This document shows, one piece after another, positions 1-39,447 of a DNA stretch of 39,447 nucleotides (within the stretch, counting starts at the first letter, position 1; the number at the start of each line of letters is the position of its first letter). The notes under the pieces were generated by a model. It was not told the origin of the DNA and did no database searches. It saw only the letters and a program-made list of their open reading frames with translations. Where the stretch lies: the IMG/VR virus record IMGVR_UViG_3300025312_000144. One strand, written 5' to 3'. Origin of the DNA: a virus. The position numbers and the translations under genes are program-made.

Positions 1-99
1 GGCTAAATTCTTATTTAATAAACTTAAGTTGTTTTTATCGCCGTCTATAGCTAAAACGCGGTAGCCTAGTTTAGCCGCTATTATCGTATACCAACCTAT
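1..99. repeat. 99-bp copy of the window end (39349..39447); closure overlap of a circular or terminally redundant genome
   Basis: Read base by base: 1..99 equals 39349..39447 with no mismatch. Identity ends exactly at the window edges, and an ORF crosses the junction in frame. Confidence 0.95.
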
Positions 100-342
100 A
101 TGACAGCCTAAATCCCAGAAATAATTATTTTTATCCCCGTCCTCTAGAACTTTCTTTATTATTTCTGTTTCCGGTTTCTCCCAAGCTCCGGTATTTATTA
201 GGGTTCTGGAAACGTCGTCTTTACCGGAACAATAACCGGCGACGTTTTTATATCTTTCGTAGTTGTAGACCCACATAAAGCCTATCGAGGTTTCTATCTT
301 AAAACTATCGTGGTCAGAGTGTCCGGCTTGGCATTGGTTCAT
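1..342 (-). CDS. FkbM-family methyltransferase, N-terminal part (continues at 39348..39025 across the junction)
   Basis: ATG at 342, or an internal ATG at 276. Translation ...NYFWDLGCHIGWYTIIAAKLGYRVLAIDGD (Gly-rich SAM-binding-like motif) runs off base 1. Base 1 ends a codon and 39348 starts the next. Confidence 0.75.
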   Translation of the reverse strand, partial: MNQCQAGHSDHDSFKIETSIGFMWVYNYERYKNVAGYCSGKDDVSRTLINTGAWEKPETEIIKKVLEDGDKNNYFWDLGCHIGWYTIIAAKLGYRVLAIDGDKNNLSLLNKNLA

Positions 343-997
343 AGGCGGTTTTATCAGTTTCTTTTAATAACCTTTTATTTATCTTTTTGGCGGTAATCCA
401 AGTCCACTCCGGATAAATCAAACCGTACTGTTCTTTATCTATAGTTAGGCCGCTTTTATCTAGTAGCCAAGATATATAAGGGTACGGATAGTGGTGGCTA
501 AACGGTTCGTGTTCGTCGCCTTCTATAAACTGGAAAAGGAAAACCCCGTTTTCTGCGAGAACGCGCCCTACTTCCTTAAAATAACTCTCGACCCCTTCCT
601 TATCGATATGCTGGAAAACCGTTACCGAATAGATAAAGTCGAAATAGTTATCCTCCAACGGCAGAGTTCGGCCATCGTTGTCTATCAATTCTAAATTGGG
701 GGGTTTAGAACCGTCTGCGTTTAATAACCTAGCTGTCTCGCCGGCTATTCTTATTAGACGCTCCGATATATCTACCCCGCACCAGTAGGTATCGCGTCTA
801 TATCTAGATAGGGGAATTAACAACCTACCTATACCGCAACCTATCTCTAAGTTTTTTGTAGCGTGAATTGGCGACTCTTTAGCAATTATACTTAATTCTA
901 CTTCTAGAGATATTTCGGGGTCGTGCATTTCTAAAGCTATATTTTTAGACTTAGCTTTATCGTCCCAGTATTTCTTTTCGATATCAACTCTTTTCAT
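314..997 (-). CDS. class I SAM-dependent methyltransferase
   Basis: 227-aa ORF. Motif I LEIGCGIGRLL and a later DFIYSVTVFQHI motif. Overlaps neighbouring genes as in an operon. Confidence 0.8.
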   Translation of the reverse strand: MKRVDIEKKYWDDKAKSKNIALEMHDPEISLEVELSIIAKESPIHATKNLEIGCGIGRLLIPLSRYRRDTYWCGVDISERLIRIAGETARLLNADGSKPPNLELIDNDGRTLPLEDNYFDFIYSVTVFQHIDKEGVESYFKEVGRVLAENGVFLFQFIEGDEHEPFSHHYPYPYISWLLDKSGLTIDKEQYGLIYPEWTWITAKKINKRLLKETDKTAYEPMPSRTL

Positions 998-1730
998 AGA
1001 ATAGGTGTACCTCGTGCTGGTAATCTAACAAGGTTTCTTTATACCCAAACGCTTTAATCCAGTTCCTTAAATCAGTTAGGTATTCTTTATATTGGTGAAA
1101 CATAAATTCGGGGTGGCCGCTTAACCATATTTTTGGTCTATGCTTTTTTATAGTATCACCTGCCCCTTCCAAAACTCGCCACTCGCTACCCTCAACGTCC
1201 AGTATTATTGCTGTAGGATAAGGTATAGTTTCCGCTATCTTATCTATCTTAAACTGCGGCAATCCGTCAGCTTCTTGATATAACTCACTAAACCCGTGGG
1301 CTTTCTCAATCTTTCCTCTAGCATAAATAGGCCACCCGTCTTTATCAGTTACCCAACCCAAACCCTTAAATATATTTTTATCTGGTTTCTTTGGCATTGG
1401 CCTATGTAGATTGCTAGCGAAACCAGCAAAACAACCTAAAGGTTTCTTTAATTTATTAGCTTCCCAAACCGCTTTAATAACCGGCCAAGCCTTGTAGTTT
1501 GGTTCGAATAAAACCACGTGCGCCCCCCACATTTGGCACAACGCCGGCATTTCGCCTAGCTCCGCACCGACATAATAAACTATATCTAGCTTACCGATAT
1601 TCTCGTGCATAGACTCAAGGCGTTTCTTTTCCCAACCCTGCTTGGTGTACCATTCCGGTCTTGCCGCCCTATGTTCGGGAAGTTTTATCTTAAACTTACC
1701 GTTTATTAACGTGTCAACCATTTTTACCAT
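984..1730 (-). CDS. FkbM-family methyltransferase
   Basis: 248-aa ORF with VYYVGAELGEMP...VVLFEPN and AIILDVEGSEWRVLEG, the D-x-EG-x-E signature of the FkbM family. Confidence 0.7.
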   Translation of the reverse strand: MVKMVDTLINGKFKIKLPEHRAARPEWYTKQGWEKKRLESMHENIGKLDIVYYVGAELGEMPALCQMWGAHVVLFEPNYKAWPVIKAVWEANKLKKPLGCFAGFASNLHRPMPKKPDKNIFKGLGWVTDKDGWPIYARGKIEKAHGFSELYQEADGLPQFKIDKIAETIPYPTAIILDVEGSEWRVLEGAGDTIKKHRPKIWLSGHPEFMFHQYKEYLTDLRNWIKAFGYKETLLDYQHEVHLFYEKS

Positions 1731-1733
1731 ATT

Positions 1734-1910
1734 CTACTTTTCACCTTTAGGTATCATAAATCTTTCTATAAAGTCAGAGGACATCCCTATGTGATAACTA
1801 TTGGCTACAACTTGAGTAACTATATTAAATACCAGTTGACGAGTAATTAAACCTTTTTCGTAAAGTAATAAAAGACCTTTAACTAAATCCTCAAACCCTA
1901 ATTCTTTCAT
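1734..1910 (-). CDS. hypothetical small protein (58 aa)
   Basis: Hand-translated MKELGFEDLVKGLLLLYEKG...PKGEK. ATGA overlap with the upstream stop. Its 3' end carries the SD AAAGGTGA for the next gene. Confidence 0.6.
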   Translation of the reverse strand: MKELGFEDLVKGLLLLYEKGLITRQLVFNIVTQVVANSYHIGMSSDFIERFMIPKGEK

Positions 1911-2836
1911 TTATTTATAACCTCCAATATTTTAGCCCACCTTTGTAAATAAGTGTGGTCTCTTTTAGTGCGCTCGTGGCCGGCTATTCTTATTCTTTCG
2001 CGCTCCTCGTCGTGGGTTAGAAAATAATCTATAGACTGCTTTAAGTCATCGAAGTTACCGAAAGTATAAGTAATTAGTTCTTTTTCTAAATCGAAGTAGT
2101 CCTCGATACCTTTTATATAAGGAAAGATAATAAATCCGCCCCTGCCGGTCGTCTCGAATAGTCTATCGGAGAAGTAATAAGGATAATTAAAATTAGGTGA
2201 AAGAGTATCGCCGATAACTATTTTCGTAGAGGCGTAAAGAATGTTCAACTCCCTGCCACGAATAACACCCTTACCATCCCCGCCCCAATGCTCGAACTTA
2301 TCTTTATAAGTTTCTTTTAGCCAGTCTATCAGTTTTGGCCGCCAAGCCCACTCCTCGTGATAACCCCGACTACCTACAAATACAACATCTTTAATAGGGC
2401 TAAAGCCTTCGTATATATAACACTCTTTATCGTAAACTCCGGCCGGCATAAAATATCCTTTTACTTTGGTGTTTTTATTTAGCCAGTCTGCCATTTGAGG
2501 GTCGACCGTAAAGAAATAGTCCAAATCAAAAAGCTCGCTATCTTTGTATTCGTCCCACCTTTTAATACCCATATATAGGTCTAAGTGGTAAGTCAGAGTA
2601 GGTATTTTTCGCCTCTTTAGTTCCCTGATAGCTTCTCTAAGCATATCCGTATGCCACCCGTGGGTATGTACCCAAATAAAAAGGTCGGAACGCTTAGCGC
2701 TATCAACTACCTGCTCCGCACTAGCGCGCTGTTCCGGTAATTTAATTACTTCGTGTCCTAGAGACTCTAAAGATAAAGCGTGGTGGTTCTCGCTACTAAA
2801 AGGCACATCAAAGTTTCCTAAGAAAGTAATTTTCAT
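1907..2836 (-). CDS. glycosyltransferase, CgeB-like (GT-B C-terminal domain)
   Basis: 309 aa. C-terminal FETTGRGGFIIFP...DDLKQSIDYFLTHDEERERIRIAGHERTKRDHTY resembles CgeB / Glyco_trans_1_2 type enzymes. Confidence 0.65.
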   Translation of the reverse strand: MKITFLGNFDVPFSSENHHALSLESLGHEVIKLPEQRASAEQVVDSAKRSDLFIWVHTHGWHTDMLREAIRELKRRKIPTLTYHLDLYMGIKRWDEYKDSELFDLDYFFTVDPQMADWLNKNTKVKGYFMPAGVYDKECYIYEGFSPIKDVVFVGSRGYHEEWAWRPKLIDWLKETYKDKFEHWGGDGKGVIRGRELNILYASTKIVIGDTLSPNFNYPYYFSDRLFETTGRGGFIIFPYIKGIEDYFDLEKELITYTFGNFDDLKQSIDYFLTHDEERERIRIAGHERTKRDHTYLQRWAKILEVINK

Positions 2837-3024
2837 TTAATCTTCTTAATTTTAATACTGCTTTTTTTATCTTTCTGTTCGGCTTTTTGTGCAGTTCTAA
2901 AAGCCGCTACTTTTTTCCAGTAGTTTTCTATCCTCGGCTGTATTTTATCTTTGGTATGGTTACGCATCCGGTGTTTTGACTTCCTAGCGCAACTACAAAC
3001 CAAAAACTCGACATTAGGTTTCAT
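2833..3024 (-). CDS. hypothetical small basic protein
   Basis: 63-aa Lys/Arg-rich ORF with ATGA overlaps on both sides. Confidence 0.55.
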   Translation of the reverse strand: MKPNVEFLVCSCARKSKHRMRNHTKDKIQPRIENYWKKVAAFRTAQKAEQKDKKSSIKIKKIK

Positions 3025-3194
3025 TTTCTATCTTCTCTAGTTAGTATTTTAGCTTCCGATTGTTGACCTAGAACGCTAAAAGTATCGCAAAATACTTCTA
3101 ATAGCTTCTCGAACTTATCAATCGTATAATCGTTAGTAGTAACTGTATCTAACTCTATTAGCCATCTAACTATCCGGTGTTTATTTTTCGCCAT
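3021..3194 (-). CDS. hypothetical protein (57 aa)
   Basis: Hand-translated MAKNKHRIVRWLIELDTVTTNDY...TREDRK with no internal stop. Its TGA overlaps the next ATG. Confidence 0.55.
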   Translation of the reverse strand: MAKNKHRIVRWLIELDTVTTNDYTIDKFEKLLEVFCDTFSVLGQQSEAKILTREDRK

Positions 3195-3205
3195 ATTTTA
3201 TCACC

Positions 3206-3649
3206 TCAATCCCATATTAACTCGCTCCAAGTTTCAATCTCTTTTAGTGGTATCGGTATTAAGCTAGTTTTTTTATTATTACCGGAAATTTGATACTCGC
3301 CTTTTTTATACATATTAGCAAGCTGTTTAAGAAATCTAATCTCGATAACAAAAAACTTATCCCAGGCGTTAATTACCCAATAATCCGCAGTCGTAGTGGT
3401 AATTCCGCTTTCCTTATTATTATCTGATACTTCCAATGCAAAATGCGTCCTGCCGAAATTACCGTATTTTACTTCAAACGAGAGTCCTACTTTCGGCGCA
3501 GTTATATCCTTACCCTTATACCCCTCTAGTCTATACGCTGTCGGGTCGAGGTATTTTTTTATCCTGTCTAGGACTGCAACTTCTGTCGGTAATCCTACTT
3601 GGTTATAATCGGTTTGGAAATCCGACTTTCTACCTTCGAGGATTTTCAT
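3206..3649 (-). CDS. hypothetical protein, possible PD-(D/E)XK-type nuclease
   Basis: 147 aa. The segment DITAPKVGLSFEVKY gives a D...E-x-K arrangement. The functional call is weak. Confidence 0.5.
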   Translation of the reverse strand: MKILEGRKSDFQTDYNQVGLPTEVAVLDRIKKYLDPTAYRLEGYKGKDITAPKVGLSFEVKYGNFGRTHFALEVSDNNKESGITTTTADYWVINAWDKFFVIEIRFLKQLANMYKKGEYQISGNNKKTSLIPIPLKEIETWSELIWD

Positions 3650-3706
3650 TTTAGTAATCTCTTGGTCTTATAAACTATCGTCCAGAATATACGAGCTATA
3701 AATCTT

Positions 3707-3901
3707 TTAGTTTTCATTTTTTCCTAAAACCTCTTTTAAGACTAAAATCGCCGACTCTCTATATATTTCGATTATCGCCTGCTTAAAGTTATCAGGTAGA
3801 CTCGATAAGTTAATACCGTGCTTAATTAAAACTTCTGATACTATTAGTGCGCTTTTGTCTGAGAACTTATCTAGATATTCTTTTGTTTCGGTTTCGTTCA
3901 T
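3707..3901 (-). CDS. hypothetical protein (64 aa)
   Basis: The ATG at 3901 is preceded by GGAGGTGGGATT and overlaps the upstream stop (ATGA). The longer track ORF start at 3961 is unlikely. Confidence 0.6.
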   Translation of the reverse strand: MNETETKEYLDKFSDKSALIVSEVLIKHGINLSSLPDNFKQAIIEIYRESAILVLKEVLGKNEN

Positions 3902-4419
3902 AATCCCACCTCCTTTAAGTAGCACATACAGGTTTCTAGAGGGTCGACTTCTATTTTCCACTTACCGCATTCTGCGTGCCGGTAGAACTGCGGATAATCC
4001 TTTTTAACCTTAAACCCGACGTTCTGCTCGTGTTCTTTTACTTCTATCATAAGGTCGCTCTGGCTTAAACTTTTAGCTTTAGAAATCCAATTTTCCTTAT
4101 TAGTCGGGCTAATCTTATCCTTTATTATCATTAGACGCTCGTAGGATATATCGACTAGGTCTTTAGGGTCGAAGCCTAGTTTAAGACAGTAAAGCTCGTA
4201 TAAGTGTATAAATTTATAGTGAGTGGTCGGACTTAGTCCTAACTCCGGCGCGGCTAGAAAGCTATTAAAACTCTCGTGTCCTAGCTTCTCCCAATATCCC
4301 TTTTCTCTATTCTCCCAAAGTAACTGCCCTAAAAATAACCACCTCTGCGATATATCTTTAACTAGGATTATTATTTTTTCAAAGTTCTTATGCGCTTGTT
4401 GGACAGTTAAATCACTCAT
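3898..4419 (-). CDS. hypothetical protein (173 aa), possibly DNA-binding
   Basis: Long ORF in the early block. Helical N-terminal half and a Cys-rich C-terminus (HAECGKW...CMC). No confident family assignment. Confidence 0.7.
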   Translation of the reverse strand: MSDLTVQQAHKNFEKIIILVKDISQRWLFLGQLLWENREKGYWEKLGHESFNSFLAAPELGLSPTTHYKFIHLYELYCLKLGFDPKDLVDISYERLMIIKDKISPTNKENWISKAKSLSQSDLMIEVKEHEQNVGFKVKKDYPQFYRHAECGKWKIEVDPLETCMCYLKEVGL

Positions 4420-4568
4420 TAGTCTAACTCCAACTTCGTCTTTTCTATTATTTCGTGCATCCGCTTTTTATAATAGTTCTCGAAGTCTATTATCTGATAA
4501 GCCTTGCGTTCCCAAATCCTGTAAATAACGGCTCTTAAGGTTTGGCTAGGAGTCTTTTCCTTGTTCAC
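4419..4568 (-). CDS. hypothetical protein (49 aa, GTG start)
   Basis: GTG at 4568 lies 5 nt after AAGGAG. Hand-translated NKEKTPSQTLRAVIYRIWERKAY...LELD. Its TAA overlaps the next ATG. Confidence 0.55.
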   Translation of the reverse strand: MNKEKTPSQTLRAVIYRIWERKAYQIIDFENYYKKRMHEIIEKTKLELD

Positions 4569-4726
4569 TTTATCTCCTTCCAAGTATTGCTATCAGGGTC
4601 GAAGTATTTTCCTTCTGCTGTGTCAATAAGATGACCCCTAAAATCTCTGACATTTATCAAGTCTTTACTGGTAACTTCGTCTCTGCCTTCCCACTCGTCA
4701 TAAAGAAATATAATAAATCTTTTCAT
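4565..4726 (-). CDS. hypothetical protein (53 aa)
   Basis: ATGA overlap with the upstream stop at 4723. Hand-translated MKRFIIFLYDEWEGRDEV...TWKEIK. Confidence 0.55.
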   Translation of the reverse strand: MKRFIIFLYDEWEGRDEVTSKDLINVRDFRGHLIDTAEGKYFDPDSNTWKEIK

Positions 4727-5217
4727 TTTGGCTCAAAGTATTTTTGGCAGTATTTATATTCGGCTATAGCGGCCGGAGTTCTTTCGGCCATCGCCTCGTT
4801 ATCACCCGCCCACCTAACCGAATACTCGTTATCCTTAGTATACTTACCGGATTTCTTAGTAACGATAATATCCTTTTCCTTAAACTCCGCTTCGCTTTTA
4901 ATAAGCTCCGAGAGCGGGTGTCCTAGTCTCGGCCCAGACTCTAGCACTCTAAACTCCTTAGCCTTATGGCTATAGATAACAAACCCCCAACAGCGCTTGG
5001 GTGTCGGGATATTACCGTTTTTATCCGGTCTGGTAAACATTGGCTCGACCGGTGCGTCTGGGTTAAAGATTATTTGCGATATATACCTTCCGGCGGCCTT
5101 AGTCCCCCACTTCTTATACTCGTAGATACCGTCTAATACTCTAATTCTATTCTCGCCCTCGTCCCAACTCATAAATAGGCTAGGCTTAATATACTCGCTA
5201 GGATTAACTTTTTTCAT
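4723..5217 (-). CDS. hypothetical protein; possible ssDNA-binding or annealing partner of the adjacent exonuclease
   Basis: 164-aa ORF overlapping the exonuclease gene end. The function is inferred from position only. Confidence 0.45.
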   Translation of the reverse strand: MKKVNPSEYIKPSLFMSWDEGENRIRVLDGIYEYKKWGTKAAGRYISQIIFNPDAPVEPMFTRPDKNGNIPTPKRCWGFVIYSHKAKEFRVLESGPRLGHPLSELIKSEAEFKEKDIIVTKKSGKYTKDNEYSVRWAGDNEAMAERTPAAIAEYKYCQKYFEPK

Positions 5218-6013
5218 TTTCGACCTCCTCTAGTAGCTTTAGAGTCTCCGGAAATACCGCTATCTCTTTCGGCTCGTCTATCTTGCCTCCGTGTAGAGTA
5301 AGATAAGTTTTATAGATATTAGTAAAGTCCTCTATAGAGTAATCGGTTACTTCTTTAAGCTCCCAATTCTTGCCGGTAAAAGGTAACTCTTTAGTTTCTT
5401 TTCCGTTCCCTTTATGTAGGCTACCTACTCTAAGAACCCCTACCTTATCTATCTTAGTCCCGATGCTTTCCTCGTAGGCTTGTTTGTAGGCCAGAACTTG
5501 TAGCTGGTGTGAGAAGTGAATTGCGTTACTGGTTTTCCAGTCTATTAACCAAGTCTCCTTACCTATTTTTCCTACGAAATCTAGAGTACCCGCGTATTTA
5601 TACTTCTTGGAGGCTACGATTTGCTCTGATTGATAGTCTTTAGGCTTCCACTTACCGAACCAGTCTATAAAAGCTAGTAAAGCTACCTTTTCTTTAATAG
5701 TAGGGTAGTCTGTAAGAAGATTTAACTCTAGCCCGTTTAATAGCTTTTCTAAAGCGTCGTGGATTTTAGAACCGAAGTCTCCGGCGGTTTCGAATATCCG
5801 ATTAGCTTCTTCTTCGGTATTAGTTTGCCAGAACTTCTTTAGTCCGTAGGGAGTAGGCGCGGCTTCGGCTAAGATTGAGGTGGTCGCCGGTACATATTCG
5901 CCGTCTAACCAGTAGAAGTGGTCGGTGTCGGTTTCTAGTCTAACTAGCTCACCGACTTTTAGTTGAAAGACTTTACCGTTAGCTTTGATGAAATCTAGCT
6001 TTTCTTTTTCCAT
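5204..6013 (-). CDS. PD-(D/E)XK (RecB/Cas4-like) exonuclease
   Basis: 269 aa. GTLDFVGKI...WLIDWKTS...QLQVLAYKQAY matches the D...(D/E)xK...QxxxY core. GGAGG lies 6 nt upstream of the ATG. Confidence 0.7.
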   Translation of the reverse strand: MEKEKLDFIKANGKVFQLKVGELVRLETDTDHFYWLDGEYVPATTSILAEAAPTPYGLKKFWQTNTEEEANRIFETAGDFGSKIHDALEKLLNGLELNLLTDYPTIKEKVALLAFIDWFGKWKPKDYQSEQIVASKKYKYAGTLDFVGKIGKETWLIDWKTSNAIHFSHQLQVLAYKQAYEESIGTKIDKVGVLRVGSLHKGNGKETKELPFTGKNWELKEVTDYSIEDFTNIYKTYLTLHGGKIDEPKEIAVFPETLKLLEEVENEKS

Positions 6014-6114
6014 AAAGCCTCCGGTTTCAAGTTAGACCAATACTTATAAGGAACGGTTCGAGGTTGGTTCGCTAGAATTTCCTTATTTCTAGCTTTTTGC
6101 CGTTTAGTTAACAT
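5995..6114 (-). CDS. possible small basic protein (39 aa)
   Basis: Hand-translated MLTKRQKARNKEILANQPRTVPYKYWSNLKPEALWKKKS. Weak SD (AAAGGA). Overlaps the exonuclease start. Confidence 0.35.
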   Translation of the reverse strand: MLTKRQKARNKEILANQPRTVPYKYWSNLKPEALWKKKS

Positions 6115-6151
6115 AAAATCCTTTCTCTTTTGCATCGCTTCTAATATCGGT

Positions 6152-6350
6152 AGTCTCGAACTGGTACACCGGCTTTACGGTAGACGACGGGCGGGATTTC
6201 TAGGTCTGGGGTTTCGCCTTCCGACCTTCGGTTTACACCTCTTGCTGTCCAGTTACTTGCCAGCTTTCAAACCGCCACGGACTCCTCTGGTTCGAGACTC
6301 CGAAACAGCCCCCCGTAAAAGCGGTTAGCTTAAACCGGACGCAGTTTCGG
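6152..6350 (-). ncRNA. G+C-rich structured RNA candidate (unclassified)
   Basis: Non-coding stretch; 34 of 60 bases are G+C by hand count over 6181..6240. On the minus-strand RNA, helix CCGAAAC(6350..6344)/GTTTCGG(6306..6300) abuts a 10-bp long-range helix AGTCTCGAAC(6299..6290)/GTTCGAGACT(6161..6152). That helix encloses hairpins CGGTTT/AAACCG, AGGTC/GACCT and ACCG/CGGT. Confidence 0.45.
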
Positions 6351-6388
6351 AAATATATTGTTAAGGTGGTTATCTCTCTCCTAACTCC

Positions 6389-6568
6389 CTAGTGGTAGGC
6401 GAAGCGACTATTGCTAATCAACTCCGGCCAAATATCTCTAATCTTTCTAACCGCTACTTGCTCGGCCGCTCCGTAGTTGCGTTTCTCGTAAAGTCTGTTA
6501 ATGACCTCTCTATCCTCCGGAGACGCAACGTCTAGAAATAAGCCTTCTAACATTGACCCCTTTCTCAT
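6389..6568 (-). CDS. hypothetical protein (59 aa)
   Basis: The ATG at 6568 is preceded by GAGGTGAAAGGAAAA. The track ORF starts further upstream at a TTG (6607). Confidence 0.6.
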   Translation of the reverse strand: MRKGSMLEGLFLDVASPEDREVINRLYEKRNYGAAEQVAVRKIRDIWPELISNSRFAYH

Positions 6569-6610
6569 TTTTCCTTTCACCTCACTTTCTACCAAGAATT
6601 GTACCAAGTC

Positions 6611-6805
6611 CTAAACCCTTTGTAAACCCCCCAATTTAGGTTCAATCCTGTTCTTTTGCTTCCGGTAACGCTTATAAATAGCGTACGCGCTAACTCTAAA
6701 TTGGGGCATTTTTGAAATCTCCCTAAAACTATAACCCTCGGCGTCGTGTAAAATTACAATAAGATTTCGTTGCCTTTCGTACCTTCTACTCTTTGCTTCT
6801 ATCAT
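6611..6805 (-). CDS. small helix-turn-helix DNA-binding protein (sigma-70 region-4 / LuxR-like HTH)
   Basis: LHDAEGYSFREISKMPQFRVSAYAIYKRYRKQ fits an HTH. There is no SD, and the ATG at 6805 lies 8 nt after a TATAAT, so the mRNA is possibly leaderless. Confidence 0.6.
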   Translation of the reverse strand: MIEAKSRRYERQRNLIVILHDAEGYSFREISKMPQFRVSAYAIYKRYRKQKNRIEPKLGGLQRV

Positions 6806-6812
6806 CAACTGT

Positions 6813-6841
6813 ATTATATACCCCTTGTCTACCCTAAGCGA
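6813..6841 (-). promoter_or_regulatory. candidate promoter of the HTH gene (possibly leaderless transcript)
   Basis: Minus strand TATAAT at 6818..6813. Weak -35 (TCGCTT), but an upstream A/T tract AAAAAATTTCGAAAAAC is present. The predicted start coincides with the ATG at 6805. Confidence 0.35.
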
Positions 6842-6919
6842 GTTTTTCGAAATTTTTTCGTTTTTGTTTTCTTTTTAAGAATAAAAAAAGGTTAATACTG
6901 TTCTTACAGGTTTTCTTTA

Positions 6920-6932
6920 TTTCCTACCGCTT
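6920..6932. repeat. 13-nt direct repeat TTTCCTACCGCTT, copy 1
   Basis: Identical 13-mer at 6920..6932 and 7073..7085. Both are followed by (A)GAA, and they bracket the plus-strand promoter. Confidence 0.8.
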
Positions 6933-6974
6933 AGAAGGTCTTGAAAGGGGTTGAGTGTTAGAGAAGGGGAAAAC

Positions 6975-7004
6975 TTGACAAACGCCGGTTTTTTCAATTA
7001 TACT
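6975..7004 (+). promoter_or_regulatory. sigma-70-type promoter facing the plus strand
   Basis: TTGACA (6975..6980), an 18-nt spacer, then TATACT (6999..7004). The decamer TTGACAAACG and the spacing are shared with the minus-strand promoter candidate at 30061..30032. Confidence 0.45.
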
Positions 7005-7072
7005 AATAGTATATCTACCTTTTTTAATGAGCTAAAAAGGGATTAGAAAGTTTATTTTTGTTGCAACAATTT

Positions 7073-7085
7073 TTTCCTACCGCTT
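7073..7085. repeat. 13-nt direct repeat TTTCCTACCGCTT, copy 2
   Basis: See copy 1. This copy abuts the terminator hairpin. Confidence 0.8.
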
Positions 7086-7116
7086 GAAACCATCTTAACG
7101 GGTGGTTTCCTTTTTG
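7086..7116 (+). terminator. intrinsic terminator-like hairpin
   Basis: GAAACCA (7086..7092) pairs with TGGTTTC (7103..7109), followed by CTTTTT. Confidence 0.4.
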
Positions 7117-7153
7117 TCTAGTCAGATTATTTAGTATCTCAATAACGAAAAAT

Positions 7154-7169
7154 ATACTATATATAGTAT
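7154..7169. repeat. 16-bp perfect palindrome ATACTATATATAGTAT (possible operator)
   Basis: The sequence equals its own reverse complement. It lies between the structured terminator and the control region. Confidence 0.7.
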
Positions 7170-7178
7170 TAAAAGAAG

Positions 7179-7240
7179 GGGTGAAGGCTAGCATTAAGCT
7201 AGACGAAACCCGCCCCGAAGTTTCGTTGTTACCTTCACCC
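7179..7240 (-). terminator. three-way-junction RNA structure followed by a U-rich tail (terminator-like)
   Basis: On the minus RNA, GGGTGAAGG(7240..7232)/CCTTCACCC(7187..7179) encloses hairpins ACGAAAC/GTTTCGT and CTAGC/GCTAG. It is followed by CTTCTTTT. Confidence 0.45.
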
Positions 7241-7250
7241 AGTAGTTGTC

Positions 7251-7313
7251 TGGCGGGTGAGAAGCCGGCTAAGACGGCGGGGGTGCGGTCTTATAACCTG
7301 CCGACTCTCACCC
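7251..7313 (-). ncRNA. extended hairpin RNA ending in G-CCA (unclassified)
   Basis: On the minus RNA, GGGTGAGA(7313..7306)/TCTCACCC(7262..7255) stacks on GUCGGC/GCCGGC and UAAGAC/GUCUUA. The U-G wobble on the minus RNA is a C-A mismatch on the plus RNA. The 3' side is followed by GCCA. 38 of 60 bases are G+C over 7251..7310. Confidence 0.4.
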
Positions 7314-7322
7314 ATAAGAAAG

Positions 7323-7583
7323 CTACCCCACCGACTCTATTCGGGCGATAGCAGTTTCCAAGCCAATTTCTCCTCCTCTATATTCGGAGACGGTAGCGAT
7401 AACAAAATCTGCGTAAGCTCGCGCCTCCGGATAGGACTCGACCAAATCCCGATAGCAAGCGTAGAGGCCGTTAGCCAGAACACGCTCGCCGACCAGAGAT
7501 TTGTCCACCAAAGGTGTGTCAAGTACGAGTAGGTAGTGGACAGCCACGCAGCATACTCGTCGCAGCAACTCTTGGTAGTCAAT
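7323..7583 (-). CDS. hypothetical protein (about 81-86 aa) in a G+C-rich segment; start codon uncertain (ATT 7583 or TTG 7568)
   Basis: Of three overlapping open frames, only this one has G-rich first and A/T-rich second codon positions. GGGAG lies 9 nt upstream of the ATT at 7583. No in-frame ATG lies near the 5' end. Confidence 0.5.
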   Translation of the reverse strand: MDYQELLRRVCCVAVHYLLVLDTPLVDKSLVGERVLANGLYACYRDLVESYPEARAYADFVIATVSEYRGGEIGLETAIARIESVG

Positions 7584-7589
7584 GACTGC

Positions 7590-7733
7590 TCACTCCCTTC
7601 TATTTTTTAAGTAACTATTTATTAGGTCTCTTATTAAAATTAAGGTATCTATTCGGCGCTTCTCGTCGTTCCAGAAGAACCTTAGATTTTCGATATACTT
7701 ATCTAAAAATACAGTAAAATCGTCATCCTCCAT
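7590..7733 (-). CDS. hypothetical protein (47 aa)
   Basis: Hand-translated MEDDDFTVFLDKYIENLRFFWNDEKRRIDTLILIRDLINSYLKNRRE. Overlaps the upstream gene end by 11 nt. Confidence 0.5.
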   Translation of the reverse strand: MEDDDFTVFLDKYIENLRFFWNDEKRRIDTLILIRDLINSYLKNRRE

Positions 7734-8052
7734 CGCCTAGCCCTTTTATTATATTCTTATAATCTATTTTTTTATGGTAATCGACCGCCCGCTTTTTAAG
7801 TAGAGTATATGCTTTTTTCCCGATTGTGTTAATAACGTAGTTTTCCCACTCGATAGGCCGGTTAGTAAAATAGATATGGCAGGACTGGCAAAGACATAGA
7901 GCGTTTTTTAGGTTGTGCCGGATTTGCTTATAACTCCGGCTAATAATATGGGCACATTGGAGATTGTTTTTACTTCTGCACCTATGACAAACTCCGGCGC
8001 TTCTTATCTTTAGAGAAAATAGTTCGTCAGCTTTTTTTAGCGGGGTTTTCAT
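7723..8052 (-). CDS. NinG/Rap-like zinc-binding protein (HNH-like Cys/His pattern)
   Basis: CHRCRS...LQCAHIISRSYKQIRHNLKNALCLCQSCH matches the NinG-type C-x2-C...H...N...C-x2-CH arrangement. Confidence 0.55.
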   Translation of the reverse strand: MKTPLKKADELFSLKIRSAGVCHRCRSKNNLQCAHIISRSYKQIRHNLKNALCLCQSCHIYFTNRPIEWENYVINTIGKKAYTLLKKRAVDYHKKIDYKNIIKGLGDGG

Positions 8053-8259
8053 TGAGGATTTTTTTGACGTTGAAAAGCAAAGTTACCAAATCAACGTTAC
8101 TACGCGGATTAAGATTGCAGAAATAAGTATTAGGAAAGCTAGCAGACTTACCAAACCTAAAACTGCCGTTATAAAAACTATTTTTCCAATCCACTTTAAG
8201 CCGTTGTCCCACACAATTAAATTTACTACTAATCGGGAAGTTTGCGCAATAGGTGGGGG

Positions 8260-8880
8260 TTAAATAAAGCCGGCTTGTTTAGAACAAGTAGGCCAAGCGT
8301 ACCAAGCCCAAGCAACACCGCGTTGGGCTTTTCTAGCGTCCCAAATCTGCTTAGCAACTTTAATGTTAAAAACGGGGTCGGCTAATTGTTCTCGACTATA
8401 TCCGTGATTATCGGCTACTTGAAAGAGTCCGTAATTGTGTTGATTATAGGCGGCATCGTAACCGTCTGCCCAATTATTATATCCGCTCTCGCACATAATA
8501 AGGTCGTGGAAGCGTGCATCTTCCCACCAAACGCTATAAATAAGTTTTAGTACCTGGGTATTATTTGTAGATAAAAACCTTACTTGGGGCTTCTGGTAGG
8601 CTACGGCTAGTCTAATTTCTTCGGCGCGTCTTGCTTTAACTATTTTAATTTCTTTAACCTGTTTCTCTAATTTCTTTAATTTTTGCTCTAGAAGTTTATC
8701 TTGGTCTTGAAGTTTTTTATTTGTTTCTCTTAACTCTTGGTTCTGCTTCTCCACTTCTCTACTCTCGGCTCTTATAGAAGCCGAATTTCTACCCTCGATA
8801 ATTAAGGCTAGGGTAATAAGTAGAAGGAAAATTATCACGAACCGAAGCTGGTTCGCTAAAACAGGTTTAAGTTTTATCAT
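8260..8880 (-). CDS. membrane-anchored Rpf-like lytic transglycosylase
   Basis: N-terminal TM segment FVIIFLLLITLALII and a Lys/Glu coiled coil. The C-terminal MCESGYNNW...YGLFQV...AWYAWPTCS matches the transglycosylase-like (Rpf) domain signature CESG..NW / GL.Q / AWP.C. Confidence 0.7.
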   Translation of the reverse strand: MIKLKPVLANQLRFVIIFLLLITLALIIEGRNSASIRAESREVEKQNQELRETNKKLQDQDKLLEQKLKKLEKQVKEIKIVKARRAEEIRLAVAYQKPQVRFLSTNNTQVLKLIYSVWWEDARFHDLIMCESGYNNWADGYDAAYNQHNYGLFQVADNHGYSREQLADPVFNIKVAKQIWDARKAQRGVAWAWYAWPTCSKQAGFI

Positions 8881-8974
8881 ATTGGCTCGTTTTACAGTTC
8901 GAGCCGAACTGATATACCTTAGACATCTAGAAAGATGCTTTTACTGTTAGTCTATATTATACTATAAAGAGCAA

Positions 8975-9025
8975 AAAAGTACGCCTTTCACCAAAAATAT
9001 ACGATACTAGCGTACTTTTATTTTG
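8975..9025. terminator. bidirectional terminator-like hairpin
   Basis: AAAAGTACGC (8975..8984) pairs with GCGTACTTTT (9010..9019). There are A-runs before and T-runs after on both strands. The 25-nt loop is large for a terminator. Confidence 0.35.
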
Positions 9026-9046
9026 AACTTAAAAGGAGGTGATATT

Positions 9047-9178
9047 ATGTTTGACGACGACCCAAAGATTAACGGCGAAACTAACGGCGAAGAAACTCCT
9101 GTAGCAGACGAAACCGGAGATAAACCCGAAGGTGAGGCCGAAGCAGAAACCGGAGAAGGTGAAGAAAAGGACGAATAG
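9047..9178 (+). CDS. hyper-acidic 43-aa protein; the only convincing plus-strand gene
   Basis: AAGGAGGTGA lies 6 nt upstream of the ATG. Translation MFDDDPKINGETNGEETPVADETGDKPEGEAEAETGEGEEKDE, followed by a strong terminator. Confidence 0.6.
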   Translation: MFDDDPKINGETNGEETPVADETGDKPEGEAEAETGEGEEKDE

Positions 9179-9213
9179 TGCTATAATAGTTTTAATCCTT
9201 TTCTCTTTTACTT

Positions 9214-9255
9214 AGTCGCCCCTTTTTGCATCGTTGGAGGGGCGACTTTGTATTT
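9214..9255 (+). terminator. intrinsic terminator
   Basis: AGTCGCCCCT (9214..9223) pairs with AGGGGCGACT (9238..9247), followed by TTGTATTT. Confidence 0.6.
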
Positions 9256-9323
9256 GATATACTTTGTTATTGTTTTACCGGTAGCGGTAAAAGTATATAA
9301 AACTATATCAAGAAAAGCAAAAG

Positions 9324-9360
9324 CCCGAACTAGACAGGGAAGGAGGTGACGAAGTTCAGG
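9324..9360 (-). other. hairpin whose loop carries UCACCUCCUU (16S 3'-end-like) on the minus RNA; on the plus strand an orphan AAGGAGGTGA without a start codon
   Basis: CCUGAAC(9360..9354)/GUUCGGG(9330..9324) gives 7 bp with one U-G on the minus RNA; the plus RNA has a C-A mismatch instead. No ATG, GTG or TTG lies 4-12 nt after the plus-strand SD. Confidence 0.35.
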
Positions 9361-9385
9361 CTATTTGCTATATCTGACAGGCTTC

Positions 9386-9407
9386 GGGTATTTATATACC
9401 CTTTTTT
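9386..9407 (+). terminator. intrinsic terminator
   Basis: GGGTAT (9386..9391) pairs with ATACCC (9396..9401), followed by TTTTTT. Confidence 0.5.
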
Positions 9408-9424
9408 ACCACTTACTAATACTA

Positions 9425-9658
9425 CTACTTTTTTATATTACTTGCGAACTCCCTAATCACGGTAATAATACCTGCGGTTCTAAGTCCCCATAAAGACCCT
9501 GCAACGATGCTATTATCGGCAGGTAGGTTATATATAAGCGCTCCGGCTACGGCCGCTACGACGATTGTAGCGACACCAGTAATCTTCTTAGGGAAGATTA
9601 GCTGCGCACCTTTAACGACAGCTACTAGAACCGGCGCAAGTTCGATTAAATCTACCAT
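9425..9658 (-). CDS. holin-like small membrane protein
   Basis: 77 aa with hydrophobic helices (APVLVAVVKGA, ATIVVAAVAGALIY) and a basic C-terminus. Sits directly after the endolysin gene, with GGTGGTGA upstream. Confidence 0.6.
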   Translation of the reverse strand: MVDLIELAPVLVAVVKGAQLIFPKKITGVATIVVAAVAGALIYNLPADNSIVAGSLWGLRTAGIITVIREFASNIKK

Positions 9659-9672
9659 CTTTTATCACCACC

Positions 9673-10284
9673 TTACTTGACTCTTAACTTCCAACCTATT
9701 CTAATTAAGTTTGGGTTAGTCGCTAAGGAGGGGTATCTAGATTTATTCAAAACTACTAATCTTTGCCAAGTAGTTTTATAGCGTGAGGCAATTAAAGATA
9801 GAGTATCGCCGGACTTAATCGTATAGTAAACGATAGTCGGCGGTTTAGGTTTTGGCTTAGGTACTGGTTTAGGGGCAGGTTTAGGTATTAGAACCCTCGG
9901 TCTTAGTATACCTAAAATACCTCTATAAGAGTGTCCTTGTAAGTGAGAAGGGGAGTTAGGCGGCCAGTTCTGGTCGAAGCCGGTAAAACTAAATAGATTT
10001 CCTTTAACGAAGATATCTGTATGACCCCAACGCGGGTCGGCAGGAGAACCGCCCCAGATAATTATATCGCCGGCTTTAGGGACGTTAGTTAAAGTCTTTT
10101 TATATTTTAGGAAGTATTTAGAAGGGGCGTTAGCGAAAAGATTAACAGCGTTACCCCAGATTGGCGGATAACCTAGATTTTTAATCCAGTATTGGACTAT
10201 ATCTACACACTGGGCGCCATACCATTTATCAAAATCTGCATATTTTCCGTTCCACCTAGAGATAAACTTAGATAGGCTAACCAT
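9673..10284 (-). CDS. endolysin: CHAP peptidase domain, Pro/Lys linker, LysM domain
   Basis: [11 protein letters not shown] (catalytic Cys) and GHTDIFV (His). Linker [17 protein letters not shown]-terminal [16 protein letters not shown]...[10 protein letters not shown] is LysM-like. Confidence 0.8.
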
Positions 10285-10303
10285 TTATTTTATTATATCA
10301 CCC

Positions 10304-10726
10304 CTACGGTAATTTTAATTTGCCTTCTCGCATATCCTTTATAAACTTTATCGCCTCGTTCTGTACTAACTTACCGTTCTCGGTATTTTTAACTAAAAGT
10401 TCTAGGGTGTTTTTTAATTCTCCGGCGGGGCCAAATAGTTTAGTATATTCTTCGACCTTCTTAAAAAGCTCTTGGTTTACACCTTCTAGCTTACCTATTT
10501 TTTGCTGTAAATCGTTTACTTGAACTTGTAGGGTTTCGCGTGACGACCTCTCTGCGTTTAATTGTCCTGTTAGGGTGGCGATTAACTCCCGATTGGCGTT
10601 ATGCAGTTTTTCTTCGGCCTTATCGATACCGGCAAAGAAATTCCTATAACCGTAAGCGATAGAGAAAATTACCGCTCCTATCCCTAGAAGTGTATTCGGA
10701 TGAAAGATAATTTCAAAGATACCCAT
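10304..10726 (-). CDS. membrane-anchored coiled-coil protein (lysis- or fibre-associated)
   Basis: N-terminal TM segment LLGIGAVIFSIAYGY, then heptad-like helices. Lies between the fibre genes and the endolysin. Confidence 0.5.
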   Translation of the reverse strand: MGIFEIIFHPNTLLGIGAVIFSIAYGYRNFFAGIDKAEEKLHNANRELIATLTGQLNAERSSRETLQVQVNDLQQKIGKLEGVNQELFKKVEEYTKLFGPAGELKNTLELLVKNTENGKLVQNEAIKFIKDMREGKLKLP

Positions 10727-10739
10727 TATTAAGACTATA

Positions 10740-11648
10740 TCAGATAAGCTCCACTATTATAATTGCCGGAAAAGTAGTATCGGCTTCCATCGATAAAGTA
10801 CCAGTTCCAGTTGCCCTTAAAGCGGTTAGGTTATAAGTATGTGAACCGCTAGACGGGCTTTCTACTGTAAAACCGTCCATTTCAAAGTTTGTATTTGCAT
10901 TAGGTAATGGTGTTCTTATTGCTTGTAAAGTAACCCCACCTTCCTCTATATTTAATCCGGCTCTATCTGCGGCAACGCTAGATTGTATTAAACAAATCCC
11001 GCTTATTTTTATTTTTCTACCTGCCGGTATAAGAACCGTAACCGATAATCCGGTTAAATCAACCTCGCTGGTAATAGAACCTTGGTCGTTTAGTTGTTGT
11101 CTATAGCCAATAACTCCAGGGGTCGGGGTGCGGTTATAAATTAAGTTACCGATTGTATCTACTACTGATAAAATCGTGCTAGATACCGTTGGGCCGGCGG
11201 GGTCAACTTGTCCTTGATTGATATTATTCTGGGCGGCTATAGTAGTTGCACCGGTAGTAACAATCGCTAATCTTATATGGTTAGTAGCTAGGGAAGGCGA
11301 GGCCGCGTTATTAGCTACTTCGTTATAATCAATTACTCCGTCGTCTCCTAAGTCAACGTAAGTATCCTTACTAGCGGTAAAATCTCTTGCGGCTACTGCG
11401 CTTGCGGTTATTCGTTTTCCGCCAATATAGGTAACTACGCTAGTCATCGAGGCGGTGCGGTCAACTGCCGGATTATCGGCCGTCCAAACTCCGCCGCTCG
11501 CTACGAAATTATAAAAAGACTCGCTCCTAAAGGTTTCTAATTTATTATTGGCAGTAGCTAAAGAACCGTCCGCCAAACCCTCGTGGGTGTCGTGGTGTTC
11601 GGTGGGGTCTATTGTTTCGCCTGTAGGATAGGTAGGTGTTTGAGGCAT
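10740..11648 (-). CDS. tail fibre / receptor-binding protein, paralog 2
   Basis: The N-terminal ~135 aa align with the upstream gene (IDPTEH..TH.GL.DGS...NNKLE.FRSE...FVASGGVW.AD...SMTS.V.YI.GKRITASAV...ATNHIR). The C-terminus is unrelated. Confidence 0.6.
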   Translation of the reverse strand: MPQTPTYPTGETIDPTEHHDTHEGLADGSLATANNKLETFRSESFYNFVASGGVWTADNPAVDRTASMTSVVTYIGGKRITASAVAARDFTASKDTYVDLGDDGVIDYNEVANNAASPSLATNHIRLAIVTTGATTIAAQNNINQGQVDPAGPTVSSTILSVVDTIGNLIYNRTPTPGVIGYRQQLNDQGSITSEVDLTGLSVTVLIPAGRKIKISGICLIQSSVAADRAGLNIEEGGVTLQAIRTPLPNANTNFEMDGFTVESPSSGSHTYNLTALRATGTGTLSMEADTTFPAIIIVELI

Positions 11649-11649
11649 T

Positions 11650-12573
11650 TTAGTTGTGTCCTATTATTATCATCTTAGAACCAGCCGTTAGAGTTGCTCC
11701 GCCTCCTGTATTTACAATATGAACTGCGGTAATAAGCGTACTGGCTCCCGAAACCCACTTACCGGCTACGTCGTCTTTACCAGGAGCGTTGGCAGCACCG
11801 CCAGAACCTGAGTGTACGACCGTTCCAGTAACTACTTTTTCGTCACTATCAATTAAATTCTGAACTAAGTAGTTTAGTATTTCTCTAGTTCCGCTCGTAG
11901 ACTCCGCCGGTATACCGGTAGTGCTACCAAGTGTAGTATCGGCCGCTCCGTTAACCGACTTTCTCCAAGAGTAATTAGCTCCACTATCGTTGTTAAATCT
12001 TAGAGTTAGTATCTTGGTAGCCGACTCGTTATCTAAGAATATAACTTGTAAAACTTTTCTACTTGGGTAACTTTCAATCGAGATATTAGACGGTGTACCT
12101 TCTTTTAATTCACACATAGCTAAAGTCCAGGGGCTTAGATTTCTTCTATCATAGACAACTGTAATTCCAGTACCATCGGTTGTTATATAGGCAATTCTAA
12201 TATGGTTAGTTGCTAAAGCCGGTACGTTAGAAAAAGCAGTACCCTCGTTATAATCTATGGTTCCGTCAGTCCCTAAATCGACAGCCGTAAATTTAGAAGC
12301 GGTAAAGGCGTGGGCTGAAACGGCGGAAGCAGTTATCCTCTTACCGCTTATATAAGCAACGATACTCGTCATAGAGCCGTTTAGACTGGCTCCTAAACTA
12401 TCGGCAGACCAGACGCCACCGGAAGCTACAAAATCGTTAAGCGTCTCGCTTCTAAAAAGCTCTAGTTTATTATTATTTACATCCTCCGAACCGTCGGACA
12501 AGCCGTCGTGAGTCGCCTTGTGTTCGGTCGGGTCTATTATTTGGTCTATCGAGTAAGTTGGGCCTCCACTCAT
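11650..12573 (-). CDS. tail fibre / receptor-binding protein, paralog 1
   Basis: See paralog 2. Lies directly downstream of the Tal-like gene. Confidence 0.6.
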   Translation of the reverse strand: MSGGPTYSIDQIIDPTEHKATHDGLSDGSEDVNNNKLELFRSETLNDFVASGGVWSADSLGASLNGSMTSIVAYISGKRITASAVSAHAFTASKFTAVDLGTDGTIDYNEGTAFSNVPALATNHIRIAYITTDGTGITVVYDRRNLSPWTLAMCELKEGTPSNISIESYPSRKVLQVIFLDNESATKILTLRFNNDSGANYSWRKSVNGAADTTLGSTTGIPAESTSGTREILNYLVQNLIDSDEKVVTGTVVHSGSGGAANAPGKDDVAGKWVSGASTLITAVHIVNTGGGATLTAGSKMIIIGHN

Positions 12574-12581
12574 AATAACTC

Positions 12582-14273
12582 CTAACTAGGCGAGTCTGGA
12601 TTGTTAATAGTTTCCAGCTTGCCTACAGACTCATCTTGGCTTGCTAACTGCTTATAAAAATTGACCGGTAGTTCTTTCGCCTCTATTACCAGTTTAGCAG
12701 GTTCGTAATTTATTCGTCCAATCTGTAAGATTATCGTTCCGAAATCCCTAAAAGACATACCCCATCTATCTACATCCCAACGAGCTTTACCCCAACGGCT
12801 AGAGCCGTTCTGCCCGATATTGGCTAAAGATATAACCTCGCCGACGTGTAAGTTTTCTATATCGATACCGGCCGGATTATCGCTTATATTGCTATCGATT
12901 AACTCTATGTTAGACCGCATTCTCGGAGAGTTGTTTTCAGTTAAGACTTTAGAAACTATTTTATCGGCGGTATCTTCGATAGTTACGCGGTTATCAGTTA
13001 TAGCTACCGACTTAACCCCGAACCTATCTATTAAATCCTCGTCCTCATATTTCTTATAAAAGTTGACTCCGGCCGCTATTTCGCCGCCGGTAAAGTAAAC
13101 GGTATTAACTATATTTTGGCTAATAGCGGTAAGGTTATTTATTGCGACGTTTTTTCCGTAAACTAAGCGATGCTCGTAATCTTCGCTAACCTCCCTTAAA
13201 TAAATAATGTTATTAGCTTGGTCTATATAAAAGTAAAAGTTAGGCGGGCAAAGCTCAACTATCTTATTTATACACTCTAGAATAGTCATTACTTTGAAAG
13301 TGTAACTAGCAGAAGTTAGAGTTGGTTCTAAGGAAGCTCCGCCGTAAGATATTTTCCCGCCTCTTTCTATATATAAATCTAGTATATCCCGTAGCATCTC
13401 CGAAGGGTCAATATCACTATAACTTATAGTGGTAGTAAGGTTGGCAGGTTCTATTTTGTAATGTAAATCACCAGCTTGGGGGTAGTATCCTATACCGTTA
13501 TCATTCCAAAGCCAAGAGACCTCGTCGCTAATCCCTGCTAAATCGTAGTAAAGATTAGGAGTACCGGCGCTACCAGGGGATATAACAAAATGGTAATAGT
13601 TACCTTGTATTAGTTTTACCCCGAACGGAAATTGAAAAGTTGCCTCCCAAGTATCAGGAGCGATATCAATTAAGTCCGACCCGAAAGTAATAACTCCGCC
13701 GGTAGGTATTACACTATTCGAAGAAGGTAGCCCGCCGTCGTCCTCAACTAAGTCAAAATTTTCCATTGCCTGATAAGCGTCTAAATAAAGATGGAATTTT
13801 TTAATAGAGTCAAAGTTAGCCCGAAACCTAAAAGAAATGTAATCTTGTCCTGCGTTTATAGCGAAAGAGTCGGGCGACCCACCAGAAGACTCGTCTATTA
13901 TATCGGCAGTAGCAGTTTCGTAGACCTCTGCCAGATAATCGTTTAAGTCTGCCCCGAAACCTAATAAAGTAACTTCTGTATATTTTTCCTTTTCTGAAAA
14001 GTAAGGATGATACTCGCTAATAAAACCCTGAAATAAGTTTTGCCCTTCCGGAGTTTCTTTATCCTGAACTGTAATTATTACTTTATTATTAAATTCTATA
14101 TCGGTTCCTAAAGTATCGGGGTCTCTAGCTAGCAATAACTTAATTTCACTACCAGCCGAATTTAACTCTTGTGTAAAGGAAGGTTCGCTAGCAACGTCGT
14201 CCCAAGTAGTTAGGAAATTATCAGCGTTATCGTAAACTTTATAACTGTAAGTTTTTTGGTCTGGGCTACTCAT
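12582..14273 (-). CDS. tail-associated (Tal-like) baseplate/tip protein
   Basis: 563 aa. N-terminus KTYSYKVYDNADNFLTTWDDV...EIKLLLARD is typical of siphovirus tail endopeptidase / Tal N-domains. Position follows Dit. Confidence 0.6.
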   Translation of the reverse strand: MSSPDQKTYSYKVYDNADNFLTTWDDVASEPSFTQELNSAGSEIKLLLARDPDTLGTDIEFNNKVIITVQDKETPEGQNLFQGFISEYHPYFSEKEKYTEVTLLGFGADLNDYLAEVYETATADIIDESSGGSPDSFAINAGQDYISFRFRANFDSIKKFHLYLDAYQAMENFDLVEDDGGLPSSNSVIPTGGVITFGSDLIDIAPDTWEATFQFPFGVKLIQGNYYHFVISPGSAGTPNLYYDLAGISDEVSWLWNDNGIGYYPQAGDLHYKIEPANLTTTISYSDIDPSEMLRDILDLYIERGGKISYGGASLEPTLTSASYTFKVMTILECINKIVELCPPNFYFYIDQANNIIYLREVSEDYEHRLVYGKNVAINNLTAISQNIVNTVYFTGGEIAAGVNFYKKYEDEDLIDRFGVKSVAITDNRVTIEDTADKIVSKVLTENNSPRMRSNIELIDSNISDNPAGIDIENLHVGEVISLANIGQNGSSRWGKARWDVDRWGMSFRDFGTIILQIGRINYEPAKLVIEAKELPVNFYKQLASQDESVGKLETINNPDSPS

Positions 14274-14955
14274 AGATAATCTCCAAGGTTATATCTGCTG
14301 GGTCAAACTGGTAACTTTTCGACTCCTCTTGTGCCGGAGTAATAACCGATAAACCTTTTCTTTCTCTAATATAAAAATCAGGCTGGTTATTATAAAGAGT
14401 ATCAGCTGAGACTAACCAAAATCTTGCGGGATTTCCATTATCAAATTGCGTTTGTATATACTCAATCATCGCTTTATTAGCTAAGAAACTCTGATCTCTA
14501 GCCGGCGGAAAGAATATAAACTGCGAGTTTCTAGACCCTAGTATCGGGTAAGTTACAGGGTCGTTTAGAGTATCTAGGTCTATAAAATCGCCAACAGCCA
14601 ATGTACCAGAACCCCAATCGTACTGGACGAGTAGTATATCGGTATAGCTAGTAGTTCCGGAATTAAAGGCAGTATTTATACTTAACTTAACGTCTTTTAT
14701 AACTGCTCCAGCAGGTATAGAAGCTAGGCTAAAGGAAAGTCCGGTAACGTCTACGTAGTAATCAAAACTAGGGTCTGCGACAATTTGGTGACCTACGTTA
14801 TAAAGACCGTTTGCGTAAGGGTCAAGTTCTATAGTTGCTATAGCTGTCCCTTTTCTAGCTTCGTCTAACCCATTAGGTACTCCGATAACCGAAGAACGAA
14901 CGTAACCAGAGTTAGACTGGTCAACCGCTATTGTTACGCTTTTTCTGTAAGCCAT
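14266..14955 (-). CDS. hypothetical tail-module protein
   Basis: The ATG at 14955 lies 2 nt after the Dit stop. An alternative ATG at 15021 would add a signal-peptide-like MKIILLAVALLSAFLIL but overlaps Dit by 65 nt. Confidence 0.55.
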   Translation of the reverse strand: MAYRKSVTIAVDQSNSGYVRSSVIGVPNGLDEARKGTAIATIELDPYANGLYNVGHQIVADPSFDYYVDVTGLSFSLASIPAGAVIKDVKLSINTAFNSGTTSYTDILLVQYDWGSGTLAVGDFIDLDTLNDPVTYPILGSRNSQFIFFPPARDQSFLANKAMIEYIQTQFDNGNPARFWLVSADTLYNNQPDFYIRERKGLSVITPAQEESKSYQFDPADITLEIIYE

Positions 14956-14956
14956 A

Positions 14957-15742
14957 TTAGATATACCTCTTAGTATAAGAAAAGCCGAAAGTAACGCTAC
15001 GGCCAGTAAAATTATCTTCATAGACTAGCTTTCTGGAAGTCCCTGGCTCGAAACTTAAAAACTTGCCGGTATAATCTACTTCAGTTCCGTTTACTGTTAA
15101 GGTCTTAGTAAAGCAATTAACTACTAGAACGTCGGTATTAACCCAATCTCTAGTGATACTTATTTCTTCGCCGGTATCGGGATTAGTCAAAGTAACTATC
15201 TTACCAGTCGCCCCACTTAGCGAAGCAAAGGTGAGAGTGATAGTAGGCAAGGCTTTATAGTTACCTAAAATGTTAAAGGTCTTTTCGCCGTAGAAGGCAG
15301 TTATAGCCGCACCCATCGCTATAGCGGTCGATTGCTCTCTATAACCGAACGGGTCGGAACAGATAAAATTGATAGAAAATGGTATAAAGCCACCTTGAGC
15401 CTCACTAAAGGTGATATTTTGCATTGTAGCGGTATAGACCCTCTCAAAGCCCCCTTGGTCTATTTTCAGAGGCTTTTCTTTAGGAGTAAGGTATTGCATT
15501 AGATTGTCTCTTGCTAACTCGGCTGCGGGGCGATTAGGAGCGATTATGGTTCCATCGATGATAATTTCACGCTGATTAAAGTCCGCCGAGACCATTTTAC
15601 CGCCGTCGTCGTTAGCCAAGCTCTTAGAATTGACCGCTCTAGTTGGGATAGAGTGGGATAATCTTTTAGTGAACTGAACGTACTCGACGTTGTCGAGGCG
15701 AACATAATTAAAATAGACTGGAAACAAATTATTATTTGCCAT
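14957..15742 (-). CDS. distal tail protein (Dit)
   Basis: 261 aa immediately after the tape measure. N-terminus LFPVYFNYVRLDN fits the siphovirus tail component family. Confidence 0.65.
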   Translation of the reverse strand: MANNNLFPVYFNYVRLDNVEYVQFTKRLSHSIPTRAVNSKSLANDDGGKMVSADFNQREIIIDGTIIAPNRPAAELARDNLMQYLTPKEKPLKIDQGGFERVYTATMQNITFSEAQGGFIPFSINFICSDPFGYREQSTAIAMGAAITAFYGEKTFNILGNYKALPTITLTFASLSGATGKIVTLTNPDTGEEISITRDWVNTDVLVVNCFTKTLTVNGTEVDYTGKFLSFEPGTSRKLVYEDNFTGRSVTFGFSYTKRYI

Positions 15743-17489
15743 TGTTTATAGTCAAACCCATTTGGGCAAGCTCCGTATTTCTACTTAATCTTTGTAAAAA
15801 GTTATCTGCTTGGACTTCCGAACCGATATTTATTGGCCCAGATATATTAGTCGTTACCGAGCGGTTATTTACTGTATCGCCGACGTTAGAAATAGCCGCC
15901 GGAGATAATCTACCCTCGAACCCTTTAGTTAGGTCTCCTATATCCTTGAACATAGTTCCGTAGAGGTCTGATATCCTAAGAGTACCTTTTTCTACCATTT
16001 GAACTAGACTAGGAGAGTGCTTACTAAAAGGATTTAACTTACTTAGACTATTACTAACGCTACTCATCTGGCTCTTAATCCAATTAAAGGCATCTCTAAA
16101 CGGCCCAACTATAGCGTTATATATAGAACCAGCTAAATTCTTGATATTAGTATAGAGCGACTTATACCAGTTAATAGTAAATTTTATATATTTAATAACT
16201 AAGGTCAAGAATTGAGCTACAAATTTTAGGTGTCTCACAAAGACAACTAAAGCCCCGATAACTAAAGCTCCGGCGACTACTGCTAGAACTTTTAGAACGG
16301 GGATAAGTATTGGCTTTATTAAGACCCATAAATCTCTTAGAGCCGGCCAAAGTTGGGTTTTAATAGTTTTCCATAAATCTTTAACCGCCGGTAAGACGTA
16401 AGTCCTAAAGGCAGAAGCGAAAAGTAAAAAGCCGGTTTTAACCGTATTTATAAAAGGCATAAAGGCGTTTATTGTATTCTGTAGGCCGCCGAAGTGTTGG
16501 ATTAACTTCTGTAAACCTAGTCCTAATAAAGCACCGGCCGCTATAAAAGGTATAAGCGGCGCCATCGTAGCGATAATACCGGCGGCTAGAGCCGCTAAAG
16601 CGGGAACTAAGCCACCGGCTATCGCTCCGGCGATAATAGGTAAGTGAGGTGCAAGCTGGCCTAATAATGCGGTAATTCTTTTCAAAAGACCCTCTGGGCC
16701 TCCCATAGAGGCGAGCCACTCGTTAAACTTATCAACCAATGGGGCTAATCGTTCGACAATAGCCTGTCCGACTAATTCTTGGAAGTCGTTAAAAGTATTT
16801 CTTAATCTAGTCATAGAACCGGCAAATGTAGTACCGGCTGCCTTAGCTGAACCGCCAAATTCTGTTTTTAGCTCTTTTAATATCATCGCTTGAGCCTTAG
16901 CAGCTTGACCAGTTTCTACTAATCTTTTAATAGTCTCTTGGTCGGTCTTATTAAAATTAACTCCGACTCTACGTAAAGCGGTTACTCCTAGTATCGGGTC
17001 TTGTAAAGCCTTACCTAATTGAATTGCAGAGGATTTAGTATCCTGACCTAACGCTTGAGACATATTAAGCATTGTTTCGGTAGCCTCTGGGAAAATATCC
17101 TTACTTATTTTGGTAAAGGTTAAAAGTAGGTTCTCGCCGGATTGGACTTGCTCGTCGGAAAATACGGTCGTACTCTGGAAAGCCTTAGCCAGCTTACTAA
17201 CTTGGTTAGCGGTAACTCCGGCAACGCCGCCGGTAGATTTTAATACTGCCTTAGTTTGCGTTAATACATTTTGGCTTTCTTGAAAGGCTTGTACCGACTT
17301 AACGCCGAATAGCGCTGCCCCTCCTGCGGCCGCAGTTAAACCTCCCAAAAGAGCAAACGAGCCAGTTTGGGCAGACTTCATCAACTTAGAGAAAGCCCCA
17401 GTCTTTTGGCTGGCTTTATTTAGACCCTGCTCGTAAGGTTTAGAGTCTAAATCTAGAGTTCCTTTTATCGCAAATACTTCTGTAGCCAT
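15732..17489 (-). CDS. tape measure protein
   Basis: 585 aa. Ala/Gly/Leu-rich helical protein with a central hydrophobic block. Canonical position after the G/GT chaperones. Confidence 0.8.
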   Translation of the reverse strand: MATEVFAIKGTLDLDSKPYEQGLNKASQKTGAFSKLMKSAQTGSFALLGGLTAAAGGAALFGVKSVQAFQESQNVLTQTKAVLKSTGGVAGVTANQVSKLAKAFQSTTVFSDEQVQSGENLLLTFTKISKDIFPEATETMLNMSQALGQDTKSSAIQLGKALQDPILGVTALRRVGVNFNKTDQETIKRLVETGQAAKAQAMILKELKTEFGGSAKAAGTTFAGSMTRLRNTFNDFQELVGQAIVERLAPLVDKFNEWLASMGGPEGLLKRITALLGQLAPHLPIIAGAIAGGLVPALAALAAGIIATMAPLIPFIAAGALLGLGLQKLIQHFGGLQNTINAFMPFINTVKTGFLLFASAFRTYVLPAVKDLWKTIKTQLWPALRDLWVLIKPILIPVLKVLAVVAGALVIGALVVFVRHLKFVAQFLTLVIKYIKFTINWYKSLYTNIKNLAGSIYNAIVGPFRDAFNWIKSQMSSVSNSLSKLNPFSKHSPSLVQMVEKGTLRISDLYGTMFKDIGDLTKGFEGRLSPAAISNVGDTVNNRSVTTNISGPINIGSEVQADNFLQRLSRNTELAQMGLTINNGK

Positions 17490-17509
17490 AATAAAAACCG
17501 CAATTAGTT

Positions 17510-18171
17510 CTAAGAGCTAAAGAATTGCTTTAACTCGGTCAAACCTTCTGCGGTGTAATCCTGACCTTCTTCAATTTCGTCTATTATATCACGGCTTTCT
17601 CTTTCTAGTGAAGATAGATAATTCTTACCGCCGTCTTTGGTAAACGGCGCGGCCGAAGCGATAACCTTATCTATCTGTTCTATCGCGTCTAATCTTAAAG
17701 ACTGCTCTAACAAAGCATAGAACCTAATCGCATATTCGTCGAGTATAGTTTCTACGGTGTAGCCTGGGTATCTTCTAAGGAAGTAGGCGAGGACTCGGAG
17801 AAATCGGACTTTTTTTTTGACTCCTGATTTGCCGGAGTAATACCAGCGGCCTCAAGAGCCTTTTTATCTTCGGGTGTAGAAAGACTATCTAGAAATTCTA
17901 GTAATCGGCCGGCTTGGTCTATAGAAATATCTATATTATCTTTCTCTAAATCGGGGATTATTGGGTAAAGAAGTTTAACAAACCGCTCTAAAGCTGCTAT
18001 GGCAGTTGGCTCGTCGACTCGCTCTTGCTTAAAGACTTGGGCTAGTTTAGTCAATTCTATAAGAGACTTTAGCTTCGGAGGCTCGACTATATAAGTCTTA
18101 CCGCCTAACTTAACTTCGCCTTTGTCCGGCATTATTGTATCAAGGTCAAGTTTCTTAGTATCAACTGCCAT
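17510..18171 (-). CDS. tail assembly chaperone GT-like fusion via -1 programmed frameshift
   Basis: I read the -1 frame codon by codon. It is open from above the slip site through to the stop at 17510 and merges with track ORF 17510..17713. Confidence 0.6.
17752..18171 (-). CDS. tail assembly chaperone (G-like, zero-frame product)
   Basis: 139-aa acidic ORF between the major tail and tape measure genes, with a slippery run near its 3' end. Confidence 0.7.
   Translation of the reverse strand: MAVDTKKLDLDTIMPDKGEVKLGGKTYIVEPPKLKSLIELTKLAQVFKQERVDEPTAIAALERFVKLLYPIIPDLEKDNIDISIDQAGRLLEFLDSLSTPEDKKALEAAGITPANQESKKKSDFSESSPTSLEDTQATP
17809..17815 (-). promoter_or_regulatory. -1 frameshift slippery heptamer A AAA AAG
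   Basis: Nine consecutive A on the minus strand (17818..17810). Zero-frame codons are TCA AAA AAA AAG. Confidence 0.6.
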
Positions 18172-18206
18172 AGAACAGCTTCTTTCAACAATAGCTCGCT
18201 AAGTTA

Positions 18207-18749
18207 CTAGCTTACGTTGGTTATACCAATGTGGCCAAATCTGCGGCCATCTCCGTAAGTTTCGTCTATCAGCGCTTTGAACGTTACCTTAAAAATTCTC
18301 TGATTGTCAACCTCGTAGTTCATCTCTACGCTAGATATAGGAACAGCTTTGTAAATAACGACATCTTCGTTAGTTACAGCGGCCGCGTCGGCTACTGGGT
18401 GAAGAACCAAAATCGCCGCCTTATTAGTCCTAAGACTATAACCGGCAGAGCGACCTAAGTTCACTCTATCGCCTTGCGAACCAGTGCTTAAATCGGAAGC
18501 ACCGATAGCCCGATTGAGGTTTCTTACACTAGGCTCGGCTAACGAAACTTCAATCTCTAGGCTCTCGCCTGTAAGTACCATATCTATCGGAGATGAGCCG
18601 TACTTATCGGCCGTAACGTCTGCGAAGTCAGGCTCGTAAACAAAGTTTACCCCTTCCTTGGTATTACCCAAGTTCACGGAGTTAAACACTATGTTCGAAA
18701 CCCCTATACGCAGGTTACGAATATCTGGCGACGTATAAAAGTCTGCCAT
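18207..18749 (-). CDS. major tail protein
   Basis: 180 aa directly upstream of the chaperone pair, with GGAGG-type SD (GAGGAGGTAAG) upstream. Call is by position and size. Confidence 0.6.
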   Translation of the reverse strand: MADFYTSPDIRNLRIGVSNIVFNSVNLGNTKEGVNFVYEPDFADVTADKYGSSPIDMVLTGESLEIEVSLAEPSVRNLNRAIGASDLSTGSQGDRVNLGRSAGYSLRTNKAAILVLHPVADAAAVTNEDVVIYKAVPISSVEMNYEVDNQRIFKVTFKALIDETYGDGRRFGHIGITNVS

Positions 18750-18763
18750 AACTTACCTCCTCA

Positions 18764-19153
18764 CTAAGATATTAGGTCAAGGTTTCGGTAAGTCAGTTCG
18801 AACGACGCTTTTAATAGTTTGCGGTCGTTCACGTCACTGTCCAAGTCATCTATCCGACCTAATGCCTTGATATTATATATCTGGTAATCTGGTAGAAAGA
18901 GAACGGCGTTACGGTGTAGAAGCTCGAATACTTGGTGTATTTTAGCGTCGGCCGCACCGTGGTCTTTATACCGCGCCCAGACGTCGATGGTCTGGTACTC
19001 GACCCCAGTATACTTATCAGGCTGGTTACTTGGTACTGATACCAACATAATAGCATCTTCTATATCTTCTGGCAACTCGCCGATAAAGATAGTAGTTCCG
19101 ACTACACCTATATTATTTTCTTCTAACCAATCCGCTAATTGAGAGGCTATCAT
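18764..19153 (-). CDS. tail completion / terminator-like protein
   Basis: 129 aa. Call is by position in the neck module. Confidence 0.45.
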   Translation of the reverse strand: MIASQLADWLEENNIGVVGTTIFIGELPEDIEDAIMLVSVPSNQPDKYTGVEYQTIDVWARYKDHGAADAKIHQVFELLHRNAVLFLPDYQIYNIKALGRIDDLDSDVNDRKLLKASFELTYRNLDLIS

Positions 19154-19509
19154 ATTCTTATAGTAGCAAAAGCCCTTCTAAAATACTCGTCCTTATTTCT
19201 TAATACCGCTTCGGCAGGGTCTCTTAAATATCTGCTTTTCCTGCCCTTCTTAAACCCGTGCGGCGGGGTTTCGAACTCCCACCTTCTAGCGTAAAGTGCG
19301 TCCGCCGGTGGGCCTTCTCCAAATCTAATCTCGTGGCGCATTAGTCCTAACCTTTTAACTCTACCGGTATTCTGTAGAGTACCCTTATCGTGCGGTACTT
19401 GTTGCTTAGAGCGACGTTCTATATCTAGCATCATTAACGCTATCGACTTATCTAACGCTAGAACGCTTTTTGCCTTATATTCTCTTGACTTATCGGTTAT
19501 TTTTATCAC
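19150..19509 (-). CDS. HK97 gp10-like neck/tail component
   Basis: 119 aa. QQVPHDKGTLQNTG resembles the vP.dTG.L motif of the gp10 family. Confidence 0.5.
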   Translation of the reverse strand: MIKITDKSREYKAKSVLALDKSIALMMLDIERRSKQQVPHDKGTLQNTGRVKRLGLMRHEIRFGEGPPADALYARRWEFETPPHGFKKGRKSRYLRDPAEAVLRNKDEYFRRAFATIRI

Positions 19510-19835
19510 GATATCAAATTAAACCTCTTTAGATAACACTTTAGAAACTCGACGTTATTTTCGAAAGTCCGCGACTTAACTATCCTCTCGACTCTAAAGG
19601 TCTCGTCGTCGGCGTTTAGTACGTCTCCTCTAGAAATATCCTCGCCAGGGTTAAACCAAGCGATAGCATCCGAGCCGGTTTCTTCCATATTGGCTCGACC
19701 ACTAAGAGTCGAAGTAATATATCTAAATCTGCCTATTAGAGTTTGGTTTAGGTTGGGGTTGTAGTTTATTAACTTACCATAACGGTCTACCCGCATCGCT
19801 ACTTTAACGATGCTTTGGTTCATTTCTGGTTTCAT
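19506..19835 (-). CDS. head closure / head-tail adaptor protein
   Basis: 109 aa. Call is by position and size between the connector and the gp10-like gene. Confidence 0.5.
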   Translation of the reverse strand: MKPEMNQSIVKVAMRVDRYGKLINYNPNLNQTLIGRFRYITSTLSGRANMEETGSDAIAWFNPGEDISRGDVLNADDETFRVERIVKSRTFENNVEFLKCYLKRFNLIS

Positions 19836-19843
19836 AAACTATA

Positions 19844-20401
19844 TTATAGCAGGACTTTTTGATAACCTTCCAGTAGACCTTTATTTACGTCGTCTATTAG
19901 CTTCCCGTATTCTTCCGCGTAGCCTTCGATAGACCGTTTAGTAAAGTTCTGGGGGTTCTGTAATATCCTCGAAACTAGAACGGTAGCAACTATAGAAATG
20001 GGATTTGGTATAGCGGCCTGTCCTAAATCGCCAACTATTTTTATATTCTTACTACCAATAGTCCATCGCCCACCTCTAAGTAAAACGCTATTTTTATAAG
20101 CAGTATTAAGGGGATAAAGAACGTAATCTTCGCCTTCAACTAATAATAAAGTTACGTCTAAGTCGTCGTCTACATAGGAAATAGAGTCTATAGTCGCCCA
20201 ATCTTCTATAAATAACTCTCTTTTACCGGTGCCGTCGTAGTATCTAGTAACATCGGTATCTGCGTTAAAAGTCCTGCCCGTATAAGTATCAATAAAAGTC
20301 ATCACCGCGCTAATAGCGGTTTCTAGAGTAGTTACCTCGTAATCTGAAAGAGGCCGCTTAAGATAAGCCTCGATTTTAGCTTGGTCGGTATAGTCTGCCA
20401 T
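19844..20401 (-). CDS. head-tail connector (gp6-like)
   Basis: N-terminus YTDQAKIEAYLKRPLSDYEVTTLETAISAVMTFIDTYTGRTF fits gp6-like connector proteins. Confidence 0.55.
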   Translation of the reverse strand: MADYTDQAKIEAYLKRPLSDYEVTTLETAISAVMTFIDTYTGRTFNADTDVTRYYDGTGKRELFIEDWATIDSISYVDDDLDVTLLLVEGEDYVLYPLNTAYKNSVLLRGGRWTIGSKNIKIVGDLGQAAIPNPISIVATVLVSRILQNPQNFTKRSIEGYAEEYGKLIDDVNKGLLEGYQKVLL

Positions 20402-20404
20402 AGT

Positions 20405-20572
20405 CTAGACATTGGTAGCTTCACAATGCTTACATTTTAATTCCGAATAGTTGCTGTAGAACGGGGGCTGTTCGAAGCCAGGGTGGCAGATACAACCGCA
20501 TTTTTCTACCTGCGGTTCTTCTTTAGTTTCTTTCGGTTCTAATATAGCCTCGTTCTTTGCGTCTTTTATCAT
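20405..20572 (-). CDS. Cys-rich small protein (55 aa)
   Basis: AAGGGGG SD. Hand-translated MIKDAKNEAILEPKETKEEPQVEKCGCICHPGFEQPPFYSNYSELKCKHCEATNV. Confidence 0.5.
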   Translation of the reverse strand: MIKDAKNEAILEPKETKEEPQVEKCGCICHPGFEQPPFYSNYSELKCKHCEATNV

Positions 20573-20588
20573 AGCTTACCCCCTTAGC

Positions 20589-20613
20589 CCTGCCCTCGGA
20601 CAGCAAGGGCAGG
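20589..20613 (-). terminator. G+C-rich hairpin just after the capsid gene (attenuator or mRNA-stabiliser candidate)
   Basis: CCTGCCCT pairs with AGGGCAGG (8 bp, 9-nt loop), 24 nt after the MCP stop. No U-tail follows. Confidence 0.3.
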
Positions 20614-20636
20614 ATAAGGTAATAAACCTTAGCTAA

Positions 20637-21938
20637 TTAGGATACTGTACCTGTTCCGATTAGCACGAAAGCCTCTGGGAATTGAACCAAGTTGTTAGCT
20701 CGGAACTCCGCCCTAAGAGCTTTAGCGTTCTGCTCGGCTAGGTTGACAGCATTAGCACCAGAGTCGTGAACTGTCGCCTCGGTAAGAGTGGTGAGGTTAA
20801 GTCCGGCTTTCCTAATAAGGGTGCTAAACTTCAAGTTCCCAAAGACAATGAAGGGTTCGTTTTCGTCACCCACTACATTGATATCGGGTAGAACTTCGAC
20901 TAACTCATAAGGATAGCCCCAGATAGTACCGGTGACTCCACCGTTTACCCCAGGTTGCCAAATGTAGTTATCGTTTTGGTCTTTAATTCTTTGAACTAAA
21001 CCAAGCAAGGTTCGGTGAAGGTAGAATTTAGCACCTACTAAAGCTCCTCCGTGAACCGTATAAATTGCTCTGTTTATATCATCGAAGTCAAGGTCGGCAA
21101 GAGCCGCACCTATAGTGACCGCGCCAGTACCGGCGGTACGTAGAATACCGCTAGTTGCGTCGGTAAAGACAAGAGTATCAATCAATCGGGCGCTTTCGAG
21201 GGCGAAGTCTTGGGTCAATTCGCTAAAGATATTGACTGCCGCATCTTCGTTTAGCTCGTCAGTTACGATTGCGATACCTGCAAACTTTCTCAAGTTTACG
21301 GTGTCTTGACCGAACGTCATCTTAGTTCCGGTCTTGGCAACGAGTTCGCCGGTTTCGTACATAGTTACTCCGCCAACTTTCTTGTTAAGAACAAGCGAGT
21401 TGGAACTAATAGTAACCGTTCTAGCGTCCCGCGCGGCTACTCCGTACACATCTTCAAGACGTGCAACTTCTGCGACGAAGTCTCGGTCAACTAGGAAACC
21501 ACCATCGGCGTTAGTAGTTTCGTTCTGATAGCCAGCTTTCTCTATTGCGTACTCGTTAAATCGCTTTAGAGTCGGTTGGTCATCTCGCATAAGAGCCTGA
21601 AGTCCTTTGAAGAACCTCACCTCTTTCGACATCTGTTCGATATCGGTTTTAACTTCTACAGTTGGAGTGTTAGCACCAATGTTTTTACTAACCACTGGCT
21701 CTATCTTCTCAACTGCTTTAGTTACGGCCTCGTCGACCTTTTTGGTAAGAACACCGGCAACTGAATTAGTAATCTTTTCCAAGGCATCCTCGGAAAGAAT
21801 TACCTCGTCGACAGTATCACCATCTTGGTCGTCTTTGGCTTTGGCCTCGGCTTCTAACGTTTCGAGTTCTTTTGCTTCCTCGTCGGTTAGAGTTTCGCCT
21901 TTAGCCTTTTTTTCTTGTAACTCTTTTAGTCTTTCCAT
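20637..21938 (-). CDS. major capsid protein, HK97 fold, with N-terminal scaffold-like delta domain
   Basis: The ATG at 21938 has GGAGG 6 nt upstream; the track start at 21950 is 4 codons earlier. Charged coiled N-terminus, then ...NADGGFLVDRDFVAEV... typical of HK97-family capsids. Confidence 0.8.
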   Translation of the reverse strand: MERLKELQEKKAKGETLTDEEAKELETLEAEAKAKDDQDGDTVDEVILSEDALEKITNSVAGVLTKKVDEAVTKAVEKIEPVVSKNIGANTPTVEVKTDIEQMSKEVRFFKGLQALMRDDQPTLKRFNEYAIEKAGYQNETTNADGGFLVDRDFVAEVARLEDVYGVAARDARTVTISSNSLVLNKKVGGVTMYETGELVAKTGTKMTFGQDTVNLRKFAGIAIVTDELNEDAAVNIFSELTQDFALESARLIDTLVFTDATSGILRTAGTGAVTIGAALADLDFDDINRAIYTVHGGALVGAKFYLHRTLLGLVQRIKDQNDNYIWQPGVNGGVTGTIWGYPYELVEVLPDINVVGDENEPFIVFGNLKFSTLIRKAGLNLTTLTEATVHDSGANAVNLAEQNAKALRAEFRANNLVQFPEAFVLIGTGTVS

Positions 21939-21950
21939 TATTACCTCCAT

Positions 21951-23051
21951 CTAGTTATCAGTACCAGATAGAATTTTGTTCACGCCGACTATAATAAGTT
22001 CGACTTGCTTATCGATAATCTGCGCGTGCTTCTTGGTCGTGACTAAAACCAACTTACGCTTACCCTTATTCTCACGCTTGTCGGTGACAAAGGCGGTTTT
22101 AATAGTATCCGCCATAGCCGACATCTGGGTTTGTAGCCCAGAAATTTGAGATGATAGGGTTTCAATACTTTTATCTTCGTCGATTTCTTCTATAGACTTA
22201 AATTCTGGTGCTTCTTCATCAAAATCTCCGTAATGACTCTTTAGGTGGTTATAAATTCCTTTTCTGTCTCCGCTAGGTACGTCTACTCCGCCTCTTGCTC
22301 CTAGTAAAGCTCCCATAGCGGCTTTAACTCCGTTCCAAACTACGGAGTGAGAACCGGCCGCTAAGTGGTGGGGAAGTTTATAACTAGATTTAACGTCAGG
22401 ATTTTCGCTATCGAACCAAGTAGAGATTGCCTTTAGTTTCGTCATATCGTCGCCGCATTCTCTAATCTGCATTGGCCCATTCCAAGCCATATCTTTATCG
22501 GCGAGTGGGGTTTTCTTATAGCCGATAACGCTCTTATCGGATATACTCTTATCTTCGCTGTCAGTAACTTCGCTAAATTCTTCAATCTCGTTAGTTTCTA
22601 GACCTTTACTTTTAGCGGTTACCATAGCTTCGCTATTAGCTGGCACCGGAACGACGCTAAATTCTAGCATCTCGCTTGCCGTCCAAGTATTATTTTCTTC
22701 GTCAAACTCTTTACCTATAAAACCAACCGAAAGACCGGTTAGATAACCACCGAGAATTAAGTTATATACCTGATTGGCAAGCATTGAGATTTCGGTAGCG
22801 AGCTTAAAACGGGCGATAAGCTGTCCGGCAGATTTGCGTAAAGATTGGGTTCTACCTATTGGTAGGCTTTGATAATCGTGGCCGTATAGGACTGGGCCTC
22901 CGGCGGCCATAAACTTTTTAACGTTTAGACCTTTTATATCTATCTTCTCGCCTTGTCTATCTATATCCTCGGTTGCGACTATACCCTCGACTTCGCCTTC
23001 GGCAAGTTTCTGGGCTTTAATAAGTTTAACTAATAATTGCTTTTTTAACAT
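21951..23051 (-). CDS. prohead serine protease (HK97 type) with C-terminal extension
   Basis: The ATG at 23051 follows AGGAG; the track start is a TTG at 23075. VEGIVATEDIDRQGEKIDIKG...YGHD is protease-like. The C-terminus has YKLPHH...GARGGV and a coiled coil. Confidence 0.75.
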   Translation of the reverse strand: MLKKQLLVKLIKAQKLAEGEVEGIVATEDIDRQGEKIDIKGLNVKKFMAAGGPVLYGHDYQSLPIGRTQSLRKSAGQLIARFKLATEISMLANQVYNLILGGYLTGLSVGFIGKEFDEENNTWTASEMLEFSVVPVPANSEAMVTAKSKGLETNEIEEFSEVTDSEDKSISDKSVIGYKKTPLADKDMAWNGPMQIRECGDDMTKLKAISTWFDSENPDVKSSYKLPHHLAAGSHSVVWNGVKAAMGALLGARGGVDVPSGDRKGIYNHLKSHYGDFDEEAPEFKSIEEIDEDKSIETLSSQISGLQTQMSAMADTIKTAFVTDKRENKGKRKLVLVTTKKHAQIIDKQVELIIVGVNKILSGTDN

Positions 23052-23078
23052 CTTACTCCTAACAAAAATCCGCAAATA

Positions 23079-23107
23079 AATATACGCTTGTATTGACTCA
23101 AGGTCAT
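23079..23107 (-). promoter_or_regulatory. candidate promoter upstream of protease and capsid genes
   Basis: Minus strand ATGACC, 17 nt, TATATT, then a leader with AGGAG. Confidence 0.25.
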
Positions 23108-23132
23108 TTATTTACGGACTACTATGGTCTCT

Positions 23133-23330
23133 TTATTTAGTTTTCAGTACGATTTTATTATATTGACTTCTAGGCTTACTGTCAATAGCGAACGAGTCGC
23201 GCTGGCTAACTATATATAATCGATTGACTGCCTTACAACGGTGGCACTTAATCGAACCGACTGCGGTTGAGAATAATCCTAGCATACCGGCGCAGTTAAA
23301 ACAGCGAACGTCTGGGATATTTCTACTCAT
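23133..23330 (-). CDS. Com-like zinc-ribbon protein
   Basis: VRCFNCAGMLGLFSTAVGSIKCHRCKAVN fits the Mu Com pattern RC..C..L.......i.C.RCK..N. Confidence 0.5.
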   Translation of the reverse strand: MSRNIPDVRCFNCAGMLGLFSTAVGSIKCHRCKAVNRLYIVSQRDSFAIDSKPRSQYNKIVLKTK

Positions 23331-24987
23331 ATTGTACCTTTCCGCTTATAGAGTAAGGTTCGATAGTTATTATTCTATCAGAACCTAATTTACCTTGTAT
23401 ATAACTTACTTTAATTTCGGCCTCTATACCGCTTGCCTTAATCGCCAAATTGTAATTCTTTTCTAGGACAAACTTAGGATACCTAATCTTCTCGGATAGT
23501 AAGAAATACCTTAACGACTTAGTAATTTTAACTTCCCTAAATATCGAGTATTTAAGGGACTTAGTTATGGCGTTTTCTTTGAAGATATAATAGGTTAGCG
23601 ATTTAGTTATCGCTTGGTCGGTTAAGACTTCGTAAGTAAGACCTTTGGTTATAGATACCGTTCTAAAGATAACGTACCGAAGCGATTTGGTTATAGCGTT
23701 TTCTAAAGCGATGCTATAAGTAAGACTCTTGGTTATCGCTACACCCTCTATAAATATCCGGTAGGTTAGGGATTTAGTAATTGGGTTTTCGGTAATAACT
23801 GTATATTTAAGGTCTTTAGTTACAGATAGACCTTGGCCTTCAATAACGTAAGTTAAGTTTTTAGTAATCGTAACTTCGGCTAGAACTTTATAAACTAGCG
23901 TTTTGGTAATAGCTGTCTCTATAGATATATAGTAGGTTAGGCTCTTAGTAACTGCCGCCGGAGTAGTTATAATCGTGTATTTAAGACTCTTAGTAACCGA
24001 CTGCTCAGATAGAACTACGTATTTAAGAGACTTCGTTATAGAGGTGGGAACGACTACTATATATTCTAGGGATTTAGTTATCGCCGTATCGGTAATAATT
24101 CTGTAAGTTAGCGACTTAGTAAGGGTAGTATCGGTAAGAACCGTGTATTTTAGGCTCTTGGTTATTGCTTGCTCGCTAGTAACTATATAGGTAAGCGATT
24201 TCGTAACTGCAGTATCGGTAACTACCCGATAAGTTAAACTTTTAGTAACGGCATTATCTGTAATAACTTCGTAGGTAAGACTCTTAGTTATAGAGGTATC
24301 GGTAAGAACCGTATACTTTAGGGATTTTGTAATCGCGGTAGTAGTTACCTGCTCGAAACCGAAGTTAATCTGGTCGGTCTTTAGTTGGAACGGGGCTAAG
24401 ACCGCGTAGGTTAAAGACTTAGTAATTGCGTTTTCTTTTAGAACCTCGTAATTTAAGGATTTAGTAACCGATATTTCTTTAATTACTTTATAGGTAAGAG
24501 ATTTCTGAACAATTAAAAGGTAATAAACCTTAACTTGTATATGGTCAATGTTTAAGCGGTTAGTATCTCCTGTACCTAACTGAAGTCCTCTAAGTCTAAA
24601 GTTAGCATCGCTAAACTCGTCTCTTGTCCAGCTTCTACCCCAAGTATCTGCACTCCCACCATAGGTCTTATTATCATCCGGAGTAGCGCTAAAAGCGGTA
24701 GAGTCTTTAGCGGTAGAATATGTAGAGCCACCATCCCAAGAAAGAGCTAATCTTAATCTCCTATCATTGCCAGCCCCGTTTTGGGCGTGTCCCTCAACCG
24801 TAGCTTCAATACCTACGATTATCGCATTTGCAGGTAAAGCGCTGATAATATCAAAGGTAGAGTAAATTTCAAAAGCACCGTTACTAATAGTATCCGCATA
24901 AGCATCATCAGTAGCGTGGGCATTATCCGGAAGTGTCCAATGAGCCGCCGCATTCGCTGTAGGTGACTTAAATCCTGTATCAGCCAT
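23323..24987 (-). CDS. repeat protein B (554 aa): beta-sandwich-like N-domain plus 23 copies of a 14-aa TKSLxY repeat
   Basis: K-x-L motif counted at aa 162, 176, 190, then 221 through 490, mostly at 14-aa spacing. Its start overlaps the stop of the upstream repeat gene (TAATG). Confidence 0.85.
   Translation of the reverse strand: MADTGFKSPTANAAAHWTLPDNAHATDDAYADTISNGAFEIYSTFDIISALPANAIIVGIEATVEGHAQNGAGNDRRLRLALSWDGGSTYSTAKDSTAFSATPDDNKTYGGSADTWGRSWTRDEFSDANFRLRGLQLGTGDTNRLNIDHIQVKVYYLLIVQKSLTYKVIKEISVTKSLNYEVLKENAITKSLTYAVLAPFQLKTDQINFGFEQVTTTAITKSLKYTVLTDTSITKSLTYEVITDNAVTKSLTYRVVTDTAVTKSLTYIVTSEQAITKSLKYTVLTDTTLTKSLTYRIITDTAITKSLEYIVVVPTSITKSLKYVVLSEQSVTKSLKYTIITTPAAVTKSLTYYISIETAITKTLVYKVLAEVTITKNLTYVIEGQGLSVTKDLKYTVITENPITKSLTYRIFIEGVAITKSLTYSIALENAITKSLRYVIFRTVSITKGLTYEVLTDQAITKSLTYYIFKENAITKSLKYSIFREVKITKSLRYFLLSEKIRYPKFVLEKNYNLAIKASGIEAEIKVSYIQGKLGSDRIITIEPYSISGKVQYE
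23494..24516 (-). repeat. in-frame degenerate 42-nt tandem repeat array (23 units, one 19-aa interruption)
   Basis: Corresponds to aa 158..498 of repeat protein B. Boundaries are approximate. Confidence 0.8.
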
Positions 24988-27900
24988 TATGCGCCCTCCT
25001 GATAAACTCTAATCGTAACGTGATTATTAGCATCGTAGTAATCTCCAACGCCAACGGTTATAGAGCCGTCTAAATCGAAGTCGGTATCTGCTCCGGTAGT
25101 ATTATCGCTATCTAAGTTTTCCCAACTCGCTAAGGTATAGTTATAAATCTGTAAGTAAACTGTCGAAGTAGTAGGGGCAAGTTCGGTCTGCCCGTTCCAA
25201 TGTATATTTATATCGTCGGTGTCGTTATCGTGCCTATATCTATAATGGTGTATTGCAAATTCTACCCCTTCACCTTCTATAGCCACTCTTACCGCGTCAT
25301 CGGTCGCAACGTCTAGATAGTCTTGCGAAGAATACTGCGTTGCTAGAGGAGTTTCGTTGGCCGGTAGGCTCGCTTTGGCTTCCCTTGTATAAAAGGTTCT
25401 AGCTATAGCGTAAGTTAAACTCTTAGTAATAGCGGTATCGGTTATAACCTCGTAAGTTAGGTTTTTAGTAACCGCTACTTCTTTCAATACCCGATAAGTC
25501 AGGCTCTTAGTTATCGCAGTCTCTACCACAACGTGATAAGTTAAAGATTTAGTTAAACTATCGGTGGTTAAGACCCTATATTCTAGGGACTTAGTTACTG
25601 CCGACGGGGTAGTAAAGACCGTATATTTTAAGCTCTTAGTTACTGCCTGTTCCGAAACTACTATATAGGTAAGACTTTTGGTTACTGCCGTATCAGTTAC
25701 GACTCGATAAGTCAACGATTTAGTAATCGAGGTAGAAGTTAAGACCTCGTAATTAAGAGATTTAGTTATTACTATATCCGTTAGGATTTCGTAGGTAAGA
25801 GCTTTGGTTATAGCCGAGTCGGTAATAACTGTATATTTAAGAGATTTAGTAAGCGCTTCTGCTTGCTTAACCGTATACTTTAGGGATTTTGTAATCGCCT
25901 GTTCGCTGGTTACTATATAAGTAAGAGACTTCGTAATCGAACTATCTGTTAAGACGGTATATTTTAAGGACTTCTGTATTAGAACCGGCGCGGCGGCCTC
26001 AACCTCGTAGGTAAGAGACTTGGTAATAGAACTATCGGTTAGTACGCAATACTTTAGAGATTTAGTTATCGGCTGTTCTATAAAAACCCGATATTCTAGA
26101 GATTTAGTTACAGAGTCGGAAGTTAATACTGTGTATTTAAGAGATTTAGTAACTGCCGTATCCGTTAGAACCGTATATTTCAAAGACTTAGTAACAGACT
26201 GCTCGGAGGTAACTATATAAGTTAGGCTCTTTGTAACTGCTGTATCGGTTAGAACCCGATAGGTAAGAGATTTCGTAACCGCAGAAGGGGTTGTGATAAT
26301 TGTATATTTAAGAGATTTCGTAATCGCAGCGACTTCGGTAGTAACTGTATATTTAAGACTCTTTGTTACGGCGTTTTCTTTTAATACTCTGTAGGTGAGG
26401 GACTTCTGCACTGCGGTATCTGTTAAGACGGTATATTTTAGGCTTTTGGTAACCGCAATTTCTTTTAGAACGGTATATTTTAGTGATTTTTGGATTGTTT
26501 CTGTAGAAACCGCCGAACCTAAATTGTAAACTGTGAAGTTATCGGTGTCGTTGTCTGCATCCATATCATCGCCGGAATTTACCAATACCGTACCACCACC
26601 CCAAGCTAATCCTGCTTTGCCTGCGGCGGTTATATCGGTGTCTGTGGCAGAAGCTACTTCTACGCCATCTATATAGAATTTGAGAGCCGAGCCGATTATT
26701 TCTAATTTACAAATCGCACCGTTATAAGGTGGGGAAAAAGCAGAACCTAAAGTAGCCCAACCACCTGCCGTAGTTCTTTTATAAAGCTGGCAAGTATTAG
26801 TTCCGCCTTGGTCGTTTATGCGAACTGCGTACATATTATCTGCGTCCTGAACCCTTACCAAAGCGTATTGAGGAGAAGAAGTACCAGCATCCAAAATGCA
26901 CATTTCAAACTCAACTGCGTAATCAGCCGAGGGGTAGGTTGCGTCTGCGGTATAGATAACCCCATCATTCAAATCTCCTGCGGGACTGGCTCTATCTGTA
27001 GCCGCCATAGCGGAAGCCCCTGTACCTGCAGAACTGGCTAATCGTGTCCAGCTTGTTCCTATATCTGGGGTTTTGCTTTCAAGTGCGGTATTTGAGGAAA
27101 CTGCAAACTGGTCTCTAAAGACCATACTGGCGGTCTTTTCCCAATAACCAATGTAAGCCCACATCTGCGAAATCCAAACGTCAGGGGTTGCATCAGGAGC
27201 CGAGGCACCAATTTGTGCTCCGTCCCACATTGGAGGTGTCCAGCTTCCACCACCTTGAGGGTCGGTGTAGGAAACTAATTTGTATATTCTAGTAGCACCG
27301 GCAGTATCGTCGTGGGTATTAAAGCTGGCAGAAGCAATAGCGGTAGTAGTTCCTGTAACTGTAGTACCGCTTGCCTGAGATTTAATTCTAGGTAGCCAAG
27401 AACAGGCTGTTGCAGTTTCACCTCTTACCCTCGCACCAACCGCAACAAATCCAATTAAAGCGTCAGAAGGTAGCCCAATATCAGCACTACTCTGCATATT
27501 GTATTCGGGGGTTTCAGTAGTATCTATCTCAATATAATCGGCATCATCGTTGTCATTTATACTCGTGTAAAGTCCGGCGGTAGCGGCGTTGTCTCCTGCG
27601 GCGTTAGGCAAGGACATTACTAGCTTTATTCTATTAGGCCAGCTTTCAAAATCTGCTCCGTTTGCGTGGGTAACAATTACACAATCGTCAAAGTAAATTG
27701 TGGCTGTCTCTGCTCCCATAATCCCAATTTCGCTGTATCGGTGATTTGCACCGGCAGATATAGTCGCTCCTTCGGCTACCATAACTCCGTTGAGCTTCAA
27801 TTTAGCGTCGTTACCTCCGTGGGTGGTACCAACGTCAAGCTCAATGACATTTTCAAAGCTATCTAGGGTAATTGCAGGTGTATCTGAACCTAGTTGTACC

Positions 27901-28235
27901 GCCCCGCTATCGTCCCAAAGCTCCAAAGTACCATTTGAATTTATCCTTACCGAAGTATGGTCGCCGCCGCCGTCAGAAAGTTGGATTATTTTGGTAAGCC
28001 CAGAAGGTAAACCCCCTGTAGGAACGTAAATAGCGTACTGTCTAACAAAATCATCTGCGGTTTCGTTTGACTCCAGCCTTACCGATATTTCCGAGCCAGT
28101 AGAAGCAAATTTTAGGGAAGCCGCACCACTTCGTTTGATAGAAGTGTCGATTGTAGGTACACCGACTTTAGAATGTAACTCAACTGTGTCGGTTAAATCT
28201 TGTTTTTCAAACCCTGTTATATGAATTACCGACAT
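24987..28235 (-). CDS. repeat protein A (1082 aa): two ConA/LamG-like N-terminal domains, 26 copies of the 14-aa TKSLxY repeat, C-terminal beta-sandwich-like domain
   Basis: K-x-L motif counted at aa 583..938 with spacing 14 (occasionally 15-16). N-terminal segments such as GAASLKFASTGSEISV and YAVRINDQGG...LYKRTTAGGWATLG resemble lectin/glucanase-fold domains. Confidence 0.85.
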   Translation of the reverse strand: MSVIHITGFEKQDLTDTVELHSKVGVPTIDTSIKRSGAASLKFASTGSEISVRLESNETADDFVRQYAIYVPTGGLPSGLTKIIQLSDGGGDHTSVRINSNGTLELWDDSGAVQLGSDTPAITLDSFENVIELDVGTTHGGNDAKLKLNGVMVAEGATISAGANHRYSEIGIMGAETATIYFDDCVIVTHANGADFESWPNRIKLVMSLPNAAGDNAATAGLYTSINDNDDADYIEIDTTETPEYNMQSSADIGLPSDALIGFVAVGARVRGETATACSWLPRIKSQASGTTVTGTTTAIASASFNTHDDTAGATRIYKLVSYTDPQGGGSWTPPMWDGAQIGASAPDATPDVWISQMWAYIGYWEKTASMVFRDQFAVSSNTALESKTPDIGTSWTRLASSAGTGASAMAATDRASPAGDLNDGVIYTADATYPSADYAVEFEMCILDAGTSSPQYALVRVQDADNMYAVRINDQGGTNTCQLYKRTTAGGWATLGSAFSPPYNGAICKLEIIGSALKFYIDGVEVASATDTDITAAGKAGLAWGGGTVLVNSGDDMDADNDTDNFTVYNLGSAVSTETIQKSLKYTVLKEIAVTKSLKYTVLTDTAVQKSLTYRVLKENAVTKSLKYTVTTEVAAITKSLKYTIITTPSAVTKSLTYRVLTDTAVTKSLTYIVTSEQSVTKSLKYTVLTDTAVTKSLKYTVLTSDSVTKSLEYRVFIEQPITKSLKYCVLTDSSITKSLTYEVEAAAPVLIQKSLKYTVLTDSSITKSLTYIVTSEQAITKSLKYTVKQAEALTKSLKYTVITDSAITKALTYEILTDIVITKSLNYEVLTSTSITKSLTYRVVTDTAVTKSLTYIVVSEQAVTKSLKYTVFTTPSAVTKSLEYRVLTTDSLTKSLTYHVVVETAITKSLTYRVLKEVAVTKNLTYEVITDTAITKSLTYAIARTFYTREAKASLPANETPLATQYSSQDYLDVATDDAVRVAIEGEGVEFAIHHYRYRHDNDTDDINIHWNGQTELAPTTSTVYLQIYNYTLASWENLDSDNTTGADTDFDLDGSITVGVGDYYDANNHVTIRVYQEGA
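25398..26501 (-). repeat. in-frame degenerate 42-nt tandem repeat array (26 units)
   Basis: Corresponds to aa 579..946 of repeat protein A. The codon for E579 was checked at 26501. Confidence 0.8.
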
Positions 28236-28664
28236 CTAAATATCTCCAAACTTAGATAATAAAGCTCCGGTTAAATCGGTTTTACTATCAACAACCCAAA
28301 TCTTTGCACAATTATCTTGGTTGGCTAGTTTTGTAAGCCAGATTACAATTTGCTCTTTGGAGTAGTCTTGCCCGCTAAACCAGATAAATCTAGCGTTAGG
28401 AAGGTATAGTTGGCCGGTAGTGGCTTTAATAAGCTCGTCCTTAACGGATTTATCTACCTTATCGCCTATACCTATATAAAATCTAATATAGCGTTCGGTA
28501 GGGGAAGTAGATTTGAGGATATAAGTATCTTCGTTTTTCTCAACCGCCAGTTTATTTAAGTCGGTAAACTTGCTGATTAAAGTAGACAGGTCAATAGAAC
28601 CGACCGAGTTGTCGATTGCTACTAAAATTGCATAAGTTTGAGGTATGTTAAAATTAGCTTCCAA
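28236..28664 (-). CDS. hypothetical protein (142 aa, apparent TTG start)
   Basis: Track ORF with no recognisable motif and no ATG near the 5' end. Confidence 0.55.
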   Translation of the reverse strand: MEANFNIPQTYAILVAIDNSVGSIDLSTLISKFTDLNKLAVEKNEDTYILKSTSPTERYIRFYIGIGDKVDKSVKDELIKATTGQLYLPNARFIWFSGQDYSKEQIVIWLTKLANQDNCAKIWVVDSKTDLTGALLSKFGDI

Positions 28665-28677
28665 TTATTACGATACA

Positions 28678-29094
28678 TTACTGTCCTTCTATTTTAATTC
28701 TGTTTGTATCCTCCGTCACTACAACATTATCGTTCGGCATTATTACTAATATCACTTTATGCGAAGCACCTTGAAAGTGGGTTTCGTAGCCGAAAGTATA
28801 GAGCGTATAAAGAAGCTCGTTAGTATTTAAGTTCCTCGTTCTTTTGTATTTGTGAATTAGTTTCCTAGAGGGGTGCCAGTCTATATCGAAGAACTTACCG
28901 GTTTCGTGATTTACCATACGAAACACTCTCATCTGAGGTTGATTTATTTCTCTAAGTTGGTGGAAATTACCGTCGTCGTCGAATTGTTTGAGGACTGTAC
29001 CGTCTAGATAATTGACTTCCCAACACCATTTCTCTATAGGTACTTTTTCATCTTCGCCCGTTTCGGGTCGATGATAAGTGTAGATTTCTTGCAT
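28678..29094 (-). CDS. hypothetical protein (138 aa)
   Basis: AAGGAG lies 8 nt upstream of the ATG. No recognisable motif. Confidence 0.65.
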   Translation of the reverse strand: MQEIYTYHRPETGEDEKVPIEKWCWEVNYLDGTVLKQFDDDGNFHQLREINQPQMRVFRMVNHETGKFFDIDWHPSRKLIHKYKRTRNLNTNELLYTLYTFGYETHFQGASHKVILVIMPNDNVVVTEDTNRIKIEGQ

Positions 29095-29141
29095 TGTATT
29101 GCTCCTTTCGCATTGTATTGCTCGGTTTGAATTGTAAAGGT

Positions 29142-29315
29142 TTACTTTTCTGCTTTTCTTGCTTCGCCTCGTTTTAAGGCGTTCTCGCTTACTCTCTTAA
29201 ATCTTTCGCCTAAGTGGTCTTGGTCGGTAGGTGTAAAACCAGTCGTTTTACAAATATGACTTAAATAAATTTCTTCACTTTCGAATTTTATAGAACATTG
29301 TCCGCAGGTAGCCAT
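29142..29315 (-). CDS. small zinc-finger-like protein (57 aa)
   Basis: Hand-translated MATCGQCSIKFESEEIYLSHICKTTGF...ARKAEK, with a C-x2-C...H-x-C pattern. Confidence 0.5.
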   Translation of the reverse strand: MATCGQCSIKFESEEIYLSHICKTTGFTPTDQDHLGERFKRVSENALKRGEARKAEK

Positions 29316-29317
29316 AG

Positions 29318-30022
29318 TTAAGCTGTTTCGTCGTACTGGTAGTTCATCGTAGAAGTAGAACCAGCGACATCAGCGACGTTAGTTTGTATTTGGTGTACTA
29401 AGAAGTCAGAGTATCCGGCCGCGCTTCTAGAACCTGCTAAAGAACCATCTATACCAAGGTTGGCACCAGAAGGCTCGGAAGTAGGCATTGTTTGAGTTGC
29501 TACGGTAGAGTCAGAAGCGGTCGGTGCGACGTATTCTTTTCTATCGTAAGAAGTTTCTCTAGCGTTGGTAACGTGGACTGCCGCACCACCTAAAGCCGAC
29601 GTTCTCCAAACTTTAAGATTATCAATAAGAGAAGAACCACCCATAGCGGTAATATGTACCTTTTGGTATTTTTCGAAAGTGTTTGCGTCTGGAACAACGG
29701 GGTTGGCTACAGGGTCTAAGTTTGGGTCGTCAACCGAACCCATATCGGTATCAGATATATTGTGTGTAAATTCACCCTGAATTATATAAGACTCGGTAGA
29801 GTTAAATATATCTGCTGATAAGGAAAGGACGGTAGCGCTATCAACGGCGGTTACAAAAGCGAAAAGGTTATCGGTAGAGTTCCAAACTTCATCACCTACG
29901 TCAACGCCCTCGGCAGTAAAGTTTGCGGCACTATCCGTCAGCTTATTGGCTGTAACGGTAGTGTTTGTACCTGTCGACTTTTGAGCATCATTTGCTTCAT
30001 CAATCTCAACTGTAGCGGCCAT
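29318..30022 (-). CDS. hypothetical Thr/Ser/Asn-rich protein (234 aa), possibly virion-associated
   Basis: Has its own promoter-like element and no SD. Five N-x-S/T triplets fall within the first 95 aa. Confidence 0.65.
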   Translation of the reverse strand: MAATVEIDEANDAQKSTGTNTTVTANKLTDSAANFTAEGVDVGDEVWNSTDNLFAFVTAVDSATVLSLSADIFNSTESYIIQGEFTHNISDTDMGSVDDPNLDPVANPVVPDANTFEKYQKVHITAMGGSSLIDNLKVWRTSALGGAAVHVTNARETSYDRKEYVAPTASDSTVATQTMPTSEPSGANLGIDGSLAGSRSAAGYSDFLVHQIQTNVADVAGSTSTMNYQYDETA

Positions 30023-30031
30023 ATTAGTTAT

Positions 30032-30061
30032 ACTATAAAGTTAGTACCCTCCGTTTGTCAA
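30032..30061 (-). promoter_or_regulatory. sigma-70-type promoter giving a near-leaderless transcript
   Basis: Minus strand TTGACA (30061..30056), 18 nt, TATAGT (30037..30032). The ATG at 30022 is only 9 nt after the -10. The decamer TTGACAAACG is shared with the 6975 promoter. Confidence 0.45.
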
Positions 30062-30072
30062 TAGATATAATT

Positions 30073-30429
30073 TTAAGTAGTTCTCCTAGTAATATCTTCG
30101 ATAACTTTTAATTGTCGCGCCGGAAGCGAAAATATATTATTAGCCGTATCTTTAACTTGAACGTCGTAATAATAAATTCCCGCCGCTATATCTGTATCGC
30201 TAGAGTCTAGAGGTATTACCGTTTCGCCGTTAGTCGGGTCGGTATGCGAAGTAACTTCTACCGCTATTAAAGCGTCGGCGTCGGTAGCGTCGGCGTCGGG
30301 AACTGGTTTAACCGTAAAGAATACCGTAGAGCCAGTTAAATCTATAGCTATCCCGTCTTGGTCGGTTAAAGTTAAAGTTATATTAGTTGTATCGCCTCTA
30401 ATTATTACTAAGTTTATTGATATAGGCAT
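30073..30429 (-). CDS. Ig-like / BppU-N-like small structural domain protein
   Basis: The ATG at 30429 follows GGTGGAG and sits after the portal stop. IRGDTTNITLTLTDQDGIAIDLTGSTVFFTVKP is typical of phage Ig-like beta-sandwich domains. Confidence 0.55.
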   Translation of the reverse strand: MPISINLVIIRGDTTNITLTLTDQDGIAIDLTGSTVFFTVKPVPDADATDADALIAVEVTSHTDPTNGETVIPLDSSDTDIAAGIYYYDVQVKDTANNIFSLPARQLKVIEDITRRTT

Positions 30430-30431
30430 AT

Positions 30432-32489
30432 TTACTCCACCACCGGTATTACCGTACAGGTACAATTAGGGTGTAACGGTGGGCCTTCCACGCTATCGTA
30501 ATCTATATTATAAATCCCGCCTTCTGTACCGCTTATAGACTGCCCTGGCTCTAAATATGTAGTCTCTAGACCTAAGACCGTTCCGTGTATAGCTTGGCAG
30601 AATTGACAAGCCCCTGGATTAGCAAACCACTCTTTTTTAACTACGAAGCCGGTTTGCCGATAGGCTTCTAAAGTCGCCTCTGTACTAGCATCTAGAGTCT
30701 CGGTTCTCGCTATTCTTTCGGCTCTAAACTTTTCGCTACTACTATAAAAACTTTCTATCTTTTTAGTAGTATCTCTTAGAGTAGCGTTATTTAAGGTCGC
30801 GTCAGTTAGTATCTTTTCTAGTTCCTGTCTAGTTTCTCGATTGAAATTCAAACCGGCTCTGGCTAATCTATCCTTTAGATTATCCGTTATTCGTTGCGTT
30901 ATCTCAAACTTTAGCTTTTCTTCGCCGGCTAACTGTAAAGCGATTGGGCCTTGGTCTTTAGCCAATTCTACCAAAATCGGATAGACTTCTTCTATTAGTC
31001 TTTTAGTTTCTTCGTCTAAATCAAATAAAATATCGTTATACGCTTTCGACCTAACGAACTGCGGAGTTAGTCTATCTATAACTACCTTCTCTTGTTTTTT
31101 TAAGAATTTAACTACTTGCTTTTTCGTAACCTTAGCGTACTTCTCTTGCATCTTAATAAGCGAAATTCTAAAGTTCTCCTTAGTTTCGGGACTAATAATT
31201 AGCGCTTTAATCTTCGGTCTTTTATGGTGGATTATTTTAATAGTCGCCTTGCCATTTTCCTTTTTAACGTCAGTTAGAATTTTCGCTGCTATTGGCGAGC
31301 CGGCCGGAGATAGATTAAACGGCAGGTAAAACTGGTTTCCGCCTTCTGTTTCTCCTAAACCTTTTTCGGCTCTAATCTCGTCTCTGGTTTTCCACATATT
31401 GATAGCGGCAGTATCTTCGGAAAGTTGGGAGGTTCTATCTTCTGGGACGGGCGACTCGTATCTAACGGTAATCGAAGGGTCGCCGTAGGTCTTATCGATA
31501 TAAGTTTCTAAAGTATCGGCTATTCGATACATCTTCGGGTCGATAACTCTCTTAGCGAAAATATACTCGCTACTTTCGGCGTTTGCTCTATTTACGTCCT
31601 CGGTAATACCTAGAATTGGTTTAGGAACTCGAAACATCGCCATAATATCATCTCGGCTCATATGCTTAGCGGTCTCTAAAGCTATCCCTTCTAAACCTGT
31701 TCCTAGTTGTGTAAAAGTAACTTCGGAGTTTCTAACGATTGCTACCTTACCGGCGTTATCAACGCTTCCATACTCGCTTCTCCAGCGTTCCTTAAGCTGC
31801 TTAAAATCGTCCTCGTTCATTTGCGGTACAGATAAAATACCGCTAGGACGAGCGTTATTAAATAAGAAGTTTCTAGTAAATCTAGAAGCGTATTCTTCTG
31901 TTTGTATATAAAGCTGTCCGGCCGCGACTACTCCGTAACCTCTAGATGGGTCTTCAGGATTAGGTAGCTTAAAATGCATTACTTCGTCTAATTCTAGGGG
32001 TACTTGCTCTCCGCTCGGTAGGTTATAAACGTAGCCCGTTATATATCCGTTCTTAGCCATTATTACTTGGACTAAATCTGGTCTTAATAAATAAATCTCT
32101 TTAGGCTTTCTCGAAACCTCACCAACCCTAAAATACCAAAAAGCCTCTCCGGTTAATTCTATAAAGGCTTGGGTCAATTCAAATAAAACAAACTGCGAAA
32201 TAAAAGGATTAGGTTTTCTTAGCAGGGTAATAAAAGGGTGGTTATCGATTTCTACTTCATCGCCTCTAGAATTATCTTTAACTATTTTGAATTGTATTTT
32301 TCCTACTTCTCCGGCTATCGCCCCTACGCAAGTCCAGACGTAGCCGACGTTACTTTTTAATTGGGTTCTTTTAGTAATAGCGTTGGGATTAGACCAATCC
32401 AGCATAAAGGTATTCTGCGAAGGTGTATTATCACCAAATCCGGCGAATAGTTTTCCGACTATTGGTATTCGGACAAGCGGGTTAGCCAT
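30432..32489 (-). CDS. portal protein fused to a MuF / SPP1 gp7-like head-morphogenesis domain
   Basis: 685 aa. The N-terminal ~400 aa are portal-like. The C-terminus FRAERIARTETLDAS...KKEWFANPGACQFCQ...GPPLHPNCTCTVIPV carries the MuF-family signature. Confidence 0.75.
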   Translation of the reverse strand: MANPLVRIPIVGKLFAGFGDNTPSQNTFMLDWSNPNAITKRTQLKSNVGYVWTCVGAIAGEVGKIQFKIVKDNSRGDEVEIDNHPFITLLRKPNPFISQFVLFELTQAFIELTGEAFWYFRVGEVSRKPKEIYLLRPDLVQVIMAKNGYITGYVYNLPSGEQVPLELDEVMHFKLPNPEDPSRGYGVVAAGQLYIQTEEYASRFTRNFLFNNARPSGILSVPQMNEDDFKQLKERWRSEYGSVDNAGKVAIVRNSEVTFTQLGTGLEGIALETAKHMSRDDIMAMFRVPKPILGITEDVNRANAESSEYIFAKRVIDPKMYRIADTLETYIDKTYGDPSITVRYESPVPEDRTSQLSEDTAAINMWKTRDEIRAEKGLGETEGGNQFYLPFNLSPAGSPIAAKILTDVKKENGKATIKIIHHKRPKIKALIISPETKENFRISLIKMQEKYAKVTKKQVVKFLKKQEKVVIDRLTPQFVRSKAYNDILFDLDEETKRLIEEVYPILVELAKDQGPIALQLAGEEKLKFEITQRITDNLKDRLARAGLNFNRETRQELEKILTDATLNNATLRDTTKKIESFYSSSEKFRAERIARTETLDASTEATLEAYRQTGFVVKKEWFANPGACQFCQAIHGTVLGLETTYLEPGQSISGTEGGIYNIDYDSVEGPPLHPNCTCTVIPVVE

Positions 32490-32516
32490 TAGCTATAAAT
32501 ATAACATAAATAGTCA

Positions 32517-33800
32517 TTAAATAAAATCAAATTCAACATTTGGTTGATAAACTAAGCGCCAGCACATCTCTAGAGCATCGATAACGTCTAGATTTTCGCT
32601 ATCGGGATAATCCTGCATCTCTTGCCAAAGTTCGTTATCACCCTTAAATAAAATCTGGCCGGTGTTAATAAAAGGCTCTAAACTCTCGATACGCTCCTCT
32701 TTTTTCTTACTTTGGTTTATCCCCTCGAACGGTATGTAGCGACCCCTATCTTGGCTTTTTTCCTTAATAACGTCTAAAAAGTATTTCTGGAATTGTACCG
32801 ACTCTATCCCAAACCTCTCGAATTGGTAGGGTAAGTTAAAGATAGTTCGGATAGTTTCTTCGGGCGGCATTTGCTTACCGATACTTTCTACCTCGTAGAC
32901 TTTACCGTTCTTATCTTTTCCTAAAACTACGATACCTACTAAACTACCCTTCTTAGTTTCTCCTAGAGCTAAATCGCAAGAACCCCAGTATTTAACTATC
33001 TCCGGTAGGTATTCGTATTTTTGCGGCTTAAAGTAAGTAAACTCGTTAGCTTCGGGAAATTGGACTAAATAGTATCGCTTCCAATCTTTACCGGTCGTTT
33101 GCGATTTCTGTTGCTCTAATCTTTCTTGGTTTATTCTGCCTTCCGCTATAGCTTGCTCTAGAGGTACTCTAACCTTTTTATAAAGCGGGTCTTTGTAGGC
33201 GGTCTCGAAGATACTATTCTCGATACAGTTTCCGCTTAATACCATTTTACCCCAGTCGCCCTCTAGCATACGAACTATTTTAGAAAATTGCTCTTGCCGT
33301 TTTATTAGTCCGGCTTCTTCGACTACTACTATATCCCCACCCTCGCCGACTACTCTTTCGCCTTCTCTAGTTATATTTCTAGAGTCTACGCTAGTAATAT
33401 AAATCCAGCCCCCGTCATACCACCGCAAGGCTTGCTTACTCATCTGCACTTTTAGTTTTTCTATATCGGAAATATCGGCGTTAATTAGACCTTTATATAA
33501 CTTAGGGTGGTTAGAGATATGCTCTAAAACATACTCCATAATCTTCTGGGCTTTTTCTTCACTACCGGCGACAATAGGTATTTTTAGATTGCGGAAAACT
33601 GCTAGATAAAGACAGGCTATCGCTATATCGTCCGTTTTACCGTAGCGCGTAGGAGCAGAAATCCAAACCCACTTATATTTAGGATTAGTAACCGCTTCGA
33701 AAATATCGCACTGCCCGTCGGTTAAATCAAACGGCTTACCCTGTTTCGTTCGGAACAGGCTCGCTACCAGCGTCTTTATTATCCGGTTCTTCTTCGTCAT
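32517..33800 (-). CDS. terL: terminase large subunit
   Basis: 427 aa. Walker A-like ISAPTRYGKTD and a later VVVEEAG (Walker B-like). Position follows TerS. Confidence 0.8.
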   Translation of the reverse strand: MTKKNRIIKTLVASLFRTKQGKPFDLTDGQCDIFEAVTNPKYKWVWISAPTRYGKTDDIAIACLYLAVFRNLKIPIVAGSEEKAQKIMEYVLEHISNHPKLYKGLINADISDIEKLKVQMSKQALRWYDGGWIYITSVDSRNITREGERVVGEGGDIVVVEEAGLIKRQEQFSKIVRMLEGDWGKMVLSGNCIENSIFETAYKDPLYKKVRVPLEQAIAEGRINQERLEQQKSQTTGKDWKRYYLVQFPEANEFTYFKPQKYEYLPEIVKYWGSCDLALGETKKGSLVGIVVLGKDKNGKVYEVESIGKQMPPEETIRTIFNLPYQFERFGIESVQFQKYFLDVIKEKSQDRGRYIPFEGINQSKKKEERIESLEPFINTGQILFKGDNELWQEMQDYPDSENLDVIDALEMCWRLVYQPNVEFDFI

Positions 33801-34098
33801 AGGCTTTCTGTAATATACCGGCTATTTCTTCGGTACTCTTAGTATCGTCGAAAGTAACCGTAGCTTTCTGTAAGGGTTTGCCGTCCATATAAGCCCAGAC
33901 TAATTCTATTGCCTTTAAGTCTCCACCTAGAGCCTTGTCGATAACTTTAGCCCCTAGAGCTTGCTTAATTCTAGGGTCGGAGTTCATCATCTCCCTAATA
34001 GTCTCGGTTATAGAATAGCCTTTAGGCGGCCTACCGCTTGGGTTGCCGCTCTCGCCTGGTTTGAAAGAAGTATCGTTAGCTTTATCTTCGTTTGACAT
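33736..34098 (-). CDS. terS: terminase small subunit (DUF5681-like)
   Basis: GESGNPSGRPPKG motif, small size, immediately upstream of and overlapping terL. Confidence 0.6.
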   Translation of the reverse strand: MSNEDKANDTSFKPGESGNPSGRPPKGYSITETIREMMNSDPRIKQALGAKVIDKALGGDLKAIELVWAYMDGKPLQKATVTFDDTKSTEEIAGILQKAYDEEEPDNKDAGSEPVPNETG

Positions 34099-34121
34099 AT
34101 CCCTGTAATTTCCCTGTTCTT

Positions 34122-34130
34122 ATTATATCA
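34122..34130 (-). promoter_or_regulatory. extended -10 element TGATATAAT upstream of terS
   Basis: Minus strand TGATATAAT (34130..34122), 23 nt before the terS ATG and 4 nt after the tRNA-like CCA. Confidence 0.35.
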
Positions 34131-34133
34131 AAT

Positions 34134-34208
34134 TGGAGCGTCAGGGTCGGTATCGCACCGCCTTCTCTAGCTTGGAAAGCCAGCGTCTTACTTTTAGACG
34201 ACTGACGC
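34134..34208 (-). tRNA. tRNA-Gly(UCC)-like gene with encoded CCA and non-canonical D and T loops
   Basis: Hand fold of the minus strand. Acceptor GCGTCAG/CTGACGC (7 bp) and U8. D stem GUCU/AGAC with loop AAAAGUA. Anticodon stem CUGGC/GCUAG (one G-U) with loop UU-UCC-AA. T arm GGCGG-UGCGAUA-CCGAC (one G-A mismatch, one extra C). Discriminator U, then CCA. Confidence 0.5.
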
Positions 34209-34849
34209 TAGTTAATCTCTTTAAGATAAGGTTTTCTAAATTTCTCTACTAACTCTTTTAAGCTAGGTTCTAACGGCATTAGGTATTTATACTTACGCTT
34301 TATTATTACTTTCTCTACTTCGCTATCTATATTTTTCCTAATCCAGTCTAGGCTATGAGTATTATACCTCTTACCGATTGTTCTAGTTTGATATACAACC
34401 CCTCTTAATTTAATTAAGTTAGCTTGTCCGGCTCTACCCATAAAAACCCAATTACCCGCTTGGTATATCTTACCTAAGTGTCCGTAATTAGGGTCGGAGA
34501 AAGAAACTACTAACTTAATTCCTTTGTTAGCTTTTTTTAATAAATTAAGCGCTATCGAAACTATTTTAGTAACTGCCGCTTCGTGCGTTCTCAAAGCTAT
34601 TCTAGTCAACTCGCAGATTTCGGTTTGCTTTAACCCGAACGGCCTACCTATATTTCTACTAGCTCCTCGGCTAAATATAACTACCCCAATAAATTTATTA
34701 TTTTCCCAGACTCCTATTCTTACCGACTTACCGTAAGGCATCGATTTAGAATAATGCCAATTTTCTACCGCGTATTTAGCCGCTTGGAACGTGCAGAAAT
34801 CAAGGTGTAAATTTCGCTCCGCATTCGGGACATTCAACTTCTTTTGCAT
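34208..34849 (-). CDS. Mom-like (GNAT-fold) putative DNA-modification protein
   Basis: AAKYAVENWHYSKSMPYGKSVRIGVWENNKFIGVVIFS...ELTRIAL...VVSFSDPNYGHLGKIYQAGNWVFMG fits, from memory, the pattern of the Mom adenine-methylcarbamoylation family. Not verified by search. Confidence 0.45.
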   Translation of the reverse strand: MQKKLNVPNAERNLHLDFCTFQAAKYAVENWHYSKSMPYGKSVRIGVWENNKFIGVVIFSRGASRNIGRPFGLKQTEICELTRIALRTHEAAVTKIVSIALNLLKKANKGIKLVVSFSDPNYGHLGKIYQAGNWVFMGRAGQANLIKLRGVVYQTRTIGKRYNTHSLDWIRKNIDSEVEKVIIKRKYKYLMPLEPSLKELVEKFRKPYLKEIN

Positions 34850-35297
34850 CGAATTTGTCTAATAAAGCCTCGTTACCGGTAGGCGAGAAATTATCTAGTA
34901 ATTCTTGTAAGTTTACCGCTTTACTTAAATCAACTTTATAATCTTCTAGGTTTATTTTAACGCCGTTAATTAACTCGGCTAAGTCTGTATCGATATAATA
35001 TCCGGCGCGGTCGTTATCGCTAATAGCTATTTCTATTTTTTCTTCTTCGGTTTTTACGTTTACTATACTAACCCAAACATCCTCAATCCCTAAATCCTGT
35101 AAAATTCTTAGACGCATATTTCCGCCTAAGACTTCGCCGTCCGGAGTTATAACTAAAGGTTTATAAAGATACTCGCCGGTTATTTCTTTAATCCTTGTAA
35201 ATTGTCTTTTTAGCCGCTCGAAGTCGTCTTTAGTTATCGCTCTAGGGTTCTTGTCCCAATTCCTTAATTTAGATATATGCCAGATAGTTTTTTCCAT
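34800..35297 (-). CDS. ParB N-terminal (ParB/Srx-like) domain protein with C-terminal zinc ribbon
   Basis: WDKNPRAITKDDFERLKRQF...PLVITPDGEVLGGNMRLRIL matches the ParB-like nuclease domain core. The C-terminus is ECPECGAKF. Confidence 0.65.
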   Translation of the reverse strand: MEKTIWHISKLRNWDKNPRAITKDDFERLKRQFTRIKEITGEYLYKPLVITPDGEVLGGNMRLRILQDLGIEDVWVSIVNVKTEEEKIEIAISDNDRAGYYIDTDLAELINGVKINLEDYKVDLSKAVNLQELLDNFSPTGNEALLDKFDAKEVECPECGAKFTP

Positions 35298-35545
35298 CAG
35301 CTTATTTTAGAGTTTCCTTTATCCGGTAGCTTATCGGTAACCATTATATTTCCGTATTCTATCTCGCCTTTTATTAAGTCTACTTTTTCGACTTTATTCT
35401 TTAACATACCGACCCTCTGGCGTTCGACCATTAGGATAACGTCCCAGTCTATATTTATTCGGTTTACCGCCCGTTCGTGGAACTCTTTGTCGTGCTGTAG
35501 GTCTAGCATCGTTTGTAGGTTTCTCTTTTCGATTGAAAATTTCAT
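35297..35545 (-). CDS. hypothetical protein (82 aa)
   Basis: Track ORF, translationally coupled on both sides. Confidence 0.55.
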   Translation of the reverse strand: MKFSIEKRNLQTMLDLQHDKEFHERAVNRINIDWDVILMVERQRVGMLKNKVEKVDLIKGEIEYGNIMVTDKLPDKGNSKIS

Positions 35546-36351
35546 TTTATATGGTAAGGCTGTAATTGCCAGCCGTTTTTATCTTTTTTCCAGACTACGC
35601 TTACTATTTTACCATCTACCAGTAAATCTTGCTTCGGGGTTATATGTATAGTTTTAATTGTCCAATTAACGTAGGCTTTATAACCTTCTTTTAGAACGTC
35701 CATAACGTAGCAAACGTCTGGGCCGAAGCACTCCGCGAAGAACCGATATTTTATATTCTGATATAAATAGGCTAGGGTTAGATAACAATAGAAACCGCCG
35801 CCTGTAATAGGTTCTAGACTCTCATATTTAGGCGGCTCTAAAGTCTTTTGTATAGTCGGGTTTCTTAAATCGTCTACTTTCCAAACTCCGGCCATTTTAA
35901 TTCCGTGCCTACCAACCTGTACCCCTTCTATATAGCCGACATTGTAATCTAGTTGGAAGTCGTCGTACATCTTACGAAAGGCGTTCGGAGGAACTAAAGT
36001 ATCATCCTCGATACCGAAAACGTAGCTACCCTTAATATCTTTTTTACTTCGTTCTTTCATTTCGATTATCCGGTTGCGTTGTATCGAAATCCTAGTATTA
36101 GTCGGGGCAGGATTTCCGCTAATTAAGATTTTAGAGCCGTTAAATTTATCTTTCCGTTCTTCTAAGAAGGCGGTCGTCCTATTGATTATATTCTGATTAT
36201 CAGTATCTATATAAAAATAAACTTCCGTGCCGAGCCAAGGCATTTCTAAGTTATCTAAACTAGGTAAAAACCTATCTAGCGCCCACTCTCTAGTTAGCGG
36301 TACGAAAACGGTTACAAGCGGCTTTTCCGACGGTTTTATTACTTTAAGCAT
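35542..36351 (-). CDS. glycosyltransferase, GT-A fold (family 2-like)
   Basis: N-terminal VTVFVPLTREWALDRFLPSL and a DxD-like GIEDDTLVPPNAF. Confidence 0.6.
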   Translation of the reverse strand: MLKVIKPSEKPLVTVFVPLTREWALDRFLPSLDNLEMPWLGTEVYFYIDTDNQNIINRTTAFLEERKDKFNGSKILISGNPAPTNTRISIQRNRIIEMKERSKKDIKGSYVFGIEDDTLVPPNAFRKMYDDFQLDYNVGYIEGVQVGRHGIKMAGVWKVDDLRNPTIQKTLEPPKYESLEPITGGGFYCYLTLAYLYQNIKYRFFAECFGPDVCYVMDVLKEGYKAYVNWTIKTIHITPKQDLLVDGKIVSVVWKKDKNGWQLQPYHIK

Positions 36352-37388
36352 TGTTCGAAAGTATCTAGGTAAACTTGCCTCATTTTATTCCAAGAAAGTC
36401 TTTCGGCTATTTCGTTAGATTTTTCGCTTAATCTTTCGACTAACTTATCGTCGCTCGCTAATTGGTCTATCTTATCCGCTAATACTTGAGGTTTAGTCTG
36501 GTGGCTTGGCATATGCATCCTAGTAAAAAGCATTTTTCTACTATCAGTATTTATTAAGGACTCGGCCTCTAGTATCTCGTTCTGGGGCGGTAAGTTAGTC
36601 ATTATCGGTACTAGGCCGCGAGATAAGCTCTCTTGTAGCTGTAAGGATAAGCCGCCGTATTTTCTAGGTAGAAGTAGACAATCATACTCTCCGACGTAAT
36701 TTTCCCAATAGTTCTCTACTTCTCGGTCGTCTATTCTAGTATTAAAAGGGCTAGGGTTTTCTATATAAAACTGCGACTTAATAATAAACTCGACGTTTTT
36801 ACTTTTAACTAGAGGTATAGCTTCCAGAACTATATCCGTTCCGTTCCGATTATCCTCAGTCTTATGGCCGGCGATATGTAAAAATCTTCTAGCTTTAGTC
36901 TTTTTGGTAAAAGTTAGAACTTCTCTATTTATAGGTACGGGTAATTCGATAATCTTTACTTTATCGCTAAAGTTATTTCTAACATCGTCTAAATTCCAAT
37001 TAGTCGGCGCGGCTAGTACGTCTGGGAAAGCCCAGTCCGGCCTAACGAAATAATCTAGAAATTCGTAATTAAATTGGTTAATAGAGATGACACCTTTTTC
37101 TTTGGCTAGGGAAAATAATCTGTAAGAATAAGGAGACTCGATAGTAAATACTAAATCTATATCGGTTAGAAGCCAATTAAAATCTACTTCGTTAGGGAAG
37201 CCGTGTACAAACTTTACATTATCGCCGGTATACCATCGAGGATAGGTTTTAGCAATCTTACCTTTAGACTGATTAACCGCCGTTATATCTACAACTAAAG
37301 TTTTATCAGGTTTAATATGGTCGTAAAACTCTTTTGTTTGTACCCCAAGTCCCGTACTATCGCAACGGGCTACTAGACCAATTCTCAT
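36339..37388 (-). CDS. glycosyltransferase, GT-B fold (group 1 / GT4-like)
   Basis: C-terminal GGLSLQLQESLSRGLVPIMTN resembles the E-x7-E region of GT4 enzymes. Confidence 0.6.
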   Translation of the reverse strand: MRIGLVARCDSTGLGVQTKEFYDHIKPDKTLVVDITAVNQSKGKIAKTYPRWYTGDNVKFVHGFPNEVDFNWLLTDIDLVFTIESPYSYRLFSLAKEKGVISINQFNYEFLDYFVRPDWAFPDVLAAPTNWNLDDVRNNFSDKVKIIELPVPINREVLTFTKKTKARRFLHIAGHKTEDNRNGTDIVLEAIPLVKSKNVEFIIKSQFYIENPSPFNTRIDDREVENYWENYVGEYDCLLLPRKYGGLSLQLQESLSRGLVPIMTNLPPQNEILEAESLINTDSRKMLFTRMHMPSHQTKPQVLADKIDQLASDDKLVERLSEKSNEIAERLSWNKMRQVYLDTFEQCLK

Positions 37389-39028
37389 AAGTTTTTATAC
37401 ATCGGCTCACCGGCTCTCCCGTCTAAGTGGTAGCTTCTTTTCATATCTCCGCTCGGAGCGTAAACCATTATTTTCCAATCATTCCAGCCGGCCTTGCCCC
37501 TGTCCTTATAATCGCTAATTACTCTACCGTGAACCTTATCCTCTATAAAAGACTTCTCCTCCGGATTAAAATACTTATCTAGCGTTTTTATATAAAATTC
37601 GGTAGAGGCGAGGTGCGGTCGTTGCGACCACTGCGCCGTTCTAATTATGGGAACGTCGTTAATAGTTATCGGTTGCTCGTCTAGCATCAAATGCTTATGG
37701 TCGGGTAGTATAAGAGCCTCGTGGTGAAATCTAATTAAATTAGCGTCGCCCTCTAGAATAGTTTTCTGTAATGCCTCCCAAGGTATATATTCGCAGAGCG
37801 GCGTGTCGTGTTCTACAAAAAGAATAAGCGGAGTTTTAACATCTCTTAATACTTTTCTAGTCATACCGGACTGGTGGTTAAACTCGTCGAACATTACCGG
37901 AGTAACTTTTTTCCACTCGAAATTAGTTTTCCAAAGTATTCGTCTAATATACTCCTGATAATCATTATTACTCTCCTTTTGCTCCTCACGCACGCCGTCA
38001 ATCATTAAAATTATTTCCGAACCTGGCAGTTTATCTCTTACGCTTAAAATAGTTTCTTCTATAATCGAAGTATCGGGGTTAGACTTTATAGGCGAAGTTG
38101 GTATTAAAACTGTAATAAGGCCGTAATCCATTTTAGTTTTCGATAGATAACTAATATCTTCTTTTATATTATATTCTAGTTTCTTTTTATATTGTTGCCA
38201 CCAAGAGAAAACTCGATTATTAACGTTAGGATACCTGTCGTAATAGTTTACAAATACCCCTTTTAGCTTTTTCCAGTCCGTTAGAATAGGGAAAGGTAAA
38301 TCAGAAGAAGCAGAGTTAGTAAAAAGGTAACGCCAATAATTAGTAGCTTTCGCATTTTTAGGTATTTTATCATCTACGATAGGAACGCATCCAGCCTCTA
38401 AGGCTTCGTAGAAACGAAAGGTATCAGGAGTTTCCGGCCCAGAGGGGCAAATAGCTATCTTCGTTCTAGATAATAACTCGTAATAGTCTTTTCTACTTAA
38501 ACCCTCGGTAAACCTTTCAGTTTCGTTTAAGAACCCTTTATACTGCTCGTCCTCTAATAAAGCGTGCATAAACTTAGCGGCTAGTTTTCTTCGTTTATGA
38601 GTTATCTGTCCAGAAAAAGCCCAATCGTAGTCTTTCACTCCGTCGTTTTTGCCTATAAGTTCTCTAGCGTCCGGAGGCCAGCCATCGCCTAAATACCTGT
38701 CTGCTATTTTAGGTTTATGAAAGTCTGGGGTCATTTGATAAACTAATAAACGTTTGTGTTTTAGCTTATCTATCGGAAATACGTTTTCTTCGTCTCCGGC
38801 TAAAATAATTAAAACCCAATCTAGGTTTTTTATATCCTCGTTTATTTCGTCTACCTTATCAGAGTGGGAACGGGCAGGGATAATAACTATCGCTCCGCCG
38901 CTTTCGACCATTTTATCTTCGTGCCAGAACTCCTCGCCGGAGAATATATACTCTAAAAGACCCTCGTCCCAGTAACCCCGATTAGGAGTATCTTCTTTAT
39001 AGCTTTTCCAAACTACCGGTATTCTCAT
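37385..39028 (-). CDS. two-domain glycosyltransferase (exostosin-like N-domain plus GT-A C-domain)
   Basis: The N-half IAICPSGPETPDTFRFYEALEAGCVPIV is exostosin/GT47-like. The C-half LITVLIPTSP...ILMIDGV...LFVEHDTP is GT-A-like with a DxD-type motif. Confidence 0.6.
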   Translation of the reverse strand: MRIPVVWKSYKEDTPNRGYWDEGLLEYIFSGEEFWHEDKMVESGGAIVIIPARSHSDKVDEINEDIKNLDWVLIILAGDEENVFPIDKLKHKRLLVYQMTPDFHKPKIADRYLGDGWPPDARELIGKNDGVKDYDWAFSGQITHKRRKLAAKFMHALLEDEQYKGFLNETERFTEGLSRKDYYELLSRTKIAICPSGPETPDTFRFYEALEAGCVPIVDDKIPKNAKATNYWRYLFTNSASSDLPFPILTDWKKLKGVFVNYYDRYPNVNNRVFSWWQQYKKKLEYNIKEDISYLSKTKMDYGLITVLIPTSPIKSNPDTSIIEETILSVRDKLPGSEIILMIDGVREEQKESNNDYQEYIRRILWKTNFEWKKVTPVMFDEFNHQSGMTRKVLRDVKTPLILFVEHDTPLCEYIPWEALQKTILEGDANLIRFHHEALILPDHKHLMLDEQPITINDVPIIRTAQWSQRPHLASTEFYIKTLDKYFNPEEKSFIEDKVHGRVISDYKDRGKAGWNDWKIMVYAPSGDMKRSYHLDGRAGEPMYKNL

Positions 39029-39447
39029 AATCTAAATAATATATTAGCCTGATTAAAGTTCATATCGCCATTAAAAGGAGCGCCGTCTATAAAAGCCTTA
39101 TAGCCGACCTTAGTTAATTTATTATAGATTTCGGGATAACTATTATTAAAGACGGGGCTAAATTCTATAAATAAGTTATTAACTCTTTTAGCTAAAATTA
39201 AATCCCAAAGTTTCTCGATTGCGTAAACTTCGTTACCTTCTATATCAATTTTTACTAACTCTATATTACCGATTGCTAAACCGTAGTAGGGAGATTTAGC
39301 GTTAATCCATTCGTTTTTTACAGTAACCTTAGATGCTATAAGGTTCTCGGCTAAATTCTTATTTAATAAACTTAAGTTGTTTTTATCGCCGTCTATAGCT
39401 AAAACGCGGTAGCCTAGTTTAGCCGCTATTATCGTATACCAACCTAT
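39025..39447 (-). CDS. FkbM-family methyltransferase, C-terminal part (N-terminus at 342..1 across the junction)
   Basis: Hand-translated ...ENLIASKVTVKNEWINAKSPYYGLAIGNIELVKIDIEGNEVYAIEKLW...NILFRL. Its TGA overlaps the next ATG (ATGA). Bases 39349..39447 duplicate 1..99. Confidence 0.75.
   Translation of the reverse strand: MGWYTIIAAKLGYRVLAIDGDKNNLSLLNKNLAENLIASKVTVKNEWINAKSPYYGLAIGNIELVKIDIEGNEVYAIEKLWDLILAKRVNNLFIEFSPVFNNSYPEIYNKLTKVGYKAFIDGAPFNGDMNFNQANILFRL
39349..39447. repeat. 99-bp copy of the window start (1..99)
   Basis: See feature 1..99. Confidence 0.95.

Follow-up and report, generated by a model that had tools for sequence, protein, structure and literature searches.

Phage-encoded glycosyltransferases glycosylate capsid and tail-tube proteins (PMC11600133, PMC12363180), and in the mycobacteriophages Che8 and Corndog the proteins of the capsid and the tail tube are O-glycosylated (Freeman et al. 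2023, as cited in PMC11600133 and PMC12363180). A second viral system is that of the chlorovirus PBCV-1, where the protein A064R (glycosyltransferase-glycosyltransferase-methyltransferase) and the methyltransferase A061L build the capsid glycan. This glycan is made in the cytoplasm, independently of the host, and its terminal sugar is methylated stepwise by two SAM methyltransferases (PMC9614988). In bacteria, O-antigen systems of the WbdA/WbdD type combine a bifunctional glycosyltransferase with a terminating methyltransferase, the two being sometimes fused (PMC7820976).

The window analysed here is the whole of IMG/VR record IMGVR_UViG_3300025312_000144 (39,447 nucleotides). It is a circular phage genome with a 99-bp terminal overlap and 39,348 bp of unique sequence, the last 99 bases repeating the first 99 across the junction that the first-pass annotation had assumed. 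Its minus strand carries a single string of eight overlapping genes in the order GT309, p58, FkbM248, MT227, FkbM221, GT547, GT349 and p269 (Table 1), which encode five glycosyltransferase domains and three sugar-type methyltransferases. The three consecutive genes for SAM-dependent methyltransferases that had been reported are thus present. ATGA overlaps can be read from the sequence at p63/GT309, GT309/p58 and FkbM221/GT547; by coordinates, GT547/GT349 and p269/p82 overlap by 4 bp, FkbM248/MT227 by 14 bp, MT227/FkbM221 by 29 bp and GT349/p269 by 13 bp. The earlier description of the methyltransferases as joined to GT309 by such overlaps needs a correction, as the 58-aa ORF p58 intervenes and is separated from FkbM248 by a 3-bp gap. 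Similarly, GT309, FkbM248 and MT227 lie within positions 1–2836, to which the genes had been assigned, but FkbM221 is read from 342 to 1 and then from 39348 to 39025. The p58 ORF has no family match in Pfam or PHROGs and no homologue in 80 related loci, where its slot is taken by other, unrelated small ORFs; p82 likewise has no homologue in related loci. The module ORFs are real genes and not chance ORFs, judging from the core proteins, each of which has hundreds to thousands of homologues and tens of invariant residues.

Table 1. Features of the glycosyltransferase-methyltransferase module in the window.
Feature	Description	Coordinates	Strand	Basis
GT309	CgeB-like (PF13524) GT-B glycosyltransferase, first core gene	1907..2836	-	profile and model
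p58	58-aa small ORF, ATGA-coupled to GT309	1734..1910	-	ORF and junction from sequence
FkbM248	FkbM-family SAM-dependent methyltransferase, core gene	984..1730	-	PF05050
MT227	class-I SAM methyltransferase, accessory gene	314..997	-	Methyltransf_25/11
FkbM221, N-terminal 114 codons	second FkbM-family methyltransferase, spans circular junction	1..342	-	ORF rebuilt without 99-bp duplicate
FkbM221, C-terminal 107 codons and stop	holds IDIEGNE motif	39025..39348	-	ATGA overlap with GT547 at end
GT547	two-domain glycosyltransferase, 547 aa, core gene	37385..39028	-	PF24785 and AF2/Foldseek
GT349	GT-B, GT1/GT4-like glycosyltransferase, 349 aa, core gene	36339..37388	-	sub-cut-off Pfam and PHROG
p269	probable GT2-like GT-A glycosyltransferase, 269 aa, accessory gene	35542..36351	-	weak GT2 matches of family members
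p82	small ORF, closes gene string before ParB-like gene	35297..35545	-	overlaps p269 by 4 bp
Terminal repeat	99-bp duplicate of window 1–99	39349..39447	.	exact terminal direct repeat, assembly overlap of circular contig

The identification of GT309 as a CgeB-like GT-B enzyme is borne out by its matches to PF13524 Glyco_trans_1_2 (1.6e-23, 83.7 bits; cut-off 25) and to phrog_28745 'glycosyltransferase' (8.7e-34). The AF2 model is a confident two-Rossmann GT-B fold (pLDDT 92.1, pTM 0.89), and its structure matches in the PDB are GT4-type transferases; the best is 7qsg (ManT, E 5.9e-10), ahead of dozens of generic GT4 enzymes by no more than one to two orders of magnitude in E-value. The block S223-D224-R225-x-x-E228 is invariant among homologues at 33–78% identity, so that the loss of catalytic residues, which would have spoken against the assignment, is not seen. 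GT309 looks like a functional enzyme.

Two of the methyltransferases carry the D-x-E-G-x-E signature of the FkbM family, as had been noted: LDVEGSE in FkbM248 and IDIEGNE in FkbM221. Both exceed the PF05050 cut-off of 22.7 bits (FkbM248, 3.5e-10, 40.7 bits; FkbM221, 5.3e-7, 30.4 bits), and against TIGR01444 (cut-off 37.7) FkbM221 scores 39.7 and FkbM248, slightly below, 37.3. The FkbM248 profile matches PDB 2py6 'Methyltransferase FkbM' (1.4e-6) across the DxEGxE block, and residues D178, E180, G181 and S182 are among 74 invariant columns in an alignment of 14 sequences. MT227 matches Methyltransf_25/11/12/23/31 (1e-17 to 1e-10) and sits among generic small-molecule class-I methyltransferases (BioC, UbiE, CMAS and ArsM-like). 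Its top NCBIfam matches are small-molecule O/C-methyltransferases, every one far under cut-off, and nucleic-acid names occur only among weaker matches (an unspecific PHROG 'tRNA methyltransferase', 5.4e-11; TrmB and Hen1 in NCBIfam, far sub-threshold). A DNA or RNA methyltransferase identity was rejected for all three proteins, as Pfam, NCBIfam and PHROGs place them in the FkbM (two) and small-molecule class-I (one) families, in agreement with the sugar-type reading of the first-pass annotation.

Past the junction, three more glycosyltransferase genes had been proposed, and the evidence for them is graded. GT547 is the firmest: it comprises an N-terminal GT47/RXYLT1-like GT-B domain (~residues 1–295) and a C-terminal GT-A domain (~residues 300–547), scores over cut-off against PF24785 (5.4e-12) and under cut-off against PF03016 (2.7e-7, 30.6 bits; cut-off 33.4), and gives a confident AF2 model (pLDDT 93.0, pTM 0.92). 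The FRFYEALEAGCVPI block and E406-H-D408 are conserved. The best whole-chain matches in the PDB (Foldseek) are the exostosins, heparan-sulfate co-polymerases of the GT47 + GT64 type, with human EXT1/EXT2/EXTL3 taking the top six places (1.7e-11 to 7.6e-10) before GT-A enzymes follow. The domain order is the same, a GT47-like GT-B domain and then a GT-A domain, and GT547 has the exostosin-type GT47 motif R-x-x-E-A-L-E-A-G-C-x-P. However, sequence identity is ~10% and the whole-chain TM-score only ~0.3, because the domain orientations differ, and the C-terminal domain is no closer to GT64 than to generic GT-A enzymes (GalNAc-T2, SpsA, TarS). Unlike in exostosins, the two halves are separate genes in many phages, and most low-GC loci have the split where the two domains meet. 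GT547, a putative polymerase, may also be likened to the bacterial two-domain polymerases PmHS2 and K4CP.

GT349 is a weaker GT1/GT4-type match, with PF00534 (1.4e-5) and PF13692 (3.5e-4) both under their cut-offs and phrog_2170 'glycosyltransferase' at 1.6e-7. Its family profile finds 7qsg best in the PDB (0.004), then GlgA and Gtf1; R242, G246 and E253 are invariant, and the gene is found in 77/80 loci. For p269 itself there are no Pfam, PHROG or NCBIfam matches, and it can be called a glycosyltransferase only through its family, three of whose eight members weakly match the GT2 models PF13641/PF00535 (best 1.7e-4). The family keeps D49 and a DXD-like E115-D116-D117 invariant. Homologues follow GT349 in the related loci L001-3, L091 and L092 (tblastn), and proteins in the p269 position of L104-L107 align with the family; p269 is a probable GT2-like GT-A glycosyltransferase.

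The same operon was sought in related phage contigs. The core GT309 - FkbM248 - GT547 - GT349 is strictly syntenic in ~77 of 80 IMG/VR loci (30–62% GC), and the order recurs in two 65%-GC Nocardia phage-like contigs and in a 236-kb jumbo phage. FkbM248 is present in all 80 loci; MT227 has a homologue at the same position in 13/80 loci and in L092, and FkbM221 in L001-3, L089, L091 and L092 (37–61% identity). The module had been called uncommon. This holds for cultured phages, as tblastn of the core against 50,697 GenBank phage records gave no match, but not for metagenomic ones, where it is carried by 101 IMG/VR contigs and GT309 and GT547 have 2,526 and 1,383 homologues, the latter without a functional name on any. 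By these searches, the module is widespread among metagenomic phages, with the order of its four core genes kept in over a hundred uncultured phages, absent from sequenced cultured phages, and uncharacterised.

Genes found in and near the module in relatives point to a sugar pathway. An NAD epimerase/dehydratase of NDP-sugar type lies within it in 37 of 83 ORF-clustered loci and in L105, a SAM synthetase stands directly upstream in L092, and a carbamoyltransferase, GT2, GT25, a PF11397 GlcNAc transferase and a Stealth-like protein occur nearby. Natural fusions in other proteins join a GT309-like (PF13524) domain to FkbM, FkbM to a GT47-like domain, and FkbM to a class-I methyltransferase, as in P0298, where an FkbM248-like domain is fused with a class-I domain of MT227 type. 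At the level of sequence, these fusions tie methylation to glycan assembly and, together with the overlapping or abutting genes and the kept core order, argue for one pathway. The earlier proposal that the phage itself makes a methylated glycan is supported by this gene content, namely the strict synteny, the fusions and the relatives' epimerase and SAM synthetase genes.

Compared with the systems described above, the module appears analogous and not homologous to those of mycobacteriophages and chloroviruses (the latter compared by description). In Corndog, a methyltransferase and several tandem glycosyltransferases (gp35-38) also stand beside head-morphogenesis genes, and are soluble and use host precursors; the corresponding virion role is here a prediction. 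The Corndog genes, one for a methyltransferase and three for glycosyltransferases, have the major capsid gene a few hundred bases downstream and, on their upstream side, gp34, whose product is weakly similar to the portal protein of the window. However, blastp of gp35-38 against all window proteins gave chance-level matches only, and the Corndog enzymes are small (194–289 aa) and single-domain, unlike the FkbM-type methyltransferases, CgeB-like GT-B and exostosin-like two-domain enzyme of the window. PBCV-1 offers the glycosyltransferase-methyltransferase fusion in one protein, to which the fusions among module homologues are similar, but it is a eukaryotic giant virus with N-linked glycans, the transferase domains that it encodes are of other families, and its methyltransferases are described as class-I, not FkbM.

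The WbdA/WbdD likeness, a multi-domain transferase paired or fused with a SAM methyltransferase acting at the non-reducing end, implies no homology and leads to a different reading. Here, the enzymes would work at the inner membrane face and alter or methyl-cap lipid-linked host glycans (O-antigen, capsule, teichoic-acid or arabinogalactan-type intermediates) that a host flippase or ABC transporter exports, e.g., for a superinfection block or changed receptor display. LPS, CPS and teichoic-acid pathways use these same enzyme families, surface-polysaccharide loci typically have accessory genes such as those of the relatives (Stealth-like, GT25 'LPS', epimerase/dehydratase, carbamoyltransferase), the WbdA/WbdD pathway is itself an envelope pathway (PMC7820976), and this is the usual interpretation of cyanophage glycosyltransferase clusters (PMC12801897). 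However, WbdA/WbdD require Wzm/Wzt export and an undecaprenyl-linked primer, neither of which the window encodes. No flippase, ABC-transporter or initiating phosphoglycosyltransferase family was found among the scanned window ORFs (Pfam/PHROGs), and all module proteins are soluble, with no membrane segment and no hydrophobic 19-mer above 1.14 (Kyte-Doolittle), which argues for a cytoplasmic product that the phage does not export itself. The window phage (40% GC) and the Nocardia elements share 48–52% identity in GT309 and FkbM248 and 34–45% in GT547 and GT349, and the module is also carried by 30–35%-GC phages; the acceptor is thus probably not host-specific, and the four enzymes are kept at 34–52% across hosts whose envelope intermediates differ. 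No integrase or repressor was seen in the window, making lysogenic conversion unlikely, and no terminator-like site on the operon's strand separates it from the packaging genes that follow. Envelope remodelling is, on balance, unlikely.

Soluble proteins without an exporter would also suit a product that stays in the cytoplasm or a host target: a free polymethylated polysaccharide modelled on the mycobacterial methylmannose/methylglucose polysaccharides, a glycosylated conserved host protein or metabolite serving as a take-over or anti-defence device, or a drain on nucleotide-sugars. In the PDB, the structure search with GT309 and the sequence search with the GT349 family both rank 7qsg first, the mannosyltransferase of the methylmannose-polysaccharide pathway. 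Nocardia elements, among them that of Nocardia asiatica NBRC 100129, carry the module, and a universal target would be in keeping with its conservation in unrelated hosts. The lead of 7qsg over generic GT4 enzymes is, however, slight. Polymethylated polysaccharides are not known outside a few actinobacterial genera, whereas most module carriers are 30–42%-GC phages. For a host target, no candidate can be named, and five domains for glycan synthesis are a large outlay for the inactivation of one host protein. These variants together are doubtful, much as envelope remodelling is.

The module's neighbours raise the question of DNA hypermodification, in which a methylated glycan on phage DNA bases would evade restriction, as in T-even phages and 5hmC/5hmU sugar clusters. 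The window has a Mom-family protein (PF25680, 1.1e-43) and a ParB-like protein nearby, L107 a 7-deazaguanine cluster (QueC/D/E/F, FolE) with ParB_N directly upstream, and L089 and L105 DNA methyltransferase genes. Published metagenomic DNA-sugar clusters likewise combine GT-A and GT-B enzymes, including LPS/teichoic-type transferases and sometimes epimerases or secondary transferases, near ParB-like and terminase genes; FkbM and O-methyl are unmentioned there (bioRxiv 10.1101/2023.12.21.572611). However, their defining 5mYOX/TET (TET/JBP dioxygenase) or ThyS-like hydroxymethylase, with or without a C5 DNA methyltransferase, was not found among the scanned window ORFs (Pfam or PHROGs), nor was any other hydroxymethyl-pyrimidine enzyme, so that the defining hydroxyl acceptor of every known DNA glycosylation is missing. 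The jumbo-phage carrier's ThyX and dCMP deaminase are canonical dTMP supply, known DNA adducts (the largest reported is a trisaccharide) are far smaller than the glycan expected from four to five transferase domains with a possible polymerase, no methylated DNA-linked sugars are known, and such neighbour genes are common anyway at the early/late boundary of phage genomes. Glycosylation of DNA is therefore very improbable.

We favour, with a probability of roughly 40%, a cytoplasmic and self-contained assembly line whose product, an O-methylated oligo- or polysaccharide, is probably attached to virion proteins. Directly downstream of the module lie terminase, portal or capsid genes in the window and in L001-3, L006, L081, L092, L105, L106 and L107, a placement beside head genes that is parallel to Corndog and suggests a virion acceptor. 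Against this stand the large-genome lineages (L089, L091, L104 and the 30–35%-GC loci), in which the module sits amid replication, tRNA-repair or unknown genes, the frequent DNA-modification neighbours and the missing sequence similarity to the Corndog cassette. Moreover, the S/T-rich repeat proteins of the window phage, which are attractive acceptors, were not seen to co-occur with the module elsewhere. The capsids of module-bearing phages are HK97-type (PF05065-like) in the window and L092/L106 and Phage_capsid_4/P22-like in the Nocardia locus L081; as virion proteins are non-homologous among carriers, a conserved protein acceptor would need a short tag or loosely recognised Ser/Thr.

In the scheme that we infer for this assembly line, host nucleotide-sugars and SAM would be the precursors, and GT309 or the GT4-like GT349 would start or prime the chain. 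The exostosin-like GT547 would then use its GT47-like and GT-A domains to form two different linkages, perhaps alternating as a co-polymerase, and p269 would add a further residue. FkbM248 would O-methylate a sugar hydroxyl, as a decoration or a WbdD-style chain cap, and in the window phage MT227 and FkbM221 would supply extra methyl groups. The acceptor, the most conjectural element, would most likely be at least one of the phage's own virion proteins, giving the particle a glycan coat as in the mycobacteriophages Che8 and Corndog and in chloroviruses.

The phage very probably encodes the synthesis of an O-methylated glycan, and the probability of this reading is put at about 80%. A methylated glycan made by the phage itself had been proposed in the first-pass annotation, and protein families, synteny and gene fusions argue for it. 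Judged by profile and fold, the proteins of the operon comprise three methyltransferases and a total of five probable glycosyltransferase domains. All convincing genes of the window are on the minus strand. The window ends in an exact 99-bp direct repeat (1-99 = 39349-39447) and, because the terminal 99 bases duplicate the initial 99, the genome is circular and complete at 39,348 unique bases. Genes that span the junction escape linear ORF callers.

Operon genes, terminase-portal block and other features. Enzyme names give the type (GT, glycosyltransferase; FkbM and MT, methyltransferase; p, other ORF) and length in amino acids. The genes from p63 to portal are listed in the direction of transcription and are all on the minus strand; L numbers are related loci.
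Feature	Position	Strand	Remark
p63	2833-3024	-	small ORF
GT309	1907-2836	-	
p58	1734-1910	-	small ORF
FkbM248	984-1730	-	
MT227	314-997	-	
FkbM221	342->1, then 39348->39025	-	spans circular junction
GT547	37385-39028	-	
GT349	36339-37388	-	
p269	35542-36351	-	
p82	35297-35545	-	small ORF
ParB-like	34800-35297	-	phrog_620 and phrog_498
Mom-family	34208-34849	-	PF25680 1.1e-43; phrog_1384 2.6e-51
small terminase	33736-34098	-	assignment by position
large terminase	32517-33800	-	
portal	30432-32489	-	
Mom-family/ParB-like pair	34208-35297	-	
tRNA	34138-34208	-	
p1082 and p554	23323-28235	-	
region of ~1.4 kb	6135-7590		
sigma-70-like site	6975-7004	+	TTGACA-18-TATACT
terminator-like hairpin	7086-7109	+	10-bp stem
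SAM synthetase / HNH, NUMOD3, Fic	L092 5639-6625; L091 11713-12348; L105 11047-11673; L092 11700-12437		
QueD, QueE, QueC, FolE, QueF and ParB_N	L107 1163-5743		

The genes of the operon are tightly joined. ATGA overlaps are present at p63/GT309, GT309/p58 and FkbM221/GT547, coordinates place 4-bp overlaps at GT547/GT349 and p269/p82, and the remaining junctions of the string are overlaps of 13-29 bp or, once, a 3-bp gap. Promoter and terminator scans, which are weak evidence with counts no higher than chance level, found no terminator-like site interrupting the string on the coding strand. The coupled operon of FkbM-like methyltransferases and a CgeB-like glycosyltransferase seen at first pass is borne out, with corrected coordinates. 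Elsewhere, neither strand of a ~1.4-kb region has a convincing ORF. The region includes its best sigma-70-like site and a terminator-like hairpin and may have a role in regulation or as an origin.

The CgeB-like enzyme, GT309, matches PF13524 (Glyco_trans_1_2, CgeB family) at 1.6e-23 and 83.7 bits against a cut-off of 25, and a PHROG annotated as 'glycosyltransferase' at 8.7e-34. Its AlphaFold (AF2) model, built from a 36-sequence alignment (pLDDT 92.1, pTM 0.89), has a two-Rossmann GT-B fold, for which the Foldseek matches are of GT4 type and reach a query-normalised TM-score of 0.72. The PDB neighbours are ManT (7qsg), MshA, BshA, PimA, PglA, SdgB, GtfC and Gtf3, the last three of which are protein-O-glycosylating enzymes. 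Residues S223, D224, R225, E228 and R232, as well as H84, D86, R93 and R166, are invariant both in an alignment of 17 sequences (33-64% identity) and in one of 36 sequences (56-78% identity), and their conservation suggests that they are donor-binding or catalytic. Profile score, fold and the invariant S223-D224-R225-x-x-E228 together confirm the CgeB-like assignment. PDB searches by sequence alone were of no use for GT547, GT309 or the p269 family. The product could be a free methylated polysaccharide, or the target could lie in the host cytoplasm. ManT, from the methylmannose-polysaccharide pathway, tops the structure matches of GT309 and the profile matches of the GT349 family in the PDB, but it barely outscores generic GT4 enzymes there, and this explanation is doubtful.

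Further glycosyltransferases had been proposed across the circular junction, and this holds best for GT547. This protein matches PF24785 (RXYLT1_C) at 5.4e-12 and 45.9 bits, above the cut-off of 27, and in its AF2 model (45 sequences, pLDDT 93.0, pTM 0.92) a GT-B domain at the N-terminus is followed by a GT-A domain at the C-terminus. This two-domain layout is shared with the exostosins, although the match to PF03016 (Exostosin_GT47), at 30.6 bits, is below the cut-off of 33.4. Human EXT1, EXT2 and EXTL3, which are GT47 + GT64 enzymes, account for the top six PDB matches, aligned over >600 columns. Next come generic GT-A enzymes and the two-domain polymerases PmHS2 and K4CP; for the C-terminal domain, a GT64 candidate, the generic GT-A enzymes (GalNAc-T2, B4GALNT1, SpsA and TarS) score similarly. 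Conserved blocks are FRFYEALEAGCVPI, of GT47 type, and the DXD-like E-H-D. The remaining two assignments are looser: GT349 has a weak GT1/GT4 match, and p269, itself without a match, is tied to GT2 only through its family, in which three of eight members have weak matches to GT2 models and the E-D-D block is invariant.

Both FkbM248 and FkbM221 score above the PF05050 cut-off of 22.7 bits, at 40.7 and 30.4 bits, respectively. Against TIGR01444 (cut-off 37.7), FkbM221 is above at 39.7 bits and FkbM248 marginally under at 37.3. The D-x-E-G-x-E block reads LDVEGSE in FkbM248 and IDIEGNE in FkbM221; the former is invariant in 14 homologues and aligns with MDIEGSE of PDB 2py6 ('Methyltransferase FkbM'), which is the only PDB match of the FkbM248 family profile. 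N-terminal Gly-rich SAM motifs, YVGAELGE and DLGCHIGW, can be read from the sequence. MT227 is a generic class-I SAM methyltransferase whose nearest NCBIfam models are small-molecule O/C-methyltransferases, all far under their cut-offs. PF05050 scores, the D-x-E-G-x-E block and class-I profiles thus uphold two FkbM enzymes and a third SAM methyltransferase, and profile searches, which could have placed them among DNA or RNA methyltransferases, found no such family at a meaningful score for FkbM248, FkbM221 or MT227.

Gene fusions link these enzymes to glycosyltransferases. Rosetta-stone homologues join a PF13524 glycosyltransferase to FkbM (P0259), FkbM to a GT47-like domain (P0284) and FkbM to a class-I methyltransferase (P0298). 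The surroundings of the core vary among relatives. Of the 83 ORF-clustered loci, 37 have an NAD-dependent sugar epimerase/dehydratase gene between GT309 and FkbM248, and in L105 such a gene follows FkbM; MT227-like genes are present in 13 loci, and a SAM synthetase is directly upstream of the module in L092. GT2, GT25, PF11397 GlcNAc-transferase, Stealth-like and carbamoyltransferase genes are found nearby. In most low-GC loci GT547 is encoded by two genes with the break at the domain boundary, and the lineage in which GT547 is fused also has FkbM221 and p269. Some copies have HNH, NUMOD3 or Fic genes inserted between module genes. Taken together, synteny, accessory genes and fusions make the methyltransferases part of the glycan pathway, and the synteny and fusions with glycosyltransferases suggest that the FkbM enzyme(s) O-methylate a sugar or another hydroxyl.

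The core, GT309-FkbM248-GT547-GT349, recurs in related phage contigs with its order kept. An IMG/VR scan with FkbM248 gave 101 contigs, 80 of which were kept for comparison. In tblastn against these, GT309 was found in 74, FkbM248 in all 80, GT547 in 79 and GT349 in 77; gene order and strand were identical throughout, the misses being loci cut at contig ends. The loci range from 30% to 62% GC and, besides three close relatives, L001-3, do not share the other tested window proteins, including terminase, portal and capsid. A single-protein scan of the genome collection gave no match, and an alignment-based scan of bacterial genomes found all four core genes in actinobacterial MAGs and in two Nocardia contigs of 65% GC, with identities of 34-52%. 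In the Nocardia asiatica contig NZ_BAFS01000460.1 a phage capsid gene is 5 kb downstream of the module, and this strain (NBRC 100129) is a possible culturable entry point. In a jumbo phage the module lies in a 236-kb contig amid ThyX, dCMP deaminase, DnaB and Pol III genes. Homologues number 1,383 for GT547 and 2,526 for GT309, few with even a generic name, and the FkbM248 family has 682 clusters at 50% identity. Among 50,697 GenBank phage records there was no match to FkbM248 or GT547 by tblastn, or to the region by blastn, and the large terminase found distant partial matches only. A portal-based search for module-negative relatives found only distant ones, without the module nearby.

The glycan would be assembled in the cytoplasm from host nucleotide-sugars. 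Here, GT547 would add two linkage types, its exostosin-like architecture allowing it to act as a co-polymerase, and the FkbM enzyme would O-methylate a sugar as a decoration or chain cap. WbdA/WbdD provides a bacterial precedent for a transferase and a methyltransferase that are sometimes fused (PMC7820976). The module proteins are soluble, with a highest Kyte-Doolittle 19-mer of 1.14. Serotype-converting and surface-glycan modules (Gtr, Wzx/Wzy, ABC) differ in having a membrane transferase, a flippase or transporter, and lysogeny; among the scanned window ORFs there is neither a phosphoglycosyltransferase, flippase or ABC transporter nor an integrase or repressor. Remodelling of the host envelope by the module is improbable, as it has no membrane or export component and the phage no sign of lysogeny. 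Because the module is kept across hosts with unrelated envelopes, the acceptor should be phage-borne or universal.

In eight lineages (window, L001-3, L006, L081, L092, L105, L106, L107) the module is directly upstream of terminase, portal or capsid genes. Such a tandem of methyltransferase and glycosyltransferases beside head genes is also seen in the mycobacteriophages Corndog and Che8, and in Corndog a few hundred bases separate gp35-38, a methyltransferase and three glycosyltransferases, from the major capsid gene downstream of them. The Corndog enzymes are reported to glycosylate capsid and tail-tube proteins (PMC11600133, PMC12363180). The chlorovirus PBCV-1 encodes a transferase and methyltransferase system with stepwise methylation that acts on the capsid glycan (PMC9614988). 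Homology to the Corndog cassette was rejected, as blastp of gp35-38 against all window proteins gave no meaningful alignment: gp36-38 had E > 1 against module enzymes, and the lowest values were short and at chance level (gp35/GT309, 0.004 over 33 residues; gp36/prohead protease, 0.008). Because of the adjacency to head genes and the Corndog and PBCV-1 precedents, glycosylation of virion proteins is favoured, tentatively and at somewhat less than even odds. Two cautions are that capsid families differ among module carriers and that large-genome lineages have the module away from head genes.

Alternatively, the glycan could be placed on phage DNA as a hypermodification, since DNA-modification genes often adjoin the module and published DNA-sugar clusters have similar neighbourhoods (bioRxiv 10.1101/2023.12.21.572611). 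DNA methyltransferases are present in L089 and L105. In L107, a 37-kb phage-like contig of a Polynucleobacter sp. MAG (CBFHUQ010000015.1), a 7-deazaguanine cluster with ParB_N is directly upstream of a reduced module without GT547 (GT313, FkbM, GT349-like and GT2-like), which is followed by terminase and portal genes. In the window, a Mom-family and a ParB-like gene are the only DNA-modification genes among the scanned ORFs. They overlap by 50 bp and directly separate the glycan operon from the terminase genes, and this pair makes adenine modification of the phage's own DNA probable as well. Pfam and PHROGs found no TET/JBP (5mYOX) dioxygenase, ThyS-like hydroxymethylase or C5 DNA methyltransferase among the scanned window ORFs, and the implied glycan size also speaks against a DNA target, which is very unlikely.

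If virion proteins are the target, two large proteins encoded between the portal and the prohead protease, p1082 and p554, are possible acceptors in the window phage. Each has ~20-30 tandem copies of a 14-residue S/T-rich unit, (I/V)TKSL(K/T)Y-V(L/I)T(D/E), and p1082 has in addition a ConA-like lectin domain (PF13385, 6.1e-7); a role as head fibres or decoration proteins is possible. In the DNA the repeats have drifted apart, and Tandem Repeats Finder finds none there. Protein-pattern scans for relatives found nothing, and a degenerate DNA-pattern scan found related repeat-protein loci beside head genes in >30 IMG/VR contigs; no glycan module was seen at these loci, which were short as recovered. 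The window's capsid protein is encoded at 20637-21950 and its tail tube at 18207-18749. The capsid C-terminal 'IGTGTVS' was set aside as a glycosylation tag: it is common to the L092 homologue, but this may mirror capsid homology only. The 685-aa portal has a C-terminal extension (~residues 430-685) that matches minor head/head-morphogenesis PHROGs, and the same fusion, annotated Phage_portal + Phage_Mu_F, is present in L092, L105, L106 and L107. A tRNA in the gap between the Mom-family and small-terminase genes scores 31.6 bits in Rfam (gathering score 29), and its anticodon loop, UUUCCAA, suggests tRNA-Gly(UCC); ARAGORN found no tRNA in the window.

To our knowledge, glycan synthesis by tailed phages has been shown experimentally in few cases, namely the glucosylation of T-even DNA, serotype conversion and, in some mycobacteriophages, capsid glycosylation. 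Viruses that encode the synthesis of a methylated glycan are already known, and the cassette here is not homologous to the characterised ones. It is distinctive in being absent from ~50,000 deposited phage genomes, yet conserved gene for gene in >100 metagenomic phages of 30-65% GC, and in containing an exostosin-like two-domain transferase in a cassette that is widespread only in uncultured phages. A bolder and unlikely reading is that the core (GT309-FkbM-GT47/GT-A-GT4) is a horizontally mobile 'virion glycocalyx' kit, so far unrecognised, of very different tailed phages (Nocardia, jumbo and low-GC, probably aquatic), in which the exostosin-like enzyme would polymerise a two-sugar repeat and FkbM would methyl-cap it, so that capsids or tails would gain a coat of a defined methylated polysaccharide. 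A GT47 + GT-A co-polymerase that makes protein-linked polysaccharide has, as far as we know, been a hallmark of animal heparan-sulfate synthesis; were this reading true, bacteriophages would have such an enzyme too. Should the target be DNA or the host envelope instead, the module would represent new chemistry for either. If virions are decorated, glycan coats may be a common, overlooked trait of environmental phages, with a bearing on adsorption, stability, grazing, immune recognition and the design of therapeutic phages.

Follow-up and report, generated by a model that had tools for sequence, protein, structure and literature searches.

Candidate virion surface fibres built on a 14-residue repeat in the head module of an uncultured siphovirus

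Introduction

What role do two adjacent giant genes, filled with tandem copies of one and the same 14-residue unit, play in the middle of a phage head-morphogenesis module? New protein folds still come from few places, repetitive fibre shafts being one of them, and such shafts make useful engineering scaffolds. The locus that raises the question belongs to a stretch of viral DNA of 39447 bases (IMG/VR record IMGVR_UViG_3300025312_000144), which was analysed at its full length and is called here the window. The two genes, named A and B in what follows, take up 4913 of these bases, that is 12.5%, where a first-pass annotation made from the letters of the DNA had given 12 percent. That 12% of a 39-kb genome is spent on a repeat family tells us that it is clearly under selection. 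The question also goes beyond a single phage: the repeat appears in at least 380 protein clusters, yet neither Pfam nor NCBIfam nor the PDB has an entry for it.

Organization of the locus

The first-pass annotation had described two adjacent giant genes, coding for 1082 and 554 residues, with a TAATG overlap, and on this the open reading frame list and the junction sequence agree. The overlap amounts to one base, TAATG, within ...GCATAATGGCT..., and a Shine-Dalgarno sequence, AGGAGG, sits within the 3' end of A. At the other end, the ATG of gene A comes directly after the stop codon (TAG) of the preceding gene and has GGAG 9 nt before it. The features of the locus are the following.

30032-30061, minus strand: promoter-like site TTGACA-18-TATAGT upstream of the insert, putative (consensus scan, 11/12, a match to consensus only)
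28236-30022, minus strand: three small genes (234, 138 and 142 aa; function unknown) that precede A within this insert
24987-28235, minus strand: gene A, 1082 aa (program-made list of open reading frames)
27141-28235, minus strand: A 1-365, two-domain N-terminal module (phrog_14065, AF2, Foldseek)
26523-26966, minus strand: A 424-571, LamG / ConA-like lectin domain (Pfam PF13385)
25392-26498, minus strand: A 580-948, 26 tandem 14-aa units with a spacing of 14-16 (unit positions, AF2)
24990-25391, minus strand: A 949-1082, C-terminal domain, opening with the array-capping motif FYTRExKxSLP
23323-24987, minus strand: gene B, 554 aa (same list), translationally coupled to A (TAATG)
24514-24987, minus strand: B 1-158, N-terminal beta-rich domain (AF2 beta strands, low confidence)
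23488-24513, minus strand: B 159-500, 23 units arranged as 3, a 17-aa insert, then 20 (unit positions)
23326-23487, minus strand: B 501-554, short C-terminal tail (translation)

Gene order in the window runs from the portal (a portal-MuF fusion, 30432-32489) through the insert that carries A and B to the prohead protease (21951-23075) and then the major capsid protein; the pair does lie, as had been proposed, between portal and protease, in an insert within the head module. For the three small genes of this insert, PHROG and Pfam gave no match; they are also found on an independent MEGAHIT contig, L007. The consensus scan revealed a perfect, likewise putative, sigma-70 consensus before the protease gene. 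Elsewhere the window carries a separate complete tail-tip module (tape measure protein, Dit and four downstream genes) and, at 314-2836, about 20 kb from A and B, a Glyco_trans_1_2 gene with two methyltransferase genes. A search for a docking unit elsewhere in the genome found the 14-aa unit in no other real open reading frame of the window, and inspection of the A and B sequences made no signal peptide or membrane anchor evident.

The major capsid protein, at most 27% identical to that of any cultured phage, has in its sequence an N-terminal coiled-coil, delta-like region. With such an N-terminus of its own, the capsid protein makes a scaffold role for A and B unnecessary; we therefore rejected the idea that they are scaffolding proteins, the one 'scaffolding' match (phrog_15087, E 3.3e-5) falling inside the repeats.

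The repeat unit

The unit reads x-[IV]-T-K-S-L-x-Y-x-V-x-T-[DE]-x, and the count of 49 copies made at first reading stands, with 26 in A and 23 in B. Units were located with the pattern [TQ]K[STGAND]L, which shuffled sequences contain far less often (mean 0.37 for A and 0.31 for B, maxima 4 and 3). In A, consecutive units are spaced by 14 residues 21 times, by 15 three times and by 16 once; in B, by 14 residues 18 times and by 15 three times, a single gap of 31 being due to the 17-aa insert, which comes after unit 3. Lys4 and Leu6 occur in 49/49 units, and Tyr8 as well, though it is outside the search pattern. Conservation is slightly lower at Thr3 (45/49) and at position 5 (Ser in 43/49, Gly in 1/49), while Val or Ile fills position 10 in 48 of the 49. 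At no position of these 49 units is there a conserved Gly or Pro; the earlier remark that the unit has neither is correct for the conserved positions, but the turns do hold a few of both. Insertions are confined to the turn, at positions 13-14-1. Covariation of neighbouring units was scored against a within-protein shuffle with the aim of telling an antiparallel meander from a parallel solenoid; coupling appeared only at sequence-adjacent turn positions, 12-14 to 1, with z about 5-6. No super-period of two or three units was seen (unit identity 0.459, 0.471 and 0.479 at lags 1, 2 and 3), nor any parity preference in the unit counts.

The first-pass annotation had itself named assembly artefacts as what could undo its proposal. 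Tandem Repeats Finder detected no DNA-level repeat across the arrays. Mean unit identity is 53% for amino acids and 55% for nucleotides, identical codons are used in only 40% of the cases where two units share an amino acid, and Ser codons (TCN and AGY) as well as Leu codons (CTN and TTR) are mixed across units. Contig L007, 99.67% identical to the window over 16.4 kb, differs from it in the A-B region by 16 substitutions and has identical unit numbers. Scrambled codons together with this near-identical contig establish that the arrays are selected at the protein level, and both an assembly artefact and a recent DNA amplification were set aside. Among near-identical relatives, length changes by clean in-frame loss: 4 units in P0002, which with P0001 and P0003 makes up the close homologues of A, and 8 units in P0017, the close homologue of B. 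A scan of IMG/VR found no relative of B.

The repeat was undescribed, as had been believed, in every resource that we consulted. Pfam profiles run over A 580-948 and B 159-500 reached at best E 0.12-0.37, all below cutoffs, NCBIfam gave no match within the array, and PHROG has no functional annotation for the repeat. Profiles for YadA/Hep_Hag, CW_binding_1, pentapeptide, collagen and RTX repeats had no significant match in the arrays, where inspection likewise found no G-X-Y or pentapeptide periodicity. Searches of the PDB with phmmer and with a 60-sequence profile returned 0 relevant matches even at E<=10; Foldseek, given the low-confidence model of B, returned only weak beta-solenoid names (best E 1.1), and a literature search for the 14-aa motif did not find it. 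A known repeat family was accordingly discarded within Pfam, PHROGs, NCBIfam, the PDB and that literature search.

Predictions of the array by AF2, all of monomers, are of low confidence (mean pLDDT 54-57, arrays 45-70) and display two different strand patterns. They place one beta strand per unit in both proteins, modelled in B as a strand of about 11 residues and a 3-residue turn (pLDDT 55-69). The unit would be essentially one beta strand, or a long strand with a one-residue bridge, plus a tight turn. Ile2, Leu6, Tyr8 and Val10 would make one hydrophobic face, which must be buried either within a solenoid or between the chains of an oligomer. The earlier idea of Thr, Ser and Tyr hydroxyls standing exposed on every unit is not supported; Tyr8 falls on the hydrophobic I-L-Y-V face.

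Domains around the arrays

Protein A begins with a ConA-like jelly roll (about 1-190) followed by a second beta-sandwich (about 200-365). Its residues 3-372 match PHROG 14065 (phrog_14065), a family of unknown function, with a profile E of 1.3e-36, and AF2 models the module with pLDDT mostly 75-89. Compared by Foldseek with the PDB, the confidently modelled N-terminal domain (residues 1-190, pLDDT about 75-89) resembles ConA-like lectins and glucanases (E 8.5e-6 to 4e-4), among them Cip1, TtX122, botulinum toxin Hc, neurexin LNS, sialidase lectin domains and galectins; its predicted fold is a ConA-like jelly roll. BFVD contains stand-alone phage proteins of 320-360 aa that superpose on the module with a TM-score of 0.62-0.67, one of which bears the name 'virion structural protein'. 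P0004-P0015 begin with a conserved version of the module, as does gp13 of the Streptomyces phages Keanu and Hiyaa, and its domain also heads similarly placed giant proteins bearing other repeats.

Further along, A 424-571 matches Pfam PF13385, Laminin_G_3, at 30.1 bits (cutoff 27.6, E 6.1e-7). This match above cutoff, with Foldseek values of about 1e-5, bears out the ConA/LamG-like character attributed to the flanking domains. The ATDDA motif that those of A and B were said to have in common fared less well (best BLASTP E = 0.07, not significant). The C-terminal domain of A is conserved in P0003 and also in P0004, the repeat of which differs; it exists in stand-alone versions of 106-135 aa, and a related protein, P0101, weakly matches Pfam GH114_assoc. 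The N-terminal domain of B, for which Pfam and NCBIfam have no match, shares 36% identity with a portion of a large protein encoded on a contig of a Promethearchaeota MAG. The short C-terminal tail of B is in keeping with the family, where the median length after the array is 48 aa. In PHROG, Pfam and the PDB, neither protein matches a decoration or head-fibre protein or a known capsid-binding domain.

A family among uncultured phages

An exhaustive HMMER search with the segment B 159-500 as query retrieved 380 metagenomic protein clusters (formed at 50% identity) at E<=1e-3, and 152 at E<=1e-30. We define the family by at least 5 tandem units, a spacing of 14-16 residues and the presence of Lys4, Leu6 and Tyr8, a definition that covers A with its 26 units and B with its 23. 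The 197 proteins retrieved hold 4243 units in total, and arrays of the family have 5-31 units; judging from these sequences, the [IV]TKSLxYxV repeat is not peculiar to this phage. Lys4 is kept in about 94% of the units across the family, and a MAFFT alignment of 64 proteins, made without the search pattern, shows Tyr8 as invariant or almost so. The arrays are combined with LamG, Kelch propeller, DNRLRE or amidase_2 (peptidoglycan amidase) domains; several members join few units to an amidase_2 domain, and P0183 has arrays at both ends of its LamG domains.

One contig, L002, has its array gene between portal and protease, as in the window, and encodes three proteins with the same unit type within one phage. 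On L003, L005, L010, L011 and L012 the gene is flanked by the capsid gene on one side and by connector or tube genes on the other, and on L009 it stands downstream of the capsid gene; on L006 recognizable structural neighbours were not found. Keanu gp13, which shares the N-terminal domain of A, has its gene between those for the major capsid protein and for the head-to-tail adaptor. Location within the head-morphogenesis module holds, in short, for the window and for most of the relative contexts examined, and the slot recurs in very divergent uncultured phages, some of whose contigs were binned with CPR bacteria. In sister phages it is filled by repeats of 14-residue period that have neither the Lys nor the Tyr, and homology between these arrays and that of A and B was not detectable (hhalign E 0.44 and 0.8). 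That unrelated repeats should have a period of exactly 14 residues may reflect a geometric constraint common to these fibres.

Role of A and B

We propose, with a probability of about 0.55, that A and B are accessory proteins of the virion surface, fibres or adhesins expressed late by an uncultured siphovirus and most likely attached to capsid or neck. A role as fibre or adhesin is the best-supported reading of these sequences: synteny in most relatives examined and modular heads of lectin or enzyme type give substance to what the first-pass annotation had suggested. The data show the anatomy of the sequences, selection at the protein level, how widely the family occurs and how modular it is, synteny with the head module, and folds resembling lectins; from them we infer the presence of the two proteins in virions, their site of attachment, their oligomeric state and their binding of glycans. 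A would join its ConA-like module and LamG domain, and B its beta-sandwich, to a rod of 14-residue units; the array would act as a rigid spacer, its length altered by whole units, that keeps carbohydrate-binding or enzymatic domains off the particle. The phage could in this way bind glycans of the host envelope reversibly, ahead of infection mediated by the tail, and the recurring slot in the head module would offer a concrete, testable handle on the first contact of these phages with their hosts.

The strictness of Lys4 and Tyr8 exceeds what a pure spacer needs, which hints that the array itself has a role in binding or assembly. Tentatively, and with more reserve, we suggest that it is a new fibrous fold, shared by capsid- or neck-anchored fibres in a large group of uncultured siphophages of about 40 kb. 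The most likely form of such a fold would be an obligate oligomeric beta structure, with a core made of a Leu/Tyr ladder and a ladder of Lys and acidic residues, and the unit-bearing proteins encoded together in one phage (two here, three on L002) may co-assemble through their arrays. A solved structure of the array would let hundreds of giant metagenomic phage reading frames be annotated; should the array turn out to be no more than a solenoid spacer of familiar type, the annotation would still be useful, without conceptual advance.

Proteins of the same outline are also found on tails, and A and B could sit at the baseplate or along the tail, as side fibres or receptor-binding proteins whose genes happen to stand outside the tail module. 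We find this rather unlikely. A homologue in the Streptomyces phages Hiyaa and Galactica is annotated 'minor tail protein', tail fibre and minor tail proteins are among the structural matches that BFVD gives for the lectin domains, and tail fibres typically have this build, in which a repetitive shaft and variable domains come after a conserved N-terminus. Yet these BFVD matches reflect the generic ConA fold and the 'minor tail' label is an unverified annotation, while in most contexts examined the head-to-tail connector genes come downstream of the gene, which never follows Dit or Tal; besides, the window has its own post-Dit gene set.

Constancy of Lys4 and Tyr8 in A, B and the family, the members that pair few units with a peptidoglycan amidase and the double arrays of P0183 would all suit a somewhat different function, in which the array is a multivalent surface binding cell-wall polymers or glycans by a Lys/Tyr ladder, like choline-binding or CROP repeats. 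Such a function, compatible with attachment to the virion, strikes us as rather improbable: there is no similarity to CW_binding, CROP or another known binding repeat, Tyr8 shares the face of Ile2, Leu6 and Val10, which suggests burial, and the homologous proteins of the slot use unrelated 14-aa repeats without Lys and Tyr, which argue for a structural role.

The glycosyltransferase and methyltransferase genes of the window raise another thought, put forward in the first-pass annotation, namely that the arrays are their preferred substrates, with O-glycosylation on Thr, Ser or Tyr producing a glycan-coated fibre. A relative contig with a stand-alone version of the C-terminal domain of A also carries genes of both types, and there is a precedent in mycobacteriophages, where phage-encoded glycosyltransferases have been linked to glycosylation of the capsid (PMC11256854). 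We consider it quite unlikely here, and the earlier view of the proteins as obvious substrates is not supported. The glycosyltransferase, some 20 kb away among early or DNA-metabolism genes, is not linked to A and B, and many family contigs examined have none near the array gene; sequence signs of modification are absent, and conservation of Thr3 and Ser5 is equally explained by beta-strand and turn propensities. It is very unlikely, finally, that A and B act outside the virion, as secreted or cell-bound lectins, exclusion factors or matrix binders expressed from a moron-like cassette: the six-gene insert does have its own promoter-like site, is followed by the perfect consensus before the protease gene and breaks the usual portal-protease-capsid order, but the two genes lie on the structural-gene strand and are tightly coupled to structural genes, they fill 12% of the genome, very divergent phages use the same slot, and there is the lack of an evident signal peptide or membrane anchor.

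Comparison with known systems

The period is shared with the heads of trimeric autotransporter adhesins of the YadA type, the repeat of which is reportedly a 14-residue left-handed parallel beta-roll; a stalk or head of beta-solenoid type in an adhesin context might be a further likeness. Gly, Ala and Ser abound in the YadA consensus, and its core residues are small. A and B give no Pfam YadA or Hep_Hag match, and the bulky Leu6 and Tyr8 would be hard to fit into a 14-residue monomeric coil. CW_binding_1 repeats and the CROPs of clostridial toxins are also short tandem beta repeats with conserved aromatic residues in every unit, joined to enzymatic domains that include amidases; they differ from A and B, which have no Pfam match to them, in that their period is at least 20, each unit forms a beta-hairpin, and Gly and Trp are conserved.

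True homology is found with gp13 of Keanu and Hiyaa and with PHROG 14065, which are 30-32% identical to A over an N-terminal module of about 370 aa. These gp13 proteins are also giants (about 1100 aa) encoded in the head module, with a LamG-like middle and a repetitive C-terminal part, but the repeats in that part are unrelated: they recur roughly every 20 residues and contain much Ala and Gly.

Among head-borne accessory proteins, Hoc and pb10 have Ig-like domains. Head fibres and decoration proteins such as phi29 gp8.5, T4 Hoc and T5 pb10 (reviewed in PMC7602432) are non-essential accessory proteins encoded by head-module genes, and they carry binding domains on the capsid surface, as A and B may do; they have no similarity in sequence or fold to A and B, and gp8.5 is described as a helical triple coil in the title of Xiang and Rossmann (2011). 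The triple beta-spiral shafts of adenovirus fibre and reovirus sigma1 (van Raaij, 1999, as cited in PMC12796354) are likewise made of short tandem repeats with alternating hydrophobic positions, in numbers that differ between relatives, and form a repeat rod with a distal binding domain on the virus particle, as A and B presumably do. Their period is about 15 residues, against 14; A and B have no conserved Gly or Pro at the turn position, and their array matches no PDB chain by sequence or profile. The repeats of the sister proteins P0004 and P0006, weakly related to each other (hhalign E 0.001), have a central Gly and look more spiral-like than [IV]TKSLxYxV.

Genomic setting of the two repeat proteins

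Essentially all the genes of this phage-like genome of about 39.4 kb lie on its minus strand. The two giant genes, which we call A and B, had been described as overlapping at a TAATG and as coding for proteins of 1082 and 554 residues; coordinates and overlap proved correct. The junction shares a single base, with an AGGAGG Shine-Dalgarno sequence inside the end of A, and the ATG start of A directly adjoins the stop codon of the gene before it. A six-gene insert, running from 30022 down to 23323 between the portal and protease genes, ends with A and B. Neighbours mapped by PHROG matches agree with their earlier placement there, outside the tail region: the tail module is complete and stands apart from the insert, comprising the tape measure and Dit genes, four more genes and an amidase-LysM endolysin.

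Main features of the genome (strand as assigned)
314-2836, minus: cluster of a Glyco_trans_1_2 glycosyltransferase at 1907-2836, an FkbM-type methyltransferase and a class-I SAM methyltransferase
14957-15742: Dit, separate tail module
15732-17489: tape measure protein, separate tail module
20637-21950: HK97-type major capsid protein (PHROG match)
21951-23075: prohead protease (PHROG match)
23323-24987, minus: ORF B, 554 aa
24987-28235, minus: ORF A, 1082 aa
30432-32489, minus: portal-MuF fusion (PHROG portal and minor-head matches)
32517-33800: large terminase (PHROG match)

The portal-MuF fusion is also found in three related contigs (L002, L003 and L011). No cultured phage has a capsid protein more than 27% identical to the one encoded here.

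Old arrays maintained as protein

Matches to the core [TQ]K[STGAND]L number 26 in A and 23 in B, against about 0.3-0.4 in shuffled sequences, which bears out the earlier count of 26 and 23 tandem units. The units follow one another every 14 residues, occasionally 15 or 16, and B has a single 17-aa insert, after unit 3. Their consensus is [AS]-[IV]-T-K-S-L-[TK]-Y-x-[VI]-[LIF]-T-[ED]-x, with K4, L6 and Y8 present in 49 of 49 units. At the DNA level the same units are only 55% identical: codons are alike at only 40% of the positions where two units have the same amino acid, serine and leucine are each written with both their codon families, and Tandem Repeats Finder reported no DNA repeat. The independent metagenome contig L007 matches at 99.67% identity over 16.4 kb; its A-B region differs by 16 substitutions and has equal numbers of units. 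Because units have diverged so far in DNA and codons, and because their number is the same in L007, the arrays, which might have been assembly artefacts, are real; they are old and kept by selection at the protein level.

An uncatalogued and widespread family

The first-pass annotation took the repeat to be undescribed, and we agree: the arrays have no match in Pfam, NCBIfam or PHROG functional annotation, nor in the PDB, either by phmmer or with a 60-sequence, five-unit profile at E<=10, and the 14-residue motif was not found in the literature searched. The family nevertheless extends well beyond this phage. A word-indexed search with B retrieved 130 proteins, and the metagenome search that had been proposed, run exhaustively by HMMER with the B array against 1.84 billion cluster representatives, gave 380 clusters at E<=1e-3, of which 152 reach E<=1e-30; the longest protein has 2697 residues. 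In 197 retrieved proteins we counted 4243 units, spaced by 14 or 15 residues, rarely 16, in arrays of 5-31 units. The array usually lies C-terminal to variable globular regions and is followed by a short tail; domains joined to it include LamG, Kelch beta-propellers, DNRLRE and peptidoglycan amidase_2. Precisely 4 units are missing from a near-identical relative of A, and 8 from one of B, in both cases through in-frame loss. Because the attached domains are so varied and units are lost in frame, the array, judged from sequence, behaves as a modular stalk of variable length.

Other repeats with this 14-residue period occur in proteins that are homologous to A at each end. One of them, P0004, and its 830-aa neighbour repeat TFTVDGIVKxxxTx, nearly always at exactly 14 residues; another, P0006, repeats TQTIxGxARIxxxx, and actinophage versions have a longer repeat, rich in Ala and Gly. 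By hhalign, the array of A and B shows no similarity to the P0004 and P0006 types (E 0.44 and 0.8), which are weakly similar to each other (E 0.001). Two or three neighbouring proteins of one phage have their unit type in common. At 10001-16785 of the syntenic phage contig L002, TFTVDGIVKxxxTx recurs with a strict 14-residue period in three consecutive proteins, of 1107, 830 and 306 aa, with about 28 copies in the first, about 40 in the second and a single one in the third; the contig also encodes QueC and GTP cyclohydrolase I, of the 7-deazaguanine pathway.

In most of the relatives' long contigs examined, the array gene lies in the head module, L006 being the sole uninformative context.

Gene order around array genes and homologues
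L002: portal-MuF, small genes, P0004, 830-aa protein, 306-aa protein, protease, capsid gene
L003, L005, L010, L011, L012: capsid gene, small genes, array protein, head-completion or gp10-like genes, tail tube
L009: array gene downstream of capsid gene
Streptomyces phage Keanu: gp13, with an A-type N-terminal module, between major capsid protein and head-to-tail adaptor

P0119, the member that carries an amidase domain, is encoded in this head-module slot too. L003 itself (JBAQFL010000098.1) is a 38-kb phage-like contig, whose array protein, P0061, has a DNRLRE head; it was binned in a Minisyncoccia (CPR/Patescibacteria) MAG, a hint that part of the family may infect CPR bacteria, unless this is a binning artefact, as it may be.

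Fold of the array and its flanking domains

AlphaFold2 models the array with moderate confidence only (pLDDT 55-69 in B, 44-70 in A) and in two patterns: each unit is either a strand of about 11 residues followed by a turn of 3 (B, and A in part) or a 7-residue strand with a one-residue bridge (A residues 726-890). When the family is taken as a whole, a turn-like composition is seen at position 5 of the unit (Ser, Gly, Thr, Ala, Asp) and at positions 13, 14 and 1 (Thr, Ser, Pro, Ala); to our mind, this would fit the 7-residue strand slightly better. Foldseek, with this moderate-confidence model of B, returned nothing below E = 1. Lag analysis revealed no super-period of two or three units, and covariation couples neighbouring units only locally, across the turn. 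As I2, L6, Y8 and V10 all fall on a single strand face, that face must be buried, perhaps within a flattened solenoid, perhaps where the chains of an oligomer meet. An obligate oligomeric fibre would be expected to give low confidence when modelled as a monomer.

That the flanking domains resemble ConA/LamG folds found support. Laminin_G_3, at residues 424-571, is the sole significant Pfam family in A, and residues 3-372 match PHROG 14065, of unknown function; a homologous N-terminal module is found in the Streptomyces phages Keanu and Hiyaa. Residues 1-365, modelled confidently by AlphaFold2 from a 23-sequence alignment (pLDDT about 75-89), form two predicted beta-sandwiches; Foldseek relates this model to PDB lectins and glucanases of ConA-like type (E about 1e-5) and, in BFVD, to stand-alone phage proteins of 320-360 aa (TM-score 0.62-0.67), one of which is named 'virion structural protein'. 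The ATDDA motif that these domains had been said to share lacks statistical significance. The C-terminal 130 residues of A are kept in P0003 and P0004, and also occur as stand-alone small proteins. The N-terminal 158 residues of B, a predicted beta-sandwich, match no Pfam or NCBIfam family; at 36% identity they resemble one segment (L008 8870-9334) of a large protein with several domains, encoded on a contig that binning placed in a Promethearchaeota (Asgard) archaeon MAG. A cap motif, Y-[TS]-R-x-[DA]-[DK]-x-x-[LF]-[PS], often ends arrays (in A, P0004 and the family members P0018, P0024 and P0141) and in A and P0004 is continued by a domain of about 130 residues, a beta-sandwich; other members end in PY..SPYSKK-type tails.

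What A and B might be

We favour, with a probability of roughly 0.55, the view that A and B are accessory fibres or adhesins of the virion surface, attached to head or neck. Lectin-like domains would be borne on a beta stalk of tunable length, anchored to the head or neck of the particle, and would bind host surface glycans reversibly. Side fibres attached to the tail are a distinctly less probable reading of genes that lie apart from a complete tail module. About as doubtful is the proposal that the array itself is a multivalent binding surface, a role compatible with the fibre model; the strict conservation of K and Y in the units speaks for it, as do the amidase fusions. It is rather unlikely that the array is a substrate for glycosylation, an idea on which only the presence of a glycosyltransferase gene distant from the arrays bears; virion glycosylation has precedent (PMC11256854). 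In L013, another related contig, glycosyltransferase and methyltransferase genes lie beside a stand-alone copy of the C-terminal domain of A. That A and B are moron products foreign to the virion seems improbable.

The general concept, a repetitive shaft holding binding domains on a virus particle, is already familiar. The triple beta-spiral shafts of adenovirus and reovirus and the head fibres of phi29 are precedents cited in PMC12796354, and phage decoration proteins have been reviewed (PMC7602432). What appears undescribed is the repeat family, its conserved slot in the head module, and the swap of one 14-residue repeat for another in homologues.

Other features in and around the insert

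Directly after the portal gene, a 130-aa protein (30073-30465, minus) matches phrog_1084, of unknown function (E 1e-16), and, weakly, the Ig-like domains BppU_N and Invasin_D3, which makes it one more candidate for a small decoration or surface protein. A promoter-like site with 11/12 matches (30032-30061, minus) stands upstream of a 234-aa gene and, given this site, the six-gene insert ending with A and B may form its own transcription unit. A 65-aa ORF (23133-23330, minus) overlaps the end of B and looks like Com, the zinc-ribbon translational regulator of Mu (phrog_6417, E 1.4e-4; Pfam Zn_ribbon_Com, E 2e-3, under cutoff). Within it, just upstream of the protease gene, lies a perfect 12/12 sigma-70 consensus, TTGACA-17-TATAAT (23157-23185, minus).

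Follow-up and report, generated by a model that had tools for sequence, protein, structure and literature searches.

In chlorovirus PBCV-1, soluble multidomain viral glycosyltransferases (GTs) and methyltransferases make the methylated glycan of the capsid (PMC9614988). This virus-encoded cytoplasmic machinery (A064R, A061L, A075L, A111/114R), with its SAM methyltransferases, attaches a methylated oligosaccharide to a virion protein and does not rely on the secretory glycosylation of the host (PMC9614988). Tandem GT genes beside an O-methyltransferase gene are described for mycobacteriophages Che8, Corndog/cluster O, and Myrna (Freeman et al. 2023), and citing papers give capsid and tail tube subunits as the modified proteins (PMC11600133, PMC12619734); in Cluster O phages, three GTs and an O-methyltransferase are reported to modify both structures (PMC11600133). 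Phage GTs also act in DNA sugar-hypermodification clusters (Pyle et al.), which combine a C5-MT/5mYOX or thymidylate synthase homologue with GT-A and GT-B enzymes that resemble teichoic acid and LPS enzymes and lie near ParB-like and terminase genes.

The island described here belongs to an uncultured phage with a 39-kb genome. The window, meaning the whole stretch analyzed, is IMGVR_UViG_3300025312_000144 at 39,447 nucleotides. Its first 99 bases are an exact duplicate of its last 99, so the true genome is a circular assembly of 39,348 bp. Eight contiguous minus-strand genes (2836→1, then 39348→35542) encode five GT domains and three methyltransferases in 2,836 + 3,807 = 6,643 bp, or 16.9% of 39,348 bp. 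An earlier note on this DNA had counted the same domains in about one sixth of the genome, and Pfam/NCBIfam, PHROG, and AlphaFold/Foldseek show that the count is real and the family and fold calls correct. The sole correction to that observation is the 99-bp assembly duplication, which lies inside the junction gene. With the duplicate removed, this gene encodes 221 aa rather than 254, and the operon runs on through the junction as had been claimed; L001, an independent 37.6-kb metagenome contig, reads uninterrupted there and contains the same contiguous 221-aa gene. Neighboring genes share bases: the overlaps are 13 and 4 nt among the three genes of 35542-39028 and 4 nt where the junction gene meets the 547-aa gene. 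The island and the other features considered below are as follows.

1907..2836, minus strand: 309-aa CgeB-like GT (GT-B, Glyco_trans_1_2; PF13524, E = 1.6e-23), first cassette gene
1734..1910, minus strand: 58-aa ORF between the CgeB-like GT and FkbM genes, no assigned function (gene call in L001-L005)
984..1730, minus strand: 248-aa FkbM-family methyltransferase (PF05050, 40.7 bits, cut-off 22.7), core cassette gene
314..997, minus strand: 227-aa class I SAM-dependent methyltransferase (Methyltransf_25/11/12, E = 2e-17 to 2e-13), accessory
1..342, minus strand: 221-aa FkbM-like junction methyltransferase, N-terminal part (reconstructed without the 99-bp duplicate)
39025..39447, minus strand: the same methyltransferase, C-terminal part (39349-39447 duplicates 1-99 exactly)
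37385..39028, minus strand: 547-aa two-domain GT, N-terminal GT47/RXYLT1-like GT-B and C-terminal GT-A, cassette signature gene
36339..37388, minus strand: 349-aa GT4-like GT-B (PF00534, 25.2 bits, cut-off 26.4; PF13692), core cassette gene
35542..36351, minus strand: 269-aa GT-A with an E-D-D-T (DxD) motif (AF2 pLDDT 93.8), frequent accessory member
35297..35545, minus strand: 82-aa ORF between the island and the ParB-like gene, no family match
34800..35297, minus strand: 165-aa ParB-like nuclease-domain protein (phrog_620, phrog_498, phrog_940, E = 1e-14 to 1e-16), context
34208..34849, minus strand: 213-aa Mom-family protein, DNA adenine modification (PF25680, E = 1.1e-43, positions 2-200 of 202), context
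24987..28235, minus strand: 1,082-aa protein with LamG-like domains (Laminin_G_3) and ~15-residue "ITKSLxYxV" (YTV-like) repeats, from translation
23323..24987, minus strand: 554-aa paralogous repeat protein, from translation

Folds were assigned from Pfam/NCBIfam matches and two AlphaFold models (pLDDT 90 and 94). The signature enzyme matches PF24785 (RXYLT1_C; 45.9 bits, cut-off 27) and PF03016 (Exostosin_GT47; 30.6 bits) in its N-terminal half. In Foldseek searches with its model (pLDDT 90.3), the human exostosins EXT1, EXT2, and EXTL3 (GT47 GT-B plus GT64 GT-A) were the best structural matches over the whole length (E = 1.8e-11 to 7e-9, the lowest value for EXT1/EXT2), and the modeled C-terminal half aligned with the GT-A enzymes ppGalNAc-T2, RmlT, TarS, and SpsA. 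The phage enzyme and the exostosins share domain order, folds, and a sequence motif around residues 177-218, but identity is 10-12%, domain orientation differs (TM-score ~0.3, rmsd ~20 A), the phage enzyme lacks a transmembrane anchor, and nothing points to heparan-type polymerase activity. Residues E406 and D408 in FVEHDTPL are invariant. The enzyme has 1,383 homologues, and a count at E <= 1e-30 gave 714 cluster representatives (50% identity); there were zero tblastn matches among 50,697 GenBank phage records. The 269-aa protein had no match in Pfam or PHROG, and its model has a GT-A fold, with COLGALT1 at 7.9e-12 and LH3, Mimivirus R699, TarP, STIV A197, and SpsA as further structural neighbors; D116-D117-T118 are invariant and E115 nearly so. 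A profile of eight orthologues of the GT4-like enzyme matched Gtf1 (4pqg) and MshA (7qsg) at 7e-4, the enzyme itself matched the PHROG glycosyltransferase family phrog_2170 at 1.6e-7, and its L007 orthologue lies above the Glyco_trans_1_4 cut-off. The CgeB-like GT matched the glycosyltransferase family phrog_28745 (8.7e-34). On TIGR01444 (cut-off 37.7 bits), the 248-aa methyltransferase scored 37.3 bits and the junction methyltransferase 39.7 bits, the latter also matching PF05050 at 30.4 bits. None of the island proteins has a hydrophobic segment (maximum Kyte-Doolittle 19-residue mean of <1.0), and the enzymes are soluble.

The island is not idiosyncratic to the source genome but one copy of a cassette that is conserved and moves horizontally, which changes what needs explaining. 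Its core has a fixed gene order (CgeB-like GT, FkbM methyltransferase, exostosin-like GT47 + GT-A enzyme, GT4-like GT) that recurs in 35–40-kb siphoviruses, an SU10-like podovirus, 77–104-kb phages, a 236-kb contig, and Nocardia prophages. Order is kept across these unrelated phages at 35-60% identity. Orthologues of the CgeB-like GT occur at nearly every cassette locus (32-65% identity), those of the 248-aa methyltransferase at most loci (25-61%), and those of the GT4-like enzyme at 24 of 28 genome loci. The 269-aa GT-A has just 13 close homologues, but roughly half of the cassette loci contain a relative of 24-35% identity; few cassettes have a class I methyltransferase, and orthologues of the one here occur only in L013, L024, and L028. 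The 58-aa ORF is phage specific, with no tblastn match beyond the source phage, and the 82-aa ORF was likewise seen only there. Contigs with the cassette were binned with different phyla (actinobacterial, CPR, Firmicutes, and proteobacterial, the 35–40-kb siphoviruses being CPR binned); because hosts were assigned by metagenome binning, which is weak, any argument from many host phyla is soft.

PBCV-1 is a giant virus of a eukaryotic alga. Its enzymes are not orthologous to those of the cassette, apart from weak GT47 similarity (a profile of the 547-aa family matched the exostosin-like A075L at E = 0.028), its characterized methyltransferases are class I (the term FkbM is absent from the review PMC9614988), and its genes are dispersed, whereas those of the source phage form a compact mobile cassette. 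The mycobacteriophage sets are smaller, with two or three GTs, and no sequence relationship was detectable. Among GenBank phages, matches of the CgeB-like GT were confined to nine phages of Streptomyces and an unannotated fecal "Bacteriophage sp." fragment (27-35% identity). In the Streptomyces phages Dryad, Yara, and relatives, the gene for a CgeB-like GT (27-31% identity) precedes one for a methyltransferase, and the two adjoin a 1,206-aa hypothetical protein after the lysis genes; unlike the cassette, this pair comprises one GT and one methyltransferase, with no two-domain enzyme, GT4 gene, or second FkbM gene.

We tentatively favor a reading in which proteins made by the phage, probably those of the virion, are glycosylated in the cytoplasm with a methylated oligosaccharide. 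The soluble enzymes would work in the cytoplasm of the infected cell with host nucleotide sugars and S-adenosylmethionine; four to five GT domains (CgeB-like GT-B, GT47 + GT-A, GT4-like GT-B, and the extra GT-A) could build a short oligosaccharide stepwise, and the two FkbM-type enzymes and one class I enzyme would O-methylate it. Before virion assembly or in the course of it, the chain would be built up directly on proteins that the phage makes, of which exposed virion proteins are the most probable. The position of the cassette counts for a virion target in several phages: it lies between the major capsid gene and the head-tail adaptor in the podovirus L014, directly upstream of packaging and head genes in the window, L013, L015, and L020, and against capsid or portal-MuF genes in N. 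asiatica and N. pulmonis. In L013, the gene immediately upstream of the cassette encodes a SAM synthetase, which is consistent with heavy methylation, and the presence of the cassette in unrelated backbones favors an acceptor that is phage intrinsic or universal over the surface polymer of one host. Counting against a virion target are the 77-104-kb phages and the 236-kb contig, in which the cassette lies amid tRNA repair or replication genes, away from structural genes, and the structural proximity to TarP and RmlT, which act on lipid-linked precursors.

The earlier note had likewise proposed virion proteins carrying a methylated oligosaccharide, which as a general idea still fits best, but the repeat proteins that it named as substrates (23323-28235) fail on co-occurrence in either direction. 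L013, L015, and L020 carry the cassette and lack such proteins in the portal-capsid interval, whereas L047 and L048 (the latter with a backbone related to the source phage) have a homologous repeat region and no cassette gene in 22 kb. The repeat motif was absent from L001-L015 in a regex scan. The N-terminal domain of the 1,082-aa protein matches phrog_14065, and the 554-aa protein has 130 homologues in which repeats are joined to varied domains. The repeat proteins are probably not the glycan target.

The main rival, which we consider unlikely, is remodeling of the host envelope. Soluble GTs in general can also use lipid-linked precursors of the host, on the inner face of the membrane, and the cassette enzymes would there elongate host glycan intermediates or polymers (teichoic acid-like polymers, S-layer or pilus glycans, or lipid-linked precursors) and methylate them; the host would export the product, altering the cell surface during infection; superinfection exclusion, progeny spared from adsorbing to debris, or altered episymbiotic-host adhesion could follow. 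Both GT-A domains are structurally near the wall teichoic acid enzymes TarP (prophage encoded), TarS, and RmlT, some cassette copies are in Nocardia prophages, the larger phages keep theirs in nonstructural regions, and studies of groundwater CPR phages interpret GT genes and LamG proteins as host-surface modification (PMC11310336, PMC12911398). However, the source phage has no integrase, as had been noted before (every ORF of at least 300 aa in the genome is accounted for), and a lipid-linked export pathway is not encoded, since the proteins have no membrane-spanning segment and the genome lacks genes for a priming phosphoglycosyl transferase, flippase, polymerase, or ligase. One conserved set of four to five enzymes would also have to suit differing actinobacterial, CPR, Firmicutes, and proteobacterial envelopes, and the cassette is embedded in the L014 head module and abuts head genes elsewhere.

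It is less likely still that the acceptor is a nonstructural protein, RNA, or small molecule, such as a host factor glycosylated during takeover or a neutralized antiphage metabolite, and that the glycan does not end up on the virion. The cassette of the 77-104-kb phages consistently adjoins genes for RNA ligase, polynucleotide kinase-phosphatase, peptidyl-tRNA hydrolase, and nucleotidyltransferase. In L007 and L013, a Fic-domain gene sits inside the cassette, and Gtf1, the best solved relative of the GT4-like profile, acts on a soluble protein. Against this, four to five GT domains plus methyltransferases are elaborate for inactivating a single target, tblastn found no conserved nonenzymatic partner gene among the loci compared, and head genes adjoin the cassette in several lineages.

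Alternatively, the GTs would decorate phage DNA bases with a methylated glycan that blocks restriction, and in the source phage its acceptor could be the acetamido group placed on adenine by Mom, with the ParB-like protein helping to target DNA ahead of packaging. The stretch from the island to the terminase genes holds the ParB-like gene and, 0.7 kb downstream of the island, a full-length Mom homologue; ParB-like relatives adjoin the cassette in L024, L038, and L040, and L007 has a C5 cytosine methylase in the Mom slot. Phage GT-A and GT-B enzymes akin to teichoic acid and LPS enzymes glycosylate 5hmC in DNA, often from near ParB-like and terminase genes (bioRxiv 10.1101/2023.12.21.572611), and a ParB-like protein activates a phage thymine dioxygenase (PMC13229309). 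The earlier note had judged DNA glycosylation unlikely on a gene inventory that overlooked Mom. The genome does encode a DNA base modification enzyme, but the conclusion of the note stands, because Mom gave tblastn matches only in the source phage's own contigs, is not part of the conserved cassette, and is missing from the dozens of other loci that carry it. The slot, occupied by interchangeable antirestriction genes, seems independent of the cassette. The work of Pyle et al. does not mention FkbM or exostosin-like enzymes, and a literature search found no paper linking FkbM to DNA glycosylation. DNA is a highly improbable acceptor, since known cases need a hydroxylated base from a thymidylate synthase homologue or 5mYOX/TET enzyme, searches of the window and L007 showed no such generator, and Pfam found no thymidylate synthase-like, TET/JBP-like, or deazapurine gene in the window, as the earlier note had also stated.

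If glycosylation of virion proteins is the correct reading, its outcome would be a methylated glycan coat by analogy with chlorovirus capsids and some mycobacteriophages, and the glycan may serve in shielding or adsorption.

Domain searches and AlphaFold models bore out the count in the earlier note of five glycosyltransferase (GT) domains and three methyltransferases in the island, which was said to fill about one sixth of the genome and occupies 6,643 bp (16.9%) as eight contiguous, partly overlapping genes that extend from 2836 to 1 and on from 39348 to 35542.

Genes of the GT/methyltransferase island, in reading order
1907-2836, minus strand: CgeB-like GT-B enzyme, 309 aa (PF13524, E = 1.6e-23)
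1734-1910, minus strand: 58-aa ORF (gene call in this phage's own contigs, L001-L005)
984-1730, minus strand: FkbM methyltransferase, 248 aa (PF05050)
314-997, minus strand: class I SAM methyltransferase, 227 aa (Methyltransf_25/11/12)
Junction of the assembly ends, minus strand: FkbM-family methyltransferase, 221 aa (above the TIGR01444 cut-off)
37385-39028, minus strand: two-domain GT, 547 aa (RXYLT1_C/Exostosin_GT47 and AlphaFold model)
36339-37388, minus strand: GT4-like GT, 349 aa (orthologues and profile search)
35542-36351, minus strand: GT-A enzyme, 269 aa (AlphaFold model, E-D-D-T motif)

Profile scores place the 248-aa and 221-aa proteins in the FkbM methyltransferase family. The 248-aa protein scored 40.7 bits against PF05050 (cut-off 22.7) and 37.3 bits against TIGR01444 (cut-off 37.7), and the 221-aa junction protein scored 30.4 and 39.7 bits, respectively. 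The GT4-like protein is the weakest family call on a single sequence, with scores under the cut-offs of both PF00534 (25.2 bits; cut-off 26.4) and PF13692 (21.3 bits; cut-off 27). Its orthologue in L007, a cassette-bearing relative, exceeded the PF13692 cut-off at 32.4 bits, and a profile built from eight orthologues matched Gtf1 and MshA at 7e-4, both of which support the GT4-like assignment. Neither the 547-aa nor the 269-aa protein, nor a profile of the latter, gave an informative result when the PDB was searched by sequence alone, so structure prediction was needed. The 269-aa protein had no Pfam or PHROG family match, and a Pfam scan up to an E value of 10 was also empty. Its AF2 model (pLDDT 93.8) matched COLGALT1 in Foldseek (7.9e-12) as well as TarP, SpsA, and A197. 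Among its homologues, D116-D117-T118 is invariant and E115 nearly so, and model and motif together identify a predicted GT-A-fold glycosyltransferase with a DxD motif.

The 547-aa enzyme has a predicted exostosin-type architecture, a GT47-like GT-B domain followed by a C-terminal GT-A domain. Its N-terminal half scored 45.9 bits against PF24785 RXYLT1_C (cut-off 27) and 30.6 bits against PF03016, under the cut-off of 33.4. The isolated C-terminal domain returned nothing in a Pfam scan up to an E value of 10. The AlphaFold model (pLDDT 90.3) aligned end to end with human EXT1, EXT2, and EXTL3 (Foldseek EXT1/2 E value of 1.8e-11), and its C-terminal half aligned structurally with the GT-A enzymes GalNAc-T2, RmlT, TarS, and SpsA. 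Within the family, E406 and D408 are invariant in the motif FVEHDTPL, and one homologue carries PF00535. No type II membrane anchor was found (maximum 19-residue Kyte-Doolittle mean of 0.74), nor does any island protein have a membrane-spanning segment. In a 90%-clustered database, 1,383 homologues reached an E value of 1e-3 or lower; the 120 best were nearly all full length at 43 to 57% identity, and many lay on 30- to 40-kb contigs. A profile search of 50%-identity cluster representatives gave 3,620 matches at this threshold, of which 714 had an E value of 1e-30 or lower.

The window begins and ends with the same 99 bases (1-99 and 39349-39447), an exact duplication that falls within the junction methyltransferase gene. 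The sequence is therefore a circular assembly, 39,348 bp in length. The duplication is an assembly overlap from a circular or circularly permuted genome and not a biological repeat within the gene; the same genes are contiguous across the junction in an independent 37.6-kb JGI contig and in several ENA contigs, one of them from the Rifle aquifer. The genome has a GC content of ~41%, and every gene lies on the minus strand in the following order.

Gene order in reading direction, all on the minus strand
First: small early genes, including a PD-(D/E)XK exonuclease and an HNH/NinG-like nuclease
Second: the GT/methyltransferase island
Third: 82-aa ORF, ParB-like protein, Mom homologue, DUF5681 protein
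Fourth: large terminase, portal-MuF fusion
Fifth: five small ORFs, two repeat giants
Sixth: prohead protease, HK97-type capsid protein
Seventh: connectors, tail tube, tape measure, tail proteins
Eighth: holin-like ORFs, CHAP+LysM endolysin

No integrase was found among the window genes, in agreement with the earlier note. Two adjacent ~300-aa proteins (10740-11648 and 11650-12573, minus strand) share a conserved N terminus (..PTY..IDPTEH..TH.GL.DGS..NNKLE.FRSE..) and have divergent C termini; they had no family matches and look like paralogous tail-fibre or receptor-binding proteins. A ~1.6-kb stretch (6013-7590) whose only ORFs are short and doubtful may be a regulatory or origin region. A 16-nt sequence is directly repeated there, at 6917 and 7070, along with several imperfect inverted repeats, and the plus strand has a single strong promoter-like match (6975-7004). 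Promoter and terminator scans gave counts no different from those of shuffled sequence and said nothing about timing.

The phage has no close cultured relative, as megablast of 30000-39447 against GenBank phages and tblastn of the 547-aa GT against 50,697 GenBank phage records gave no match, and tblastn with the capsid protein gave only two distant ones. A single-sequence portal search of IMG/VR also returned no relatives. Two cassette loci (L035 and L040) are backbone relatives (portal, 31 to 35%) binned with Moranbacteria and Saccharibacteria, and a backbone relative without the cassette, L048 (portal, 33%; capsid, 31%), is binned with Minisyncoccia. Complete genomes of groundwater phages of Patescibacteria (CPR) are reported to range from 36 to 55 kb, with a mean of 39 kb (PMC11310336). 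The binning and the genome sizes together make a CPR bacterium a plausible host.

Comparison of gene neighborhoods shows the island to be a copy of a conserved, mobile cassette. Its ordered core consists of the CgeB-like GT, an FkbM methyltransferase, often a second FkbM-like methyltransferase, the two-domain GT, and the GT4-like GT, with a GT-A of the 269-aa type downstream in about half of the loci. The cassette lies directly upstream of the terminase genes in siphoviruses of similar backbone (L007/L015, L013, and L020) and between the capsid gene and the head-tail adaptor in a 39-kb SU10/P22-like podovirus (L014). In phages of 77 to 104 kb (L011, L045, and L046), it adjoins genes for RNA ligase, polynucleotide kinase-phosphatase, and peptidyl-tRNA hydrolase; these, with an RlaP nucleotidyltransferase and, in L011 and L045, a metallophosphatase, form a tRNA-repair-type module after the cassette (~11.5 to 19 kb of each locus). 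On a 236-kb contig, it occurs with DNA polymerase III alpha, ribonucleotide reductase, ThyX, DnaB, and three extra GT2 genes. GTDB species genomes contain 28 cassette loci. In a tblastn matrix, core genes were present wherever the contig reached far enough (CgeB-like GT in 21 and GT4 in 24 of the 28 genome loci). Among these 28 are prophage-like cassette regions adjoining capsid or portal-MuF genes in Nocardia asiatica NBRC 100129, N. pulmonis CDC141, and Nocardia sp. strain NPDC056564, with a host-like GC content of 65 to 69%.

Accessory genes vary among loci: the class I methyltransferase is found in the window, L013, L024, and L028, a Fic-domain gene between the two-domain GT and GT4 genes in L007 (4278-5000) and L013 (11700-12437), an HNH gene in L011, and DUF4417 in L022. 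A SAM synthetase gene lies immediately upstream of the cassette in L013 (5639-6625). The cassette-bearing phage region of L020 (QQBJ01000015.1, labelled Mycolicibacterium moriokaense DSM 44221) lies on a 151-kb scaffold and also includes Replic_Relax and ArdC-like genes. Its GC content is only 50%, seemingly too low for Mycolicibacterium, and L020 is probably not a prophage of a mycobacterium but a contaminant or foreign element; no argument for a mycobacterial host was based on it. Among cultured phages, Streptomyces phage Dryad (genes 33-36) has a CgeB-like GT and a methyltransferase that immediately follow the lysis cassette and the gene for a 1206-aa hypothetical protein, an arrangement that may be a minimal analogue.

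The cassette contains only soluble elongating and decorating enzymes, and no genes for a priming transferase, flippase, polymerase, or nucleotide-sugar synthesis were found in it. This content, the conservation of the cassette across backbones and apparent host phyla, and its position within or abutting the head module in several lineages make a glycan built on phage-made protein the simplest model. A short oligosaccharide would be assembled stepwise in the cytoplasm, directly on one or more phage-made proteins, with host nucleotide sugars as donors, and the FkbM-type enzymes, by their presumed role in sugar O-methylation, would O-methylate the chain. We consider this model the leading candidate, at somewhat less than an even chance.

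The main rival is that the enzymes act from the cytoplasmic side to modify glycans of the host surface. Published studies of CPR phages favor such a reading, and both the structural likeness to TarP, TarS, and RmlT and the presence of some cassette copies in prophages are compatible with it. The island is not of the lysogenic-conversion type (Gtr type or prophage TarP type), having neither an integrase in its genome nor a transmembrane segment in its proteins, although other copies do sit in the Nocardia prophages. We judge modification of the host surface to be unlikely, if a serious contender. A target other than virion protein or DNA (a non-virion protein, RNA, or a small molecule) is suggested by the tRNA-repair neighborhood in the larger phages and seems to us improbable.

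DNA is the least credible target. Phage GT-A and GT-B enzymes akin to teichoic-acid and LPS enzymes can glycosylate DNA and are often encoded near ParB-like and terminase genes. A Mom homologue (34208-34849, minus strand; PF25680, E = 1.1e-43, 149.7 bits against a cut-off of 27.1, profile positions 2-200 of 202) lies 0.7 kb from the island, with the ParB-like gene between them and the DUF5681 and terminase genes on its other side. A Mom-family protein would imply adenine modification of this phage's DNA. The acceptor of DNA-glycosylating phage GTs is, however, always a hydroxylated base generated by 5mYOX or a thymidylate-synthase homologue. No window gene matched, in Pfam or PHROG, a dCMP/dUMP hydroxymethylase, the 5hoC synthase of the thymidylate-synthase family, or a 5mYOX/TET-JBP dioxygenase (the small unannotated ORFs might encode very divergent dioxygenases), and no hydroxylated-base enzyme was found in L007. 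Among all loci compared by tblastn, Mom occurred only in this phage's own contigs; a C5 cytosine methylase occupies its slot in L007. The slot beside the cassette thus appears to hold interchangeable anti-restriction genes of which the cassette is independent, and coupling of Mom to the GTs, including N-glycosylation of the acetamido group, was rejected as a general mechanism since all other cassette loci lack Mom. DNA glycosylation is therefore very improbable, as the earlier note had concluded from a gene inventory that overlooked Mom. Just downstream of Mom is a tRNA-like element (34138-34208, minus strand; Rfam tRNA 31.6 bits against a gathering score of 29, E = 0.007) that ARAGORN does not call. 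By eye, it has the acceptor stem GCGTCAG/CTGACGC followed by TCCA and the anticodon loop TTTCCAA, and it could be a Gly-UCC tRNA.

The proposal of virion-protein glycosylation was partly supported, and its choice of substrates failed. The earlier note had named as acceptors the two repeat giants (23323-28235), proteins of 1082 and 554 aa in which LamG-like domains are followed by >20 copies of a ~15-residue "ITKSLxYxV" repeat. In ~130 metagenomic homologues, similar repeats are joined to LamG, amidase_2, GH18, GH8, peptidase M14, or Pfam YTV domains; the repeat forms a modular stalk. In two other phages, L047 (10001-12505) and L048 (10001-11743), the gene for the repeat protein is flanked by the capsid gene on one side and the head-tail connector genes on the other, a position that suggests capsid fibres or decoration. 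The co-occurrence test suggested in the earlier note fails both ways. In L047 and L048, no cassette gene turned up within 22 kb, and the usual site upstream of the terminase is without the cassette in L048; conversely, L013, L015, and L020 have the cassette and encode no repeat protein in the portal-to-capsid interval. When L001-L015 and the window were scanned for the motif, only the window contained the repeat, and tblastn with both proteins gave no match in any other cassette locus. The giants were accordingly rejected as cognate substrates; they may be glycosylated in this phage, and nothing singles them out.

A different feature of the virion proteins is a C-terminal -[IV]-Ser. In the window, it ends the capsid protein (20637-21950), two connectors (19506-19835 and 18764-19153), and the tail tube (18207-18749), and in L015, it ends five virion proteins (13207-14469, 15308-15634, 15999-16424, 16464-17003, and 19673-20041); the classes are capsid, connector, tail-tube, and distal-tail proteins. 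Of 437 ORFs overall, 14 have such an ending, far more than chance would give, and most of the 14 encode virion proteins of the window phage and L015. The serine codons differ, so the ending is a feature at the protein level. Mycobacteriophage glycans are reported at the C termini of capsid and tail-tube subunits (summarized in PMC12619734). The case for the capsid C-terminal serine as a cassette-linked acceptor mark was weakened by an Oceanotoga phage whose major capsid protein also ends in serine; neither cassette query (CgeB-like GT or 547-aa GT) matched this phage, and the annotation of the 12.9-kb stretch examined includes no GT. A role for the ending as the glycan acceptor is a lead, not evidence.

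The cassette matches the documented logic of the chlorovirus system. It also resembles the sets of GTs and O-methyltransferases of cluster O mycobacteriophages, and like mycobacteriophage-type systems it pairs phage-encoded GTs and methyltransferases with no lysogenic-conversion machinery. The likeness does not extend to homology with characterized mycobacteriophage enzymes: the 547-aa GT matched no GenBank phage, and the CgeB-like GT had 10 matches, none in a mycobacteriophage. Glycosylation of actinobacteriophage virions is reported to alter antibody recognition (PMC11600133).

Viral sets of GTs and methyltransferases that make methylated glycans are already known. What is new is the exostosin-like two-domain enzyme as a hallmark, the combination of four to five GT domains and as many as three methyltransferases, the compactness of a cassette that is mobile between unrelated phage backbones, and its abundance in metagenomes, combined with a lack of matches in the GenBank phage records searched. 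Our literature search found no paper that combines phage, exostosin, and FkbM or that describes the cassette. We tentatively propose, as a possibility short of an even chance, that the cassette forms a "virion glycan coat" module, complete in itself and horizontally mobile, in which one enzyme set (CgeB-like GT, exostosin-like two-domain GT, GT4-like GT, and FkbM methyltransferases) puts the same methylated oligosaccharide on the virion proteins of otherwise unrelated tailed phages. The hosts of these phages appear to span several bacterial phyla, including CPR/Patescibacteria.

To our knowledge, the only viruses shown to encode glycosylation of their virions are giant algal viruses and a few actinobacteriophages. 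If the proposal is true, the cassette would be the first such system outside the actinobacteriophages among phages and the first as a transferable unit. Since some copies lie in prophages of Nocardia strains that can be cultured, the question can be addressed at the bench. The signature enzyme occurs in hundreds of distinct metagenome lineages and in none of the sequenced isolate phages, and if the cassette likewise glycosylates virions, glycan-coated virions would be common in environmental phages and missed by culture collections. This would bear on phage adsorption and stability, on immune or grazing recognition, and on the annotation of "auxiliary metabolic" GT genes.
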